Shown in pieces: positions 1-64,000 of a stretch of 64,000 nt of DNA (positions are counted from its first letter, which is position 1; every line of letters begins with the position of its first letter). The position numbers were made by a program, and so were the translations under genes. Where the stretch lies: positions 301,974-365,973 of the forward strand of contig CAJNOJ010000062.1 in the NCBI GenBank assembly GCA_905250025.1, in the 5' to 3' direction. Origin of the DNA: Adineta ricciae. Lineage: Eukaryota. The notes beneath the pieces were generated by a model. It ran no database searches. It was given only the letters and a program-made list of their open reading frames with translations, and was not told where the DNA came from.

Positions 1-193
1 ACTAAGGATTTTTACTGAGATCGAAGTTTCTCTCGGGATCGAACTATATTGAAATTAATCTTAACACGCACTTTATTACGCACATACGTCAATGGCAATC
101 TCTCAAACACCTGGATTAAAATCTAACAAACAATATTGATCAGACAAAGCGAATCTCGCGAGAGTTCGAGAAACTATTTAATTCAATAGCTAC

Positions 194-1879
194 TTGTTTT
201 CATACATTTCACTCAAAATGCTCGTCGTCATCGTGTTTACGTTGTTATTATCAAATATTGTCACAGCTACCAATAATAACGGTCAAAATTTGGTAAAGTT
301 TAATGAAGATACGTTAGCTAAATTACGTTTACCGACGCATCACTTTTCATCAAGCAAAATGTATCAAGAATATGAATTATTCAATGATTATCAATGTGCA
401 ATTGAATGCTTAAAAGATAAAACAGTTTGTACTGCTTACTTATTTGACAGTACCACTAAGAAATGTTCGTTATTCGATGATACAAAGCAGAAAACCGATG
501 ACAATATCACCGAATTGGTATAGTATTGAAATTCATCATCTATTCAAGCATAACGTTTTGGAAAATTTAGCGAGAAAAACTAAGAACTAATGCGTGTGAT
601 CAATTGCAATGTAAACCGGACGCTGTTTGTCTTGGTGAAAATGAACCCAAATGTGTTTGTTTGAACGGAGCATCGACATCAGATAACTGCGATTATATAG
701 GTCAGTTGTTTTTGTTCGATAAATTTCTAAACTGTCTTGTATTTGTTCAAATAGAAATTGGTGTGTGGGGTGATTTCAATGATTGGTCTGGCTGTAGTTC
801 GACATGTGGTGAAGGTTATCAATATCGTAAACGAGATTGTCTGTCAGCAGATGATAAAACCAAGAAGATTTCGAGTGACAAATGTACTGGTAAAGATGCT
901 GAAATTCAACAATGTACGATTAATGAATGTCCAAGTGAGTGAGAGTTACTGGAACTATCAACAGATCGACTTTTTCTGTCTAAAGCTTATGGGCAATGGG
1001 CACCGTGGACGCCTTGTTCAACTTTCTGTGGTATTGGTATTAAACAACGTAATCGTTCGTGTGTACCACCTGGATCAAATTGCGGAAACTATACATTTGA
1101 ACAGCGAGCATGTGGTGAAGCAAACTGCCAGCGTGTTGTTGGTAAAATCGGATTTTCCACTTCATTGTAAACTTGTTAATCTATTGCTCTTTGGAAATAG
1201 GTATTAAAGAAACGGACTCCGCAAAATATCCTACCAAAGGTTATTTAGCTATTCGAGAAGGTGATATCTTATGTATTCCACAAAGCAGTAATGAAACAGC
1301 AAAACATATGGCTGACTTAGTAAGACTCTACCTGTGCTATCGTCTAACACTTTCATATTTTTAATAGGTTTGTAAATCTATTGGTTCGACTCGTGGAGCC
1401 CAATATGGTGAACGAATCCTTAGAGATTTTATTTACTCTATGATAAATTATTTTATTTCTTTTTAGCTGTTCTTACGCCTGTTGGATCGAACTCAACATG
1501 TTATCCAGGTATTCTCTGCGATGGTACAGAAAGTAATTTTCATGAATGTAAATATGAACGTCCACAAACTACAATTGATCATGGTGATTTGTTTGCAATT
1601 ATCACTCGTTGTATCAGTAAGATTGTATTTTCCAAAATAAGTTCTCTAAAAATCATAGAAAATGTCTATTTAGTTGATGGTGGATTTTCTCCGTGGTCTT
1701 CATGGTCTGCATGCACAAAATCTTGTGGAACTGGTGAACAAACTCGTTCTCGAACATGTACACAACCATCACCATCCATGCTCGAATCCGGATTTAATTC
1801 TCAAAATTCGTCTTTGGCTGGAATGAACTGCACAGGAGATTTCACGCAAGTTAAAACTTGCAATGAGCAACAATGTTAA
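194..1879 (+). CDS. Secreted multi-exon protein: signal peptide + PAN/apple-like Cys domain, EGF-like module and three thrombospondin type-1 repeats (TSR)
   Basis: Exon-like ORFs at 194-523 (hydrophobic N-terminus MLVVIVFTLLLS, PAN-like CAIECLKDKTVCTAYLFDSTTKKCSLF), 604-700 (EGF-like CKPDAVCLGENEPKCVCLNG), 758-942 (TSR WGDFNDWSGCSSTCGEGYQYRKRDC...CTINECP), about 978-1142 (TSR WAPWTPCSTFCGIGIKQRNRSCV), about 1480-1610 (C-rich CYPGILCDGTESNFHECKY) and 1676-1879 (TSR SPWSSWSACTKSCGTGEQTRSRTC...CNEQQC, stop). GT/AG boundaries are visible, e.g. donor after DYIG at about 705 and acceptor caaatag before 758. Internal boundaries approximate. Confidence 0.75.
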
Positions 1880-1950
1880 AACATAAACACATCTTCTTTC
1901 TCTCTTTCTTTCTTTCATTTTATTTGCAATAAGAAACATTCAAGATACAT

Positions 1951-2946
1951 TTAACGGAAATATGCGTGGACTGTCCAAACACGATTGTTGGTTGTTATTC
2001 GTTTATGTCGATACATAGCAAATGAACCGCGAAATGACGCATTGGTCGCAGCATATAAAATAGGAAAGACTACACATTTAACAATGAGAAAATAATAGGT
2101 AATTTGTAGTGTACGCTGAATTGTTTTCGTGTTGACAAAAATGATCAATATTCGAATGCTTATCCATGGTAAACAAAGACAGAGGAAAGCTAAACTTAAA
2201 CTTAATACATGCCATGTCATTTTCTTTGCAACTAAATATTCTCTACGATCAATGGAATCGAGTCTTCTTGGCCGTCGCTGACACAGATGACGAATAAGAA
2301 AAGTATTTCCAAGAAAAATACACAAGAGTGGAAACGAAAAGATCAAACCGATTTCTGCGTAGGACATCCATAGTGGATGGTGGATTGAGGTTGCATAGGT
2401 TGTACAAAATGATGTTTGGTTTGTTGTTGATGATGTCACTGTCAGAAGATAACTTGATGAATTGATCATAAATGGAATACCGTAGAAGACAAACAAAGAG
2501 AGCCATATTGTCAGAAGTAATATAATGATATATCTACGCCGAATCGGTTGAAATGCTTTTTTTAAATTGTACAAACGAACAAAAATCATAAAGAGAATAT
2601 TATAGATAATACAAGCTATTGAACAGGATTCTCCGATGGTTAATGCAGCACACAATCTGGATGTTAGGGGCTTATCGTATGCGCTGATGAAACGCATCGG
2701 AAGAACGAAACTTCCGATAAAGAGGTCCACAAATGCCATGCCCAAGACGAACATATTTGACCAATGTTTCCCATCCGAACGAACGATGTAGGTTACGAAC
2801 ACACAAACCTACAATTTCATTTGAATATGAGCGTAAACGATGTTCTCGGAAAGCGAACTTACATTTCCAATGACAATTGCAGCGATCAATACCAATAAAG
2901 CAAGTTTTTCAGGTACAGATGATGAATCTTCGTATTCTATTGCCAT
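1951..2946 (-). CDS. Rhodopsin-like 7TM G-protein-coupled receptor, 2 coding exons (2946..2863 and 2808..1951)
   Basis: Exon 1 is ATG at 2946..2944 encoding MAIEYEDSSSVPEKLALLVLIAAIVIGN (start of TM1), donor GTAAGT at 2862. Acceptor tgtag before 2808. Exon 2 is the 1951..2808 ORF with GMAFVDLF (TM2), later TM helices and an NPxxY-like FPILYAATN. About 313 aa in total. Confidence 0.7.
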
Positions 2947-3637
2947 TTTACTCTTTGAAAAAAAAGTGAAGTAGATAGATTGCATATATAACTTAACGGA
3001 GAATGACGAAGTTAAATTTTCGGATGGTGATTGTCAAGTGGGCGAATACGTGACTTTATTGATAAATTACACTTTACTTTTCCAAAATGTCATAGCAGCG
3101 AGCAATTATATATCAATAGAATATAAATCAAAAATTTTCTTCTTACATTTACGGTGTGTTTATTAACAATCATTGACGAACGATGAATTCATATTATTCA
3201 GGAAGACTACAGTGCTAGGCAACGGTATGTGTGCTGTTTACTGCGAAGAAATTACCGTCCATTAAAATGAGTGTTTAATACTTTGACATCGTTTCTAGGT
3301 GTTCAAAGTGTGACATATTGAATATCAACGGAAATCATGTAGAATACTAGAGAGCATCTTTACCGTTAGATTTTTTTTAGAGATTTATGTGAAAGATGGT
3401 TATCAATTGAGATTGTTTTTCTAAAACTCGTGTTTATTTATAAATTGATGCAAAGGAAGGAAAACGGACAATATATCACAGTGATCAATCAGATAAAAAC
3501 AATTCTATTTCTTCTTAGAATTAGGTCTGCTGGACGATTTCGAGCTACGTTTCTTTGCTCCAGATCTGACTCGAACTGACGTTGTGTTCACTGACTAAAA
3601 CATCAAGAAAGTAATTCGGACAAAAGGTAAAATTGCA

Positions 3638-6600
3638 TCATACTAATGAGGCTAGTGACGTCGAAGTAGAAATGGCTGATCCATCGTCTTGCATAGGTAA
3701 ATGTGCAAAGGCGTTAGCGAGTAACCTGAAATCCTTTTTCTTAAACAACTGTGCATTACGATAGAGTATACCAACAATTGATTGAGATTTATAAAATGAC
3801 TTATTATATTTCATTAAAAAATCAGGATAACATTGTCCATATTTTTTACGAATAGTTTGAATACGACTTTTATCAATTGTATAACCAGTTTTACCCGAAT
3901 CAACTAGAGTGTAGAACTTCGTCATTGTGAACTGCAAAGAAACTTAACTTACTAGCTGAAGCGAACATTCGTGCCATCTCGATAGCTAGTTTTTGACACG
4001 TACGTTGCGAATGCTTTTCCTCGTTCTGATCGACAATTACCGTATGTAAATTGAAAACTTCCCCATAACTTGTTGCGCCTAATGTTGAAAGATAATAATT
4101 AATAACATCTTCAACCGAGATCGGTGTTGGGTGTTTAATCTTCTTCTCAGCTGTGTAATCCAATGGCGGAACTGAAGATCGAAGTTGAAGTTCCGAACCC
4201 CAATAAACCTGAATTCGAAAAAATGTTTAATAAACAAACAATAAAGTCAATTATGAATACTTACAAAATATTTATCACCATCCAAATCGGAACCTGCAAT
4301 CTTATGAAAATCAGGTCCTAAATGTATTTCAATAATTTGATTGTGTACAAGCAATCGACTTCATTTCTACTTACGATCGCCTTTTGTACTAAAAACGATA
4401 ACATCATGTAGGTCATGTAGTTCAGGTAGATCAACAGCATTTAGCACTAACATATCCCCGGCATAAGGACTAAAATTGCAGTGTTATATGGTTTGAAGTC
4501 GTGTCGAATGAAAATTACCATGGATTTTTTGTTACAATGACTTTTCCTTCAACAGATTTATACTGCCGATTAGGGAAAGATTTTTCGTTTTCATCAAGAA
4601 CTTCATAACGAATGAAACAAGTTCCTGTTTCTAGTTTTGTTTCAAAAGCACATCCGAACATATATCGACATTCGTTCACCGGTAACGGAATTTTGTTTTT
4701 TAATAAGTTACTAAATACAGATCAATCATTATTTATATCAACAGAACGCCGAATCCGTACTCAGGGTGAATATACTTTGATGAGGCATTATCGAACCATT
4801 TTTTCTGTAAACGAAGAAAAGTTTCATTTGATACGCCAAGATCTGACATGAGAAGGATGATCTGATTATTTAGTCGCGTTGGTGCTGACCAAAAGAAAGT
4901 CAAACGTTTTTTCTATAACAAACGAATAGATTCATCATACTCGCTACGCTACGTTCACAAATTTCCAAAGTCCAATCATTACATCGGAATTTTTGCATCG
5001 TCGGTCGAATTTTAATGTATAACTCATTAATACTTGATGCAGGATCCACAACTAGAAGACCTTTACAACCAGCCATTCGAATTTGGTAAGCGGACGGCAC
5101 TGTCTATGAAATATACCACGAATATTGTCAAAACAGATCAGATATGTAACTATCGCTCTCAACATACTGAAGCACCTTTAGCTATACGTCGTGCCAAACC
5201 TTTGGAAATCAATCCATTGCCATCGGTGAAAGAGAATCCATTCCGTTCGATGTCATCAATACTTCTGACACATATTTTTCCTTGTTGAATACGTTGGTTG
5301 AAGTCTTGTTCGGTTTCGCAATAAACCAGTTCGATCTGTAAAGGATCAGATGATTTCAACATACATGATTGTATCTACTCACTCCTGTTGAAAGACTTTT
5401 ACTAAACCATAGTCCTAATCTTGCTACATACGTTCCCAAATTGTCAATCTGATTCAATTCCCCTAGCTGTGCCCGTTTCTCTTGAACATCAATCAATGAT
5501 GAAGCCTTGATAAACCAGAACACATGTTCTTTGATTTGTGAATTCGATGATCCAAACAAATGAAAACGATCTCGACCAATCTCAATGCCATTTGTAAATA
5601 CGTGCCGGAAATGATCTGTATCTTCGTTCAGATAGGAATCAGGTGGATCGGGTTTTAAATAAACAACACAGAAATTCTTGCTACCACCGAATGCTTTATG
5701 ACGCATAGCACGATGTCCGATAGTGTCTTCGTCCTTTGGCATGATAGAAATACGTGTTGGAGTTACATGAATAACACCAGTACGAAATTTATGAATTTTT
5801 GTCTAAAACAATCAGAGATCAGATGAACGTTCGAAGTATTACTGTTGACTTACTGATACAGCAATTTTATCGAATTGTTCTTGGTTGAAGATAGTTGTCA
5901 AATCGAGCCAATGACATTCTTGAAGATTCTGAAAAGCTTGTACTGCTAACTGATAAAAACGTTCTTCATTTTCTTCAGATAATTCAACCATTCTTCCTTG
6001 CAGCTGATCGTTCATCAGATATTTATCATCAAATAAATATCCCAATGAATGCAGCAGCGCCATCGAATAAGTAGCGTCGGTAGTTGGATACCAATTAAAT
6101 TCAATCGTATCCCATGATTTACATGAACTCTGTTCGATGGAAATGTTTGTATAGACGATATCATCTTTACATGTGTGTCGTAGATAATCAAGAAACTGAT
6201 CAGCGAAAGCTTTCGAAGCAATACGTATGACTATTTCACTGCACCGTCGAAGCGACATGATCAGTGGATCATGACCGTTTAATCTAAACGTAGATTTATA
6301 GAACTAAATGAATAGTTTAGTTCACCAATAGATTTCACATACTTCGAACTTCGTCTACCATTTATGATCTGTTCTGCTTTTATCAATTTATTCATATTCA
6401 TTATGATATTTGTATGAGTACTAGTATCGACAACGAAGATTTGTGTTTTGATTTGTTTCATTAATAGAGTAAAACAGACCGTCACTGCTGAGCCACTTTG
6501 ACATTCTATTCGGCAAGTTTTTTGATCAAGTACCATTGTCCATCGTGGTGTGTCATCGAATGGTAAATCTATGCTATGGACGATGAACTTTGAAGTCGAT

Positions 6601-6990
6601 AGTAAAGAACCGAATGAAACATGAATGTCGTCATCAGTTTGGTTATAAATTGATTTACACGCATATCTAGGATCACGAGGTACGTTCATTGAAAACCAAA
6701 TTTGAGGATACTGATGCGCGAGCTTGACAAGATTCGAACGAATTTCGTTCGCTTTTGTTATTTGATGTAAACAAGAAAGTCGTGCTTTATTTTTATTCCA
6801 TTTTGTGCGAATGTCGAAAGTTGAAGCAATGCAGGCACGCGCATCAGCGGGTACATTGAAAAAAGTACATCTAATAGATCCTCTAAAGAATACAAAAATG
6901 ATTGGAGTTTAGACAAATTCATCACTACATAAAATACCAACTTTTGCTCGGTCATCATTTGCGAATAAAATGTTTTTCTTTCTGTTGACA
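3638..6990 (-). CDS. Cellular (eukaryotic-type) RNA-dependent RNA polymerase, RdRP/RDR family, about 10 exons
   Basis: Minus-strand exon ORFs at 3638-3937, 3900-4163, about 4270-4330 (GSDLDGDKYFV, the DxDGD catalytic motif, followed by donor GTAAGT), about 4400-4560 (SPYAGDMLVLNAVDLPELHDLHDVIVFSTKG, matching the PChHPGDhR region), 4900-5100, 5356-5742 (RDRFHLFGSSNSQIKEHVFWF, the RdRP hallmark R..F.FSSSQLRE..WF), 5839-6258 and 6279-6900 (N-terminal domain). Stop at 3638. 5' end unresolved, somewhere at 6900-6990. Confidence 0.8.
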
Positions 6991-7759
6991 CTCTACGGTT
7001 GAAAACGAAAGTAAACTACAGTAAAACAACATTCCCTTTTTTCCCCGTTAATCAATTATTCACTGGGTTTTTTTTCAGTCGCAACTCTCAAAACAGCGAA
7101 TGAGATTATTCACATTGAGAGATTCTCATTACCAATCGACACCGAGATCTGAAATATGCAGAGATTTCGTGCAAGAAGTTCATTTCCTGTTGTAAATAAA
7201 TAATAACTTAAAGAATAAAGGTAAATCGATAAAATAAAAATATAACACGGTTAACAAAGAAGAGATAGCAAACAAAAAATAATTTTCAAACAAAAAAAGT
7301 CAGTTCTCAAACAATATTAATAATCAACGTCGAGCATGATTTTGTTCTTTTTCTCTCTCCGAATCATCAATTGAGATTACAACGTTCGACTAGAGTATTC
7401 GTCTTAACTCAGCTTATGGAATGTAATCTAAGGCGCATAGTGAACATGTTTAAAATGCAATAACAGATTTAAAAAAAAAGTCAAATAAAAAGGAAGCGAG
7501 TAATGAATGTTTGACTATGAGCTAGATTATTTCGTCATCGATTATGGAGTTAAAACTGCTCGTTCGAGGTGCCATCGTTGTTTAGGATTATTTTCTTGCT
7601 GGCATGGTGCTAGAAGAGAATTGTTCATATAAAAACGATTTTTCAGCAATTCGACTTACTAAGTAACACTTTGCCCGATTGAGCTTTCTCATCAACCGTC
7701 ATACATTGACTAGATTTGACGTGTTTCATATGCTTCGTCTAGAATTATAAATAGTCGAA

Positions 7760-10614
7760 GAATGAACATTATCAATAGTGAGAGGAAAGCTACTTGGTTG
7801 TCGTAATTCCAGGTTTGTCTATTATTTCCATTGGAACATTTCTGTAGTTTAACAACCGTGTTTGCAATAGCTTCCAAGCAGAGATCATCAAAACGAAGTT
7901 GTCCGTTCTTGGAGTGGATTAAAATCTATGGAAAATGAAAACATCTCAGCAAATTTCATGATAATCTTAAACTAAAGTGTGTAAATAGAAAGAAAACGTA
8001 AATGTAATAATGTGTTAGTTTCGATTAATATGTGAAAATATTTGAAAACAAACATGCATCGATTTGAAATTTCTGATCTACTCGATCTTTCGTTTGTATT
8101 CAAATCTGCTGCATTTCAGATTTCAAATACGACATATGTTTTCATGCAAATCAACCTGTGTTCTATTCTCAGCTAGGAAGACAACGGCAAACAATCATGC
8201 AAAACGGAATAATGCAGATTTTCTTTTACATGCTCTATTTTCCAACCTGATTTATCGCTGTCAAAGGTGAATCTGTTCGATCCAAACAGCCTTGCATGTG
8301 AAGTGCAGCTGTATGATTTGTCTTTTGACTACTGAATCCATTACGAACAGTCAGGCAACCTCTCAGTTCGTTACGTATCTAAAACAAATCGAAGAAAACC
8401 GATTAATATACACACCTGATTGGTACTTTTATGTTGACAAGGAGAAATGCCTGCGTTTTGATTCGCTCCATTGTCAACATTATAGCCCAGTGAATCAGCA
8501 CAACCGAATCCTTCGTTTCTTAACTAATTAATGTGAGAAATAGAGGTTGCAGATAAGATAATAAAATTCAATCTAAATGATGACCACAAGAATAAAGAGG
8601 AATAGACTCACCGCTCCGACGTGGTGGAAGTGTATCGGCATTGACGTTTCAGGATAGATGTTTTCTAGGTACCATTGAAAATCTTTACATTGAAGTTGTT
8701 TTCGTAACTGAAGACGTTCAGATACATCACCGGCTTCCACTCGTTTCAAGTCTATATGAATAATCAGGATGCTTGAGGTCAGTAACAGAAGAATACGAAC
8801 CAGGCATAATTGTGTAAATGAAATCTTTGTATTTATCAAGCCATACTTCTACAAGTCGTTTGTTGTTATGAAAGATTACAGTTCCTGTACCACCAGGAAA
8901 TGTGTATGGCGTTTGTTTACGAAAAACATGACCAACATGACTACCTGGAGGAATGAAAAGAAAACGAAAGGAATTTGATCACATTTGAAACTGAATACGG
9001 ATGGACTTACATGGATGGATGAGAACTTTGCCACCACATTGCCATACACGAAACGACATTTCCAAATTTTCACCACCCCAGACTTCCATACCCGGATCAT
9101 AAGCTCCTATTTCATAAAAATACGCCCGATTAATTGTAAACAAACCACCAGCCATAGTTGGAGATCTATGAAATCGTAAATAAGATTTATCTAGGAAGAT
9201 CAAGGCTTTTTTCGTACAGTAATGGAAGTGAATGATCATTATTTCGTCGAATTTCCTCTCGTTGTGGAACTGGATACCAACGAAAATTCAATCTCCAATT
9301 AAATCCACCCTGAAGAGATAAGAGTTCCAAAACATTAACTTCAGACATGGAATTTTTAACGTACCCAGGTCATGTCACTACCAGTTAAATAAGCAAAATC
9401 GTTATCGCTAATGACATCGATAATCGGACAGACAACTGCCGATCTAAAGAATAAAAGTCAATTCTTCATGTGGTCAGTGCAAGGTAATATCATGCCTATC
9501 TTTTTTCACTTCATACAATAAATATTCCAGCCAACCAGGTGAACATTCGATGTGTGCATCGAGAAAAGTCAATGTATCGCCCGATGCTACTTCAGCACCT
9601 GAAATCCAATGAGAACAATTTTACATGACTGTACTAATCGTATGTGACTCTATACCTCGCAGACGAGATTTCATAAGTCCTAGTCGATCATTATTTCTTA
9701 GTACATGAACTGATACTGGCAAATTTTTTATGAATGTTTCCAATGTATCTTTTAAATATACTAAAAAAAAAGAGTAATTAAAATAAAAGAAATGGAAATC
9801 AAGTAAATGCTTTACCTCGATTGACACTAGCATCGTCGACCAAAATAATTTCTTTTATATATTTTATTGGACTGCGCAGTATGATACTTGTTAATGTACG
9901 GAGTAATGTTGAATTGCCTTCATTATGAAATACAATAACTATTGATGTAGTTGGTAAATCATCTGGAAATTTATGCGATAAGCAACTACAGTGGAAAGAA
10001 ATGAGCTTTTTTGTCAAATGAAAGTGTATATATACCTCGGTGATCGTTGATCTCTTATTGTTCGATTTAGAGCGACAAGGTCTGAAGCAAGAATATTAAA
10101 TTGGTTCTCTAAGAAACGCCGTTTTGCTTCTGATTGTAAGTCAGCAGGTATGACGACCGCACGACCACCTTCACCATGCCAATTAGGTGGATTGGTTGCA
10201 CCTAATATAACGAAAAGCAAAACAGTCTATTTTATTCTTCAGTTTATAATTCAAACCTGGTTCAATTTCCCACCATCGACGAATAGCATTTGTCTTAGCT
10301 ATGACATTTGCTATTCCATCGCCAAATCGTGTTCTATTTCGATATTTTCTTCGATTGATACCCATCGTTGGCTGTACTGGAAGACTATGATGAACTGTAT
10401 ATGAATGATTATCAACTGATAATGCTGAGGTTTGCGGACAAGGAACAATAATTTTTTTCGTACAATCAGAGAATAACATTATAAAAAACACGTCAATAAA
10501 TATCCAAAATAACGATGTATATATAATTATATGCAGATATTGTCGTTTCCATAGTCGAAAACGTTTGAATAGAATATCACTTGGCGTTGATTGATAAGGT
10601 GAGAAAGGATTCAT
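7760..10614 (-). CDS. Polypeptide N-acetylgalactosaminyltransferase (ppGalNAc-T, GT27), type-II membrane protein with C-terminal ricin-B lectin domain
   Basis: ATG at 10614 (MNPFSPYQ...) with signal-anchor [26 protein letters not shown] core exons [30 protein letters not shown]...ILVDDAS (9799-10017), [19 protein letters not shown] (9621-9833) and [15 protein letters not shown] (about 9480-9600). Gal/GalNAc-T motif exons [26 protein letters not shown] (8979-9239) and [21 protein letters not shown] (about 8840-8960). Ricin-B QxW exon RQTWNY at about 7790-7920. 3' end approximate. Confidence 0.8.
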
Positions 10615-11620
10615 GGAGAAGCACCCAAATTGATTATTGTTCTATAAGATAATGATATGAGTTAGATGAAAATCTGAAAAAAAAACGACATCTGATGAAT
10701 GCGTGTGTAACGATCAATCCGTTCAACATATCAAGTTGAGAGAGAACTTCTTATGCGAAACAAACTTGATTATATTGTTCTATTGACAAAGGAATTCAGA
10801 ATACTTAGACAAATAGAAATAGCGAGAAAACTATTATTTCCTGCCGAAGACGTTCGTAGAGCGTAAAACAAATAAGCATGTAAGGCAAAATGAGGAAGTC
10901 GCATGCTTTCTTTTTTTTTCTCGACTCGACGTTGATCTTTTTCTGTGCACGTGGGAAGACGACAAATTAGGAATGACGTGTTTGCTATTAGTACAGGATT
11001 AAATTCTTTATGGTAAATTAGTGACAGTAGTTTTCAAAACATACGGCTACTTGATTCGATTTGCTGTTGTTTCAAACTACGCTTGTAATGGTAAAGACCA
11101 ACCAGAAGAAGATGAGTTTGATATATACATACATGATAAGAATACGACGACATATGGTAGTATAGATGGGCTTAGTTATTGATAGACGCAGAATCGACAA
11201 AGTGCGTATAAACGATACTTGAGAAAATGATATGACATCAATAGAACAGCAGACAAAAAGATTGTGAAACTTTTATGGCTAAAGTTTGCAATTGCTCGAA
11301 TGTCGTATTATTTTGTTGAGTGAATATTTATGAATGTGCGGCTTTTATATCCTTTTAATCGCATAGGCTTAGTGAGGCATTCAACTTTGTATTTTCTTTG
11401 ATTTAAAAATAATTGAGTAGTTATTTCATGGTTTATTTTCTACATCAAAGACAACAGACTTCAAACGAACTTTGAGCTCATTTTCATACCAGTTTATATT
11501 ATCAACAGTAGGAAGCTATTCTGCACATCATTAGAGAAAGAAGAAGAAGAAAAAAAAAAGGAAGCTTTGCTCGTAATTATTTGCTTCAACAAGAAATTTT
11601 TATACAAAAAAAAAGAATGA

Positions 11621-11848
11621 TTAAACTTTTGCTGGTCGTGTTTCTGTTCGTAGAACTTGAATGATTTGCGCGAGTGCATCAGGATGAACACCACTTTCAA
11701 GTAATCGAACGCACGCTGTTAATGTTTTCTTGTCAAGACCAGTGTTGAGAAGTTGAGATAATTCATGAAGACAATCCAATGCTTCGCGTGCTTCGTTCGT
11801 GGAAGATTCGCTTGCTGTTGTTGTCGACGCGGATTTGATAATCGGCAT
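11621..11848 (-). CDS. MZT1: Mitotic-spindle organizing protein 1 (MOZART1 / MZT1), 75 aa, single coding exon
   Basis: ATG at 11848..11846. The protein MPIIKSASTTTASESSTNEAREALDCLHELSQLLNTGLDKKTLTACVRLLESGVHPDALAQIIQVLRTETRPAKV aligns with the conserved MZT1 core (human [50 protein letters not shown]). Stop at 11621. Acceptor-like ttattcag 12 nt upstream of the ATG. Confidence 0.85.
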   Translation of the reverse strand: MPIIKSASTTTASESSTNEAREALDCLHELSQLLNTGLDKKTLTACVRLLESGVHPDALAQIIQVLRTETRPAKV

Positions 11849-12039
11849 GATGTGTTGATCTGAATAACAAAACAGATAAACTGAACATTTGTTTATTTCG
11901 AAGAAAACAGATAATAAATAAACGTGTTGTTTTCTATTCACATTAAAACAAAGAATAATTCCACTGTTGCACGACACAAAATGAAAACAAAATAGATAAA
12001 TCTGACCAGAAAGAAAAAAAAAAACAGAATAAAACAGAT

Positions 12040-14348
12040 CTATTTTCTTGTTCGTTTCGATAGTTTCTCGATTTCTTTGCTCAACGTATCCACATTTTCT
12101 TTCAATGTAATATTTTTCAAAAGTGTATCTTCTAAAACCGACTGTAATTTCCCCATGATATCCAATGATGTTTCCAACGTCATCGGTGCTGACTGATCAA
12201 AGATTTTGTTTGCTGTTGAGCTGCTACCGGTTGCTGCTGTCGTTGTCGCACGATTGTATAACGTTGCCATCAATGATGTGGATGTTGAATTCGTTCGAGT
12301 TTTATTTGCTAATTGTTGTTTGGCTAGATCGGATTCATTCGACGTATACATAAAACCGTCAGCATTCATTGCATAGGCTTGTATAATCTTGCGTTTGTTT
12401 TGCAGATCTTGGGTGAGTAATTGAATATGATCATTGAGAAATTCGATTTTTTCATTGCGTCGTACGAGTAGTTTTTGTTGTTTTAGTAGTTTGTCAATTA
12501 ACTTTTGACGATCGATATCAACGATACTGACCACGACTTCTTGTTCATCATCGGCAGGAACTAATTGTTGGTGTTGTTGTTGCTGATGATGATGATGATT
12601 ATTATTATTATTAGCAGAAGAAGTGACAGAGGGTTGATCAGATGTTGAAATGAGCACAGGCGGCGTCATATCGTTTAGTGAACTATAGGAGCCTGTCGGA
12701 GATCCACGGCCTGATGAATGATCACCGAGATTCTCTTTAACTGGAATGTTTCTTGTTTGACTAAATGATTCGAATGCAAAATTAATTCAAACATCGTTTG
12801 AGTCGTTTCTTGAAAATACTCACCTAGTTTGCAATGCAGGTGATGATGCATCATCATGAGCTGTAGCTTTCGTTTTCTGTAATTGTTGCAATTGTTTGAT
12901 TAAATCTTTCGTATTTGCTTGATGTTTCTTCTTCAACGTTTGTATTTCAATTAAACTATCATCGTATTTTTTGACAATCTCTTCATGTGATTTGCTTAAA
13001 CTTCCAAATATCTCTTCTAAGTCTTTTAACTGATCTCGTAAAGCCGTTTCCGTAGTTTCCAATTGTGCGATTCGACTGTGTTGCTCCTCATTGAGTTTCT
13101 TGAGACTATCATGATGTTCACTAATCTTTTTATGGACTATTTCAAGTTGCTCGTAATTAGTTTGTAGAACGGAATTTTTCTCAGTTAATTTTTGAGTTAA
13201 TTCCAGATGTTGATGTTCTTTCTCGAGCAATTGTCTTAAATCAGCATTATCTGCTAGAGTTTGATTGTGAAGATTTTCGATTTGTTTTAAACGAGAGATT
13301 TCAATCGAGTCTTGTTCACGTGCTGCTAACAGATCATCGTACAATTTCTTGTTGGTTTCTTTGTCACGAACGGCATTTAGACGGAAATTTTCAATGACAT
13401 TCTCTAACGCTAAATGATCTTCAGTCGCTGACTTGAGTTTCTCGAGAAATCGATTATTTTCCTCTTGGACAACAGCTAACTGGGACTTCAGTGCATTGTG
13501 TTCGTTAAGTAACGTATCGAATGCTTGTGTACGTTCATCGTCAGTGGGAACGGCTTGAACAGCTAAATGGAATAGGTTGAAGTGATGAAAACGATTAGTA
13601 TGAAAGGTTTACTTTCAGTTAGTTGTTTGCATTGTGAATTGAGTTGCTCGTTAATTTCGCGTTGTTCGTTCAGATCTCTTTTTAGACGTTCATTCAATTC
13701 TCGTTGTTCTCTTAATTGTTGAGATTCTCCTTTCAAGTGATTTAACGTTGATTTTAACGTCGCATCGATGGATTGATTCAATTCTTTAACTTTTTCCAGT
13801 TCTTTTCTCGTTGTATTTAACTCTGCTGCTTTATTATCATACGCTTGTTGTAATTTCGTATTCATCAATTTAAATTCCGATAATTTCATCTGTAAATTCT
13901 CTTTTTCTTTAGTTAAATCAGCATTTTTCGCTAATAATGTGTCACAACGTTTATCCGAATCTAATTTAGCTTTTTCGGCTTGGGCATAACGCATAACAGT
14001 CGATTGTTTCTCGCGCGAATAATCGTCTTTTTGACGAGCTAATATCGTTTCGTAATGTTGTTGGCAAGCAACTAAACGTGCGTTGAGTTCAGCAATCTCA
14101 CTGCTTTGATTGGCAACAGTTGTTGTCAGATTGGCAATTTTAATTTCATCTTCACTTATCAAAGGTTCAGACGGAACAGTTTCTAAATACAAAATCAGTC
14201 ATATTGCTGCACAAACGAAAGAAAATATTTTACCAGTCGCTTCGGTCTCTTGAGTATTGTGTATTGGTTCATTCTCAGTTGGATTATCTCCGACATCAAC
14301 TGACGGTTTTTCACCGACCGTATCATTTGAATGATCACTTGCATCCAT
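12040..14348 (-). CDS. Long coiled-coil protein of about 730 aa, 4 coding exons, with His/Gln-rich and Ser/Thr-rich C-terminal region
   Basis: Exons 14348..about 14236 (MDASDHSNDTVGEKPSVD..., donor GTAAAA), about 14192..13578 (ETVPSEPLISEDEIK... heptad-rich), about 13565..12822 (AVQAVPTDDERTQAF...KATAHDDASSPALQT, donor GTGAGT) and 12757..12040 (SQTRNIPVKENLGDHSSGRGSP...HHHHQQQQHQQ..., stop). Splice phases checked at each junction. No specific family recognised. Confidence 0.7.
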
Positions 14349-14717
14349 GAGATCTAATCTTCAATGAGATCAGATGAAATTCATCTAGAAAGAATTCCAC
14401 ATAGCAAATGATGCTTGTCTGTTTATGTCTCTCTTCACTCGATGCACAAGACCCAACAACAAAAATAAACAAAAAAGAAAAGAATATATTGTTCTCTTCG
14501 TCAAAGACATATAAAAAGAAAGAAAAAGAAAAAGAAAATAGTTAGTAGCCGTATGTATATATATTTCGAAACAAAAGAATAGATTGATTAATTTGACAGT
14601 CTGTTTTCATCTTGCTTCGCTGTAGAATTATGTACACAGAAAGCGACAAAATAAAGTTCACGAGTAACAATGCGACTAGAGTCCGGAAAATGACAAAATA
14701 AAGAAAGACAGTGCAGA

Positions 14718-16454
14718 TTATTTTCCATACAATTGGGCAAGAAAATCGCCAAGACTGATGAATGTCGTCGGATCTGTTCGTTGAGTATGATTCCATATGT
14801 AGATAGCTAAGCCACTTATAGTTAACGTCACGCCCCAAAGAACTATACGTGGTAGAGGAGTAGGCTGTTCGTTATGATCGATTGTGTCCGAGGTTTTCCC
14901 TTCATCATTATCAGTTGGAGAAGAATCTGTGCCGTATCGTCTGCGAAGAATAGTCTCCATTGAAGGATTGTCGATTGATTCACTAAGAAGAAGAACAAGT
15001 AAATAGAACAATTTTTCTTGAAACATGTAAGTGAAATTCTGTGTACCATTTTCTTCTCCATTCGTCATTTAGTACATCGAGCGTATCTGGATGATGGTTT
15101 CGAAATAACTGCAGAGATCGTTTGATAATCTCTTCCCAATGACTGACCGCTAAATCACTGGGTAAACGTGTTAAGTATGGATGTAATGATGCCATATCAC
15201 AATCAATGGATAAAACTTGTTTCGAATGAAAATTAACGACCTAATCAGTAAATATATGATCAATTAGTTCTTCCTATGGAAGAAACGAAAAAAATCAATT
15301 ACTTCAGCAGCAACATAAATTGGCATGAGAAAATGTGAAACAATGAAGAGATCGTATAGTCGAAGGATTGTATCAAGATTATCTAACACATGTGAATACC
15401 ATGTGATGAACCATGATAATGCAAACATGACATTTCCAACACCGCCTCTGTAGTTATATATCAAAGGAATACAACAGATCTAATCTTGGAATGGTTTCTA
15501 CCTTTGCATATATTCCGCACATTCACTATTGATACAGTTGATAAGTGGCATTAGATAAGAAAGTAAATCACAAGTTTTCTTCATCGTTGGCTCCATAAAA
15601 TCTCTATAAAAAACATCGGAAAATGCTCGTGTTTAGATTGGAGAAAGATACTCACTTGAAATGCGACTTTGTTATTGTATCAATAAATGGAAGACATAGA
15701 TCTGCACCCAGCACAAGTAAAAAACTCAAACAGATATCATGATAACCCTGGAAAGGTAGGAGAACGTTGGTTTTCATTCTACATTCGTCAGCAATTTACC
15801 TGATAATAGTTTAGATAGTCATGTTTAATTAACATTTTAACAATAATAACAATCAACTCTTCTTGCAATTCAATTCGATCCGATTCGGAATAATCTGTAG
15901 AAGAGACAATCATGGAAAATTTCTTTAGAAGATAGTTTCGTACTTGGCGGAAATCGTTTGAGCGTTCTTTCAACATCCATTCGGACTTGACCATAGTATC
16001 TATGTGATTCAATTTGATTTTTATCTAAATAGATCATTGAGTAAACGAATAGATTCGAAAAACGGAAGAAGAATGTACCTGCGGCATAATAATCAATCGG
16101 ACACGAATATTTTCTATTTACTTGATCAAATTCTACTGGACAATATGTTGGAAAATGGATTAATAAAGGCCAAATCTGTTGCCGATATGATTCTGATATC
16201 AGTCCATTCATTTTGGCGTACTTTTGTAGTTTTTCAATGTTGTTTTTAACGAGATACTTCTCAATTCGATCGATTTTTGTTTTCGTAACGACTAAAAAGT
16301 TTTCATCATCACTCAACGATAATGATCCATTGGTTGTTATGGATGACGAAATTAATTCCGAATGTGCATCTTCCATCACTGCTGAATCATGATCCGAATC
16401 CGAATCCGAGCTGTTCTCATCCAGATAATGATATTCATCAATAGTCCCCATCAT
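14718..16454 (-). CDS. TBC1D20: TBC-domain Rab GTPase-activating protein, TBC1D20-like, with C-terminal transmembrane segment
   Basis: ATG at 16454 (MMGTIDEYHYLDENSSDSDSD...). TBC motifs YRQQIWPLLI (RxxxW), QVRMDVERTLKRFPP (IxxDxxR arginine-finger region) and YLNYYQ|GYHDICLSFLLVLG across an intron (YxQ motif, as in TBC1D20 YYQGYHDI). Further exons at 15264-15464, 14983-15195 and a C-terminal hydrophobic exon WGVTLTISGLAIYIW (14718-15068). Confidence 0.75.
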
Positions 16455-16623
16455 AAGAGAAACAAAATGAAACTAAGATATTATCTTATGAATTCAACCG
16501 TAGGAACATATGTGGCAATCGGTAATGATGAATAGTTTGTTGTTTTCTTCTTTCTAAATAACGAATTTGTTGCATTTAGGAGCCACTAGTTATGCAAGAA
16601 AGAAAGAGAATGTAGCTCGCTCT

Positions 16624-19600
16624 ATGTTGTTGTCATTGTGGAACAAGGTAGCCAATAGAATCAATTGTAAGTCAAACAAAACGAGATTTTCATTTTGTTT
16701 CATGAATGGATCTTCGATGATTGCTAAAAAATTTTATCTTATCGGTGGACTATGTCTGATTTGGGGAATATTCGGTGTCGAGAGAACGATTTATTGGTTA
16801 TTTCTATTCCTAACAATCGTTTTTGGGTTGGTTCTTGTTTGATTTCTTCTGAAACTATTTGACTCATCTTTAGTTTCATTCTGCATTTGATTATTCACAA
16901 ACAAACATGGGCGAAATCCAATTCACTCTATGAACATATTAGAATATCATTTGTCAAAGCAAAACTACTTACACACGTAAGAAAAACACGAAATGATCGG
17001 GCAAGTGTATCATTAATAATGAGTTTTGTTGTTGTAGATTACTGATATCGAATTCGATTCATTATCACGTTCCAAACCATCGAAGACATTAAATGATCGT
17101 GCATCATTAACAGGAGTATCTGATATTGATGAGCCACTCTATGAAGTAAATGGAGCTCTCGGAGACGAATAATTGAATTTTTGATTATGGTTTTCTAGTT
17201 AATCGATTTGTTTGTTCGTGATTATGTTGAAATTTGGTACAAAACTCAATTAAGTTCAGATGAACTATTCGTTGAAGATGTCAAAAATGGCATTTACACG
17301 GCGATTCGTCATCTATCTGAAAGGTACTTTTCATATTTTCCATTCTCATCAATTGCACTACTTTCTTTTTGTATTAGATTGCGTGAAATCGATTGGTTAG
17401 AGTTTTGTACGGGAACAATCGTCGATAGTTTTGCTACGCATGTTCGACTGTATCGAAAAGCTAAAGAACGTATGCGTTTGGAACAATCGACAGACATTCG
17501 TTCGTGCTTCTTTGATTTGGAAGCAGAATACGAACGAGGAATTTGTCGCGATGATGTCTGTATGGATAAAGACAAAGAAAAAGGTTTGTGCACTAGTTTT
17601 CTCTCAACTTTGATCAAGAAAGACGTCCTCTACTAGAGTTTCTTCGAGATATCGTCGAAGTTCTTTTGTATATACTTCTTCCGGCGAATGAATTCCGTTG
17701 TGTACCAGCTCGAATTCTCATTCGAGTATGTTCAACGAATCGATCGAGTCACTTATGAATTAGATTTGTTTTCAATAGGAAATTGCAGTCAATCTAGGTT
17801 TAATACCATTCATTGATATGTATGCTGATCCTGACGCCGTCAATCAATTGATTATCAAAATGGTAGAATGAACAAGAAAAGAGAATTGTTTTACACAAGT
17901 TTCTATTTAGTGTCAACAAATTCCATTAACCATCGACAATTTCCTTCTAGTCGTTCGAACGACTGACTCCAGAATGGAATTAAGTACACTATTAGAAAGA
18001 CTTGATATTGAGACAAGCCGGTGGAGATCGAAAGACACCGGAGGAGAAAACGGTAATCGTTCTTTTTTTTTTCTTCTTCGTAATTCGATGTTTATCCAGA
18101 TGCCGACGTGCGAGCTGTACTAAATAGTTATCAATATCTGAAAAAATTACTCAACGAACGATTGGAAGATCAACTTCGATTGGAACCTATGATATTTGTT
18201 CGTGTTTTTGTTGTTGATGAATCTCATCGACGTACTTCGTGTTATTTATTATTCAGGATGATGATGATTCGGTATCAAAAGTATCTTATCGAGAATTGCC
18301 ATTGACAGAAATTCTAAACAATTGCAATGGCTTAGACTATTTTTTAAGTAAGTTCGATTTTAAATAAGATGACTTTTTAAAAATAAGACGTATTTATAGA
18401 ATTTCTGCAATCGATCGATGCTGTTGGGTATGGAAGTTTTTACTTGAATGCAGAAGTATGTCTAATTGGAATGAACAATTGTATTTTGATGGCATTTTTA
18501 GGCATTCCGATGTGCTGGGATAACAGCAGTTCAACAGAATGGAAATATGACTGAAGAACAACATCAATCAAATCAGGCAATCTTACGAAATATGGCAACT
18601 GATCTTATCGAACAATATTTTCTTCCGACTGTAAGTATCGTAAGTGAATTGCATAGCAAATTGAAAGTTTACGTCATTCAGGGTACATTCAAATTACCTA
18701 TGGATGAAAATCTCATTCAAAAAACACTGAAAGCTCTACAAGCACAAACAATCGATGAAACACTACTGGATGAACTACAAACAAAAGTATGGTCTTTACT
18801 TTTCTGTACATCGTCACTTCGATCACGGTCTTTCATAGGTTTTCGAAATTCTCTCATCTGATAAATACTATGGTCAGTTCAAAACGACATCACAATATTT
18901 GAAAGTTTTAAGCGAAATTGATTTCACCGACTCACTTGCTGATAATTCCGGTAAGATTTTCTCGCCATACAACTAATCAAAACCTATTCCGTCCATGTGA
19001 ATCTAGATGCTCTGTCATTATCGAGTAATAATAGTAATGAAATCTTGAATGACATCAATGAACCTCACCAATCAAGTCCAGGAAGTAGTTCGAGTAGTGC
19101 ATCAGCATACGTACCTGATCTGCTTGATAATGTTGACAACTATGTAATCACTACTGAAATCAATGATTCCGGTGAGATCGATGCTATTGATAGGATACGT
19201 AAGACGTGTGCTTTGTAGGTATATGTTGTGAAAAGGGTGAAAAATATGCAATCTATGTGATATCTGTGTCTTGTAAATCATTAAATCCGATGATGGATGA
19301 TCAAAAACGTGAATGGATAACATATCGTCGTTACAGTGAATTCAATGATCTCCATATGACAATTAAAAAACGTTATCCCGCTCTGCGTGAGTTTATTCAG
19401 TTACCTAATAAGAGCTTTATGAACAATACCAGTCAAGAAATACGATTGAAACGGCAAAAAGAATTGAATGATTATTTAGCTGTAAGTTCGATCGTTTATC
19501 TTTTTATTTAGAACTCTTTTAAACCTTCTTTCAATTGTAGACATTAACCAAACCGAAGGTTCTACACAATAATCCAGGCCTTGGCGAACTCTTGCTCAAA

Positions 19601-21056
19601 TTCTTGCGAAATCAGCAATGGAAGCACGAACAAACTGAATTATCTCGAAAGGTACGATTCTTTTCTCAACTGAACAAATGATTTTTCACAAAGAGCAAAC
19701 ATATCGACATTTCTTATAGGATTTTTTCACATCAACGGTTTGTTTTGTTTTCTCGTTCGTAGTTTAATCATCACGAGTAGTTCTGTGTGCACATATGTTT
19801 TAAGGATATTGTCTTCTTTCATTTTGCGTTCTTCAATATCATTTGTTTGATCATCTTGAATTGAATTATTTGCTTTTCGATTTTTGTACAGATGGACACA
19901 TTGGTCAATCCATTCAAACAAGCATCGATCGGCATCGTGAAAGGTGTTTCCAAAATCGGAGGTGGTCTAACTATCGTTTCGGATAGTGTCGTAGAAAATG
20001 CGAGCAAGATCTTTCGAACAAATGGAAATAATTCCAATCGAATAAATATTAATTTGAACAAAGATTCTCAAACATTTTCCATCGTTGAAGAAACTCAAGC
20101 AGAGGTAGGAGGAGAACGTTTGAGATTGTAGTTTTCATGCGTTATTGATGATACTAGAACGCAAAAAACATTCCGCTTCGTGTATTATTGGTGATTATGG
20201 ATGAAGTGTTCGATCTTAAACAGAAAAATATGTGGTTTCGCTCGAGATTTGTGGCGATTTTAAAACGATTTTTACGAGCGTTTATGGGTGATTCAGTCAA
20301 TCGGTGAGCTAATTTTTAAAAACACTCAGTCTCTTCATCGTTGCTCTTTGATATTAGACGTATAGCAACTTTTGTTCAACATTGGACATCGGCCAAGAAA
20401 ATTGCAAAGGAAATCTCTCGATTCATGTATGAAATCCATTTCAATCGATTCGATTTAACCAAGATTGTTTTCTAGAGAAGGATATTGGCCGAATGGTATT
20501 CTAGCTGATAAACCACCTAAACGTGATGACAGTGTTCGACATGTAACACAAGTATTATGTAAAGCCAAATTGCTTGGTATTGTTTCAGGTAGATTTTTGA
20601 TTCAATCTTTTATCCTATTCATGTTGTGCTTGGTTTCTAGACGAACTTCGGCACATTATTGGCAGCGAAACAACACGTCGTGGTTTATTGCGTTTGTTTG
20701 AATTACTACAAAATGAAACGTTCAATCGTCGATTCGTTTATATCGTGATCGAAGCTCTGTTGATCAAATTATTTCGACCGAATGATTTACATTTGATCTT
20801 CGAAAAACTTTACTCTCAATCCGAACGTGTTAAAGAAGAATACCGACGACGAATCTTCGAACAAGAACATTCTCACAATGGTATCATCATCACTCCAACA
20901 CATTATGGCGAAACTGGTCAACGACCTTACTACTTCAGTCGTCTATCAGTTCGAACCGATGATAATATTGGTTTACACAGATCCAATAGTGTATATCAAC
21001 AACAGCAACAACAAAAGACACTTCCTCGAAGTTTTTCGAAAATATCGCGCTAACTT
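16624..21056 (+). CDS. RGS-PX sorting nexin (SNX13/14/25-like): N-terminal TM helices, PXA, RGS-like, PX and C-terminal nexin (PXC) domains, many exons
   Basis: N-terminal hydrophobic exon at 16624-16842 (two TM stretches). PXA exon 17208-17335 (LIDLFVRDYVEIWYKTQLSSDELFVEDV). RGS-like exons around 18108-18300 and 18547-18650. PX domain at 19260-19485 (WITYRRYSEFNDLHMTIKKRYPALREF...IRLKRQKELNDYL). Nexin_C exons 19892-20100, 20465-20590 and 20688-21053 (stop). Start codon choice (16624 or 16705) uncertain. Confidence 0.7.
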
Positions 21057-22629
21057 CACCTTTTCTTTTTTTCTTCCGGTGATTTCATTTGCTTTCCTTT
21101 TCTCTTCTTCTCCGTCCACTTGAATGATCCCCACTCTGATTGCATACATACTTATACATATATGAATAATATTAATGATTCAAATTTTTTTGTAAATTGT
21201 CTGATAAATACTATTTTCTTTTCTCGCTATGTATATTTATTCTGGTATGTACTTCTGCGCGGCTTTTCTTCCTTAACCATAACAGTGTAATTTCGTAATG
21301 AGTTATTGCTTCTACCTCGAATACATACATGTATTATTCGTTTTCGGTATTTCGAACTAAATTGTATTTCTATGACATGAGACTTTCGTTTTATTTCTCG
21401 GTTTACTAACAGAAATATGCATAATAAATAAATCTACATATTACTAAACAATTTCTAACTGCAAATGAGCAGACCGATGAACATATGTTCAAAAACATAG
21501 TCAAACAGTCTTATGCAAGAAAATCATCAATCATTTCTAGCAACAATAACAAAATGTAGGATATAGTAACGAGCTGGAAGTGTATATCTACATAAGTGTC
21601 GCAATATTTTTTAGAGGATATAGATATTCGCCCCCCGTTCGTATCAATACTCCTACTCATTGGCAAAGATAAGCTGTCCTTGATGTTATTCAACATAGAA
21701 TGACAGTAGATGGTTTACATGAGAATCATCGTTTCAAATAAGAAAAATATGAAAAAGTAAAGTAAAATCATTTAGCGGACGATTACATATTTTCGATTTT
21801 AAACGATACAACTTTGTTGTCTTTCTATCTAAGGAAGTATCGAAGATAAACACCATTTACTCAGTAGAGTACAGTTTCATTGACATATACGGACGTTCCA
21901 TTCAAAGTTCTTTTCTTTCCTTTTCTTTAGCTACTGTTGTTATTATTTAGTCGTCTCTTATCTGGCCGTAAGGCGAGCAACTTTCCAATCAACATCGGAT
22001 ATAGCAGCAATGGCGTATTAACAAGAACGAGAAAAGAGAGGGAAAATAGAAGAAGAAGAAGAAGAAAATTGTCTCCGTATTTTTAGGATTGCAACAACGT
22101 ACAATATCCTCCTTCTCTTATGCGTTGTCGGTTGCTTTTTTTGTCTCTGGAATCCATGTTAGACGAGATCAGAGAAAGCGTTATTGCCTTTTTCTTCTTG
22201 TACAAGTTCTTTGGGATGTTCGAGCTTGTCTCTCGTTTTTTTTACCGAATCGAGTAATAGCAAAAGGAGACAGAAGATTTTCCCAAAACAACATCAAAAA
22301 GCTATCAGCGTTGTCTTCGTGATCATGCTGATATTTAATAAGAAAAACACACGAGGAAAAGACGAGAGAGAGCAACGGAGGTTTTCTCGAAAACAACAAG
22401 CTAGCATATGCAGAGGTTAAGAAGTCTTTCAAATGCGAGACAAAGAAAACTTCATACATAATTATATATACACAACTAATCAGTATTTGTATATAAATGT
22501 GTGATAATAATCATTGAGCAACTGTTCTTGCTCAATCAATCATTCATTTTCTTTTCTTTTGTTCGTTGGAGTCTATTACGTAGCAATTATAGCTCTGAAA
22601 CAATCTCATTGTAGAAATATCCTAATCGA

Positions 22630-23300
22630 ATTATCAGCAACGATGCGTTCATCCTACGATTCGTATCGTCATTCATCATTATCTTCGTTGCCGAACCGTA
22701 GCTACCGTCATACAACTCCATCGAATTACTTAGATTTAAATTCACAAGTTGGCGGCAGTGAACGAGCAGAATTTCACGATCGTTATCAAAATCGAGTAAG
22801 AAGAATCATTTCATCTGGATTTATGCTCATTTCTTATTTTCCTAATGTAGTATGCATGGCTCGAGAAGAACCATGTCAATGAAGTTGGTTCAACATATAA
22901 TTCGCTGGGTAAAAAAGTCGATCACAAGCCATCGGCATGGAGATGTGAAGATCAAGCCGAAGCTGGAAAGTAAAATGAAATTGTCGAGCGAATTGATCCG
23001 TAAATCTAATTGGTGTTTTTTCTTTCGAAGGGAATTTTTACGAATCAATGATGAATGTGCTGATAAAATTTATGATATTCGTGATCAGAGTGACATGAAT
23101 CGTGAATTTCTTCTCAATTCGGATGGTGTCGCACCAAGATTTTATAAAATGGAAGCTGATGCCGTACGTCAAAGTTAAAAAAAAACATCATTTCTTCTTT
23201 CATAAGTTTTCTTTTAGTTAAAAACTCGCTACGAATTGAACAATATGAAGCGTAAATTAGATGGTATTAAGCAATTACGCGCTCGATTATTCAAATGAAT
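22630..23300 (+). CDS. Uncharacterised small multi-exon gene (hypothetical)
   Basis: ORFs at 22514-22795 (MRSSYDSYRHSSLSSLPNRSYRH..., donor GTAAGA at about 22796), 22852-23178 and about 23215-23300, followed by AATAAA at about 23290. No recognised domain. Exon linkage unverified. Confidence 0.25.
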
Positions 23301-25187
23301 AAATACATTCTATTAGAAGAACAACAATATCAATAATTCATATTTTAGTTTATTTTCAAGTTGTATTTATCAATTCTGGTGACATACAAAAGCACAAAGC
23401 ATATTAACAATCGGAGATCGATTTAATATTTAATTTGTTCTTGGTTTTCTCATTTTTCTTTTCGTTGCTATCTACCTTCTTCTTTTTCACACCCTTTCTA
23501 CACAATGTTTCTCTTCAATAATCATAATCTAAGTAACGAATATCAGCAATGTTTTCGTTTTTTTCTTTGTAACACTTTTGAATGATATGATAACAACATA
23601 TATCGACTATTTGCGTATGCATATGGTCATTCAAATAAATATCCAAATTCAATCTATCATCATGAAACAGATTCGTCTTCACTAATGTCTAGATCGAAAA
23701 TAATTCAAACAACAAGAGTGATTGCAAACTCAGATTTATGCATTATTAATCAAGACAATGAATTTTCGGCTGTGGAATGATCGCTTTCTCAATGTACTAC
23801 CAAAGCGGATAATGTACGAGCTTGCTGTGAATGTTATGAGAAGTAAAGAATATTCGTTGTACGATCATATTGAACAATAGTAATAAGATGAAAATAAAGC
23901 GATCGTACATTAGCAGAAGTTCCATATCTATTGTGTTTGCAAGATGAGGAATGTTTCAGCTCTCAAGAAGAAAACTTGATTGCGCAGTAAACAAGTGTAG
24001 TAGCAAAGGATTTCATGAGAGTGTGTCTTAAAACGTATGTTCGTGAAACAAAATCATATGATAGAGTAGATCAAACCATTATCGGCGTCTCATCGTCGGG
24101 TGGAACAACAAGATCTTATGTTAAAAAGTCCGGTACAACGATTCATCAATCTTTCTTTGAAATTGCTGGAAAACAATTGGGTCTACAGGTTTCTGTCGGT
24201 GGTACATAAATTCATTTACCGAACGTTAAATGAATAGCAAAAATAGGCTTATTTACTTGGCATAGGGCGTTTTTCGAAACCGCACTATGTCACGCCGAGA
24301 ATAGATTTAGCTGAGAAGACGAATGATAAAACATATAGGTATAAATACCAACGTTGTTTAATTCATTTGAGTAGAAAATACTCGTCTTAAGTTATAAAAT
24401 ACATCCAGCATTCCAGATTTGATTTTTCAACGCAAGTACTATGCACTGACTTTATCCTGAATGAAAAAAAATGAGTAAAGATGTTCGGTAAAACCTAACA
24501 GACATATAGTCTGGACTATTTTGAGAAAATTCCTATTGAAAAACATAAGTCTATTATATCAAAGCATTTCATGTACATGTTAACATTGTATTCAATTGAA
24601 CTCAAGCAATAGATCTTCTTTCTTTGAATGAGTATCGAAGCTCACAAAGTGATGACTCATCACTTGTACGTCTTATGCCGAAAACAATCTTTTTCAACAA
24701 TTCATCATTAAACTCACAAGTTTTTGTATTTTTAATCGAATTTTACTCAACTATATATAAATGTTTTCCTTTCTTTTGGACGATGATGTCGCTAGTGTCG
24801 CTATAGGAAAAAAGCACAAAAGGCCTCTACACATAATGAATGTCAATGTAAACCATTATGGCTGTTGATCCTCAATATTTTATAAATGTAAAATGTGGAT
24901 AATGAAGTTGGATCAGCTGGAATTTCTTTTGTCAAAAGTTCGCCAATTGTAAAATATTGTTTATTCTTTTTAGATTCTGATTCTGAGGTCAAGTCTAATT
25001 AAAAGCTAAGAACATTGCTATTTTATTGTCTTATTCACATTTTGCAATTGAAATATTCAATCAAGATCAACATTTTGTCGTTAATTTTTCTTACAACACA
25101 TTTTTCATCTCTCTCTCTTCATTTTAATTTATTCAAATCTATTAAACTTAATCTCCCAAAATACATTCTTTTGTTCCTTCGAATCAA

Positions 25188-26232
25188 ATGGCAGCCGGCG
25201 CGCATATGGCTGCAACACAACAAGCAGCTGATGACCAAGCATCGTCACTTTATTTTTCTGGTATCTGTCAAACAATATCAGTTAAATGTCAACATAGAAA
25301 TGAAAATGGTTTATTAACATGTTCAAGAAATCTCTACGTTTCGTGTAAGTTTTATTTTCGTTTGCTTTACAATAATCACCTGTCATCGTATTATGTTGAA
25401 ATTTCAGGTCCACATTGTCATTTACTACTCTGTATTGATCATATTCACGAACATGAAAACTTACTACGATACGAAATTGAACAATTAATCAATGGTAAAA
25501 TGAACATCATGTTGTCTGTTTTCTGTGCTAATCTATGATTTTCTTCTGCTAATAGAAACAAATATTGTCAAAGCAAATATTCGTGCGTTGTTAACAACGT
25601 CTCAGCAACAACCATCGTCGACTACGGCGCAAGTGCTCGACGAAAAACAACGTACACTATGTGAATTACTTGAACGATGGGCTACAGTGGGAAAAATTTC
25701 TATGTCACAAGCCGCACTCATTCAACATCAATGTGGTTATATTAGTCAAACTACCCAACAGCAAGCAGCTACAGCTGCTTCGACTGCGGCCGCTGCTGCT
25801 GCTGCTGCAGCTGCACTTGCTGCTGGAACAACTAACCATCATGTTGCTCATCATACAGTTCCTGCACAGCAAAACGGCACTGGCACAACGAATCCAAATA
25901 AACTTCCATCACATCATCAGCAACATCATACAAATAGTGGTGGACATGCAAGTCATCATCAAAATAATTCACATCATCAAGATCGATCGTCACAACAATT
26001 AGCAGTCAATGTTGTGAAGAAACGACGAAGTGGGAAGAATAAAATTGTTACATTGTTGATGAAAAACGCCGAAGGAGAATACGAATGTGTAAGTTGTAAA
26101 AGATAAGAATATCTAATCTCGAATAATCATTTCTTTCTAGCCAAACGTTCAATGTCGGAAGTCTCTCAAATGTCAAGGAATCACGGCACACGTCAAAGCT
26201 TGCGCAGTCGATTGGTTGAAAGAAAACGGGCA
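25188..26232 (+). CDS. Low-complexity Gln/Ala/His-rich protein (possible nuclear/transcription-related), at least 3 exons
   Basis: ORFs at 25188-25340 and 25525-26106 (QQQ, AAAAAAAAA, HH runs, KKRRSGKNK basic patch, ...YECVSCK then donor gtaagt at 26089) and 26140-26232 (PNVQCRKSLKCQGITAHVKAC..., stop). No confident family assignment. Confidence 0.3.
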
Positions 26233-26525
26233 GTACCTGAATTTGAACTAATGATGATCAACAACGAGCAAAGAGACAAACAAAACAATGTTTTTGTTTT
26301 CGGTTTTTTTTATACAAAGCTCGCATTCTTCTTCACATGTAATACACCACTGTAGTTTGTCTCTGTAAATAAGTTTGTTCTTCTGTGTATGTTTATGTGA
26401 GTATCCTGTTCAACTTGTATACATCGCCTGTCCTTCTTCTAGTTGATTCATATTCGAAAAGTTCAACACTGATATGTATTGCGAAAATCAGACAAAAAAA
26501 AACCTAAAACTTTCTTTTCATTTAT

Positions 26526-26550
26526 GTGTGTGTGTGTGTGTGTGCTCTGT
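26526..26550. repeat. (TG)n microsatellite
   Basis: atgtgtgtgtgtgtgtgtgtgtgc seen directly. Confidence 0.9.
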
Positions 26551-27076
26551 TACCTTATTTTTCTCTCTCAACTTACAGATATATGTATAAGGCCGAAATG
26601 AGAGAAAATGTCTCCATCTTCTTTCTTTTTTTTGTGTATGTTTCTGTTGTAACAAACTTTTTCGTTTCATATCTTTCAAATGCAACAGGAAAAAAAGGCA
26701 GAAAACAAAAAATTTTGGTTCGTTTTTCTAGATTTTTTTTGTTAATAAAATGTCAAGAAGAGCAGAGATACGATTGTCGATTTCACAAAAGCACATTCAG
26801 GTTAAAAAAAGAACTCACATATGTCTACCATCGTAGAAATCGTGTTGCATGAAAAAGGAATTGCGTTGAATTGCGCAAGTACATCATTTCTCACACGTGG
26901 TGAAAGAACAGCACGTTGATGATTTTCTTTTGCTTTCTGTTTTGATGTGTTTTACTATATAGGATATGACTCACACTCAACACGTCAGTCAACATGTTTG
27001 CTAGCAAGTATTTATATACCACAGGGAGTAAAGCGACTTATTCATTCGTCGTATAATTTCAAAATAAGAAGAAATC

Positions 27077-30000
27077 ATGGGTGTGCTAAGTTCCCCGTTG
27101 AATGGCAAAACATTTGTGCTCGAACTTGGTCGAGATGTTCGTTTTAAAGCTAAACAAGAACTAATTAATTATCTACGTGAACAACATGCTCAGATTTCGT
27201 ACATTTTAACAGCTAGTGTAGGTTTTTCTTCTCCCTTGAACTCTCTTCCTCTCCGAAAATCTTCATCGATTAAACTTCATTTTACTCTAGACGGATTATG
27301 TTTTGGTTTCGAATGATATTGACACGTATAAAACTCGTCGAGCAAAGCAGCTCGGCATTCCATTGGTGAACGTTGATTATATTCATGAATATCGTAAATC
27401 AACTATTGGAAAAGAGTCAATTGACATCAAACGATTCATTGTTACATCGGCCGAAGATAAAGAAAATTTCTCCAAAACTGGCACCATACCAGTTGCAGGT
27501 TAATAGATATTGTCTTTGCAGAAAATTTATGTTAATGAAATGTTTCATTTCATTTCATTTCAGGAGGAGGCAGTTCGTCAAGTAGTGTAGTAAAACCTGT
27601 AAAATTTGATGTATCGAAAGTTAGGATCTGGAATCACGATGACGTTGAATTGCCGCGTTTTGATGAAATAACCCACGCTGAAATCGGTAAATGGGCCATT
27701 TTTAAGGTATAAATGTTTAGGAAACAGAAATAGATGATCGAAGTAGCATTGTTTTGTTTTTCGTTTGATAGGAAACAAATGATCATTCGGATGTTTATTT
27801 TGCTCTTGAATTACAAATTATTCCGGAAGAATATTTTTATCAGCAAGCGAATAGTGATTATCAATTTCGTTTTCGTTACGAAAAGCAGACCATCGTCAGT
27901 TCAAAAGGAAAAACGTCAGTTATTCAGTATGCATTCAGTAACGATATCAATGAATTGCATCAATTATTTGCATCTTATTACTATCGTATTGCAACAATGC
28001 CTCGAATAACACGCATTCGAGATTTATTACCTGATAAATTGGGTTCGAAATTGCTGTTACGCGTAAGTTGTTGAACAGAACGAATTCTGCTTTCGGACAG
28101 ATGGGTTCTTCCATTTCAGTCATTGTTTCTGCATCGAATTGACACACAAATGCTTAACGATGATGTTTGTCAGCTGATCGAGTCACTTTGGATCGAATCT
28201 ATTGGAGATTTGAACAAACTTCTAACTGTTCCACCTGAATCGATCGCTTTGAAAGCAGTATGAAAATATAGAAGGAGAAAGTGTAATGAGCTCTTTGAAT
28301 ATTTTCCGTAGATTATTGAAGCTGAGGCAGCTTTACTGGAAATCAAATCAAACGATGAATCAGCATCAGAAGCGCAAACGCGTTTTTACTCACTGATTCC
28401 TCATCGACAGCCGCATGTCGTCGATCTTGTTAAAAATCGACGAACTTTGATTGACAAAATCGATTTGTGTCAGGTAAAGTATGAATTTTGAAACTGTTTT
28501 TTGGTCAGACTTCGAATTGTAGATGTTACGTGACATGCTTACTATCAATGAATTGACAAATTGGAATATTAAAGCATCGATCGAAGCGAAATATCGTGCA
28601 TTGAAATGTCACATTGAAAGTATTGAGAAAGATAGTCATGAGTATGCCACAATTAATAGTATGATACATTCGTCCACGAATTCGTATGTATTTTGATATC
28701 TGATGGAGAGATGTCGATATATTTCCCTTGCGACTCTTGTAGGAACGAAGAAGTTATCGTTCATCAGATTTTCAGCGTTGCTAAACAAACCGATGCGTTG
28801 AATTTTCGTTCGACACTGTTCAATCAACGACAACTTTTTCATGGTTCGAAATACAATAATTTTCTGGGCATTCTGTCACGGTAAATCATCGATTCGTAAA
28901 AGCTATTCTGTTCAATTTTCATTTCTTTCTATGCTTTCAGTGGTTTAATGTTGCCGAAATTGGTCGTCGATGACTTGGGAGTGACTCGTACTGATTTCGG
29001 ATGTCTCGGATATGGAATCTATTTTTCGGATTCGGTTTCTACATCTCTAAAATACACAACACCGAGTACAACGCGTCCTGGTCGCCGATTACTATGTATA
29101 TCTCAAGTAGCATTAGGTGAATCAGCGAAATACTATTCCTATGCAGCAAATTTAACACAAGCACCCGAAAATTTCCACAGTACACATGGGATAAAGAAGA
29201 CCAGTGACAATAATTCGAAGTTTATTGTAAGTATACTTCTTGTTATTGTAGGCAAATTTTCAAAATGGACTATTTAGGATGACGAATATGTTATTTATAA
29301 TCTTGACCAACAGCGATTATTGTATATTGTTGAAGTTTCATGGAAACCACATGATAATACCGATCAAGTATTGAAAGTATTACCGATTGTTCGTGATTCT
29401 TTACTTAATCAACTTCATAGCATGAAAAGTGAAAGTAAATGAAGAGCTTTGCACAACTTATCTTCGTTTAACATGACTTTTCCAATTTTGTTTTGTAGTC
29501 GTTGTACCATCATCAATCGAAGATGAAGTAATTCAAGTAGCCGAACAAGATTATGGTTTAATTTGTCCATCATCTGGTCAACTGGTTCCATTGAAAGCGT
29601 TCCATATTCGTGCTCAACTTGTCGATGTAACTGCTGAAGTATGTGGAATGATTTTCTCCTTTCAGTTCATCTTTTCTACAAAATACTTCTTAGGTTGTTC
29701 TCTACCAAGTTTATCACAACACAAGTTCAGTGCCGATCGAAGCCAAATATGTATTTCCACTGGATGAGAACTGCTCCGTTTGTGGTTTCGAAGCTCATAT
29801 TAATAACAAAGTTATCAAAGGTGTGGTCAAAGAAAAGGAACAAGCAAAACGTGAATATCGTGAAGCAATTGAAAAAGGTCATGGTGCGTATTTGATGCAT
29901 CAAGAACAACCTGAAGTGTTCAGTGTGTCCGTTGGTAATCTACCAGCCAATTGCGAAGTGGTCATCAAAATTACTTATGTCGCCGAATTACCTATTGAGA

Positions 30001-31934
30001 ATAACGATATTATCTTTCGTTTTCCAGCCAAGGTAGCTTCATGGCAATCGAAGCAAGCTCTAGAATCGAAGGATCAAACCATACTCCCGTCCATTAGTCT
30101 TGAACGAGATGATTCGCTAATGAAATCGGTAGAGTTTAGCTTGAAAGCATCTGTGCGCATGCCGTATGAAATCAGTAAATTATTCTCTCCAACACATCGT
30201 CTTCGTCGGAAAGTAACCGATTGTGTAGCGATGATCGAAATGGTTGACAACGTTCTCTTAGACAAAGATTTTCTTCTCTCGATAGCACTGAAAAATATCA
30301 ATGTACCACGCATGTTGAACGAAACATACACTGTTTCTGATGAAAATAATAACGTTGAGATGAATGATGAACAATCTCAAGCGTGTATGTTGACATTTTA
30401 TCCAAAATTCGAAATGACAACTAATACGAATGAATTCGTGGAAGTTATTTTCATTATTGACGTGTCGAACTCGATGGATGGACAGCATGTACAACAAGCC
30501 AAACAGTTGGCACACCTATTTCTAACAAACATGAAAAACGACGATGCAAACATTTATTTCAATATCGTTACATTCGGATCAGGTAACTTATCGAATGTTG
30601 AAAACTAATGCAAGTTGTTTTTCATCATTTCATAGATAATGATGAATGTTTTCCAATTTCCTTACCAAATACAAAGGAGAACATCGATAAGGCAAAGCAT
30701 TTTGTTCTGGTTTGTATTGTTTGTCTTTTTTTTTAAATGTAATACTTCTTTTAATGTTATAGCATTCGCTTGATCATCGTGGTAATACTGATCTTTTCAC
30801 TGTACTTCGTCAGTATTCTCTTTTACCATCTCCATGTAAACTTGGCCGACAATTTATTCTTCTCTCCGACGGGCATGTCAATGATCTGAATTCGATTCTG
30901 ACTTTACTAGAAAATCAATCGTCTATGAAACATGATCGTTTCTTTACCTGTTCAATCGGTGACACATCAAATAAGCATCAACTCAAACAACTAGCTAACG
31001 GAGCACATGGCGGTGGACTGACCACTGTGTTTGATTCAAACTTCCGTTCACGATGGAAATCAAAAGTTCTTCTCATTCTCGAACATATTCGTCAACCATG
31101 TGTAACCAACATATCAATTGATTGGCATGGAACTATCGAAAATGAACAGGTGAGATTTACCAATCAAGCACCAAATATAATCCGTTCATTATTCAATGGT
31201 ATGCGTTTAACTGTGTATCGTTTCATTCAAAATTGTCATAAAGCCACCTTGACAGCAATGATTAACGATCAAGAATTTGTTACTACTGTGTTTAGTAATA
31301 AGATGACTGAAACAAAAGGACGAATTTTACATTGTTTGACTGCACGTGCGATTATACATGATTATGAAAATGGTTTGTTGCATACCGATGAAAGTGAAAA
31401 CGAGCTGATCAAAAAACAATATAAACAAGATCTAATTGATTTAAGCGTAAAATATTCAGTCGTCAGTTCATTTACAAGTTTTGTAGCAATCGAAGAACGA
31501 GATCGTGATGAAGTACTTGAACCAGGTAAGACATATTCTTCGAGGCCGAATCAAGCAATGCCTTTTTTGTCTGTCATTTAGGTGTTCGACTACTTGATGT
31601 AATGCTTGAATCAGATATTGATCTATTACCATATATTGGCTGGGATGGTGATCGATCCCAAATAGAGATAGTGAAAGAGAAGCTATTGAATGCCAAACGT
31701 TCATTTGAAAATGCTTCGATTTCGAACAAACTTGAATTAACTCAGGAGTATGAGAAACTTTGTCAAAATATATCGTACCGGTCGGGTGGTGATGCTAAGT
31801 ATGATTTAATGCTAGCAATTATTGACACGTACCGAACAACATTGAAAGATAATAGTAAAGCGTTGGAATTGGAAGAAAAAATTCAACTTGGTAAACTTGA
31901 AAGTACTGTCATTGATTGGTGTCGACTGATTTAG
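27077..31934 (+). CDS. PARP4: Vault poly(ADP-ribose) polymerase, PARP4/vPARP-like: BRCT - PARP catalytic - VIT - vWA - C-terminal region, many exons
   Basis: ATG at 27077 with BRCT-like exon (MGVLSSPLNGKTFVLELGRDVRFKAKQELINYLREQHAQISYILTASV). PARP catalytic signature across 28690-29300 (LFHGS..., GIYFSDSVSTSLKY, LLCISQVALGE, catalytic-Glu region DEYVIYN). VIT domain at 29730-30060 (VFPLDENCSVCGFEAHINNKVIKGVVKEKEQAKREYREAIEKG). vWA with MIDAS motif at 30440-30600 (VIFIIDVSNSMDG), continuing at 30660-31581. C-terminal exon 31602-31934 (stop TAG). A further possible terminal mini-exon 31949-32045 could not be settled. Confidence 0.8.
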
Positions 31935-32051
31935 CCTTTTGTAGAACTATCGAATGAAGTAAAGAGCGCAACGGCTGACGAACGGAAAATACTAGAGAAA
32001 CGTCTGGCAGAAATCAATGCACGTATTAATATGGCGGAATCGTAAATAAAA

Positions 32052-35000
32052 ATGACGAAAGAGAAAGAGTTCCTAGGAATATTTTTTTATAGAGAAATTT
32101 CGTATGACAATAGCGAAGATGAAGAGAGTGGGGAAGAAGACGAAAGCGGTAACGAACATCTTTCTTGCTTAAAGATTGCTTGCAATACAAATCTCTTCAA
32201 TATAGACGATGAATGGTGTGACGAGGGCGAAAGAGAGTGTCTAGTAAGTTGTTTTGGTTCACAGAACGAAAAAATCTTTTATGAACTAACTTATTGTCGT
32301 TTCTTTTTAATCAAAGAGTCGATCGTATTCTCTTGACGAAGGTATGTTAATATGTTTGAAAATATTCTTTCAAATGATTTATTTTGTGAATATTTTCTAG
32401 AGAGAAAAAAAGATTCTGATGTAATTGATCGAATTGAATGCCACATCGCAAGAGCAACTTCACCAGTTAGAGAGTACTGTACATCTCCTGGAGCAGATGA
32501 TTATGATGATGCTGATGATAGTGATGGTGATGTGGGCTGGGATCTCTTTGAAGCTGATAAGTCTGCGTCAGTTTTGTTAACTAGCTTGAGTGAAGTGTCT
32601 AGACCTATGAAGCCAACTGCAGCTGCAGCAGCAGCACAGCCGGTTGCTAGCAAAGAAAAAGGCAAGAAGGAAGCCGAGGAAGAGGATGACGAGGATGCAG
32701 ACTGTATGGGCTTCGGTCTGTTCGATGATTTTTCACCGCTTACATCACTTTCTCCAGTAAATCGTCACAAACAGGATGCGCAACTTGACAAAGCTGTGGA
32801 TCCATTTGCAACCAATGCTCGCCGTTTAATGCCAGATATAGAAGAACATTCACTAGAAATAGGTGAGAACCTTTCACGAAACATTTTTTTATTTCTACTC
32901 ACTTTAATTTTCATATTCATTGATAGCAATGCCCGCTTCTAACGCGCTTGTGACACCCAAGTCGAAATCTATGATCACATCACAAGAAAAGATACAAGTA
33001 CCTACTAAAAAGGATCGTAAATCAGCAATTGCTTCTATAATAACAAAAAAGGCAGTCTTAGATGATAAAGAAAGTACCACTTTTACCGAAACACAATTCC
33101 CACAACAACAACAACAACAGCAACAAATTCCAATGAACCCTTTCACATTCCCTCAACAGTCATTTTCGTTTGGTTCTACAAACGCAAATTCGTTGTTTTC
33201 TAATCAAGGCGCTGTGCCCACAGTAGCACAGTCAACACCATTCTACAACAACACCGCTGCACCACCCTTACATTCATTCACAGCCTTCACATTCAACAAT
33301 AATCAACATTATTCTTCCTCACACCCTGATTTACCATCACCTCGTCAGACTACTACTACTGGGACATCTTCATTTGGTACATTGGAAAATGCTGCGTCTA
33401 CGTTTTCTTCGCCAAACTATTCACCATACAGTCCTTCTTATCCAAATCAAAGCAGTTCGTACACTAGTGTACCTCCACCGCCGCCATCATTCGCTGTACC
33501 CGTACCTTCTGGACTGTTTGGTAGTGGCACAAGTAGTACAAGTAACTTATTTGGTGGCTTCATCGCACCAGGATTATCAGTACCACCACCACCACCACCA
33601 CCTCCACCTTCGCAGACTTTTGGAATGTTTGGTGGCTTCGCCGCGCCAGGATCATCAGTACCACCACCACCACCACCTCTGCCTCCATCTTCGCCGACTT
33701 CTGGACTGTTTGGTAGCTTCGTGGCACCAGGATCATCAGTACCACTACCACCACCACCACCTCTGCGTCCATCTTCGCAGACTTCTGGACTGTTTGGTAG
33801 CTTCGTGGCGCCAGAATCATCAGTACCACCACCACCTCCACTTTCGCAGACTTTTGGAATGTTTGGTAGCTTGGTGGCGTCAGGATCATCAGTACCACCA
33901 CCTCTGTGTACATCTTCGAAGACTTCTGGACTGTTTGGTAGCTTCATGGCGCCACGATTATCAGTAGCACCACCACCACCACCACCTCCACCTTCGCAGA
34001 CTTTTGGAATGTTTGGTAGCAACTTAGCATACGAGGGTGTACCTTCTGTATCAAAATCAGATAATGATAGCTCACGGTCTTCAATGAAATATTCATTTTC
34101 GCCTAGTATTTTTGAAAAAGCACAGGAAAACGACGCGCTAAAGTCTGTGCAAACTAGCTGGATGCAACCATCAGGGCGAGGCAGAGGCAGTGCATCTCCG
34201 AACGCAAGCGCTCGATTCTGTGATGTTTGTATAGAAAAAATAGCGTTGGAATTTCGTATGATTTTTGTTTCATTGTAGTTACGCAACGATCGTAGTCGTA
34301 CCGACTCGATAGAATCTATTACATTCGACCGGACAAGTAGATATGATGATTTATGTGCCAGAAAGAAATCAAAATCTAAATTGTACGTATAGTAAAGAAA
34401 TCGCCTGTATACTAACCGGAACGTATTTATTTATTCGTTTTAGGAAGCTCGAGTCGACAAAAGTTAGCGGCCATGTTGAAGATCATGCACAAAATCTCTT
34501 GCTACTTGATGTTACACCACTTAGTTTAGGCATAGAAGATGTCAACGGTGAAATGTGTACAATTATCAGTCGCAATCGTACAATCCCAACGAGATCAGCA
34601 GTCTATTCTATATTCACTAATGCTTATGCCTATCAGACGAACGTTGTCATTCGTGTTTTTCGTGGTGAACATAGACTGACGAAATACAATGTAAGTAATA
34701 CTTTTAGATAATTACAACGAAAACTGTTTTGTCTTCTCTGTAGACTTTTATTGGTGAACTGATTTTGAAAGGCGTAACATCGAATTTTGCTTCACAAACA
34801 TTACAGATCTCAATTTTCATGGATATCGATGCGAATGATTGGTTTGAAGTTCATGCAGAAGAACCCCGATCAGGTGCTAAAGCAATGATTAGAATCGATC
34901 TAAATAATTGTAAGAATCTCTAATTCGAAAACTGTCGACAATCTTCGATTATTTTGTAGTTAAACTCAGCGCAGTTGATATTGAACGGCATTTGAACTAC

Positions 35001-35760
35001 GTCGAGAGTAACGCTGATCACAAAGCTGCGAATTTTGAATACGCACAAGCGAATAACAATCGATTCATGGTTAGAATTACATTTGAAATCTAGATATTTT
35101 GAAAAGTTCTGTTCATTTTAGCTCAAAGGTGATACTGAAAACACGTCCGTTAGTTTTACAGGCGGTACAGATGATTTAAATAATCTTCTTAACTTCCAAC
35201 GACCAAAAAGTCTCACATTAACTTCAACAGTGATAAATGAATTGAAACGAATTCAATTACCCAACGGATCATTCGAGATCAATGAAGATTTCGCGAAGTT
35301 ATTCTCGTTTCCAATAGAAAACTTCGATAAGCTTAAGAAATATTTCATTTCACAAGGTTTCAACTCATTTGGTAAGTCTAAACCTCAACGAAAAGAGTCA
35401 TTCACCATTAATCACTACCTTGTAGCTTTGAGTGTACAAAAGGATATCATGCAACTGATTGCCACTGGTATCGTTCTTCTACAATTGTTATTCCAAGTGC
35501 CAGTATCAGAACGAAAGGAATATTTAGTTCCATTTGATAGCGAACAAATAAAAGTAAGGAAACATGAATGTTTCCCTCGATAGATTTCGATTGTTTGTTT
35601 ATTTTTAGTCGATTTTTCATGGTCATTTGCCAAAAACTTTAATAGAAAACGCGAATAAAATGGTTGATTTTTATAAACAAAAGCGTTCACAGTGTGGAAT
35701 TTATTGCGAACAATTAGAATTGAAATACTCATCATGGGAAAAATTCATCCAGTACAGCAT
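32052..35760 (+). CDS. Chimeric-looking gene: acidic N-terminus, Pro-rich FG-like tandem repeats, then an Hsp70 substrate-binding domain (SBD-beta and SBD-alpha) with no nucleotide-binding domain, plus C-terminal extension
   Basis: ATG at 32052. Exons 32052-32243, 32312-32336, 32386-32871 (acidic, DDYDDADDSDGD) and 32920-34220 (Q-rich, then 7+ copies of SGLFGSFVAPGSSVPPPPPPP). After small exons, an exon starting about 34441 reads KLESTKVSGHVEDHAQNLLLLDVTPLSLGIEDVNGEMCTIISRNRTIPTRS...VIRVFRGEHRLTKYN, aligning to the Hsp70 linker+SBD (DLLLLDVTPLSLGIET...RNTTIPTK...VYEGERAMTKDN). Next exons are FIGELILKGV...ISIFMDIDANDWFEVHAEE (Hsp70 LGKFELTGIPPAPRG...VTFDIDANGIL) and KLSAVDIERHLNYVESNADHKAANFEYAQ (Hsp70 GRLSKEDIERMV... 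lid). Extension to about 35583-35760. Whether all exons form one transcript is an inference. Confidence 0.55.
33540..34020 (+). repeat. Coding tandem repeat of about 80-90-nt period, at least 7 copies, encoding poly-Pro + (S/T)GLFGSF / TFGMFGG motifs
   Basis: Recurrent DNA unit ggatcatcagtaccaccaccaccacc...tcttcgcagacttctggactgtttggtagcttcgtggcgcca seen directly at 33575-34020. Peptide unit GSSVPPPPPP(L/S)PPSSQTSGLFGSFVAP. Confidence 0.85.
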
Positions 35761-36388
35761 ATTCAATATCGAAAACTGATTGAACGAATTCATTTTTCTC
35801 TTTTAACCCCGAAAACATTTTTCACTTTGAAATAAATATTCTAATACAACTAAACGTGTGTATCCACACATCTACGTTCTTATTCTTATCAAGGGTTACC
35901 AACAAATTCGATATCGTACGTCGTACGTTTCGAATACTTTGTTTAACATAAAACCTGGTATCTGGATGTCTAGTTTTCACTCTCTTTTGATGAATACGAA
36001 TTTCTGGCCTAAGTACTATGATAAGAAAACGGTAATAATTTTCAGCCTACATTACGAGAACTGATATGATATTCGCATTCATTTCCAGGCTCATCCAACC
36101 ATATATCGTTATCACAACATGTTTTCATTCTCTCTCGTATATCGATTCACAGGCAAAAACGAATACTGACAAAGAACGATCTGTGCACGTATCGATTCTA
36201 TTCTCTTTCTCTATCTTTTTTTTCTACTATTCGCGATAACTCGCTGTATAAAAGGAGGTATGTTTAGCGTCTTTCTTTCACTTCTTACCTCATTTTATCA
36301 TAGATCCGTTTTCGTCGAATCAGTAAGTGAACAGTTCAGCGCAAAGAGCGTTTTCCACAAATGCATGTTGACTTTCTTCAGATTCATA

Positions 36389-36926
36389 ATGCAAGCCAGC
36401 CCTGCCCTTGAAAAACTTAAAGGTACCTGGGAATACGTCGATGGTGAACACTTCGACGATTACATGAAAGAACTCGGTGTTGGTTTTGCTCTTCGTCAAT
36501 CAGCCAAATTAGTCAAACCAAAATTAATCATTCAGGAAAATGGAGGTAAATGGTCACTCAAAAGCGAATCAACACTCAAATCAGCTTCATACGAATTTAA
36601 ACCTGGCTGCGAATTCGATGAAACACGTCTTGATGGTGAAAACGTCAAAGTAAGTTCAACCAGAACGCTTGAATTTCATCTTTTCTATTTCCCTATCGTT
36701 CATTTAGTCCACAGTTAAATTTGAAAACGACAAATGGGTACACACCATGCGTGATAAGAATGGTAAAGAATCAACAATCACACGTTGGGTTGATGAAAAT
36801 GGTCAACAACAAATTGTATGATACCATTCGATTTGTGGAATCATGATTATTTGATTATTTTCTCTCACATAGGTAATGAAAGCTGGTGATGTCACCGCTC
36901 GTCGTTGGTACAAACGTGTCGACTAG
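36389..36926 (+). CDS. Fatty-acid-binding protein (FABP/iLBP family), 3 coding exons: 36389..36649, 36708..36815, 36873..36926
   Basis: MQASPALEKLKGTWEYVDGEHFDDYMKELGVGFALRQSAKLVKPKLIIQENGGKWSLKSESTLKSASYEFKPGCEFDETRLDGENVK | STVKFENDKWVHTMRDKNGKESTITRWVDENGQQQI | VMKAGDVTARRWYKRVD*. The iLBP signature GxW...F(D/E)xYMKxLGV...TxRQ and the C-terminal R.Y.R are present. Donors GTAAGT at 36650 and GTATGA at 36816, acceptors tttag at 36707 and cacatag at 36872, phases consistent. About 140 aa. Confidence 0.88.
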
Positions 36927-37718
36927 ATCTGTTTCAGTCATTATCACGCACGTTGAACAACAACAATAACAGTCAGAAGATATTTTTTTCTATCTTTGAA
37001 CTTTAATCGTTTGTCTTTTCTTCACATCCGTTTTTATACAACCGTAGAAAAAAGAAAACAGTCACAGATGGTTTCCTACTTTTCTGTCCGACTATTTTCT
37101 TTTCTTTTGTATGCATGTGTGCGTGTGTTTGATTTTTCAAAACAAAAAAACTATAATAAACATTAAAAAAAAATGTATAAAATGAAACATCTGTTCACTG
37201 CTTTTTACATCAGTTGAAAGAATAGATACGATGTTTTTTGCCGTCAAAAACAGAATCAAGTACATTTTGTAAAAGCTTTTCATAACCGTAATTGAAAAAC
37301 TATACTCTTCAGCTATATCCGATTGTTATTATATATGCGTATCATTGAATGAAATCAAGGGTGGAAGAGGAACTTCAATAGGTTCCACTTCAAGAGCGGA
37401 TTGAATCGGGACCCTATGATATTCTTCAAAGGAGTGTGTTGGTGCTACTTGACAATTATTTCGATGCTAATGCTCTTAACATATAGCACGATGAGAGAAG
37501 GAAAATCGTTACTGTTGTTCAGCATTCACTGGCATAGATTTTCGACTGTTCCACTCGGCGAATACAAAATTTGTATTCTGATGTTGTTGATCGATTTCAG
37601 TGGCAATTAAAAGAGAATTCTCCGATTACAATATTTTTGCTTGTGAAACTGATACGGGTAAAGCATTTTGATATCGCTGGCAGAGCACAATGAAATGTTC
37701 TGTTTCATTTGATGTAAA

Positions 37719-38839
37719 ATGGAGGATCTCAATGGCGAACAACAAGAAACGGAATTTGATCAATCTCCGGATGTCGAATCAGTGGATGAAACAACTCAAA
37801 TCGAACAATCACAATCGAAATCCCTTATTGACTCCCTTCTGTTCACTGCAAGCCAACAGGAAAACGAGAAGAATAAGAAGATAAAAACCAGTCGTCAAAA
37901 AGAGCTTGTAATCATATAAGGCTAAATCTGATTTTTCTTCTTTTCTCTTTCTGTATAGGAACGTTTAACAAAAGCAACAAAATCTCTCTTCAGCTGCTGC
38001 GAAGAATTGAATATTGTATGTGAACGGATTGATTCAATACTATCAAATCATCGAACAATACTACTTCCCGTTTGTCGTTCACTAGATAAACGCGATTCCG
38101 GTCGTTTATCTTATGAACAATTTCGACTGAGTAATAAGAAAATTTTCTAGTTGATTGATTATGTTTGAAAAACAACATTTTCATTTGATTGTTAGTTATC
38201 CGAGATCATTTGCCTGCGATGCCATTAGAGGACTTGTTTGTTCTGACGAAATTGTTTCAAATCAACGAGTCTATTGACTATCGAACAATGCTTGATGATA
38301 ACATAAACAATGGCATTCGACGTTTCATTAAACCTTCATCTGTATCTCAATCATCAGAAGTTATTCTTGAAACAACCATTCCAAAAGAACTTCAGCTAAT
38401 GCATAATGATCCGTTACAAACTAATCATTCTAAGTAATTTCAAGATGCTTAACGAGACTGAAATAACTCTTGTCTTTTGCTCAGATGTAGATATCTCGTA
38501 GCGTACCTACGTTTGATTACTTTCGATGCTTATGATGCTCATCCTGGTCATATATATCTGACTATTCCAGATCGAATCAGTATCTACACACTATCGAAAC
38601 TGATCATCGACGAAACGAGTATAATCACACAATCCATAAGTATTTTTCGCGAAAATGTACAAGCACGAGAAACTCTTCTCGATCTGCGATGTTCACTGCA
38701 AAGTCAAGGATACATAGGCGCTGACGAAGACGGTACACGTAACCAGCAATTTCCAAAGTATAAACTCTACTATAATTATCTTCCAATGAACATTTGTCAT
38801 CAATGTCCAATATTGAAATTTAGCTATAAAATGAAATAA
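37719..38839 (+). CDS. Uncharacterised multi-exon gene with an EF-hand-like loop (hypothetical)
   Basis: ORFs at 37719-37919 (acidic), about 37950-38150 (...SLDKRDSGRLSYEQFRL, an EF-hand-like 12-residue loop), 38189-38437 and 38477-38839. Exon joins not verified. Confidence 0.25.
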
Positions 38840-39837
38840 AACAGGATTATATATAACGGAAATGGGAATCATTAAGAAAATATACATAGCTTTTATGTCG
38901 TTACTTTTTGTTCAATAAAAGTGCATTTACTATGTAAACTGTTTTCCCGCAAAGTAGCTATTTGACTTAAGGTAATAGACAAAAAAAATGTGCAGATTAG
39001 TTTCGCTGCGAGACATGGAATAGAAAGGTCGACGGTTAAAGTTTGCGTCAATCATGATCAATATATAGTTGTGTTTTGGCGTTAAGAAAATTATTTCTAC
39101 TGGCATTCAACGTCGCGAACAGGATATTCTTGTACAAAATACTCGATTACATTCGAGTTTCATTTTCCGTCAACTAACAAAAACTAATTATATCCCTAAT
39201 CCATCCTAAGTCCTATTTTTCTCATTAGGATTGAGATCAGCAAAATTACGCAGATAACGACAACTAAATTATATTCATATAACCCATATACACACATTCG
39301 CACAGAGATATACTTAATATTCATTTGAAGTTTTGCTTTTACTCCATAGTCATAGACTAAACATTGTGTAGAATCTTAGTGAAGAAAAATGATATTTCAT
39401 TTCTGAAATCGCGTTGACGAAGATGATAAGGAGAATATTCAAATAACAGTTAGAGTGCTTCTTAATAGTGACAAGGATGATAAAAACGGAGAATGACATA
39501 AGAATAAAAACGATTTACTTGACATTCATTTCGGCTGTTCTTTCTACTCATCAGACCTCTTATATCAAACTGCTCATCTTTTCTCGTTCTTCTCTCGTGA
39601 AATTTATTCGATTGTATGTAGTTCTTCTATTCCGTTCGATGATGATGATCTATCTGCATGCTCAAGAAAACATTCGTCACAGTCAATAATAGTATAGCCA
39701 AAGGCGAATAAGGAAAGGTGATGGTAATGATCAGCATCATAACGGCAATAGAGGCAAAGAGAGATAGAGAAAGAAACTGAGAGATAGATTTAGAGAAAAA
39801 GAATAAGTCGAAGTGCCGTCATTGGATTTTCTTTCTC

Positions 39838-39862
39838 GCTCTCTCTCTCTCTCTCGTTTCCT
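39838..39862. repeat. (CT)n microsatellite
   Basis: The run ctctctctctctctctc is seen directly at 39838-39862. Confidence 0.9.
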
Positions 39863-40070
39863 TCTTCATCTTCTTCTCTATGAAAGAAAATTTTCTCTTT
39901 CTACATGAGTCGGGTACCATTTAAACGATTTCGAGTGCGTCGAATGTCCTTAGAATAATTGATGTCTCAACATACTACTCATAAATGGACATCTATTAAT
40001 CATAGCGACATCAACGTTCATTGAAGTTGAAAGTCGAACAGCAAACTTACGTACCATTCACCAAACTATG

Positions 40071-42324
40071 TCTCGTGCTACCTTTCGGTCGAATAGCACT
40101 AGGCCTTTTTGTAAGTATCAACAATTTTTGTCTTCCTCCGTCCAAATCAAACCATCAGAGAGAATGTGTTTTTTTTTCTCTTATGGTATATTAGATAAAT
40201 AGTTATTGTTCATCTGCAGTATCCTTTGGCCAATTTTTTTTGACATCCATCTATCTTCATTAGAAAACATACAAGCAAAACTTGATCTATGTCAACTCGA
40301 TTAGTTGATTCTTATCTTTTCTTTCGATTCTTGTTAGTTGAAGTGTATCGATGTTATGCATGAGAAAATTTCCATTAGTATTCAGTAGTAAAGACGCATA
40401 TGTGAGGAGAAAAGTCTTCGACTCTTCTTCTTCTTCTTCTCTTCGAACACTGAATTAATTAAAGCATGTTATTGCGATCTGATTATCAACTTCGTATGAA
40501 CTATTATCAAATTATTTATATTAATGAGACGCTTTCAATCGACTAAGACGTTTTAATTTCATTGGAAAAAAGAAAGAAGTTTTCTCCAATGATAAATATA
40601 GATCTTTTTCGCTGAAAAGTCTGTCGAGAAATCTTATCTCTCGTTTGTTCTATTCAAATCAATTATTTAAATGCATAATTCTCTTTCCACATTCTATTTG
40701 TATATCTCTTACTTACATACCTGGGGTGATCACAGTATGTTAACTTATTAGCGTAAAGGACCTTTTCCTCTATCTCGCACACGTTTTTCTTTTCCATCCT
40801 AATGGTTCGTCTCACGCTGTTCTGGACTCCTGCATGTAAAGTTCCTAGATGCGATCACGCATACATCTCCATTTTCGAATCTAATTTGATCGTGTAACGA
40901 AATGAATAATCATACGCATTTAAACTTAGCAAAGAAGAAGAAGAAAAAAAAAACAAATTAATGCTCGTGTCGAGAAGAATTTTTCCAGATGCAAAACTAA
41001 CAGCACCGAGGGAATACAAGCCAGGAAAACACATATCAATAACATGAAAACAAAATTCTATTCATGATGTCATCATATTTTGCTTTGTGTTTTCTTTTTA
41101 TCTGTCGACTTAGATCGAGTTAAAGTTGTCAACGGAATGTGTTCGACACCATCAATAGACGGAATTGAGAATCTTCATCTACTCAACGTTCTTAATTGGT
41201 CACCGTTAGAAGATTTCTCAGTCCAAAAATCATCGCTTACGATTAAAGACGATAATGACGCAAAATTGAAGAATTCCTACAATGCTGTGCAACTTTCCAT
41301 TGAATTGCAAAAGAAAATGCTAAAGTAAACTCGAAATGGGATGCGAATTTTGCGAATATCGTTCTCTTTTCTTCTAGCCTAAAAGCCCTATTTGTTGATT
41401 CATCCGGTCATCTTGTAAATTATACACAATTACGTTGTAGTAGTGTTTTTAGCGATTTATCCGACATGGCGAAGTATCTCACGACAATCAATCTCGACAA
41501 TGTTACTGAAAACGAACGTAAAACATTCTTTATCAGTAAGTAGAAGTTTTGAAACGAATAGTTGAGTGTCGAAAAGTGAAAGCGATGGTTTTGTTTAAGA
41601 TTTGTACAATGTTTTGACTATACATGGAATTGTCTCATTAAATGATTTACCGAAATCAGTGTTCGATTTGAATCAATTCTGGAAAACAACAGCTTATAAG
41701 ATCGGGCCGCATATCTATTCGTTAGACGACATCGAACATGGAATCTTACGAGGTTCGATGAACTTTTCACATTGAATGAACCAAGATAAGAGAAATCTGT
41801 TTTTCATTTAGGTAATAAACCTCATTCGAATTGTACACAACGACATTTTACATACAATGATCCTCGTACAAGATACGCGATGCGTCGTTGTGATCCACGT
41901 ATTCATTTTGCATTGAATTGCGGAGCACGTTCATGTCCAATTATATCGATTTATTCATCGACAAATCTTGAGAAAGCTTTAAATATGTCCACAACATCGT
42001 ACTGTAATGCAGAAATCGATATTATTCCTGAGAATGCCGAAATTCACCTATCGAAAATCTTCCTCTGGTACAAAAGTGATTTTGGTCGTACCGAATCCGA
42101 AGTTCTTAGGTAAATCTTTCATTTTCTTTCGACAACGGGCCCAATCTCTTATTTAGATGGATTGCAAATTATATTGATGAGCCCAAACAATCCTTATTGA
42201 AAACTGTGCTCGAACAACATGGGACAAAAGACGGAATACACATATCATATAAAATCTATGACTGGATGTTAAATAACCACGATGGTTTAATATCGAATGC
42301 GATTGATGTCGATCTTTGTCAATG
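40071..42324 (+). CDS. DUF547 domain-containing protein, 6 exons with an about 1-kb first intron
   Basis: Exons 40071-40113 (MSRATFRSNSTRPF, donor GTAAGT), about 41118-41325, 41391-41527 (LKALFVDSSGHLVNYTQLRCSSVFSDLSDMAKYL...), about 41589-41746 (NLYNVLTIHGIVSLNDLPKSVFDLNQFWKTTAYKIGPHIYSLDDIEHGILRG, matching the DUF547 core INLYNAL...YSL.DIEHGILRG), about 41813-42113 (RCDPRIHFALNCGARSCPII...FLWYKSDFG) and about 42152-42324 (stop). Phases checked at three junctions. Confidence 0.75.
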
Positions 42325-42809
42325 AAATGACGATTCTCACCAATCGATCATTGAATTAGTACTGATAACAAAGGAAGAAGACAATCTATTTTTGTTTTGT
42401 GAATAAGATTAATAAAAAAAAAACAGGGCGACGGAGAAGAACAAAAGGATAATTTATTTCAATAATGCAAAACCCAAAAGGTGAAATTGTCGACTAGAAA
42501 GGCACAACATCAAACATTGAAAACAAAAATCAATCCATTCTGTTGATATGCACTTCTGTGGAAGGTGATTCTGATATGTTAACTATCACAAAGCGATAGA
42601 TTAGAAGAAAGCAAAATGATATGCATGATATTGATCATGGATGAATGACATTTGCATCTGACTACTCACGAAAACAAAATCAATGGAGAATCTACCTCCA
42701 TAAAATCAACCAGATTTAGTATGGTATGTAAGGGAGAAAAGAAAAGAAAACCAAATGAAACAACATTCACCGGTGGGGTTAACACTATATGAATATATAC
42801 GAACTAAGA

Positions 42810-44780
42810 TTAATCGTAAGCACTTAGACCTTCTTGACTTTGAGAAAATGAGTTATTAACCAGCATGGATGGTTCGGCTAAGTATTGCTGGCCTGTTGCT
42901 GGTCGAATAACTCGATAGTGCAATTCATCGGTTGTCGAACTCTCTCTCAATGGCAAAATCTCGTTTGGTATATCAACAAGACAATGAAAAATATCATATT
43001 TAGGTGGTAAAATGCGTCTTTCGAAAAGACACTTAACTAATTGAGAAACAATTAATATTGTTGCCAACGATATAAGCATGCATAAACTTTTCGGTGGAAT
43101 GTATGGACCAAAATGAATTGTTGCTGGAATACCTAACAACGGTTCACCAATTAGAAATCGAAAGAAAAAGCCAACGATGTATGCTGCCAGTGACCCATAA
43201 GTATTCGTGTGTGGAACATAGACCACACAGAGCAATTGAGGAAATAATATGACATAGACGAGATCCGAACTTAAATACCAAAGAACGTAAATAGATGACA
43301 CAAGGATGCCAATGCAAGCTGCGCCAATGCCAACAAGAAATATACCAATACGCATGACAAGTAATACTTCTCTTTCCGATGCCTGTATTATTTAAAGAAA
43401 GAAACTAAGAGGATGATCTTAAAGGAAAAGGCAAGCATACCTGATCACGAAAAACAAGTTTCCAAATGTTTCGAGCAAACATGGAACTAGCGCTGAGCAC
43501 GCTTGAATCAGCGCTCGACATAACTGCAGCAGAAACTGCGCCTAAGCCGATGAAGGCGATGAATTTTGGACATAGATGCAGAAGAACCAATGGTAAAATC
43601 AATTTCGTCACTTCAGGTGAATGAATATCTTTCTTGATATCATAGTCAGTCATATTCCAATCTTTAATACACAAACTGAAGTCTAAACACATTTATACCG
43701 AAAGAATATTTTCTACAAACCGGCAGATTTTGCGATCGCTCCTATGAGTATAGGTGGTATTGCTAATACAATGCATCCGACCGCAGCGCAGAATGACAAA
43801 TACATTGCCTTTTTCGCTGATTTTGCTGATAGTACACGTTGAAAATACACCTAAAAAAGTATCGCTCAATTAGTTCATCATAATATCTGTTACACGCAAT
43901 GCCACAAAAAATTCTCACATTCTAATAATCACACACATCTACATAAGGACAAGAAATCAAGCTATTCTATATACCTGCCAGGGTATTCCACCGAAAATTA
44001 ATAGCAACATATTATCTGTCCATTCTACCATTTGTGATTTATCGAGATGCCCACGCCATTCAGGCCATGTAGTAACGATATCGCCAACACTTTTGTGTTG
44101 CATAGCAAATGGAACAGCAATCCACAGGCCAATAAAGATAAAACCGAGTTGAACAACGTCTGTATAGGCTACCGAATACAATCCACCGAAGAGCGTATAG
44201 ATGATGACAACGGCAGCTAAATTACCAAATAATCAATTACTGTTTTTCTAAAATAATATGATATCAAAGTTGAATATTTACCTGACAAAACAATAGATGC
44301 TGTTATGGAAATATCGGTGAAAATAACACTGATTGTTGCTCCTAACGCGGACAAAATCGCTGCCGACCAGAAGACTTCTCCGAGCAAAGCTGGAATAAAC
44401 AAAAGCCCGCCCATCCGTTGTCCATATTTACGTTGAAATGGATCAAGCATAGTAACATATCCCGCATCTCGCATCGGCTGTGCGAATAGTAACCCACCAA
44501 CAATTAAACTAACTGCATAACCAATCGGTGCTTGACAAGCAAGCAGACCAGTGGAAAAAACTTGTTCAGCAGTACCGTTTATGTAAGCTCCTCCTACCCA
44601 TGTAGCTGTCATTGTAAAGATACCGACTAGTAGGCCAATGTTTCTTCCCGCTAGCATAATTTCTTCGGTATCGGGCGATGCTTCCGATGATTTTTGCTTT
44701 TTTCCGGCCCATATTCCCACAAGTAGAATTAAAATATAAAAAATGGCAATGGCCACCAGACCACCAAGATGTACAATCAT
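42810..44780 (-). CDS. SLC5A7: High-affinity choline transporter (SLC5A7/CHT1-like, sodium:solute symporter family), 5 coding exons: 44780..44282, 44216..43975, 43850..43721, 43682..43441, 43382..42810
   Basis: [32 protein letters not shown]...[37 protein letters not shown]...[68 protein letters not shown] is near-collinear with vertebrate CHT1. Later exons give [32 protein letters not shown]|[20 protein letters not shown] and [31 protein letters not shown] (identical core to human CHT1). Last exon [23 protein letters not shown]. Donors and acceptors located, phases consistent. Confidence 0.9.
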
Positions 44781-45237
44781 CGTCTAAAGAAAATGGCTAA
44801 ATCCGTTTTCTTGTTACATCGAAGAAAAAGACTGAATGAATAGTATCTTCTAACCGGAAGTTTCCTTTGCCAATGGGAAATTAGTGGAAAACGAGTAGAG
44901 CAGAAAAATGGTGAAGTATCATAGAAAGATAATGGTATTCAAAAACGAGAATAACATTATTGTTTAATGTCATTCGAAGTTCTCGTTTCTTTTTTTTCTT
45001 TCTTCTTCTCCTCCTCCTCCTCATCTTTTTCTTCGTCTCTTTTTTACATTCAGCTTTTTGAACTGAATCAGACAAATTTTTCTTAGCAATTAGTTTTCTC
45101 TAAAAAAATTATAGACAATAAACTTACGGACGACTTGATCGTATATTTGTATTTTACGGGTTGATGTTTGTTCCCGTTTGTGTTCCTTTCTATCTCAATT
45201 CTACTTCTATCACAATGAACATCATGTTAGTTTCTTT

Positions 45238-45330
45238 GTCGCTCGCTTTTCTCTCTCTCTCTCTCTCTTCTGCTCCCTCTTTTTTCCTTTTCCTCCCTCT
45301 TCTCTCTCTCTCTCTCTCTTTGGAAGTGCG
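45238..45330. repeat. Compound (CT)n / C+T-rich microsatellite tract in the 5' flank of the choline transporter gene
   Basis: ctctctctctctctcttctgctccctc...ctctctctctctctctctctttgg seen directly. It lies about 460-550 nt upstream of the SLC5A7-like ATG (44780, minus strand). Confidence 0.9.
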
Positions 45331-46224
45331 TGCACCGCGCGGTTTAACGGAGAAGATTGTGCCTTGGAACAGTAACTAGACAATTTATTTATTTGATTAT
45401 AGATATATATTCCATAAGAACATCGCCGAGATTAGACCGAAAAAGCACGATTTGTTTTTCAATAGTTCTGTTCATACAACTCGATTGTGGAAGAAGAGGA
45501 ATGAGCAGACGTCTTCTTTTTCTCGTTTTTTTTTCTCTTCTTGATGATAACATGCCGGTCGAGATTGAGCACGGTTGGAATGGCAAGCATCGTTCCAAAG
45601 ATAGACTAAATATGACAAGGGAATTCGAACGAAAGAAATAGAGAAGAGAATCAGATAAATAAAGATAGATAGATAGAAAATTCTGCTTGGTTTTCTTTCG
45701 CAAAAAGAAAGAACAAACAATTCCGTTTCGACGAACCTTAACTTTCTTTTCGTATATTTAACCTTGAACGAGTATTCTTCTCATCAGAAGAAAAGTTCAT
45801 TTTCAGCGAAACGATTAACTCAATTATAACTCACAAATTCAAGAGTGAAGATAGCTGTTACTTTTCAGCGAGGATAGCACGAAGTCTCGCTCATGCTTTG
45901 CCGACTGTTGCATAATTTGAAACGGGGGTAGAATATTATCCGTGATAATGACAGCTGATGATGCTAATAGCAAATAATAAATCTTTTTCATTTTTGTTCA
46001 ATTACTAATGAGGATTTTCTTCTGTATGATCTTCTGAATAATATCCTAGTAGATTATACTATAAAGAACAATCGATTTATTCTAAAAAAAAATATGAGAG
46101 TATATCGCAAATAGTAATTTATATAACTTATCAAAAGAATTACAAGGAAAATTGAAACGAAGTATTGCTTGTGAGCTTTGGACGAGTAGATCAAAGATAG
46201 AAAAACAACGAGTTGATTTACAAA

Positions 46225-49200
46225 TTACACGGATGATTCTTGAGTACTAACTATGTTTAACAAAGTTAGTGGTAGGTCTTGCAAAGCCAGTTTATTATCA
46301 ATGAGAACGCCGATAGTTCCATTTAAAGATAATGGAATCTTGCCGGCTAAGAGAGGAGGTAGCAACGCTACCATTGTTGATAATTTCGCAGTAATTTTGA
46401 CTTCTATGTAGTCAGTTGTGATTTCCTCATAGGGACCAATTTTAATAAGCGTAGTACTGGTAACAGTACCAATTTGTTTGTCTTCATTCAATATCTCGCC
46501 AAAATCAGCTCGGACGTCCATTTTTGTTACAGCTATAGACGAACTAAATGGATTTTTCAATACGAGTCGCGTTGAGAGTGTTTTAACAGTGCCAAGTGGA
46601 ATACCAATTATTTGAACTCCAGACAGTTTTTTCAGAAGAATTTCCCGTACAAGTGTTCTCTCGTTACGAAGGCCGGGAACAGTGGCGTGAATTTGTAGAC
46701 CAGCAATAGCTGTGGATAGTAACGAAACAGACGTGCCTACTGAATTATTTGGTAATATTCCACGCAGTTCGACATCATTATCTATTCCACATATCATATC
46801 AGAAATAAATTGATGAGCTACAACTGTATTGCTGGGTGTTATAGCGAATGTGCCTGTTGCATTCAATATTGTACTATTTCCTTGAGGATCAAGATAGAAT
46901 GGATCGATAATCACTAAACCAAGAGAGACTCCACTTTTTACATCTCGTAAATCGAGCGAAAGACGACCAGCATCACGAATATTAACAACCGATGGATTTG
47001 TTATTTTGGTTTTCACACGAAGTGCTAGTTCGTTGGATGACATGGCTCCCGATAGGTCAATATTATCAATATGTAAAAGTCCTTTGTCGAATCGATCATA
47101 ACCCGTCAGCTTAACAGTATCACTCACTGGAATATCTGTTAAAGTAATATGCCCGATTTCAATCTCGGCTACTGCTGCAGCTGTGCCTTGAATTGTTATC
47201 GATACACTTGTGTTCAAAACAAGCTGAGCTGAAAATGCTTTGAATGATTCCTGATCGAGTACAATCAGTTCTTCTTTCGAAAAACTCATCGAAAGTTCAT
47301 TCGTTGTTTGATTATGCTTAACAGGTAAATCATGAAGAATCATGTGGCTCATACTGGGTCCGTTATTAAAACGTATCACATAGTCAATGCTTGTTGTTAA
47401 TGCTTTGAAAGTCATATGGACGTTGGATGGTAATTCAAATAGAACTGACAACTGACCAGTGACATAAACACGGCTGACATTTTGCCGATCGAATTCAATA
47501 CCAAAATCGAGAACTTCAACTTGACGGATCAACTGCGTTTGAATTCCATCAAGATCGGCAGACATTGAAAGACCGCTAACAGTCAAATCCATACCAGTTG
47601 GTTCCGTTGCTGTAGACAAATCATGAAACAATCGAACTGACTGTGTTTGACTATTGAGATATGCAGAAAAGAATTTACCAACAACGGGTAAATCACTTTC
47701 CTGTCTGGGGGCAAGTAGACTACGAACAAGAGAACACTATTAACGAACATTTACTTCTCGTACTACTAAACTGACCCGTGAAGTATTATGTTGTTGCTGC
47801 CTGGTTTCAAAGCTAGCACACTAATGGGTACTCGACCAATAACCGTTTCTGTGTTCCCATCGGCCATCAAAAGTTCGAAATTTTCAAGTTGAACATCAGT
47901 GACACCTGGATTGCCAATAGTTGTATTAATTAAAAGTTGGAGAGCGTTATCTTTTTCTCCATCAACTATGATACTATGCACGCGTACATCTCGAAGGCCT
48001 TCGAGACCCACCAATGAAACAGTATTCTCAACAGTGATACCTTTACTATTCAGAGGACCGAGTGCAAATGAACCAGCGATCGAGGCAGTTCCAGCAACAC
48101 GAAATGAAATCGGAGTCGCTCTATCAGCAGTGATAAAATCTTGTGCAAATTTCTCATACGCTTTTCCTGTATTCGATATTAATAAGTATTTATTCTCAAA
48201 TTGTGATGAAAATGTACTATGACCGATTTGTTTCACTGGTGCTTGAGAAACGTTTAACATACCAACGGGATTGTTATCATAATAAAGAAACACACTCATG
48301 TCCATCGTTTGAATCTCTAGTGGAGATTGCTGACCGAGCGGTGAATTGATCTTAATCGTAATCGACGCTGACAACATCACCGTCTTTTCAGTTGCCGATG
48401 GAATAAGTGACATCGAATCGAATACTAATGAAGGAATCAATTGTTCATCGAAGGGTGGCATAGGTACAACTAATGAAAGACCTTCCATGCCACTGGCAAG
48501 TAAAGAATATGAAGTTGCGTTTGGTCCAGCTACCGCGCCTACTCGACTTGTTTTTCCTGTTAGGAAGTTTTCGATGACAGAGGAAAGTGCAGCATATGCT
48601 TCAGAAGATGCTGATTGAAGTTCGCCAGTTAAAGGTACAACATTCGAACCAGGAACTAAAGTAATATTACGACTAATTGATTTCGCATAGCCAATGGACT
48701 GATTATTATAACGTAAGGAAAATTGTAGAGCACCTAAAGAATATGAATTAAGAAGATATGTAGACAAAGATCTTCTGTACCGAGATCTATTGTAAATATC
48801 GATGGATTGGCAATTTCGATGACAATATCGACAATAATATTCTTTGTGGTCGAACGACGAAGATCGACTTCCTGAATACTTACATTTCGAAGACCGTTTA
48901 AAGCATCGAGTTTAACTTTCTTATTGAACGGAATATTTGAATAGACAGGCATCGCCGATGATATTGGTTGAATAGTAGATTTCGCTTTCAGAAACCATAC
49001 AACCTCCGATTCAAACAGAAGAGAACGAGTAAAATCATCAAACAATCTTTGCTCAGTTACAACAAATGGCGAATCAATTGGAACTATTGTCGGTTTACTA
49101 TCATCACCAGTAATCTTAATCGACTGTTCATTTCGTACAACTCCAACATCATCAACATGAATAACCAATGGTGAAAGAATCGTTGCAGCAATCGATCCTG

Positions 49201-49651
49201 TTCGAGACAATTCCAATTCTGCACGGAGACGAAAACTGTCATTTTTAATATCTTCAATATTAATCCATCGGAAAGATAATTCAACTTTCTCGATCGTTGA
49301 ACGAACAATAGCCGGAACAATAACGTAAAGTACAAGTAAAGCACCGACAAGGATTAGAAGTAGAATAATTGCGATACATAGAAGAATAAAATATTTTCGC
49401 CGCATTTTGATACCTTTAAAACGGCCACACATTGTGCACAATCTGACTTTCTTCGTCGACGATTTCATTGGTAGATCGAGCCAATTGACTTCCTCTTCCT
49501 CATCATTGAACGATGTGACTATGTTTTCTTTATCACTAGAGTTCTTGAAACTAGTTTTTACATAATCCCTTTCATAACCGTCAGTGTAATCATTCGTCTT
49601 GCTAGATGTTTTTATATAAGCTACCGAAGGATCCGATTTTTTTCCACCCAT
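46225..49651 (-). CDS. Large (about 1100 aa) type-II single-pass membrane protein whose ectodomain is built from repeated beta-rich modules with ...NP... strand motifs resembling LEA_2/WHy (DUF3712-like) domains, 3 exons
   Basis: First ATG at 49651 (MGGKKSDPSV...). TM anchor YFILLCIAIILLLILVGALLVLYVIVPAIV. Exon 1 ends about 48784, exon 2 about 48732..47770, exon 3 about 47631..46225 (stop). Repeated motifs IEIANPSIFTIDLGT, TTIGNPGVTDVQLENFELLMADG, KTKITNPSVVNIRDAGRLSLDL and LVLKNPFSSSIAVTKMDVRADFG each sit about 100-120 aa apart. Family call tentative. Confidence 0.6.
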
Positions 49652-50884
49652 TGTTGAGTTTACGTTTGGAAAGAGAATCGAGATGTAACACACAAAATCA
49701 AGACAGCCTGCGAGAATTTCGTTTTCGTTTTATGCACTGTCATATCACTATCTTCACTGTTTCCTCGACAAATTCACGAATATTGATAAGCCGTTGTCAT
49801 ACGAAGTCACTATCAGTCGTAGATAAAGAGAAAACATCATGTATCACTGTAACGAATAATGTCGTCATTGAAAATTGAAGATTACTTTCAAGTGTAAGTC
49901 ACACTAACATTTGCGCCCGTTCGTGCTCAAGCTCAAAGTCCACAAACTTACATCCATAACGCTAACACGACAATCCATCGATCCACTTTACCTTAGTTAT
50001 ATTATACTCATACGAGTGATAGAGAAACTCTTGGACAAATAATGTAGATGATATAATCACGTGTTATGTCGAAAGCTGAAAGTTGCTTCGATATCTTACA
50101 AAGATTTGTATATTATCATGAATTATTCTGCATTATGATGCGCATGAAATGTTCATGAGAGAAAAATAACACTTTAGAGTATTTCATATAAGATAGAAAA
50201 CGTTACACATTCTTAACAACATGTTCTCTTCTTGTATAATTATTCATATAGATTGATCATCGCTACTATTTTTCATCTGTCGAGATGCTCTATTATTACA
50301 CTTATATAAAGCATCATTTGCGTCTTTATCAGGTGTCATTACTGAACACTAGAAGACTTTTCTCATTCTTTATCTGGAAAGACGTTTTCCTGAGTGATTA
50401 TGTCTAACATTTGTATAAAGATTTGTCTATTTACTGAGCTTTGCTGTTAATATCATCAAAGCGATTGCTTTTTGATGTGTAACGTCTGAAAAGCGGAATA
50501 AAATAATCTGTAAACTAGTTTTTTTTTCAGTCGCTGTTCTTTCCTACGAACTACAGTTATAGAATGTTTTGCATTTTATTTTCAATTTCATGATTGGAAC
50601 AAGTTTCCCACTTCCCGAACAGCCTGTTTCATTTCTATTAATTTCTTCAATTTTTAAATCTTATTTTAGTATGCGAGCTTGGTAAAGCGTGAAAATTATA
50701 AAAGAAGGAAGGAAAAAAACGGGGGAGCGTGACACAAACACAAATAGATCGTTCTCCGTGAACTCATCCCTACGGCAGCACGATAACCCGGCTCTTCCGG
50801 GTAAATCATGGCACAGGTACGTAAATTTAAATCTACAATCGTTTTTCTCCGAACAAACAATATATTGTTTATGAATGATTCTAG

Positions 50885-62175: not shown

Positions 62176-64000
62176 TCATCGAAACCAATGGATTCTGTGT
62201 ATGTGATAGGTGCAGTGCGGGTTGCTGAGTCGAGATAAGTTACAGTTGTGCTTCTTGAAGGTAAAACAGGTGAAGAAGAACCACTTGCCTATAAACGGAT
62301 AGTTTTCCTCCTGAATAGATAGTTGCAGTATAAAGTTTACATACTTCCGATGAAACATGAATGTCCACACGAATCCCATCCACATCTTGATGCAACTCAC
62401 TCTGTTCTCGTACAGTTTGATCAATTCGATTGTTCAGAGTCAGTATTTGTTGTTCAAGTGAGTTAATCTTCGATGTTAAAGCAATGCTCTCATGATGCAC
62501 ATCTCGGCCTTTGTCATTGTTACCACTACAAAATCAGAACAGACATTGATCTGGCCTTATATTGACACTAGTGGTAGTAATACCTAGCAAACAGTAATTG
62601 CTTTCGTTCGGCAACCATTTGCTGATAGACTGTTTCTTGATTTACTTTGACTTCTGAATCTTTTGCAAGTAGTTGTCGTGTTTCTTGAAGGTCTCGTTGG
62701 ATGTTTCGGATGTAATCGATATATTTCATCTTGGTACATTCGTGAATATCCCTGGAAAGCAAAGACTACGGTTTCTTGGTTCATATTAACGCAAGAATGT
62801 ACTTTTCTTCTTGTAAACGTTGTTTATATTTTTGTTTCAGGATTTCGTAGTTCTTCTTCAAATGTTCAATTTGTTGTTGATATGCTCGACATGTTAGTTG
62901 ACAATGCAGATTATCAGATTTCTCTTTCAAATACAACTGAAGAACAGTTGGCGAAGGCGTATTCACAGACTAATGATAAGGAAAAAGATTTTTCTTTGAA
63001 AAAAGATTAGATCTGTATTTCCGACTTACTGCGTTGTCTGATGCAGGTGACTGTCCGCTCATATGTGAGTAATACTCTACTGTTAATCGACATTCGATTA
63101 GTTCATATTGTAACGATTGATTTTCTTCCATGCGTGAATACAGTTCAGTACGTAGGTCAATATATTCTTGTTTCAATCGTTTTAATTTCATTTCAACACT
63201 ATGTCTGAAAAGAAACCTCGGCATCAGTTCTATTTCAAATCTATTCTAAACTCGAAAAGAACTGTGTACAAACCGGCGAAGTCGTTCGTCGTGAATCGAA
63301 TGTTGTAAAATCGTATTCTCATCGGATTTGGTTATCAGTTGATTTCTTAAAATAAGAAGTTCACGTTTAATTGAATAATTTGTTTGATCAGAATGGATTT
63401 GACGTTGTTCAGATGATTGCTTATCTGTCGTCGGTGACTTCAGTAGTTCCATTTTCTGTCAGAAATAGAATGAGTGTTATCGGATAACGACATAAAAGTT
63501 TAACTCAGAAACCTGTAGTTGCTCGTCATGTATGATCTGTTCCAGTTCATTGATTTTCATCAATTTCATATTATTCTCTTGTGATAGTTGATTGTTGATA
63601 GTCACAAATAATGCGGATCGATCTAGGAGATCTTTTTGAATTTGTTCAATGAACTAAAATCAAGTGAGAGATGCTAGTTGAAAGAAAAAGCAACCGAATA
63701 AATCGACAAACATTTTGCTTTTCATTAATCTCGGCTTGCAATTTATCGACGTTGGATCGATAGTGTTCTAACTGGCTGGCATACTGATTAATTTGATGTT
63801 GTAATTGAATATTTGTTTGGTGACTTTTCAAGATCTCGCCATCGTAGTTTTCCTAAAATACGAACATTCTCAGTACATAGAATCTAACGTGTCGGATATT
63901 TCGAATTACAGTCATTTGCTTTTGCGCAATGCGTAACGATTCGATTTGAGATCGGTTTTCAGCAATTTCCTTCTCGTATTTCTCTTGCAGTTCAGTTACA
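62176..64000 (-). CDS. Coiled-coil protein, 3' portion only (gene continues beyond the window end), at least 7 short exons
   Basis: Consecutive minus-strand heptad-rich exon ORFs at 63900-64000, 63646-63831, 63246-63452, 62970-63224, 62781-62966, 62568-62762 and 62240-62500, with a terminal exon ending ...GFDDGHVYEVS* at about 62176. These are separated by about 50-100-nt introns. No family assignment. Confidence 0.5.

Follow-up and report, generated by a model that had tools for sequence, protein, structure and literature searches.

On the minus strand of the window, as we call the whole 64,000-nucleotide stretch of DNA analyzed, lies a gene encoding a 935-residue RNA-dependent RNA polymerase (RdRP), set in the gene order MOZART1, GalNAc-T, RdRP, 7tm, TSP1 and malic enzyme, which is common to CP075493 of A. 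vaga. The coding sequence consists of 13 exons running from 6958 to 3505, which corrects the original prediction on its extent (6990 to 3638) and on its number of exons (about 10). All twelve introns are of the GT-AG type and 47–64 nt long. The deduced protein matches the public entry CAF1003182.1 (UniProt A0A814GZX8, named “RNA-dependent RNA polymerase”) at 100% of its residues. The predicted metazoan setting is borne out: the window is 100% identical in DNA to contig CAJNOR010001222.1 of the bdelloid rotifer Adineta ricciae, and the protein of the adjacent GPCR gene is a 100% match to the same species.

Exon 1 (6942–6958; 17 nt, encoding MMTEQK) has an ATG at 6958 and a further in-frame ATG at 6955, and is followed by a weak donor, GTTGGT, at 6941. 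The first exon of the A. vaga ortholog is 14 nt long with a GTAAGT donor at the same position. We rejected a GC-AG first intron, which would leave an 11-nt exon 1 and use the donor position of the long-form ohnologs, since the GTTGGT donor fits the A. vaga ortholog and yields exactly the public protein. A start at the internal ATG at 6689 (865 residues) was also ruled out because homologues are longer by about 70 residues at the N-terminus, and these residues are encoded at 6882–6690. This segment belongs to exon 2 (6343–6882; 540 nt), which aligns with the N-termini of homologues (MxE..CTFHxV) and whose secondary structure is taken from the model of an ortholog. Exon 3 (5854–6283) measures 430 nt, as in A. 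vaga and in the Rotaria ortholog P0001. The PF05183 domain begins in exon 4 (5383–5802; 420 nt), which is followed by exon 5 (5168–5335; 168 nt), within which the public contig CAJNOR010001222.1 begins at window position 5242. Exons 6 (4941–5103; 163 nt, carrying PSAYQIRMAGCKG) and 7 (4761–4884; 124 nt) have the same lengths in both orthologs, as does exon 11 (3953–4208; 256 nt), which contains the bridge-helix region according to the alignment with plant RDR2. Exon 8 (4519–4710; 192 nt) ends with the residues VTKNPC, exon 9 (4375–4469; 95 nt) encodes PYAGDMLVLNAVD within the second double-psi beta-barrel, and exon 10 (4265–4317; 53 nt) encodes the catalytic Asp-triad loop. The PF05183 match ends in exon 12 (3644–3903; 260 nt, with DSGKTG), and exon 13 (3505–3594; 90 nt) encodes a basic low-complexity tail, SGAKKRSSKSSSRPNSKKK, before the stop codon TAG at 3507–3505.

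An end of the gene at the TGA at 3640–3638 is ruled out, as a 49-nt intron (3643–3595) skips this codon. Both this last intron and the 90-nt final exon are backed by the A. vaga ortholog, whose last exon is also 90 nt and agrees in frame and in the place of the stop codon, and by the public partial model, which stops at the same base. A putative polyadenylation signal, AATAAA, is found on the minus strand at 3433–3438, 67 nt past the stop codon. As re-modelled, the A. vaga ortholog has exons of 14, 537, 430, 417, 168, 163, 124, 192, 95, 53, 256, 260 and 90 nt; the A. ricciae exons measure 17 (14 from the second ATG), 540, 430 and 420 nt, and the remainder are as in A. vaga. The expected joining of the exons agrees with these lengths and with the single open frame, identical to that of an independent public gene model.

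The protein is a eukaryotic cellular two-barrel RdRP of the PF05183 type. The spliced product matches Pfam family PF05183 (RdRP) with E=1.2e-106 and 358.2 bits, against a gathering threshold of 23.8 bits, and the match reaches position 581 of the profile's 582. This is the sole Pfam match of the spliced protein at E<=0.01; no viral RdRP family is matched, including palm-domain families such as PF00680, PF00978 and PF00998. Both motifs on which the identification had been based are present in the minus-strand translation, and the strength of the PF05183 match rules out chance. GSDLDGDKYF (residues 725–734) spans 4294–4265 and was correctly placed directly before a GTAAGT donor, which follows its last codon at 4264–4259. 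For the second motif, RFHLFGSSNSQIKEHVFWF, the range given previously (5356–5742) is that of the enclosing open reading frame, and the motif proper occupies 5568–5512 in exon 4; its S, Q and W are invariant across the alignment. All core motifs are intact (SNSQ..W, PSAYQIRxAGCKG, TKNPCxxxGD, DLDGD and KTG), and those other than DLDGD occupy invariant or near-invariant alignment columns. GSDLDGDKYF aligns with GGDLDGDQFF of RDR2, so that the loop corresponds to the RDR2 DLDGD loop (residues 828–836), and the lysine of DSGKTG in exon 12 aligns with the trigger-loop lysine of RDR2, K923. Beyond the Asp triad and the trigger-loop lysine, the protein retains the slab, the bridge-helix region and each of the two double-psi beta-barrels.

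As a proxy for the fold, we used the Rotaria ortholog P0001, which is 57% identical to the A. ricciae protein and has the same architecture; its AlphaFold model has a pLDDT of 85.5. The model supports a fold with two double-psi beta-barrels: it matches maize RDR2 with E=3e-44 and TMq 0.69, maize and Arabidopsis RDR2 with TM values of about 0.7, and QDE-1 with a TM value of about 0.5. By analogy with this model, the N-terminal domain of the A. ricciae protein is predicted to be RRM-like.

Several observations show that the gene is a resident of the A. ricciae genome. Positional orthologs of the RdRP gene are present in Adineta and Rotaria, the synteny with Rotaria sp. Silwood2 being partial and restricted to the upstream part. 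The GC content of the gene is that of the neighbouring DNA. The A. ricciae and A. vaga proteins share 67% amino-acid identity, and dN/dS between the genes (NG86) is 0.225 overall at a dS of about 0.9, falling to 0.096 for residues 621–830 around the catalytic loop, the most constrained stretch of the gene. Purifying selection therefore acts on the gene, and the synteny, the 12 host-like short introns and the dN/dS support the view, already taken in the original prediction, of an intact, intron-containing resident gene and not a viral insertion. An Rfam scan of the window gave no matches.

Cellular RdRPs are rare and patchily distributed in animals, and bdelloid rotifers are the documented exception to this rarity. 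Nowell et al. (2021, eLife, PMC7943196) reported that a bdelloid genome has about 39 copies of the RdRP gene, falling into bdelloid-specific clades (RDR I and RDR II), together with an expansion of Argonaute/Piwi proteins; they proposed that the RdRP expansion offsets asexuality through stronger transposon silencing. The gene described here is one of these roughly 39 copies, a paralogue of the bdelloid-specific expansion. Its nearest relatives are all bdelloid (43–67% identity); bdelloid matches are 32–58% identical to the query, with the closer copies at 43–58%, and the best non-bdelloid match reaches 30%. In a neighbor-joining tree, the bdelloid sequences form one group with 100% bootstrap relative to amphioxus, plant and fungal RdRPs, as judged from only three outgroup sequences. 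A profile-based search for homologues retrieved no nematode or tick RdRPs and missed most fungal ones. Since the gene is already annotated and part of a published expansion, it is not new, and its surprise value was overestimated because bdelloids hold the largest RdRP repertoire documented among animals (PMC7943196). The identification itself, made on sequence alone, was accurate.

The C-terminus sets this copy apart. Compared with its 1272-residue sister copy (P0005/P0004), the 935-residue protein lacks a C-terminal domain of about 360 residues; long bdelloid forms measure 1268–1317 residues. The alignment with RDR2 ends at about residue 964 of 1133, beyond which some 66 residues remain, about 45 of them of low complexity, so that only a short basic tail is present, ending near the start of the RDR2 head domain. 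The alignment shows that the C-terminal alpha-helical head domain that follows neck helix 3 is absent, because the A. ricciae protein ends where the neck-3 helix of plant RDR2 begins, and the gene is therefore not classed as having the canonical RDR-alpha architecture. Profile comparison of the long-form C-terminal domain with the canonical head region gave an hhalign probability of 0.3%, and the domain has no Pfam matches, a weak negative given the shallow profiles. No relic exons occur in the roughly 520 nt between the gene end at 3505 and the next gene, and neither a second RdRP copy nor relics of the long-form C-terminus were found in the window or in loci L005 and L001. The ohnologous and Rotaria loci have a WD40 gene after the RdRP gene. 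The window lacks this gene; its U-box/WD40 open reading frame at 59.8 kb is unrelated at E<1e-6.

In the Rotaria ortholog P0001, SSLGGD stands where SDLDGD is expected, with loss of two catalytic Asp residues, and catalysis must therefore be dispensable for whatever that copy does. Both Adineta species, A. ricciae and A. vaga, have an intact Asp triad and a full set of intact core motifs. In Adineta the short ohnolog keeps an intact and constrained core while being headless and devoid of its sister's C-terminal domain. We tentatively suggest, as a possibility that falls short of being probable, that bdelloid RdRPs polymerise without the head that plants need, and that the copies have been sub-functionalised or are being lost lineage by lineage. 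If true, this would amount to a natural experiment on what a two-barrel RdRP must retain to support silencing in an animal. The locus offers a clean set of syntenic orthologs and ohnologs for following family diversification, namely short versus long forms and the disappearance of the active site from the Rotaria copy.

Based on these observations, we propose with high confidence that the gene is a resident A. ricciae gene for a cellular two-barrel RdRP and a member of the bdelloid-specific expansion, and it is presumably the shorter member of an ohnolog pair dating from an ancient bdelloid genome duplication. We infer that the gene is expressed and that its product is an active polymerase, possibly with a role in small-RNA amplification. 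In the most likely mechanism, which we consider reasonably probable, the enzyme would use single-stranded target RNAs, such as transcripts of transposons or foreign genes, as templates for complementary RNA, which in the form of dsRNA or secondary small RNAs would supply the expanded Argonaute/Piwi machinery of bdelloids.

Alternatively, the protein may be an active RdRP with a role other than siRNA amplification, producing for example dsRNA or antisense RNA for a regulatory or antiviral purpose. We regard this as rather unlikely, though it deserves serious consideration: to our knowledge, RNA silencing is the sole established function of the PF05183 enzymes of plants, fungi and nematodes. The joint expansion of RdRPs and Argonaute/Piwi proteins in bdelloids likewise argues against such a role, whereas Nowell et al. 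describe the bdelloid clades as still awaiting functional elucidation, which leaves room for it (PMC7943196). A precedent is amphioxus (Branchiostoma), which has conserved and intact RdRP genes and no detectable secondary siRNAs (Pinzón et al. 2019, PMC6396948); a regulatory or antiviral role has been speculated for its RdRPs. Because of this counterexample, an intact RdRP gene is no proof of siRNA amplification, the capacity that the original prediction had read from it.

A second alternative, which appears improbable, is that the headless paralogue has impaired or no polymerase activity and instead binds RNA as a scaffold or regulates its full-length sister enzyme. In plants the head domain is genetically indispensable: truncating it in RDR2, MOP1 or RDR6 causes loss of function, and silencing is abolished. 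The absence of both the head and the ohnolog's C-terminal domain, together with the eroded active site in Rotaria, points in the same direction. Against it, the catalytic residues and core motifs are preserved in both Adineta species, and the catalytic segment is the very part under the strongest constraint (omega = 0.096).

Insertion of a viral RdRP or a recent horizontal acquisition at the locus is hardly credible and is refuted by the data. Bdelloids carry many foreign genes, which lends the idea some general plausibility. Nowell et al. left an ancient horizontal origin of the whole bdelloid clade possible, and they also report no viral-RdRP matches in bdelloid proteomes (PMC7943196). The cellular PF05183 type, unmatched by viral families, the host-like introns, the GC content and the positional orthologs in two genera all speak against a recent arrival. 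Finally, the view that the exons are pseudogene fragments, unjoined in transcripts, has nothing in its favor except the weak intron-1 donor and is effectively refuted by the 13 exons in one open frame, the agreement with the public prediction, the conserved exon lengths and the dN/dS of 0.23.

Our preferred reading, a resident cellular RdRP of the bdelloid expansion, can be set against known systems. The members of the bdelloid RDR I and RDR II clades are, like the A. ricciae gene, bdelloid PF05183 proteins, from which it differs as a short, 935-residue ohnolog. In nematodes, EGO-1 and RRF-1 synthesize secondary 22G-RNAs, by which an animal RdRP amplifies silencing. They provide a functional precedent; homologue searches retrieved no nematode sequence, and the likeness is drawn at the level of function. 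The best non-bdelloid animal match is the Branchiostoma RdRP Q71BB5 (30% identity, E=3e-55), an intact protein of uncertain function that, unlike the A. ricciae protein, keeps a canonical C-terminal region ending in LSFPWVV. Neurospora QDE-1 (2j7n, 7y7p) is a two-barrel polymerase with the same Asp-triad loop, but it is much more distant (E=7e-19) and belongs to a different subfamily. The closest solved structures are those of plant RDR2 of the RDR-alpha group (Arabidopsis, 7eu0 and 7roz, with E=1e-48 for the best match; maize, 7w82). Here, the differences are a head domain found only in the plant enzyme, a Pol IV-like partner, none being known for the A. ricciae protein, and a linker between the barrels that is about 45 residues shorter in A. 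ricciae (about 16 residues versus RDR2 654–715). Although identity is only about 18–20%, the two proteins are collinear over the slab, DPBB1, DPBB2, DLDGD, bridge helix and trigger-loop lysine, and the ortholog model suggests that they also have the RRM-like N-terminus in common (TM about 0.7).

Three-frame translation of the minus strand between 3000 and 8000 contains both motifs on which the original prediction of a cellular RNA-dependent RNA polymerase (RdRP) was based: GSDLDGDKYF at 4294-4265, with GTAAGT directly after its final codon, and RFHLFGSSNSQIKEHVFWF at 5568-5512, within the cited open reading frame 5356-5742. Linking of open segments via canonical GT-AG sites showed that the gene placed at 3638-6990 is real, with boundaries that are corrected to 6958-3505 on the minus strand; the former end at 3638 is an in-frame TGA, met only if the last intron is left in. 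A 12-exon, 865-aa draft starting from an internal ATG at 6689 was rejected. Homologues, with N-termini of the form M-x-E-...-C-T-F-H-x-V, start about 70 residues earlier, and the matching residues are encoded at 6882-6690, so that one extra short exon is needed. Two in-frame candidates exist for the intron-1 donor: a GC site at the position that serves as donor in the long-form paralogues, and GTTGGT 6 nt downstream; in the A. vaga positional ortholog exon 1 is 14 nt long and its donor lies at the GTTGGT-equivalent site. The final model comprises 13 exons (6958-6942, 6882-6343, 6283-5854, 5802-5383, 5335-5168, 5103-4941, 4884-4761, 4710-4519, 4469-4375, 4317-4265, 4208-3953, 3903-3644 and 3594-3505, all on the minus strand), 12 introns of 47–64 nt and 935 codons, and AATAAA follows the stop codon by 67 nt.

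By exact-sequence look-up, the 935-aa model has exactly the sequence of GenBank CAF1003182.1/UniProt A0A814GZX8_ADIRI, named “RNA-dependent RNA polymerase” from Adineta ricciae and located on a 456-kb contig; the splice model is thus independently reproduced and the gene already annotated. Nucleotides 1-5242 of a second A. ricciae contig, CAJNOR010001222.1, match window positions 5242 to 1 at 100% identity. Since its first base lies inside RdRP exon 5, the corresponding entry, CAF1100761.1, holds only the C-terminal 435 aa of the model; this partial entry is the representative of its 90% cluster. The neighboring single-exon GPCR reading frame (1951-2802) likewise matches a protein of A. ricciae at 100% identity.

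The spliced protein, searched as the 865-aa draft, matches Pfam RdRP (PF05183, E=1.2e-106) and no other Pfam family. Its best matches among solved structures are Arabidopsis and maize RDR2 (~1e-48), with QDE-1 far weaker (~1e-18). In an alignment of 27 sequences all signature elements are intact: SNSQ..W, PSAYQIRxAGCKG, TKNPCxxxGD, the DLDGD aspartate triad, and, in DSGKTG, the lysine aligned with RDR2 K923, a proposed trigger-loop residue. The fold was assessed by proxy on the ortholog from Rotaria sp. Silwood2 (P0001), which is 57% identical to the window protein and has the same architecture. Its predicted structure is confident (pLDDT 85.5, pTM 0.81) and can be superposed on RDR2 of maize and Arabidopsis with a TM of ~0.7, and on QDE-1 with ~0.5.

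Comparison with the A. vaga ortholog, which we re-modelled on CP075493, rules out on sequence grounds both a pseudogene and a collection of unjoined fragments. The same 13 exons (14, 537, 430, 417, 168, 163, 124, 192, 95, 53, 256, 260 and 90 nt) form an open frame of 932 aa, whose product is 67% identical to the window protein, retains DLDGD intact and ends in the same basic tail. Between the two species, dN/dS (Nei-Gojobori) is 0.225 overall at a dS of ~0.93, with values of 0.096 at residues 621–830, which include the catalytic barrel, and 0.34–0.39 at both termini. The public A. vaga model has 826 aa (5647-8669 of the orthologous locus, L005); as the frame projected from A. ricciae (5647-9138) runs to 9138, this annotation appears truncated at its 3′ end.

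A recent viral insertion, which the original prediction had argued against, is likewise excluded as judged from the locus, and so is a recent foreign one. GC content is flat at ~35% over the gene and its flanks, and the gene order, MOZART1 (~11.6–11.8 kb), a GalNAc-transferase with a ricin domain (~7.6–10.6 kb), RdRP, a 7tm GPCR and a TSP1-repeat gene, is identical on A. vaga chromosome CP075493, where it extends to malic enzyme; MOZART1, GalNAc-transferase and RdRP are also shared with Rotaria sp. Silwood2. A second A. vaga locus, on CP075496, carries a 1268-aa RdRP followed by WD40, 7tm, TSP1, glucokinase and malic enzyme genes, and we infer that it is an ohnolog, a copy remaining from the ancient genome duplication of bdelloids. 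At the A. vaga ohnologous locus (L003, 14428-18188) and in Rotaria (L001, 14219-17960), RdRP is followed by a 600-aa WD40 gene in tail-to-tail orientation; this gene is absent between RdRP and the GPCR in the window (2990-3505) and at the A. vaga orthologous locus. In a neighbor-joining tree (663 columns, 200 bootstraps) the window gene, its A. vaga ortholog and P0001 group with 100% support at both nodes, and the long forms, including P0005 of A. ricciae, fall outside this group. All bdelloid sequences stand together versus amphioxus, plant and fungal RdRPs, three outgroups that give no alpha/beta/gamma placement.

Elsewhere in the window, a WD40 and U-box reading frame (59837-60940, minus strand; PRP19-like) has no similarity to the WD40 gene adjoining RdRP at other loci. 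A Tudor domain (PF00567, E=9e-11) is found in a 259-aa frame at 54248-55027 (minus strand), ~47 kb from RdRP; Tudor proteins frequently act in the piRNA pathway. Three consecutive frames of 468, 333 and 319 aa (46225-49693, minus strand) each match DUF3712 (Tag1-like), and are probably one large, intron-poor gene. DUF3712 is chiefly a fungal and plant family, so that this gene would be a candidate for horizontal acquisition. The sole GC-rich stretch (43%; 32352-34278, plus strand) contains a 452-aa frame with proline-rich, FG-repeat-like sequence (SGLFGSF and FGMFG motifs), underlain by a tandem repeat of ~6 copies of a 78-bp unit (33550-34020) and without a Pfam match. A frame with VIT and VWA domains (29730-30608, plus strand), resembling inter-alpha-trypsin-inhibitor heavy chains, is apparently an ordinary gene of metazoans.

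Bdelloid genomes average 38.9 PF05183 genes, versus 2.5 in monogononts and 0.6 in a eukaryote sample, with 27 copies inferred to have been gained along the stem lineage of bdelloids and two bdelloid-specific clades, RDR I and RDR II, outside the main metazoan clades; no viral-type RdRPs were found, A. ricciae being among the genomes analyzed (Nowell et al. 2021, PMC7943196). The window gene, already annotated, is a member of this published and well-known expansion. The same authors suggest that these enzymes act in silencing of transposons and foreign genes, possibly through amplification of secondary piRNA-like RNAs, and note that the functions of bdelloid RdRPs have yet to be elucidated (PMC7943196). 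The original interpretation is supported apart from its step from an intact gene to siRNA amplification capacity, which is plausible but not secure, since the RdRPs of amphioxus, likewise intact, yield no detectable secondary siRNAs (Pinzón et al. 2019, PMC6396948). The same study shows that RdRPs are more widespread in animals than formerly believed.

The protein is slightly unusual at its C-terminus. Its alignment to plant RDR2 stops near residue 964 of 1133, at the passage from neck helix 3 to the head domain; ~66 mostly low-complexity residues and a stop codon follow, and ~520 nt separate the stop from the next gene. A search of the window, A. vaga and Rotaria detected no relic exons from any C-terminal domain. 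The long-form ohnologs do carry a C-terminal domain, of ~360 aa, that has no Pfam match and, in hhalign, no resemblance to the canonical head region, and the canonical head thus appears to have been dispensed with in the bdelloid clade. In P0001, SSLGGD (L001 13555-13607, residues 734–740) replaces SDLDGD, removing two of the three catalytic aspartates with reading frame and exon structure still intact; the short copy appears to be under constraint as an enzyme in Adineta, though perhaps not in Rotaria. This head-less, short-copy pattern is a modest lead drawn from sequence only. In plants, head truncations abolish silencing, as with RDR2 W1083*, an insertion in MOP1 at residue 962 and several nonsense alleles of RDR6.

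Follow-up and report, generated by a model that had tools for sequence, protein, structure and literature searches.

Does the PARP4-like gene of Adineta ricciae end soon after its vWA domain, or does it continue to a region that could dock the protein in the vault? In the window, the whole 64,000-nucleotide stretch of DNA that was analysed, the original prediction placed a gene with BRCT-PARP-VIT-vWA order on the + strand from an ATG at 27077. It ended the gene at 31934 or with a mini-exon at 31949-32045, considered the C-terminal, MVP-interacting region short, and took the locus to suggest that the organism assembles vaults.

The domain order was borne out. A Pfam search of the assembled coding sequence (CDS) matched BRCT, PARP, VIT and VWA in the claimed order, far beyond chance, and a 15-exon reading from ATG 27077 already yields these four domains. 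All four motifs quoted for the gene were present. The first ~1,275 amino acids (aa) form the canonical PARP4 body, comprised of BRCT, helical domain (HD), ART, VIT, vWA and an ITIH-like tail, with the following features:

27089-27386, + strand: BRCT domain (aa 5-79, exons 1-2; PF00533 E 5.3e-5, 23.8 bits, cut-off 21.3)
28318-29337, + strand: remnant of the PARP helical (regulatory) domain, and the ART (aa 310-576)
28834-28848, + strand: LFHGS (aa 446-450)
28840-28842, + strand: codon of H448, catalytic triad
29014-29031, + strand: GIYFSD (aa 486-491)
29020-29022, + strand: codon of Y488, catalytic triad
29281-29301, + strand: DEYVIYN (aa 558-564)
29284-29286, + strand: codon of E559, catalytic triad
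29591-29978, + strand: VIT domain (aa 640-750; PF08487 E 8.3e-38)
30441-31011, + strand: vWA domain (aa 905-1059; Pfam VWA_3 2e-13, VWA 1.5e-10)
30444-30482, + strand: MIDAS-containing vWA motif VIFIIDVSNSMDG (aa 906-918)
30459-30473, + strand: MIDAS D911-x-S913-x-S915, intact
within 30778-30792, + strand: GNTD of the vWA domain (aa 983-986)
30868-30870, + strand: D1012 of SDGH, vWA domain

The BRCT domain was also found in the A. vaga orthologue. The Pfam match to the helical domain (PARP_reg, aa 310-373, E 8.4e-5) was below the cut-off, and that to the PARP catalytic domain covered aa 399-576 (E 6e-26). The triad H448-Y488-E559 is intact and aligns with human LLHGS / GIYFSD / DDEFVVY, and the vWA motifs align with human DCSSSMEG / GNTD / SDGH. 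Human PARP4 (PDB 11jf/9bw6/9bw7) matched at E=3e-200 over residues 217-1274 of the query (1,058 aa), and the human PARP4 HD-ART crystal construct 8sx1 at E 6.6e-65, compared with 1e-21 for PARP1. NAD+-dependent ADP-ribosyltransferase activity is predicted, from the intact catalytic motifs only. A degenerate 14-3-3 module in the helical segment after the body (aa ~1255-1420) was considered and rejected (hhalign probability 0.3%). The precomputed lists also contained PF26156 and PF26166, newer Pfam families on which no claim here rests.

The predicted end of the gene did not hold. In our hand-built model, the PARP4 gene runs on the + strand from ATG 27077 to a TGA stop codon at 35777-35779, with 27 exons and a CDS of 7,209 nt encoding 2,402 aa rather than ~1,350. 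This is almost double the length of the earlier reading, and adds ~1,040 aa. All 26 introns are GT-AG, measure 49-73 bp (mean 57) and keep the frame. The features at the proposed ends were as follows:

31891-31944, + strand: intron 15 (GTAAAC...TTGTAG, 54 bp), containing TAG 31932-31934
31945-32041, + strand: exon 16, internal, followed by 11 exons
32042-32092, + strand: intron 16 (GTAAAT...TTATAG, 51 bp), containing TAA 32043-32045 and an in-frame ATG at 32052

The stop codon taken as the gene end at 31934 thus sits within intron 15, whose position and phase are the same in A. vaga (CTT G/GTAAAA...CATAG/AA CTA, slashes marking splice sites) and whose read-through peptide showed no conservation. 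The proposed terminal mini-exon corresponds to exon 16, which is not terminal because TAA 32043-32045 belongs to the donor of intron 16 (TC/GTAAAT). The A. vaga intron matching it in codon position and phase reads GAA TC/GTTAGT...TTTTAG/G GAA, and the exon 16/17 junction reads ...AES/E... in both P0001 and P0002. The public A. ricciae protein P0001 was identical to our model over aa 1-2394, differing only at the 3' end, and the C-terminus ...SSWEKFIQYSIFNIEN was matched by orthologues in A. vaga, A. steineri and Rotaria. Models ending at 31934 or at 32045 are ruled out, since the reading frame continues past both positions, as it does in the public model and in the orthologues; short isoforms ending at either position through intron retention may exist.

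The ATG at 32052 lies in frame with exon 17, 6 bp past the TAA, so that the earlier model was not absurd from the raw sequence. This raises the alternative of two transcription units, namely a short PARP4 ending at TAA 32043 and a second gene starting at ATG 32052 that encodes the linker, an Hsp70 substrate-binding domain (SBD) and the MVP-interacting (MINT) domain described below. We regard this as very improbable: neither a promoter nor UTRs would fit into a 6-bp gap, the 51-bp interval resembles the other introns in having a good donor (GTAAAT), an acceptor (TTTTTTTATAG) and a polypyrimidine tract, and the corresponding A. vaga intron contains no ATG. Moreover, the MINT domain is always the C-terminus of the body's own protein in vertebrates, molluscs, sponges and others, and body, SBD and MINT are joined in one protein both in oyster PARP4s from RefSeq and in each of four bdelloid species. 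The introns, the public model, the A. vaga introns and the single-protein orthologues support a single gene, and the sequence indicates that the locus is an intact PARP4 (vault PARP) gene of 27 exons, the A. ricciae orthologue. The gene call in itself is unremarkable: PARP4 orthologues have been recognised throughout the animals, and public databases already include the A. ricciae protein.

At its 3' end, P0001 fuses PARP4 to a neighbouring gene that we find to be separate:

36389-36926, + strand: FABP/lipocalin gene, 3 exons, 140 aa

The fusion needs an intron of 630 bp (35752-36381), roughly tenfold longer than any other in the gene, and in A. vaga a separate 140-aa lipocalin gene is annotated at the syntenic place. 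The fusion is ruled out by this pseudo-intron, the conserved stop and the separate A. vaga gene, and the public gene model that wrongly joined the two is thereby corrected.

The C-terminal, MVP-interacting region, which had been described as short, proved to be homologous to human MINT over the full length of that domain:

35209-35776, + strand: MINT (MVP-interacting) domain (aa ~2250-2402, exons 25-27)

With the C-terminal 153 aa as query, phmmer gave no match among PDB sequences, so profile-profile and fold comparison was needed. Hhalign of bdelloid against vertebrate and invertebrate PARP4 C-termini gave 98.6% (E 6.9e-16, 146 columns), with invariant Q, G..S, L and W columns. The AF2 model was all-helical (pLDDT 85, pTM 0.83), and its first-ranked PDB match by Foldseek was 9bw6_B, the human vault cage with PARP4 (probability 1.00, TM 0.63), but with an E of 0.11, which is not significant. 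Homology to human MINT thus covers the final ~150 aa. The domain was present in 140 of 208 PARP4-like proteins, from sponges to vertebrates, with the conserved motifs LQ..DG.W, G..SLG, LIAT and (R/Q)LELG..W. Among the four human MINT residues that contact MVP, the equivalents of S1614 and Q1682 are kept, while K1618 is replaced by S and R1689 by Q, the latter in all bdelloids. In human MINT, K1618 and R1689 make a salt bridge and hydrogen bonds to MVP.

Other vault components were sought within the 64-kb window. A tblastn search with human MVP returned only noise (E >= 1.9), and no gene with the TROVE / NACHT / WD40 architecture of TEP1 was found. The only WD40 gene in the window (59840-60961, minus strand) was rejected as TEP1, being a WD40 and U-box gene with a TEP1 beta-propeller score of 72 against a cut-off of 89. 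Bona fide MVP genes are listed for the congener A. vaga, in which Pfam identifies both the MVP repeats and the shoulder domain (best hit Lottia MVP, 2.5e-274). Radiation induces these genes (log2FC 2.5-3.9) along with the PARP4-Hsp70 gene FUN_013713 (log2FC 4.5). Sea urchin vaults show bands of ~200 kDa, and the sea urchin genome has VPARP and TEP1 homologues. Vault assembly in A. ricciae, as suggested by the original prediction, is only indirectly supported. The combination that the prediction named as refuting, a genome without MVP and an incomplete triad, does not apply, given the complete triad here and the MVP genes of A. vaga. Analogy with the A. vaga paralogues makes it probable that DNA-damaging or desiccation stress induces the gene together with MVP.

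The same protein could instead act mainly outside vaults, as a stress-induced cytoplasmic or nuclear ADP-ribosyltransferase whose BRCT region binds nucleic acid and whose C-terminal domain is kept for another interaction. The lack of conservation of the two basic MINT residues that contact human MVP would fit this, as would the non-vault pools of mammalian PARP4 and the filing of the A. vaga genes by their authors under base-excision repair, with co-induction of DNA-repair genes. Lodwick et al. (2025) reported that the MVP residues contacting PARP4 are conserved in vertebrates only, and proposed a late arrival of PARP4 in the vault, in 'higher' organisms. We nevertheless consider this alternative unlikely, since a MINT fold and motifs kept from sponges to vertebrates are hard to explain without a conserved partner, the MVP genes are co-induced with the PARP4-like genes in A. 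vaga, and PARPs of clade 5A, to which PARP4 belongs, have been reported solely from vault-bearing animals. The complete MINT domain in rotifers, together with its presence across the PARP4-like proteins, argues that docking of PARP4 in the vault is ancient, and stands against the suggestion of the 2025 structural paper that it is a vertebrate innovation.

Between the body and the MINT domain lies a low-complexity linker of ~770 aa, which carries a putative copy of the ribosomal P-stalk tail as well as GLFG and polyproline repeats, and is followed by part of an Hsp70:

32523-32558, + strand: weaker, acidic WDLF copy of the P-stalk tail
32610-32729, + strand: putative mimic of the ribosomal P-stalk C-terminal tail (aa 1495-1534, KPTAAAAAAQPVASKEKGKKEAEEEDDEDADCMGFGLFDD)
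33424-34086, + strand: eight (G/N)(L/M)FG motifs alternating with six P4-9 tracts (aa 1745-1965)
33550-34020: DNA tandem repeat (period ~78 bp, 6.1 copies by TRF)
34454-35069, + strand: Hsp70 SBD beta and the start of helix A/B (aa 2050-2220)
34493-34537, + strand: Hsp70 interdomain linker NLLLLDVTPLSLGIE, within the SBD module

The P-stalk-tail copy matched Pfam Ribosomal_60s at E 6.6e-5 over profile positions 51-88 of 88, with a score of 23.8 bits that is below the cut-off of 28.1, and matched human RPLP2 residues 72-115 at E 3e-4 (phmmer). The acidic stretch of the linker contains DCMGFGLFDD, and one to three copies of the (D/E)n-MGFGLFDD motif were found in all bdelloid orthologues. The (G/N)(L/M)FG/polyproline repeat region accounts for a rise in GC to 0.43 at 32-34 kb.

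The Hsp70 module matched Pfam HSP70 at E 4.9e-25, over profile positions 379-534 of 599 only, and Hsc70 residues 377-524 at E 5.8e-22. The pocket residues equivalent to DnaK I401, F426, Q433, V436 and I438 are conserved. Nothing resembling the Hsp70 nucleotide-binding domain (actin-like ATPase) was found by Pfam across the 2,402 aa, and the helical lid and EEVD are absent, as the alignment stops within helix A/B (Hsc70 ~524-546) and is followed by the MINT region. Judged by its domain content, the module cannot run an ATP-driven chaperone cycle. From their conserved residues, the SBD is predicted to bind peptides and the P-tail copy to bind partners.

The Hsp70 and P-stalk pieces could conceivably be the functionless, decaying debris of retro-insertions into a long intron or linker, as the linker evolves fast and the SBD arch residues differ from canonical Hsp70. 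Identity between A. ricciae and A. vaga was 88% in the body, 42% in the linker, 66% in the SBD and 72% in the MINT domain, so that the SBD is better conserved than the linker that flanks it. It is open, in frame and spread over several exons, its location is shared by four bdelloid species and two paralogue groups as well as by bivalves and a distant rotifer-like contig, and its hydrophobic pocket residues are invariant; MGFGLFDD is likewise kept in every bdelloid orthologue. We therefore find the debris explanation scarcely credible. A single origin of the PARP4-embedded SBDs is favoured by their conserved position but was not adopted, as the pairwise identities are star-like, each SBD being nearer to Hsc70 than to its counterparts in other phyla.

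Taken as a whole, the locus is best explained as a PARP4 orthologue of 27 exons with MINT docking in the vault and capture modules in its linker, a reading to which we assign a probability of roughly 0.7. As its human counterpart does, the MINT domain would anchor the protein to the inside of the MVP shell, and the long flexible linker would let the enzymatic body roam the vault lumen. The linker modules would act as capture sites: the lidless SBD may bind exposed hydrophobic peptide segments with fast kinetics, and the P-stalk-tail copy may bind proteins that normally recognise that tail, for example translational GTPases. Captured partners would be brought beside the ADP-ribosyltransferase and into the vault. 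The function of the vault has been an open question for decades, and PARP4 is its one enzymatic component, here with predicted built-in binding modules.

In ~100 non-vertebrate PARP4s, fragments of 14-3-3, ubiquitin, actin, calmodulin, VAMP or Hsp70 were found in order in the same linker. A more speculative and rather doubtful extension is that the SBD and P-stalk tail are members of an ancient, ordered 'bait' array that captures the binders of hub proteins in the vault. Its order may be the C-terminal half of 14-3-3, ubiquitin, actin residues 2-72, calmodulin, the VAMP SNARE motif, the Hsp70 SBD and MINT; with the enzymatic body always on one side and the vault anchor on the other, the array may extend from sponges to amphioxus and may have been lost in vertebrates. 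If true, copies of the most conserved host hub proteins would be displayed inside the vault, and many of the copied proteins are cofactors or targets that bacterial toxins and effectors rely on. The array would then capture such toxins and effectors, or endogenous partners, for sequestration and ADP-ribosylation, a concrete and testable vault function. In the literature covered, mostly that outside subscription journals, we found no account of ordered linker fragments in non-vertebrate PARP4, of a PARP4 with an Hsp70 SBD or 'decoy', of an ATPase-less SBD beside the vault anchor, or of a P-stalk-tail copy in this protein.

Several known systems may be compared. Plant NLR immune receptors have integrated-decoy domains, which likewise consist of pieces of conserved host proteins built into a bigger scaffold, sensor or enzyme, and vary by lineage; this is analogy, not homology. 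The scaffold here is a PARP rather than an NLR, and pathogen sensing is not evidenced for it. With the P1/P2 stalk proteins (tail ...EESDDDMGFGLFD), the PARP4 copy shares the Ala-rich hinge, K/E-rich segment, acidic run and MGFGLFD over ~40 aa, whereas it is internal rather than at a free C-terminus, scores below the Pfam gathering threshold and, being confined to the profile positions given above, lacks the N-terminal dimerisation domain. The SBD is 40% identical to residues 377-524 of Hsc70 (HSPA8) and keeps the linker DLLLLDV and the hydrophobic pocket, but has a two-residue insertion before the SIF strand and changed arch residues. Bivalve PARP4s (for example Magallana gigas P0157 and Ostrea edulis P0137, both named 'protein mono-ADP-ribosyltransferase PARP4' in RefSeq) have the same plan, in which ~40 aa separate the MINT domain from an Hsp70 SBD (Pfam E 1e-28 to 1e-29) that precedes it, at 2071-2210 then 2251-2405 in Ostrea and 2008-2148 then 2189-2343 in Magallana. 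Unlike the rotifer protein, the oyster proteins have no P-stalk-tail copy, and at aa ~1300-1430 they include an N-terminal piece of actin (residues 2-64), in some cases with a VAMP SNARE motif as well; their SBDs are 31-33% identical to the rotifer SBD, each being closer to canonical Hsc70. Human PARP4/vPARP (1,724 aa; PDB 8sx1, 8swy, 9bw6, 9bw7, 11jf) lacks the P-stalk-tail copy, GLFG-type repeats and Hsp70 SBD of the rotifer linker, and the rotifer protein, for which vault association is predicted, is 680 aa longer. The two proteins have the same order of BRCT, HD, ART (H-Y-E), VIT and vWA (MIDAS), with ~38% identity over ~1,050 aa (E 3e-200), and share a proline-rich disordered linker and a C-terminal, all-helical MINT domain.

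The PARP4 (vault PARP) gene was modelled from the ATG at 27077 by joining open segments across canonical GT-AG introns of 49-73 bp; the window has a GC content of ~35% and very short introns. The gene comprises 27 exons and 26 introns (mean 57 bp), encodes 2,402 amino acids and terminates at a TGA at 35777-79. The first 15 exons yield the protein of the original prediction, which had ended the gene at 31934; however, that TAG (31932-34) lies inside a 54-bp intron (31891-31944). The 'mini-exon' offered as another possible end is not terminal but is exon 16 (31945-32041), and its TAA (32043-45) falls in the splice donor as bases two to four of a good site, TC/GTAAAT. Splicing from exon 16 to the acceptor TTTTTTTATAG/A at 32093 keeps the frame, and beyond that splice ten more in-frame exons follow until the TGA, adding a C-terminal part of 1,040 aa. 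The model also contains a very small exon:

32317-32341, + strand: micro-exon of 25 nt, in frame

The public A. ricciae PARP4 protein P0001 (GCA_905250095.1, contig CAJNOR010000783.1) was 100% identical to the model over aa 1-2394; another pipeline had thus picked the same 26 introns. Collinear orthologues were present in A. vaga (2,221 aa), A. steineri (2,579 aa), Rotaria sordida (2,409 aa) and R. magnacalcarata (2,401 aa), all four terminating in ...SSWEK(F/L)IQY..F.I(E/N)N, the same stop as the model. At the A. vaga locus, both introns that remove the false stops occupy identical codon positions and phases. An in-frame ATG (32052) is present within intron 16, 6 bp past the false stop at 32043, and would permit a protein consisting of the linker, an Hsp70 substrate-binding domain (SBD) and the MVP-interacting (MINT) domain to be made from an internal transcript. 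The locus could, on that reading, hold two transcription units. In A. vaga, the counterpart of intron 16 is devoid of ATG; this speaks against a second gene beginning at that point and favours the single 27-exon gene.

P0001 (2,536 aa) departs from the model at its very end only, where it runs from 35751 across 630 bp into a FABP/lipocalin gene:

35752-36381, + strand: pseudo-intron of P0001, 630 bp, ~ten times longer than any other intron of the gene
36389-36926: FABP/lipocalin gene, separate, 3 exons, 140 aa

At the syntenic place in A. vaga, a lipocalin of 140 aa is annotated as a separate gene. Because of this and the 630-bp pseudo-intron, the PARP4-FABP fusion was rejected; P0001 is a false fusion, and the true PARP4 stop is the TGA at 35777-79.

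The BRCT-PARP-VIT-vWA architecture and the assignment to PARP4, both made in the original prediction, were borne out by Pfam analysis of the assembled CDS, PDB-sequence matches, the aligned catalytic triad and the MIDAS. The Pfam domains were as follows:

aa 5-79: BRCT (23.8 bits, cut-off 21.3)
aa 310-373: PARP regulatory/helical domain (sub-threshold)
aa 399-576: PARP catalytic domain (E 6e-26)
aa 640-750: VIT (E 8e-38)
aa 905-1059: vWA

Among PDB sequences, full-length human PARP4 (11jf/9bw6/9bw7) ranked first, with query 217-1274 aligned to human 202-1232 at E 3e-200. For 8sx1, a crystal construct of the PARP4 HD-ART region, the E-value was 6.6e-65, and for PARP1 and PARP2 only ~1e-21. The triad H448 (LFHGS), Y488 (GIYFSD) and E559 (DDEYVIY) corresponds residue for residue to human LLHGS, GIYFSD and DDEFVVY. 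The vWA domain retains the MIDAS D911-x-S-x-S together with the GNTD threonine and the SDGH aspartate. The A. ricciae PARP4 combines an ART carrying a complete H-Y-E triad with a VIT-vWA body, a long disordered linker bearing short motifs, a lidless SBD and MINT.

The linker beyond the body begins with a helical, coiled-coil-like stretch (aa ~1275-1365), followed by several distinct elements, all on the + strand:

32523-32558: further P-stalk-tail-like site
32610-32729: copy of the ribosomal P-stalk tail (KPTAAAAAAQPVASKEKGKKEAEEEDDEDADCMGFGLFDD), within an acidic region
33424-34086: eight (G/N)(L/M)FG motifs interleaved with P4-9 tracts
33550-34020: tandem repeat coding GLFG/GMFG and polyproline units, ~78 bp, 6.1 copies, 80% match
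34454-35069: Hsp70 substrate-binding beta domain, aa 2050-2220

The segment at 32610-32729 aligned with the last 38 positions of the Pfam Ribosomal_60s profile at E 6.6e-5, short of the gathering score, and also matched residues 72-115 of human RPLP2. Its core, (D/E)n-MGFGLFDD, occurs in one to three copies in every bdelloid orthologue. Looser motifs, an acidic run with (M/V/L)G(F/L)GL(F/Y)D, were noted in the PARP4 linkers of a sponge, a brittle star, two fish and two frogs (P0060, P0082, P0085, P0102, P0047 and P0138). The P-stalk-tail-like motif may be an old element of the PARP4 linker. GLFG is the Nup98-type flavour of FG repeat, and the tandem repeat explains a local GC peak of 0.43.

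The SBD matched Pfam HSP70 with an E-value of 4.9e-25, over profile positions 379-534 of 599 only, and residues 377-524 of Hsc70 with an E-value of 5.8e-22. It retains the interdomain linker (NLLLLDVTPLSLGIE) as well as the pocket residues that correspond to DnaK I401, F426, Q433, V436 and I438. Identity between A. ricciae and A. vaga was 88% in the body, 42% in the linker, 66% in the SBD and 72% in MINT. A rival, unlikely reading takes the linker modules as non-functional debris. Judged by sequence identity, the SBD and MINT stand out as conserved islands amid a fast-evolving linker.

A distant metagenomic rotifer-like PARP4 (P0046, 38% identical) seeded a wider search. Its contig, L002 (ENA ERZ4231652 NODE_5113), comes from a distant rotifer-like animal whose nearest named relative, at 50% identity, is Brachionus calyciflorus. 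At 1517-6787 the contig codes for PARP-VIT-vWA, FG repeats and an Hsp70 SBD that is far more canonical (60% identical to Hsc70); beyond the SBD lies a MINT-like ORF (7098-7343). In Ostrea edulis and Magallana gigas, the RefSeq PARP4 proteins likewise carry an Hsp70 SBD (E ~1e-28) ~40 aa upstream of MINT. The SBD-then-MINT layout is not bdelloid-specific.

Modules were surveyed by local phmmer against 208 collected PARP4-like proteins, using as queries the Hsc70 SBD and human ubiquitin, beta-actin, 14-3-3 zeta, calmodulin, VAMP2 and RPLP2. At least one such module was present in ~100 non-vertebrate proteins, always between the body end (aa ~1220-1275) and MINT; none was found in the vertebrate proteins of the set. 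Ubiquitin was detected in 34 of the 208, actin (residues 2-72 only) in 30, the Hsp70 SBD in 30, the C-terminal half of 14-3-3 in 18, calmodulin in 12 and the VAMP SNARE motif in 4. Proteins with more than one module always show them in a single order: 14-3-3 half, ubiquitin, actin, calmodulin, VAMP SNARE motif, Hsp70 SBD, MINT. The bearers include sponges, cnidarians, echinoderms, hemichordates, amphioxus, annelids, molluscs and rotifers (for example P0136, P0047, P0193, P0155, P0171 and P0018), and the calls agree with Pfam scans of four examples and precomputed Pfam lists. No account of this array was found in the literature searched, which lay mostly outside subscription journals. As a hypothesis, the modules might serve as bait or decoy.

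Neither MVP nor TEP1 was found within the 64-kb window. Other genes noted in the window were:

1954-2808, - strand: rhodopsin-type GPCR
~17200-21050, + strand: upstream PXA-RGS-PX-Nexin_C sorting nexin, assigned from the annotated contig L001
42813-44783, - strand: sodium:solute symporter
46228-49729, - strand: three successive long ORFs (503, 381 and 331 aa), each with a DUF3712/Tag1-like domain, probably one large multi-repeat gene
51350-52138, + strand: nuclear-receptor ligand-binding domain
53706-54254, - strand: Tudor-domain protein
59840-60961, - strand: WD40 and U-box protein (WDSUB1/PRP19-like)

The WD40 and U-box gene was rejected as TEP1, as its TEP1 beta-propeller hits were sub-threshold (72 bits, cut-off 89). 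The GPCR, symporter, nuclear-receptor, Tudor and nexin neighbours have no relation to vaults.

For A. vaga, Pfam domains of the MVP-repeat and shoulder types are listed in several genes, e.g., FUN_011957 and FUN_013870 (Moris et al. 2024, PMC10809525, supplementary tables); FUN_011957 (K17266) has Lottia MVP as its best match (2.5e-274). These MVP genes are up after irradiation (log2FC 2.5-3.9), and PARP4-like genes with PF00012 plus PARP, VIT and vWA are also up (e.g., FUN_013713, log2FC 4.5), the induced paralogues including one with an Hsp70 domain and one with EF-hands (FUN_013713, FUN_024910; PMC10809525). One A. vaga PARP4-Hsp70 gene is labelled 'HSP' in one table of that study, owing to its PF00012 hit. 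The A. ricciae protein could, less probably, be a stress PARP acting mainly outside vaults. Reports of clade 5A PARPs are limited to vault-bearing animals; sea urchin vaults have ~200 kDa components, and the sea urchin genome holds VPARP and TEP1 homologues.

The C-terminal region had been described as apparently short; MINT is instead complete over the last ~150-180 aa, as profile alignment and a fold match demonstrate its homology. A bdelloid MINT profile aligned to one built from the PARP4 C-termini of vertebrates, echinoderms and sponges with 98.6% probability (E 6.9e-16, 146 columns), with invariant columns at Q (LQ..DG.W), G..S (G..SLG), and L and W ((R/Q)LELG..W). The AlphaFold2 model of MINT was confident (pLDDT 85, pTM 0.83) and all-helical. 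Its best PDB match was 9bw6 chain B ('Human Vault Cage in complex with PARP4'; prob 1.00, target-normalised TM 0.63, rmsd 4.2 Å, E-value only 0.11); the next hit had a prob of 0.57 and a TM of 0.09. The gene was thus rightly identified as one of a known kind, with its 3' boundary and C-terminus misjudged. Corrected, it encodes a PARP4 variant in which an Hsp70 SBD and a copy of the P-stalk tail precede a complete MINT; sequence databases already contain the variant, wrongly joined to FABP, and it appears undescribed in the searchable literature.

We propose that MINT would fix the protein to the inner wall of the vault, and that hydrophobic segments, where exposed, would bind to the lidless SBD and leave it rapidly. 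The P-stalk-tail copy could engage the usual binders of the ribosomal P-stalk tail: translational GTPases, GCN2 and ribosome-inactivating toxins. As both elements would bind partners, the linker may gather these beside the ADP-ribosyltransferase, within the vault. The finding would gain importance if the array of linker modules were shown to determine what vault PARP4 binds.

Compared with canonical Hsp70, the A. ricciae PARP4 lacks the ATPase domain, lid and EEVD; having no ATPase and no lid, its SBD would be unable to cycle like a chaperone. The human MINT residues touching MVP are S1614, K1618, Q1682 and R1689; according to Lodwick et al., conservation of the PARP4-binding residues of MVP is confined to vertebrates. 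Since the K and R contacts are changed and the MVP contacts are vertebrate-specific, we infer docking of the A. ricciae MINT to MVP at roughly two chances in three: relative to human MINT, the rotifer domain keeps the equivalents of S1614 and Q1682, with S in place of K1618 and Q, as in all bdelloids, in place of R1689.

Follow-up and report, generated by a model that had tools for sequence, protein, structure and literature searches.

The function of vaults and their choice of cargo have been unclear for decades, and so has the role of PARP4 inside them (PMC12280208, PMC4245714). The MINT domain anchors PARP4 to the inner wall of human vaults, close to the waist; these vaults hold several PARP4 molecules, whose disordered linkers are long, and proteins fused to MINT are packaged into vaults (PMC12280208). 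Amoebae, Capsaspora, lancelet and sea urchin are known to have PARP4-like proteins whose C-terminal part bears additional domains (14-3-3, actin, ubiquitin-related) (PMC4245714). Adineta vaga possesses MVP genes, which are induced after irradiation and rehydration (PMC10809525). We analysed a 64,000-nt stretch of the Adineta ricciae genome (the window; contig CAJNOJ010000062.1), in which a preliminary description had seen, at positions 32052-35760, an independent gene combining acidic sequence, FG/poly-Pro repeats and an Hsp70 substrate-binding domain (SBD). Sequence evidence indicates with high confidence that this segment belongs to a single gene and makes up its 3' half; the gene is this bdelloid rotifer's orthologue of PARP4 (vault PARP). 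A C-terminal extension of the vault PARP, which the preliminary description listed last among its alternatives, is thus supported by the evidence for a single PARP4 gene. Our best overall explanation, with a probability of roughly 0.7, is a single bdelloid PARP4 gene with the Hsp70 SBD as a putative peptide clamp in the vault lumen.

The whole gene (27077..35779, forward strand) has 27 exons encoding 2402 aa. One ORF is open through all of them, in the order BRCT, PARP, VIT, vWA, acidic region, FG/Pro repeats, Hsp70 SBD and MINT. The introns are 49-73 nt long (median 55) and all GT..AG, with a GC content of 0.30 against 0.39 for the exons. The stop codon at 35777-79, before which the protein ends as …FNIEN, is followed at a distance of 52 nt by an AATAAA poly(A) signal (35831..35836, forward strand). 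The canonical PARP4 domains occupy 27089..31011 on the same strand (spans include introns): BRCT (27089-27386; Pfam E-value 5e-5), the PARP regulatory/catalytic region (28318-29337; PARP 6e-26, PARP_reg 8e-5), VIT (29591-29978; 8e-38) and vWA (30441-31011; VWA_3 2e-13). The catalytic domain follows BRCT and a helical/regulatory region, and VIT and then vWA come directly after it. The H-Y-E positions are apparently intact when inspected by eye (LFHGSKY, GIYFSD, DDEYVIY). The PARP-VIT part is 41-47% identical to named PARP4s of corals (Desmophyllum, Acropora), frogs, the lemur Eulemur and birds, and the shark PARP4 shows 46% identity over the post-vWA region. The PARP4 identity follows from these Pfam domains, from the identity to named PARP4s, and from the match of the C-terminal domain to human and shark PARP4.

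The last three exons (35122..35779, forward strand) encode a flexible linker and this PARP4 MVP-interaction (MINT / MVP-ID) domain. When the C-terminus of the window protein was compared with shark PARP4 by pairwise BLASTP, no match appeared, and profile methods were needed to detect the homology. A profile of the rotifer domain matches human PARP4 1575-1697 (E-value = 1e-4), its sole significant PDB match, and hhalign of the rotifer MINT with the shark PARP4 C-terminus yields 77% probability (E-value = 2e-5). The predicted homology to vertebrate PARP4 is remote by these scores. Three paralogues (P0004, P0006, P0007) carry a precomputed PF26156 assignment. The nature of the domain after the SBD had gone unrecognised in the preliminary description.

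Upstream of MINT lies the Hsp70-derived module (34444..35069, forward strand; exons 34444-34690, 34744-34909 and 34960-35069), which comprises the linker LLLLDV between the Hsp70 domains, all of SBD-beta and a stub of the lid, with the SBD at about aa 2046-2220 of the full model; it is preceded by a short basic linker exon (34279..34382, forward strand; …RKKSKSK). Its first exon, earlier placed at about 34441, is real and bears the linker, but it starts at 34444, 14 codons ahead of NLLLLDV. Likewise, of the SBD-beta and alpha-helical lid that had been read there, only SBD-beta is complete: the lid is reduced to helix A and the start of helix B, the structural model showing short helices and then a disordered linker. 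The C-terminal EEVD is absent. The Pfam PF00012 match (E-value = 2e-24) is restricted to the linker, SBD-beta and lid stub, at profile positions 379-533 of 599; the preliminary description had expected about residues 385-610 of Hsp70. The top PDB sequence matches are SBDs of Hsc70, Hsp70 and DnaK (Hsc70 378-524, E-value about 5e-22), and identity to cytosolic Hsc70/Hsp70 over the SBD is ~40-44%. The earlier statement that no nucleotide-binding domain (NBD) exons precede the SBD holds for both strands of the whole 64-kb window, where tblastn with full-length Hsp70s matched only the SBD exon. All bdelloid homologues also lack the NBD.

In the alignment, pocket positions I403, F428, Q435, V438 and I440 are identical to bovine Hsc70, and V and A replace A406 and Y431 at the arch; we take the roles of these residues to be those assigned from DnaK/Hsc70 structures. 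Loop L3,4 is remodelled (NAYAYQ instead of TYSDNQ), so that specificity may differ from that of Hsp70 or peptide binding may be lost. An AF2 model, made for the A. steineri orthologue and not for the window protein, superposes on DnaK/BiP/Hsp70 SBDs with an rmsd of 2.7-3.0 A over ~145 columns. Its predicted beta-sandwich reaches a pLDDT of 85-91; the model's pLDDT was 41 from a shallow alignment and 73 once canonical Hsp70s were added. Its Foldseek matches are filled by Hsp70 SBDs.

The remainder of the tail is acidic and disordered. The acidic exons (32093..32862, forward strand) do contain, at 32496-32558, the DDYDDADDSDGD sequence reported in the preliminary description. This acidic motif 1 (DDYDDADDSDGDVGWDLFEAD; 32496..32558, forward strand), also found in the A. 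steineri, Rotaria and Didymodactylos orthologues, is a weaker copy of the motif KPTAAAAAAQPVASKEKGKKEAEEEDDEDADCMGFGLFDDF (32610..32732, forward strand), a look-alike of the ribosomal P-stalk C-terminal tail. All of the latter's PDB sequence matches (28/28) are P0/P1/P2 proteins at their extreme C-termini, the best being human P0 280-317 (E-value = 9e-4 in a compositionally biased region, MGFGLFD identical). Pfam Ribosomal_60s matches this internal motif with an E-value of 7e-5 and 23.8 bits, below the gathering score of 28.1, and only over profile positions 50-88 of 88, the N-terminal dimerisation/uL10 domains of P proteins being absent. The mini-exon 32317-32341 is uncertain (acceptor score only 0.1). 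The ORF is open both with it and with a single intron 32244-32402 in its place; a single intron 32244-32400 skipping the mini-exon was rejected as out of frame.

The long disordered exon (32927..34224, forward strand) contains a poly-Q run (33102-33126), a CTD-like YSPYSPSYP (about 33409-33447) and FG/GLFG and poly-Pro tandem repeats (33550-34020), all on the forward strand. At least seven repeat copies had been claimed; the tandem array is real, but TRF reports 6.1 copies of a 78-nt unit with 80% matches, that is, by eye, six full units and a partial one. Pfam scans revealed no nucleoporin family, and the domains flanking the FG region are those of PARP4.

Since the SBD sits ~40 residues upstream of MINT, the domain that docks PARP4 in human vaults, docking would hold it inside the vault lumen. 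Having no ATPase domain and lacking most of the lid, it would act as a constitutive, ATP-independent clamp (holdase) with fast exchange, binding extended hydrophobic segments of client proteins and recruiting or retaining cargo beside the ADP-ribosyltransferase. Rotifer vaults probably carry such a built-in, ATP-independent peptide clamp. That it acts there as a clamp for cargo is a tentative proposal, somewhat less likely than not. The retention of the hydrophobic pocket residues fits a peptide-clamp role, and the P-stalk-tail copy, FG repeats and poly-Pro suggest that the whole tail may be a multivalent cargo-recruiting scaffold. A pure cargo clamp, however, leaves unexplained why the LLLLDV linker is strongly conserved without an NBD.

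It is possible, if rather doubtful, that the SBD of the same single PARP4 gene binds PARP4 itself: its target would be the protein's own conserved LLLLDV linker or its hydrophobic FG segments, either on the same chain or on a neighbouring PARP4 molecule. Such binding would yield a cross-linked, gel-like mesh of PARP4 in the vault, or a tail that inhibits itself. This would be comparable to lid-truncated BiP oligomers, and such oligomeric BiP structures (7a4u, 7a4v) are indeed among the structural matches to the A. steineri model. Linker residues L5, L6, D8 and V9 are invariant in the family although there is no NBD to dock, but this conservation may merely reflect packing on strand beta-1. FG dipeptides are enriched in the neighbouring disordered region (13, where composition predicts 2.3; GLFG n = 4), and a human vault contains more than one PARP4 molecule with a long disordered linker (PMC12280208); yet the FG/Pro repeats show little sequence conservation from species to species, so that no specific internal ligand is evident.

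The cargo clamp also admits a broader and distinctly speculative version, which we consider improbable: bdelloid vaults could be protein-holding compartments in which the PARP4 tail is a string of borrowed binding modules, each bringing its own class of clients to the lumen, next to an ADP-ribosyltransferase. Unfolded or hydrophobic segments would be bound by the Hsp70 SBD. The P-stalk tail copy would bind translational GTPases such as eEF2 and eEF1A, or serve as a decoy for toxins that bind the stalk. Transport receptors would be bound by the FG/GLFG repeats, or these repeats would make up a cohesive phase. If true, this would provide a concrete cargo-selection mechanism, possibly tied to the survival of desiccation and radiation.

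Both the cargo clamp and self-binding presuppose one gene. The preliminary description instead let PARP4 end 118 nt, or 6 nt, before a gene starting with ATG 32052. Both of the stops in question are intronic, and the reading frame enters the acidic/FG/SBD part from the upstream PARP4 exons via two conserved introns. The first (31891..31944, forward strand; 54 nt, phase 1) contains TAG 31932-34; its borders are G|GTAAAC...TTGTAG|AA, with the same junction in A. steineri (locus L001). The second (32042..32092, forward strand; 51 nt, phase 2, GC 0.25) contains both TAA 32043-45, as part of the splice donor TC|GTAAAT, and the ATG 32052 that had been taken as the gene start. Its donor and acceptor scores (6.3 and 8.8) lie within the range of the gene's other 23 introns. 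Phase-2 introns also interrupt the homologous site in A. steineri L001 (GTAAGT), Rotaria sp. Silwood1 L004 (GTAAGT) and an R. magnacalcarata paralogue L002 (GTATGT), and database models P0121, P0299 and P0301 span this junction. We thus base its splicing on conservation, splice-site quality and gene predictions from other genomes.

Bdelloids use spliced-leader trans-splicing, and a stop and an ATG lying in frame only 6 nt apart could mark two genes, PARP4 ending at TAA 32043-45 and an acidic/FG/SBD gene, maybe co-transcribed with it and resolved by such trans-splicing, beginning at ATG 32052. We regard this as very improbable, because the stop falls within the conserved splice donor of an intron that four loci share in position and phase, because neither ATG 32052 nor the first 14 codons read from it are conserved among the loci compared at this intron (that of A. 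steineri has no ATG at all), and because no AG acceptor exists between the TAA and the ATG. Several database annotations do give a separate SBD-containing protein, but these split annotations begin at differing, non-homologous points, and that of A. steineri is split only at an assembly gap. The order PARP4, SBD gene, lipocalin/FABP, identical in L001 and L004, also speaks for one gene. Single proteins with the full architecture are predicted for Adineta ricciae (P0299, 2063 aa) and Didymodactylos carnosus (P0301, 2098 aa; the architecture in this genus is taken from P0301, the contig L003 stopping short of the tail), and the MINT that ends the tail belongs to PARP4. There is an annotation lesson here: GTAA donors of phase-2 introns give false in-frame stops, which have fragmented the PARP4 gene in several published rotifer annotations.

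The search for orthologous architectures in related genomes, proposed in the preliminary description, was successful. In an HMM search of 1.84 billion representatives, SBD and MINT occurred together only in the bdelloids Rotaria, Adineta and Didymodactylos, the Hsp70 module being present in all three genera and in both bdelloid paralogue groups. The shark P0145 and catfish P0381 sequences, which cover the PARP4 tail, contain no Hsp70 domain. The module came from a cytosolic Hsc70-type gene and was inserted into PARP4 specifically in this lineage; a PARP-VIT search returned mostly truncated models and no monogonont rotifer, which dates the insertion only to "all three sampled bdelloid genera". 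A protein search with the acidic region in the query was dominated by low-complexity words and missed long models. High-scoring two-stretch matches from Jatropha, Toxocara, Daucus, Striga and Salinigranum were set aside as ordinary or duplicated Hsp70s, judging by source names (Hsp70-family or uninformative) and by a best stretch in the SBD part of the profile, and P0017 and P0021 as DnaK-type sequences with duplicated SBDs.

The SBD has a dN/dS ratio of about 0.27 and MINT one of 0.21, with dS near saturation (about 1.1-1.2). Many SBD columns are invariant among 12 sequences. Sequence comparison thus indicates that the module is under purifying selection in Adineta, Rotaria and Didymodactylos, in both paralogue groups. 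Capture by a neighbouring gene of a decaying Hsp70 paralogue or functionless exon debris, which the lost NBD, truncated lid and some remodelled loops might evoke, is hardly credible given an intact ORF, this dN/dS, a confidently predicted fold, and retention of the module across three genera and both paralogue groups, with the motifs FTNAYAYQ, NFxxxTL and SGAK invariant and peculiar to the family.

Literature searches (PARP4 + Hsp70 SBD, PARP4 + P-stalk, bdelloid + Hsp70 + vault) did not reveal a description of this architecture. It is a previously undescribed form of PARP4 within the literature searched, and to that extent the earlier comment on the novelty of an Hsp70 SBD in PARP4 stands. 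A natural PARP4 with a chaperone peptide-binding domain beside the vault anchor offers a handle on cargo capture. Hsp70 SBDs that selection maintains without their ATPase domain are rare, which makes this one informative on the SBD acting alone.

Vertebrate PARP4/vPARP (human, PDB 9bw6, 9bw7, 11jf) shares with the rotifer protein BRCT, the PARP-homology region, VIT, vWA, a long disordered region and the C-terminal MINT. The rotifer protein (2402 aa against 1724 for human PARP4) adds the Hsp70 linker/SBD-beta just before MINT, and the P-stalk-tail-like and FG/GLFG motifs. Cytosolic Hsc70/Hsp70 (HSPA8 type) shares the linker LLLLDV, a complete SBD-beta with the conserved pocket residues, and lid helix A, whereas the rotifer module lacks the NBD, most of the lid and EEVD, and has remodelled loops (NAYAYQ, NFASQTL, RSGAK); an ATP-driven chaperone cycle is therefore impossible for it. 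In lid-truncated BiP oligomers (PDB 7a4u, 7a4v), an SBD without the full lid clamps a hydrophobic interdomain linker in trans, but BiP retains its NBD and ATP control, and self-binding in the rotifer is only hypothesised.

The rotifer motif resembles the ribosomal stalk P0/P1/P2 tail in its Ala/Pro-rich hinge, its acidic run and its exact MGFGLFD; unlike that tail, the motif lies internally in a PARP4 tail and not at a free C-terminus, and no stalk dimerisation domain accompanies it. FG nucleoporins likewise carry FG/GLFG repeats in a disordered region, but the Pfam scans of the rotifer protein showed no nucleoporin homology. In the PARP4-like proteins of amoebae, Capsaspora, lancelet and sea urchin, too, a PARP-VIT-vWA core has gained an interaction domain peculiar to the lineage, whereas the addition in bdelloids, absent from that survey, is an Hsp70 SBD with MINT retained (PMC4245714). 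In engineered vault cargo made by MINT/INT fusion, a folded module likewise lies directly N-terminal to MINT and is expected to be carried into the lumen (PMC12280208); the rotifer fusion, in contrast, is natural, and its passenger is itself a binding module.

The exons between 32052 and 35779, described preliminarily as an independent gene, belong to one PARP4 (vault PARP) gene at 27077-35779. With a GC content of about 0.35, the window is AT-rich eukaryotic DNA whose introns are very short, and the + strand exons of 32052-35779 all have clean GT..AG borders. Assembled with Rotaria PARP4 models as guides, the complete gene comprises 27 exons separated by introns of 49-73 nt and encodes 2402 amino acids with no internal stop. 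A Pfam scan of this + strand model identifies a BRCT domain (aa 5-79), the PARP regulatory and catalytic domains (aa 310-576), VIT (aa 640-750) and vWA (aa 905-1059). These are followed by an acidic region (aa ~1366-1580), a Q/FG/poly-Pro disordered region delineated by tandem-repeat and FG counts (aa ~1640-1945), an Hsp70 linker and substrate-binding domain (SBD; aa 2059-2217, Pfam), and the MVP-interaction (MINT) domain (aa ~2260-2392, profile match to human PARP4). The PARP-VIT part shows 41-47% identity with named PARP4 sequences of corals, frogs, lemur and birds. The gene is a PARP4 orthologue carrying a lineage-specific Hsp70 SBD insertion. A C-terminal extension of PARP4, the fallback of the preliminary description, is thus the right reading: the frame is continuous with the PARP4 exons and MINT stands at the end.

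The supposed stops and start of an independent gene are all intronic. TAG 31932-34 lies inside a 54-nt intron (31891-31944), and TAA 32043-45 belongs to the donor (TC/GTAAAT) of a 51-nt phase-2 intron (32042-32092); both PARP4 stops are therefore artefacts. The ATG at 32052 falls inside the latter intron and is not conserved, the equivalent A. steineri intron being devoid of any ATG. Splicing of 32042-32092 yields the in-frame sequence …RLAEINARINMAE-S-EISYDNSEDEE…. The intron occurs at the identical codon position and phase in three other loci: the A. steineri orthologue (donor TC/GTAAGT), Rotaria sp. Silwood1 (TT/GTAAGT) and a Rotaria magnacalcarata paralogue (GA/GTATGT). Its GC content (0.25) is intron-like, and its donor and acceptor scores are 6.3 and 8.8, the gene's other 23 introns ranging over 4.4-10.1 and 3.6-12.7, respectively. 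A putative 25-nt mini-exon at 32317-32341 has a weak acceptor; since the alternative single intron 32244-32402 is likewise in frame, the ORF is open on either path. Phase-2 introns with a GTAA donor (e.g. 32042-32047, and the A. steineri and Silwood1 junctions) put an in-frame TAA directly after the exon and so can systematically mislead gene predictors, and any reading based on ORFs, in these rotifer genomes. The Silwood1 gene model terminates at such a donor (9779-9784 of that locus).

The order of PARP4-like part, SBD part and lipocalin/fatty-acid-binding protein (FABP) gene is kept in A. steineri and Rotaria. In the window the lipocalin/FABP gene is the next one downstream (about 36260-36720, + strand), equally placed in the A. 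steineri and Silwood1 loci. The annotated upstream gene of A. steineri (1857 aa) crosses the junction into the Pro-rich repeats and ends only at an assembly N-gap, just past which the "SBD gene" (543 aa) begins. This run of N (about 9900-9940 of the A. steineri locus) lies within the Pro-rich repeat, and the public annotation divides PARP4 there. A Rotaria model (P0121) spans the junction. Two database proteins, P0299 of A. ricciae (2063 aa, named "Poly [ADP-ribose] polymerase") and P0301 of Didymodactylos carnosus (2098 aa), present the whole architecture in a single polypeptide. PARP, VIT, vWA and HSP70 domains were identified in both by Pfam, and BRCT in P0299; their C-terminal ends are of MINT type by eye, the Pfam copy scanned being one without the MINT family. 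Some other models join VIT/vWA PARP4-like parts to EF-hand (calmodulin-like) domains (P0130, P0139, P0142 and P0143 from Rotaria and Didymodactylos; P0424 from Mytilus; Didymodactylos locus L003, 545-16293). These may be chimeric annotations that take in an adjacent gene, or they may reflect a genuine architecture among PARP4-like paralogues. Upstream of PARP4, a long open frame at 25504-26103 (+ strand) is rich in Gln/Ala/His runs and closes with the basic segment KKRRSGKNK and a Cys-containing motif; it probably represents an exon of another gene, one for a regulatory-type protein.

Hsp70 (PF00012) is the sole significant Pfam domain in the product of exons 32052-35779 (E-value = 2e-24), and the match is confined to the SBD part (profile positions 379-533 of 599). 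The best matching solved structures are Hsc70, Hsp70 and DnaK, from the interdomain linker through SBD-beta to the first lid helix (E-value about 5e-22). A tblastn search of the entire 64 kb, on both strands, with two full-length Hsp70s matched only the SBD exon, so the proposed lack of a nucleotide-binding domain (NBD) is real. The closest proteins, all from bdelloids, are those of several Rotaria species and of Adineta steineri (62% identity). None has an NBD, and several bear a precomputed "PARP4 MVP-ID" (PF26156) match. The SBD is strongly conserved in two paralogue groups, each found in Adineta and Rotaria, with invariant family-specific motifs (FTNAYAYQ, NFxxxTL, SGAK) and an invariant linker LLxDV. 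A structure model of the A. steineri orthologue, from an alignment deepened with canonical Hsp70s, has a mean pLDDT of 73. Its beta-sandwich is confident (pLDDT 85-91) and superposes by Foldseek on the SBDs of DnaK, BiP and Hsp70 (rmsd 2.7-3.0 Å over about 145 columns). Only short helices, about 30 disordered residues and a helical C-terminal domain follow. SBD-beta is thus present as first described, and the alpha-helical lid is merely a stub. In alignment with bovine Hsc70, I403, F428, Q435, V438 and I440, which we take to be pocket positions from DnaK/Hsc70 structures, are identical, and A406/Y431, presumably the arch pair, are replaced by V/A.

A profile of the approximately 180 residues after the SBD, built on an alignment with the window protein as first row, has a lone significant PDB match, human PARP4 1575-1697 (E-value = 1e-4). 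This segment falls inside the MINT domain (1562-1724), through which PARP4 is docked at the inner vault wall (PMC12280208). A comparison with the shark PARP4 C-terminus by hhalign agrees (77%, E-value = 2e-5); plain BLASTP of the same C-terminus against shark PARP4 does not detect the relationship. When 1.84 billion representative proteins were searched exhaustively with an SBD+MINT profile HMM, both parts occurred together in bdelloids only. The PARP4 tail is covered in models from shark (P0145) and catfish (P0381), neither of which contains an Hsp70 domain, and no monogonont PARP4 was found.

The tail preceding the SBD contains the acidic sequence (32496-32558) and the FG/poly-Pro tandem repeats (33550-34020; 78-nt unit, 6.1 copies) of the preliminary description. 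FG dipeptides number 13 against 2.3 expected, and GLFG occurs four times. The segment KPTAAAAAAQPVASKEKGKKEAEEEDDEDADCMGFGLFDDF (32610-32732), with an Ala/Pro hinge, an acidic run and an exact MGFGLFD, can be aligned in the PDB only with the ribosomal stalk proteins P0, P1 and P2, at the far C-terminal end of their tails. The Pfam Ribosomal_60s score (E-value = 7e-5) is under the family's cut-off, and the motif sits internally rather than at the protein end. The motif returns in weaker form at 32496-32558 (…GDVGWDLFEAD), as well as in orthologues from Didymodactylos, Rotaria and A. steineri; neither the A. ricciae paralogue nor fish PARP4 has a copy. In the ribosomal stalk proteins, this tail serves to recruit translational GTPases. 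It is also bound by ricin-type toxins (PMC6162817). From its sequence, the PARP4 tail looks like a chain of putative borrowed short binding motifs. Runs resembling the RNA polymerase II CTD heptad are also observed in the disordered region (YSPYSPSYP, about 33409-33447; SPTYSPTSPTYSPTSPTYS in Didymodactylos P0301).

MINT anchors PARP4 within the vault near the waist, and MINT-fused proteins enter the vault lumen (PMC12280208). A vault partner exists, since bdelloids have MVP genes, whose expression rises after irradiation and after rehydration (PMC10809525). Being immediately upstream of MINT, the SBD would be expected to be tethered in the lumen. Since it lacks the ATPase and most of the lid, it would be limited to clamping peptides independently of ATP and exchanging them fast. 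The likeliest role, to which we assign a probability of about 0.35-0.4, is the capture of extended hydrophobic client segments beside the ADP-ribosyltransferase. The main rival, which we consider only somewhat less likely, is self-binding: the SBD might clamp the conserved LLLLDV linker or the FG segments of neighbouring PARP4 molecules, in the manner of lid-truncated BiP oligomers, and this would account for the conservation of the linker despite the missing NBD. A decaying Hsp70 paralogue or pseudogene debris is rejected on the dN/dS values against A. steineri (0.27 for the SBD, 0.21 for MINT; dS about 1.1-1.2). SBD-bearing PARP4 proteins are already in public databases, solely as unnamed and frequently fragmented predictions, and our literature search found no paper on a PARP4 with an Hsp70 SBD or a stalk tail. 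The Hsp70 SBD, which is not among the additions in a survey of PARP4-like architectures, joins the 14-3-3, actin and ubiquitin-related domains recorded there (PMC4245714).

What the first reader, a model, noticed from the sequence alone, without database searches (positions are those of the whole stretch)
46225..49651. Giant type-II membrane protein made of repeated LEA_2/WHy-like beta modules
After a single N-terminal signal-anchor, about 1000 residues consist of about 100-120-aa modules. Each carries a strand motif x-N-P-x followed by alternating hydrophobic residues (IEIANPSIFTIDLGT, TTIGNPGVTDVQLENFELLM, KTKITNPSVVNIRDAGRLSLDL, LVLKNPFSSSIAVTKMDVRADFG). This is the pattern of LEA_2 / water-stress-and-hypersensitive-response (WHy) domains and of fungal DUF3712 multi-repeat proteins. 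A membrane-anchored multi-LEA_2 array in an animal genome is unusual and may be a desiccation/membrane-protection factor or a novel adhesion-like surface protein.
Basis: inference. Interest (0 to 1): 0.7.

Follow-up and report, generated by a model that had tools for sequence, protein, structure and literature searches.

The report
Rotifer membrane protein with seven LEA-2 modules
This is an intact, selectively conserved bdelloid-rotifer gene for a single-pass membrane protein carrying seven LEA-2 beta-sandwich modules; it belongs to the catalogued but uncharacterised DUF3712/Tag1-like family, which is otherwise seen in fungi and protists, so it is an unusual animal member of a known kind.

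Summary
Window 46225-49651 (minus strand) is a three-exon gene with 47- and 56-nt GT-AG introns, encoding 1107 aa. The protein has an 85-aa disordered N-terminal tail, one signal-anchor helix (about residues 86-113, positive-inside) and a 994-aa non-cytosolic region.

That region holds seven modules of about 142 aa, not 100-120 aa. They are arranged TM-(A-B)x3-C, as profile-profile comparison shows.

- **Pfam:** DUF3712 at 134 bits, LEA_2 just above threshold, Tag1_C just below threshold.
- **Fold:** a pLDDT-91 model of the last module puts all three solved LEA-2 proteins (TMEM106B lumenal domain, archaeal Af_0446, Arabidopsis At1g01470) among its top six matches.
- **Host:** a bdelloid rotifer. 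The best match is Adineta vaga (76% identity) with the same gene order, the same intron positions and dN/dS of about 0.2.
- **Relatives outside bdelloids:** 22-30% identical, colinear, about 1000-1250 aa. The named ones are all protists from several supergroups. No other animal was seen.

The most likely role is a type II, probably endolysosomal, binding or sensing scaffold like Tag1 and TMEM106B. It is unlikely to be a classical hydrophilic LEA protectant. Function and origin (ancient retention versus old gene transfer) remain unresolved. It is a new member of a known kind, of moderate interest.

The parts
46225..49651 (-). Whole coding span of the gene (ATG 49651 to stop 46225-46227); 1107-aa product
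   Evidence: three ORF pieces joined in frame by two GT..AG introns; tblastn maps the protein back to these three exons only, so there is a single copy in the window.
48781..49651 (-). Exon 1 (871 nt): tail, TM helix, module 1 and the start of module 2
   Evidence: A. vaga orthologues have an intron at the same position and phase.
48734..48780 (-). Intron 1 (47 nt, GTACAG...TTTAG)
   Evidence: Position conserved in A. vaga P0001 and P0002, where the intron is 55 nt.
47776..48733 (-). Exon 2 (958 nt)
   Evidence: Exon 2 is exactly 958 nt in the window and in both A. vaga genes.
47720..47775 (-). Intron 2 (56 nt, GTCAGT...CGTAG)
   Evidence: The A. vaga genes have a 56-nt intron at the same position.
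46225..47719 (-). Exon 3 (1495 nt including the TAA stop)
49397..49651 (-). N-terminal cytosolic tail, aa 1-85; hydrophilic and predicted disordered
   Evidence: GRAVY -1.03. pLDDT is below 50 for residues 1-84. Poorly conserved among bdelloids apart from the Cys motif.
49412..49438 (-). Juxtamembrane motif C72-T-M-C75-G-R-F-K-G (CxxCG). Inferred to be a palmitoylation or zinc/dimerisation site.
   Evidence: The pattern CT[MLF]CG[RL][YF][KER]G is present in all 13 bdelloid sequences that have a complete N-terminus. The nearest non-bdelloid relative, P0025, has CCNRCKGWKM. Of 97 TM-bearing relatives, 48 have at least two Cys within 30 aa before the TM. Levine notes CxxCxGxG in TMEM106B and similar motifs in fungal and plant LEA-2 proteins.
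49313..49396 (-). Signal-anchor transmembrane helix, about aa 86-113
   Evidence: Kyte-Doolittle maximum 3.5. It is the only segment well above 1.6. The model shows a helix over 85-122. Charge asymmetry is 8+/0- before the helix and 3+/3- after it.
48887..49309 (-). Module 1 (aa 115-255), odd type (A)
   Evidence: hhalign against M3 gives 4.4e-14 and against M5 1.2e-13. Its second half matches DUF3712 positions 12-82. The family profile aligns the TM plus this module to TMEM106B with E = 0.007.
48420..48886 (-). Module 2 (aa 256-395), even type (B), with the N282-P motif. Spans intron 1.
   Evidence: hhalign against M4 gives 1.5e-30 and against M6 2.1e-25. LEA_2 PF03168 matches residues 278-344.
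48000..48419 (-). Module 3 (aa 396-535), odd type (A), with N420-S-P
   Evidence: hhalign against M5 gives 5.9e-20. The model shows strands plus helix 481-492.
47524..47999 (-). Module 4 (aa 536-675), even type (B), with the N565-P motif. Spans intron 2.
   Evidence: hhalign against M6 gives 2.4e-27.
47089..47523 (-). Module 5 (aa 676-820), odd type (A). Carries the sub-threshold Tag1_C match.
   Evidence: Tag1_C PF22786 scores 22.1-23.4 bits against a cutoff of 27. DUF3712 scores 29.8 bits.
46654..47088 (-). Module 6 (aa 821-965), even type (B), with the N851-P motif
   Evidence: DUF3712 C-terminal positions 85-125 match its first 47 residues.
46228..46653 (-). Module 7 (aa 966-1107), divergent terminal module (C), with the N999-P-F motif

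Best explanation
**Shown.** This is a functional bdelloid-rotifer gene for a type II (N-in) single-pass membrane protein.
- An 85-residue disordered cytosolic tail ends in a conserved juxtamembrane CxxCG motif.
- A signal-anchor helix follows.
- The first of seven contiguous LEA-2 (WHy-type) beta-sandwich modules starts directly after the helix. The modules are arranged (A-B)x3-C.
- The protein belongs to the DUF3712/Tag1-like branch of the LEA-2 superfamily.
- The same roughly 1000-1250-aa colinear layout is found in protists of several eukaryotic supergroups.
- Columns conserved across the family are almost all Gly, Pro or Asn. These are fold-determining residues, not a catalytic constellation.

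**Inferred.** By analogy with the three other type II LEA-2 membrane proteins (yeast Tag1, yeast Vac7, animal TMEM106B), all of which sit in the vacuole or lysosome membrane:
- The protein most likely resides in the endolysosomal system, with the N-glycosylated module rod in the lumen.
- It most likely acts as a non-enzymatic binding or sensing scaffold for lumenal material, possibly lipid. It would couple lumenal state to the cytosol through clustering and its short tail, which may be acylated or zinc-linked.

It is not a classical hydrophilic LEA molecular shield.
For: **The gene is intact and conserved.**
- The gene model is intact.
- dN/dS is 0.20-0.22 against the A. vaga genes.
- Intron positions and phases are identical.
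- The gene order PRP19-Tudor-nuclear receptor-[gene]-SSF transporter is the same in A. vaga chromosome CP075493.1.

**Topology.** One TM helix, charge asymmetry, and 15 of 16 sequons beyond the helix.

**Family.**
- DUF3712 at 134 bits, LEA_2 at 25.7 bits, Tag1_C at 22 bits.
- The Pfam DUF3712 matches straddle the odd-to-even module junctions. This is the out-of-register relation Levine describes.
- 31/31, 21/31 and 14/31 colinear relatives hit DUF3712, LEA_2 and Tag1_C respectively.
- The nearest non-bdelloid relative, P0025, passes the Tag1_C cutoff at 34.3 bits.

**Modules.** hhalign E-values go down to 1e-30. The full-length model shows seven repeats of strands plus one helix; the helices start at 201, 334, 481, 617, 766, 908 and 1056.

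**No active site.** Conserved columns are G/P/N.

**Lysosomal analogy.** The analogy and the Tag1 model come from Levine 2021 (bioRxiv 10.1101/2021.03.12.435176), citing Kira et al. 2021.
Against: - Localisation is inferred only. The tail has no sorting motif conserved across bdelloid paralogues. The YKGF of most paralogues is FKGI here.
- Tag1_C is below Pfam's cutoff in this protein.
- Yeast Tag1 has three modules, not seven. Orthology to Tag1 could not be tested because I had no Tag1 sequence.
- The lipid-binding idea is itself unproven. The TMEM106B lumenal-domain crystal structure showed no lipid groove (Baggen 2023, PMC10409496).
- A rod of seven beta-sandwiches would suit a cell-surface role equally well.
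Confidence: 0.5

Rival explanations
1. It is a cell-surface or extracellular-matrix protein. The seven-sandwich rod projects roughly 25-30 nm from the plasma membrane and mediates adhesion, or recognition of food, microbes or substrate.
For: - Type II topology with 15 sequons in the module region.
- A string of Ig/Fn3-like sandwiches. The whole-model Foldseek search returns receptor ectodomains and bacterial adhesins.
- TMEM106B can reach the cell surface and act as a receptor (PMC10409496).
Against: - The whole-model matches have TM-scores of only 0.05-0.2 and reflect generic sandwich strings.
- There is only one Cys in 994 non-cytosolic residues, so no disulfide stabilisation. From my own knowledge, this is atypical of animal ectodomains.
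- No adhesion-type Pfam domains were found.
- The characterised type II LEA-2 relatives are vacuolar or lysosomal.
Confidence: 0.2
2. It is a desiccation or membrane-protection factor. The LEA-2 modules stabilise membranes during bdelloid anhydrobiosis, as is proposed for plant LEA_2/WHy proteins.
For: - LEA_2 membership.
- Bdelloids carry at least two paralogue clades, each with both Adineta and Rotaria members.
- LEA-2 genes are associated with stress and desiccation responses in plants and prokaryotes (Levine).
Against: - The module region is folded and slightly hydrophobic (GRAVY +0.17; pLDDT 91). Hydrophilic LEA shields are not.
- The same architecture occurs in Phytophthora, Rhodelphis, Diphylleia, Rigifila, Ploeotia and amoebozoans. 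I do not know these as anhydrobiotic, and I did not check.
- Copies are also present in Rotaria species. From my own knowledge, some of these do not tolerate desiccation.
- No expression data were available, and no paper in the library links DUF3712 to bdelloids.
Confidence: 0.12
3. It is a lumenal bridge-like lipid transporter. Grooves of the gaplessly concatenated LEA-2 modules would line up into a long hydrophobic channel. The channel would move lipid between intralumenal vesicles and the limiting membrane.
For: - Levine predicts a conserved hydrophobic groove in LEA-2 (3BUT) and a lipid-transfer function for Tag1, Vac7 and TMEM106B.
- The modules follow one another without linkers, and module 1 starts directly at the membrane. 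A conserved P-x-[IV]-[IV]-R-S-type motif lies just after the TM in 34 of 97 relatives.
Against: - The TMEM106B crystal structure shows no groove.
- The inter-module geometry of my full-length model is unreliable (pTM 0.35). No continuous groove could be assessed.
- No lipid-binding data exist for any DUF3712 protein.
Confidence: 0.1
4. It is a decaying or functionless relic of foreign DNA (a horizontally acquired pseudogene or annotation artefact).
For: - Outside bdelloids, every named relative is non-animal.
- From my own knowledge, bdelloids are known for abundant foreign genes.
Against: - The 1107-codon frame is uninterrupted.
- dN/dS is about 0.2.
- Introns are conserved and synteny with A. 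vaga is conserved.
- Orthologues occur across Adineta, Rotaria and Didymodactylos.
- GC is 0.376-0.378 in the two 2-kb bins covering the gene, against 0.335-0.38 in all other bins except the 0.43 bin at 32-34 kb.
Confidence: 0.02

Closest known systems
DUF3712 (Pfam PF12505) multi-LEA-2 proteins of fungi, as analysed by Levine 2021 (bioRxiv 10.1101/2021.03.12.435176)
   Same: - Strong Pfam match (134 bits, three stretches).
- N-terminal TM anchor followed by gaplessly repeated LEA-2 modules.
- DUF3712 boundaries run out of register with the LEA-2 modules, from mid-module to the start of the next.
   Different: - The host is an animal (a bdelloid rotifer), whereas DUF3712 was described as almost all fungal.
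- This protein belongs to a colinear seven-module, about 1000-1250-aa subfamily. Its named members here are protists, not fungi.
Saccharomyces cerevisiae Tag1 (YLR173W), a vacuolar type II membrane protein that terminates autophagy (Kira et al. 2021, J Cell Sci 134:jcs253682)
   Same: - Type II topology with an unstructured cytosolic N-terminus.
- A lumenal concatemer of DUF3712/LEA-2 modules.
- A Tag1_C match in module 5. The nearest protist relative passes the Tag1_C cutoff.
   Different: - Tag1 has three modules, this protein seven.
- Tag1_C scores 22-23 bits here, below the cutoff of 27.
- Levine reports no cysteine motif in Tag1 tails, whereas this protein has a conserved CxxCG.
- Orthology and any autophagy role are untested.
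TMEM106B (animal lysosomal type II protein; lumenal-domain structure 8B7D)
   Same: - The same TM-then-LEA-2 layout.
- It is the best solved-structure sequence hit of the family profile (E = 0.007).
- A juxtamembrane CxxC-type motif in the tail.
   Different: - TMEM106B has a single LEA-2 domain and is about 274 aa.
- There is no DUF1356 Pfam match here.
- Sequence similarity is marginal and partly carried by the TM helix.
Classical LEA_2/WHy proteins (Arabidopsis LEA14 At1g01470, 1XO8; archaeal Af_0446, 3BUT; plant NHL/NDR1-like proteins)
   Same: - Pfam LEA_2 match over residues 278-344, including the N-P strand motif.
- The same fold for module 7.
   Different: - Those proteins have one or two domains and are about 125-310 aa (sizes). 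This is a seven-domain, 1107-aa membrane protein.
- The LEA_2 score is only just above threshold (25.7 against 25.4).

Membership tests
DUF3712 (PF12505) | Whole-protein score at or above Pfam's gathering cutoff (24.1 bits) | tested here: met
   134.3 bits, E = 3.7e-39, three stretches; the best covers residues 180-297. All 31 colinear relatives also match.
LEA_2 / WHy superfamily (PF03168) | Profile match at or above the gathering cutoff (25.4 bits) | tested here: met
   25.7 bits, E = 1.7e-05, residues 278-344. This is marginal: module 2 alone scores 20.6 bits. It is backed at family level, where 21 of 31 relatives match with best E = 7.9e-12.
LEA_2 / WHy superfamily (PF03168) | Beta-sandwich of about seven strands with one alpha-helix, resembling solved LEA-2 structures | tested here: met
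   [not shown]
Tag1 family (PF22786 Tag1_C; yeast Tag1) | Tag1_C match at or above the gathering cutoff (27 bits) | tested here: not met
   22.1 bits for the whole protein and 23.4 bits for module 5 alone. The nearest non-bdelloid relative P0025 scores 34.3 bits. Fourteen of 31 relatives match at E < 1e-3.
Tag1 family (PF22786 Tag1_C; yeast Tag1) | Type II membrane topology with a lumenal LEA-2 concatemer | tested here: met
   A single N-terminal TM helix with positive-inside charge bias. Seven modules follow, where Tag1 has three.
Tag1 family (PF22786 Tag1_C; yeast Tag1) | Vacuolar or lysosomal localisation and a role in terminating autophagy | not testable with these tools
   This needs localisation and genetics. 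It is known only for yeast Tag1.
TMEM106 family (DUF1356, PF07092) | Pfam DUF1356 match | tested here: not met
   PF07092 is not among the Pfam matches, even at E <= 10. There is only a marginal family-profile hit to the TMEM106B sequence, E = 0.007.
Classical hydrophilic LEA proteins (for example group 3, LEA_4) | Highly hydrophilic, intrinsically disordered polypeptide | tested here: not met
   GRAVY of the module region is +0.17. It has confident beta structure. No LEA_4 or other LEA Pfam hits were found.
Bdelloid horizontally acquired gene | Closest relatives outside the recipient clade are non-animal, with no homologue in other animals | tested here: inconclusive
   Of 29 best representatives looked up, the eight carrying an organism name other than the bdelloid Didymodactylos are all protists. 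The nearest, P0025 and P0031, lie on intron-poor metagenome contigs. The NJ tree has a star-like backbone. Monogonont and other spiralian genomes could not be searched directly.
Bdelloid horizontally acquired gene | Foreign compositional or structural signature (no introns, atypical GC, non-animal neighbourhood) | tested here: not met
   The gene has two spliceosomal introns at conserved positions. Its GC is 0.376-0.378, inside the range of its surroundings. Its neighbours include a nuclear hormone receptor, Tudor, PRP19 and an SSF transporter. Any transfer would have to predate the bdelloid radiation.

The most novel reading that the evidence does not exclude
The seven-module TM-(A-B)x3-C layout may be an ancient, possibly LECA-age, 'long Tag1' protein of the endolysosomal system. 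Under this reading, nearly all animals lost it. Bdelloid rotifers either uniquely retained it or regained it by a very old transfer from a protist. In bdelloids its lumenal LEA-2 rod would sense or handle lipid or membrane material. That would tie lysosome and autophagy control to recovery from starvation or desiccation.
Probability: 0.12. Interest if true: 0.7.

Novelty: new member of a known kind. Interest (0 to 1): 0.4.

Why it matters
LEA-2 domains link three poorly understood lysosomal or vacuolar proteins: TMEM106B (neurodegeneration, a SARS-CoV-2 receptor), Vac7 and Tag1. No molecular activity has been demonstrated for any of them.

An animal that carries the long, seven-module Tag1-like form would give a metazoan setting in which to study multi-LEA-2 proteins. 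This protein is conserved across the bdelloids sampled here, is under purifying selection and shares a TMEM106B-like tail motif.

The search also shows that the colinear roughly 1000-1250-aa architecture is spread over several eukaryotic supergroups, not just fungi. That changes the picture of DUF3712 as a fungal family. It also raises a clean evolutionary question: loss in almost all animals, or ancient transfer into bdelloids.

The domain family and the homologous bdelloid proteins are already in public databases. This is an extension of known biology, not a new kind of system.

Tried and rejected
1. **BLAST self-comparison** found no internal repeats. Only profile-profile comparison did.
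2. **Foldseek with the full-length model** (pLDDT 61, pTM 0.35) returned generic multi-sandwich proteins such as complement C5, transglutaminases and beta-galactosidases. TM-scores were 0.05-0.2. I discarded these as uninformative and modelled module 7 alone instead.
3. **The afdb50 fold library** was not available.
4. **The word-indexed protein search** with a profile of distant relatives returned only bdelloids again. The same search with the nearest protist relative P0025 returned only itself. The taxon of the closest outgroup therefore stayed unknown.
5. **Naming hits** through cluster look-ups gave organism names for only 9 of 30 proteins, one of them the bdelloid Didymodactylos.
6. **Lysosomal sorting signals in the tail.** I found no [DE]xxxL[LI] motif. 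The YKGF (YxxPhi-like) motif of most paralogues is FKGI here. This was rejected as evidence.
7. **N-terminal MGxxxS myristoylation-like start.** It is present only in the window and in A. vaga P0001, not in the other paralogues. I did not rely on it.
8. **Pseudogene or artefact reading.** Rejected on dN/dS, introns and synteny.
9. **Rfam, tRNA and tandem-repeat scans** found nothing within the gene.
Full report
**What is at the coordinates.**

The interval 46225-49651 is the coding span of one minus-strand gene. Three long ORF pieces join in frame across two short GT..AG introns. The introns are 48780-48734 (47 nt) and 47775-47720 (56 nt). The result is a 3324-nt CDS and an 1107-aa protein. 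tblastn of the protein against the window finds only these three exons, so there is no second copy nearby. GC content of the gene (0.376-0.378) lies within the range of the surrounding 2-kb bins.

**Topology.**

There is one strongly hydrophobic stretch, at about residues 86-113 (Kyte-Doolittle maximum 3.5). The 20 residues before it carry eight positive and no negative charges. The 20 residues after it are charge-balanced. This indicates an N-in, type II orientation.

The 85-residue tail is hydrophilic (GRAVY -1.03) and is modelled as disordered. Fifteen of the 16 NxS/T sequons lie beyond the helix. The 994-aa module region is mildly hydrophobic (GRAVY +0.17) and contains a single cysteine.

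**Repeats.**

BLAST sees no internal repeats. A profile built from 18 bdelloid homologues aligns to itself at offsets of about 285 and 570 residues, with E = 2.5e-13 and 2.6e-06.

The full-length AlphaFold model has low overall confidence (pLDDT 61, pTM 0.35). Its secondary structure nevertheless shows seven blocks of strands plus one helix. The helices begin at residues 201, 334, 481, 617, 766, 908 and 1056.

I cut the protein into seven modules of about 142 aa and compared profiles from 31 diverse relatives:

| Comparison | E-value |
|---|---|
| M2, M4, M6 against each other | 1e-25 to 1e-30 |
| M1, M3, M5 against each other | 1e-13 to 6e-20 |
| Odd against even modules | 2e-4 to 8e-9 |
| M7 best link (to M3) | 9e-6 |

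The layout is therefore TM-(A-B)x3-C, with seven modules of about 142 aa rather than modules of 100-120 aa.

**Family.**

Pfam results for the whole protein:

| Family | Bits | Cutoff |
|---|---|---|
| DUF3712 (PF12505), E = 3.7e-39 | 134.3 | 24.1 |
| LEA_2 (PF03168) | 25.7 | 25.4 |
| Tag1_C (PF22786) | 22.1 | 27 |

Scanning the modules singly shows that each DUF3712 match runs from the second half of an odd module into the start of the next even module. This is the out-of-register relation between DUF3712 and LEA-2 that Levine described for fungal multi-LEA-2 proteins (bioRxiv 10.1101/2021.03.12.435176).

Among 31 colinear family members, 31 hit DUF3712, 21 hit LEA_2 (best E = 7.9e-12) and 14 hit Tag1_C. 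The family profile's best match among solved-structure sequences is human TMEM106B. It covers the TM helix and the first module, at E = 0.007, which is marginal.

**Fold.**

Module 7 is the most divergent module. Modelled with a 32-sequence alignment, it reached pLDDT 91.3 and pTM 0.81.
- Foldseek has only six hits at E <= 1e-3. They are these same three plus three TRAP-alpha entries.

The scores are moderate, and unrelated sandwiches score similarly. The fold evidence supports the sequence evidence but would not stand alone.

**Host and conservation.**

The closest proteins all come from bdelloid rotifers:

| Species | Identity |
|---|---|
| Adineta vaga | 76% and 73% |
| A. steineri | 66% |
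| Rotaria species | 57-67% |
| Didymodactylos carnosus | 39% |

The A. vaga gene for P0001 lies on chromosome CP075493.1. Its neighbours run in the same order as in the window: PRP19, Tudor, a nuclear receptor on the opposite strand, the gene itself, then an SSF transporter.

Both introns are at the same positions and phases. Exon 2 is 958 nt in all three genes. dN/dS against the A. vaga genes is 0.20-0.22.

A conserved CxxCG motif (CT[MLF]CG[RL][YF][KER]G) lies about ten residues before the TM helix. It is present in all 13 bdelloid sequences with a complete N-terminus.

**Distribution outside bdelloids.**

An exhaustive profile search of 1.84 billion representatives found 770 relatives at E <= 1e-3 and 184 at E <= 1e-30. 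Many of the best are colinear over nearly the whole length, about 1000-1250 aa long, and 22-30% identical.

I looked up 30 of them. Nine carry an organism name, and one of those is the bdelloid Didymodactylos. The other eight are all protists:
- Rhodelphis.
- Rhizamoeba and Planoprotostelium, both Amoebozoa.
- Diphylleia and Rigifila, both CRuMs.
- Ploeotia, a euglenozoan.
- Phytophthora.

The supergroup assignments are from my own knowledge. The two nearest relatives, P0025 and P0031, are single uninterrupted ORFs on metagenome contigs whose other genes are also long and intron-free. That points to microbial eukaryotes.

P0025 shares the tail motif (CCNRCKGWKM) and passes the Tag1_C cutoff at 34.3 bits.

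A neighbour-joining tree shows three things:
- Bdelloids form one clade that contains two paralogue groups.
- Their nearest neighbours are P0025 and P0034.
- The backbone is star-like.

No non-bdelloid animal was seen. Whether bdelloids retained an ancient eukaryotic gene or acquired it before their radiation stays open.

**Mechanism.**

Columns conserved across the family are nearly all Gly, Pro or Asn. This argues for a structural or binding role rather than catalysis.

The other type II LEA-2 membrane proteins are Tag1, Vac7 and TMEM106B, and all three reside in vacuole or lysosome membranes. Tag1 clusters in the vacuolar membrane during long starvation and signals to shut off Atg1 (Kira et al. 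2021, cited).

By that analogy, I consider a lumenal sensing or binding scaffold in the endolysosomal system the most likely role. Its short tail may be palmitoylated or zinc-linked through the CxxC motif.

This step is inference. No sorting signal is conserved in the tail. The lipid-transfer hypothesis for LEA-2 domains lacks experimental support, and the TMEM106B crystal structure shows no lipid groove (PMC10409496).

The rival readings are a cell-surface rod, a desiccation protectant and a bridge-like lipid conduit. They are ranked below with their tests.

**Verdict.**

The protein belongs to a catalogued but uncharacterised family, and its bdelloid homologues are already deposited as hypothetical proteins. 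I rate it a new member of a known kind.

Two modestly new points emerge:
- The presence of this family in an animal lineage.
- The pan-eukaryotic spread of the seven-module architecture.

The only paper in the searchable library that mentions DUF3712 is Levine's, and it does not mention rotifers.

Noticed in passing
window 33550-34020, within ORF 32920-34278 (+): The GC-rich patch of the window (0.43) holds a 78-nt tandem repeat of about six copies, 80% matching. On the + strand it encodes SGLFGSFVAPGSSVPPPPPP-like FG/proline-rich units. The opposite strand also has a long ORF (33447-34286) rich in Gly. Neither has a Pfam match.
   Followed up: partly
window 44217-44780 (-) and Rotaria sordida protein P0004: The gene just downstream encodes a sodium:solute symporter (SSF, choline-transporter-like). 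In Rotaria sordida the deposited model P0004 (1563 aa, named 'High-affinity choline transporter 1') carries both DUF3712 and SSF domains. It is probably a mis-fusion of these two neighbouring genes, which also shows the adjacency is conserved.
   Followed up: partly
window 51419-52141 (+), 54248-55027 (-), 59837-60940 (-); locus L006: Nuclear-receptor ligand-binding exon, Tudor-domain exon and PRP19 (WD40 plus U-box) exon lie upstream of the gene. They are in the same order as on Adineta vaga chromosome CP075493.1. The window is therefore orthologous to that region, but from a different bdelloid (76% protein identity, dS about 0.74).
   Followed up: yes
loci L006 and L007 (A. vaga CP075493.1 and CP075492.1): The two A. 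vaga copies P0001 and P0002 are much closer to each other (dS 0.17) than either is to the window gene (dS 0.74). Only P0001 shares the window's neighbours; P0002 sits among unrelated genes. This could reflect a recent duplication, a relocation or gene conversion within A. vaga.
   Followed up: no
locus L005 6356-17098 (metagenome contig ERZ27249804): An unnamed eukaryote carries a run of four adjacent DUF3712 gene calls (243, 428, 421 and 2365 aa) on one strand. It may be a single protein of more than 3400 aa split by introns, with roughly 20 or more LEA-2 modules.
   Followed up: no
[not shown]
   Followed up: no
window 1951-2802 (-), 12040-14192 (-), 29730-30608 (+), 36260-36718 (+): Other gene fragments in the window are a rhodopsin-family GPCR, a multi-exon coiled-coil protein in a stretch with strong AT skew (-0.22), a VIT plus VWA protein and a lipocalin. 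All are ordinary animal genes.
   Followed up: partly
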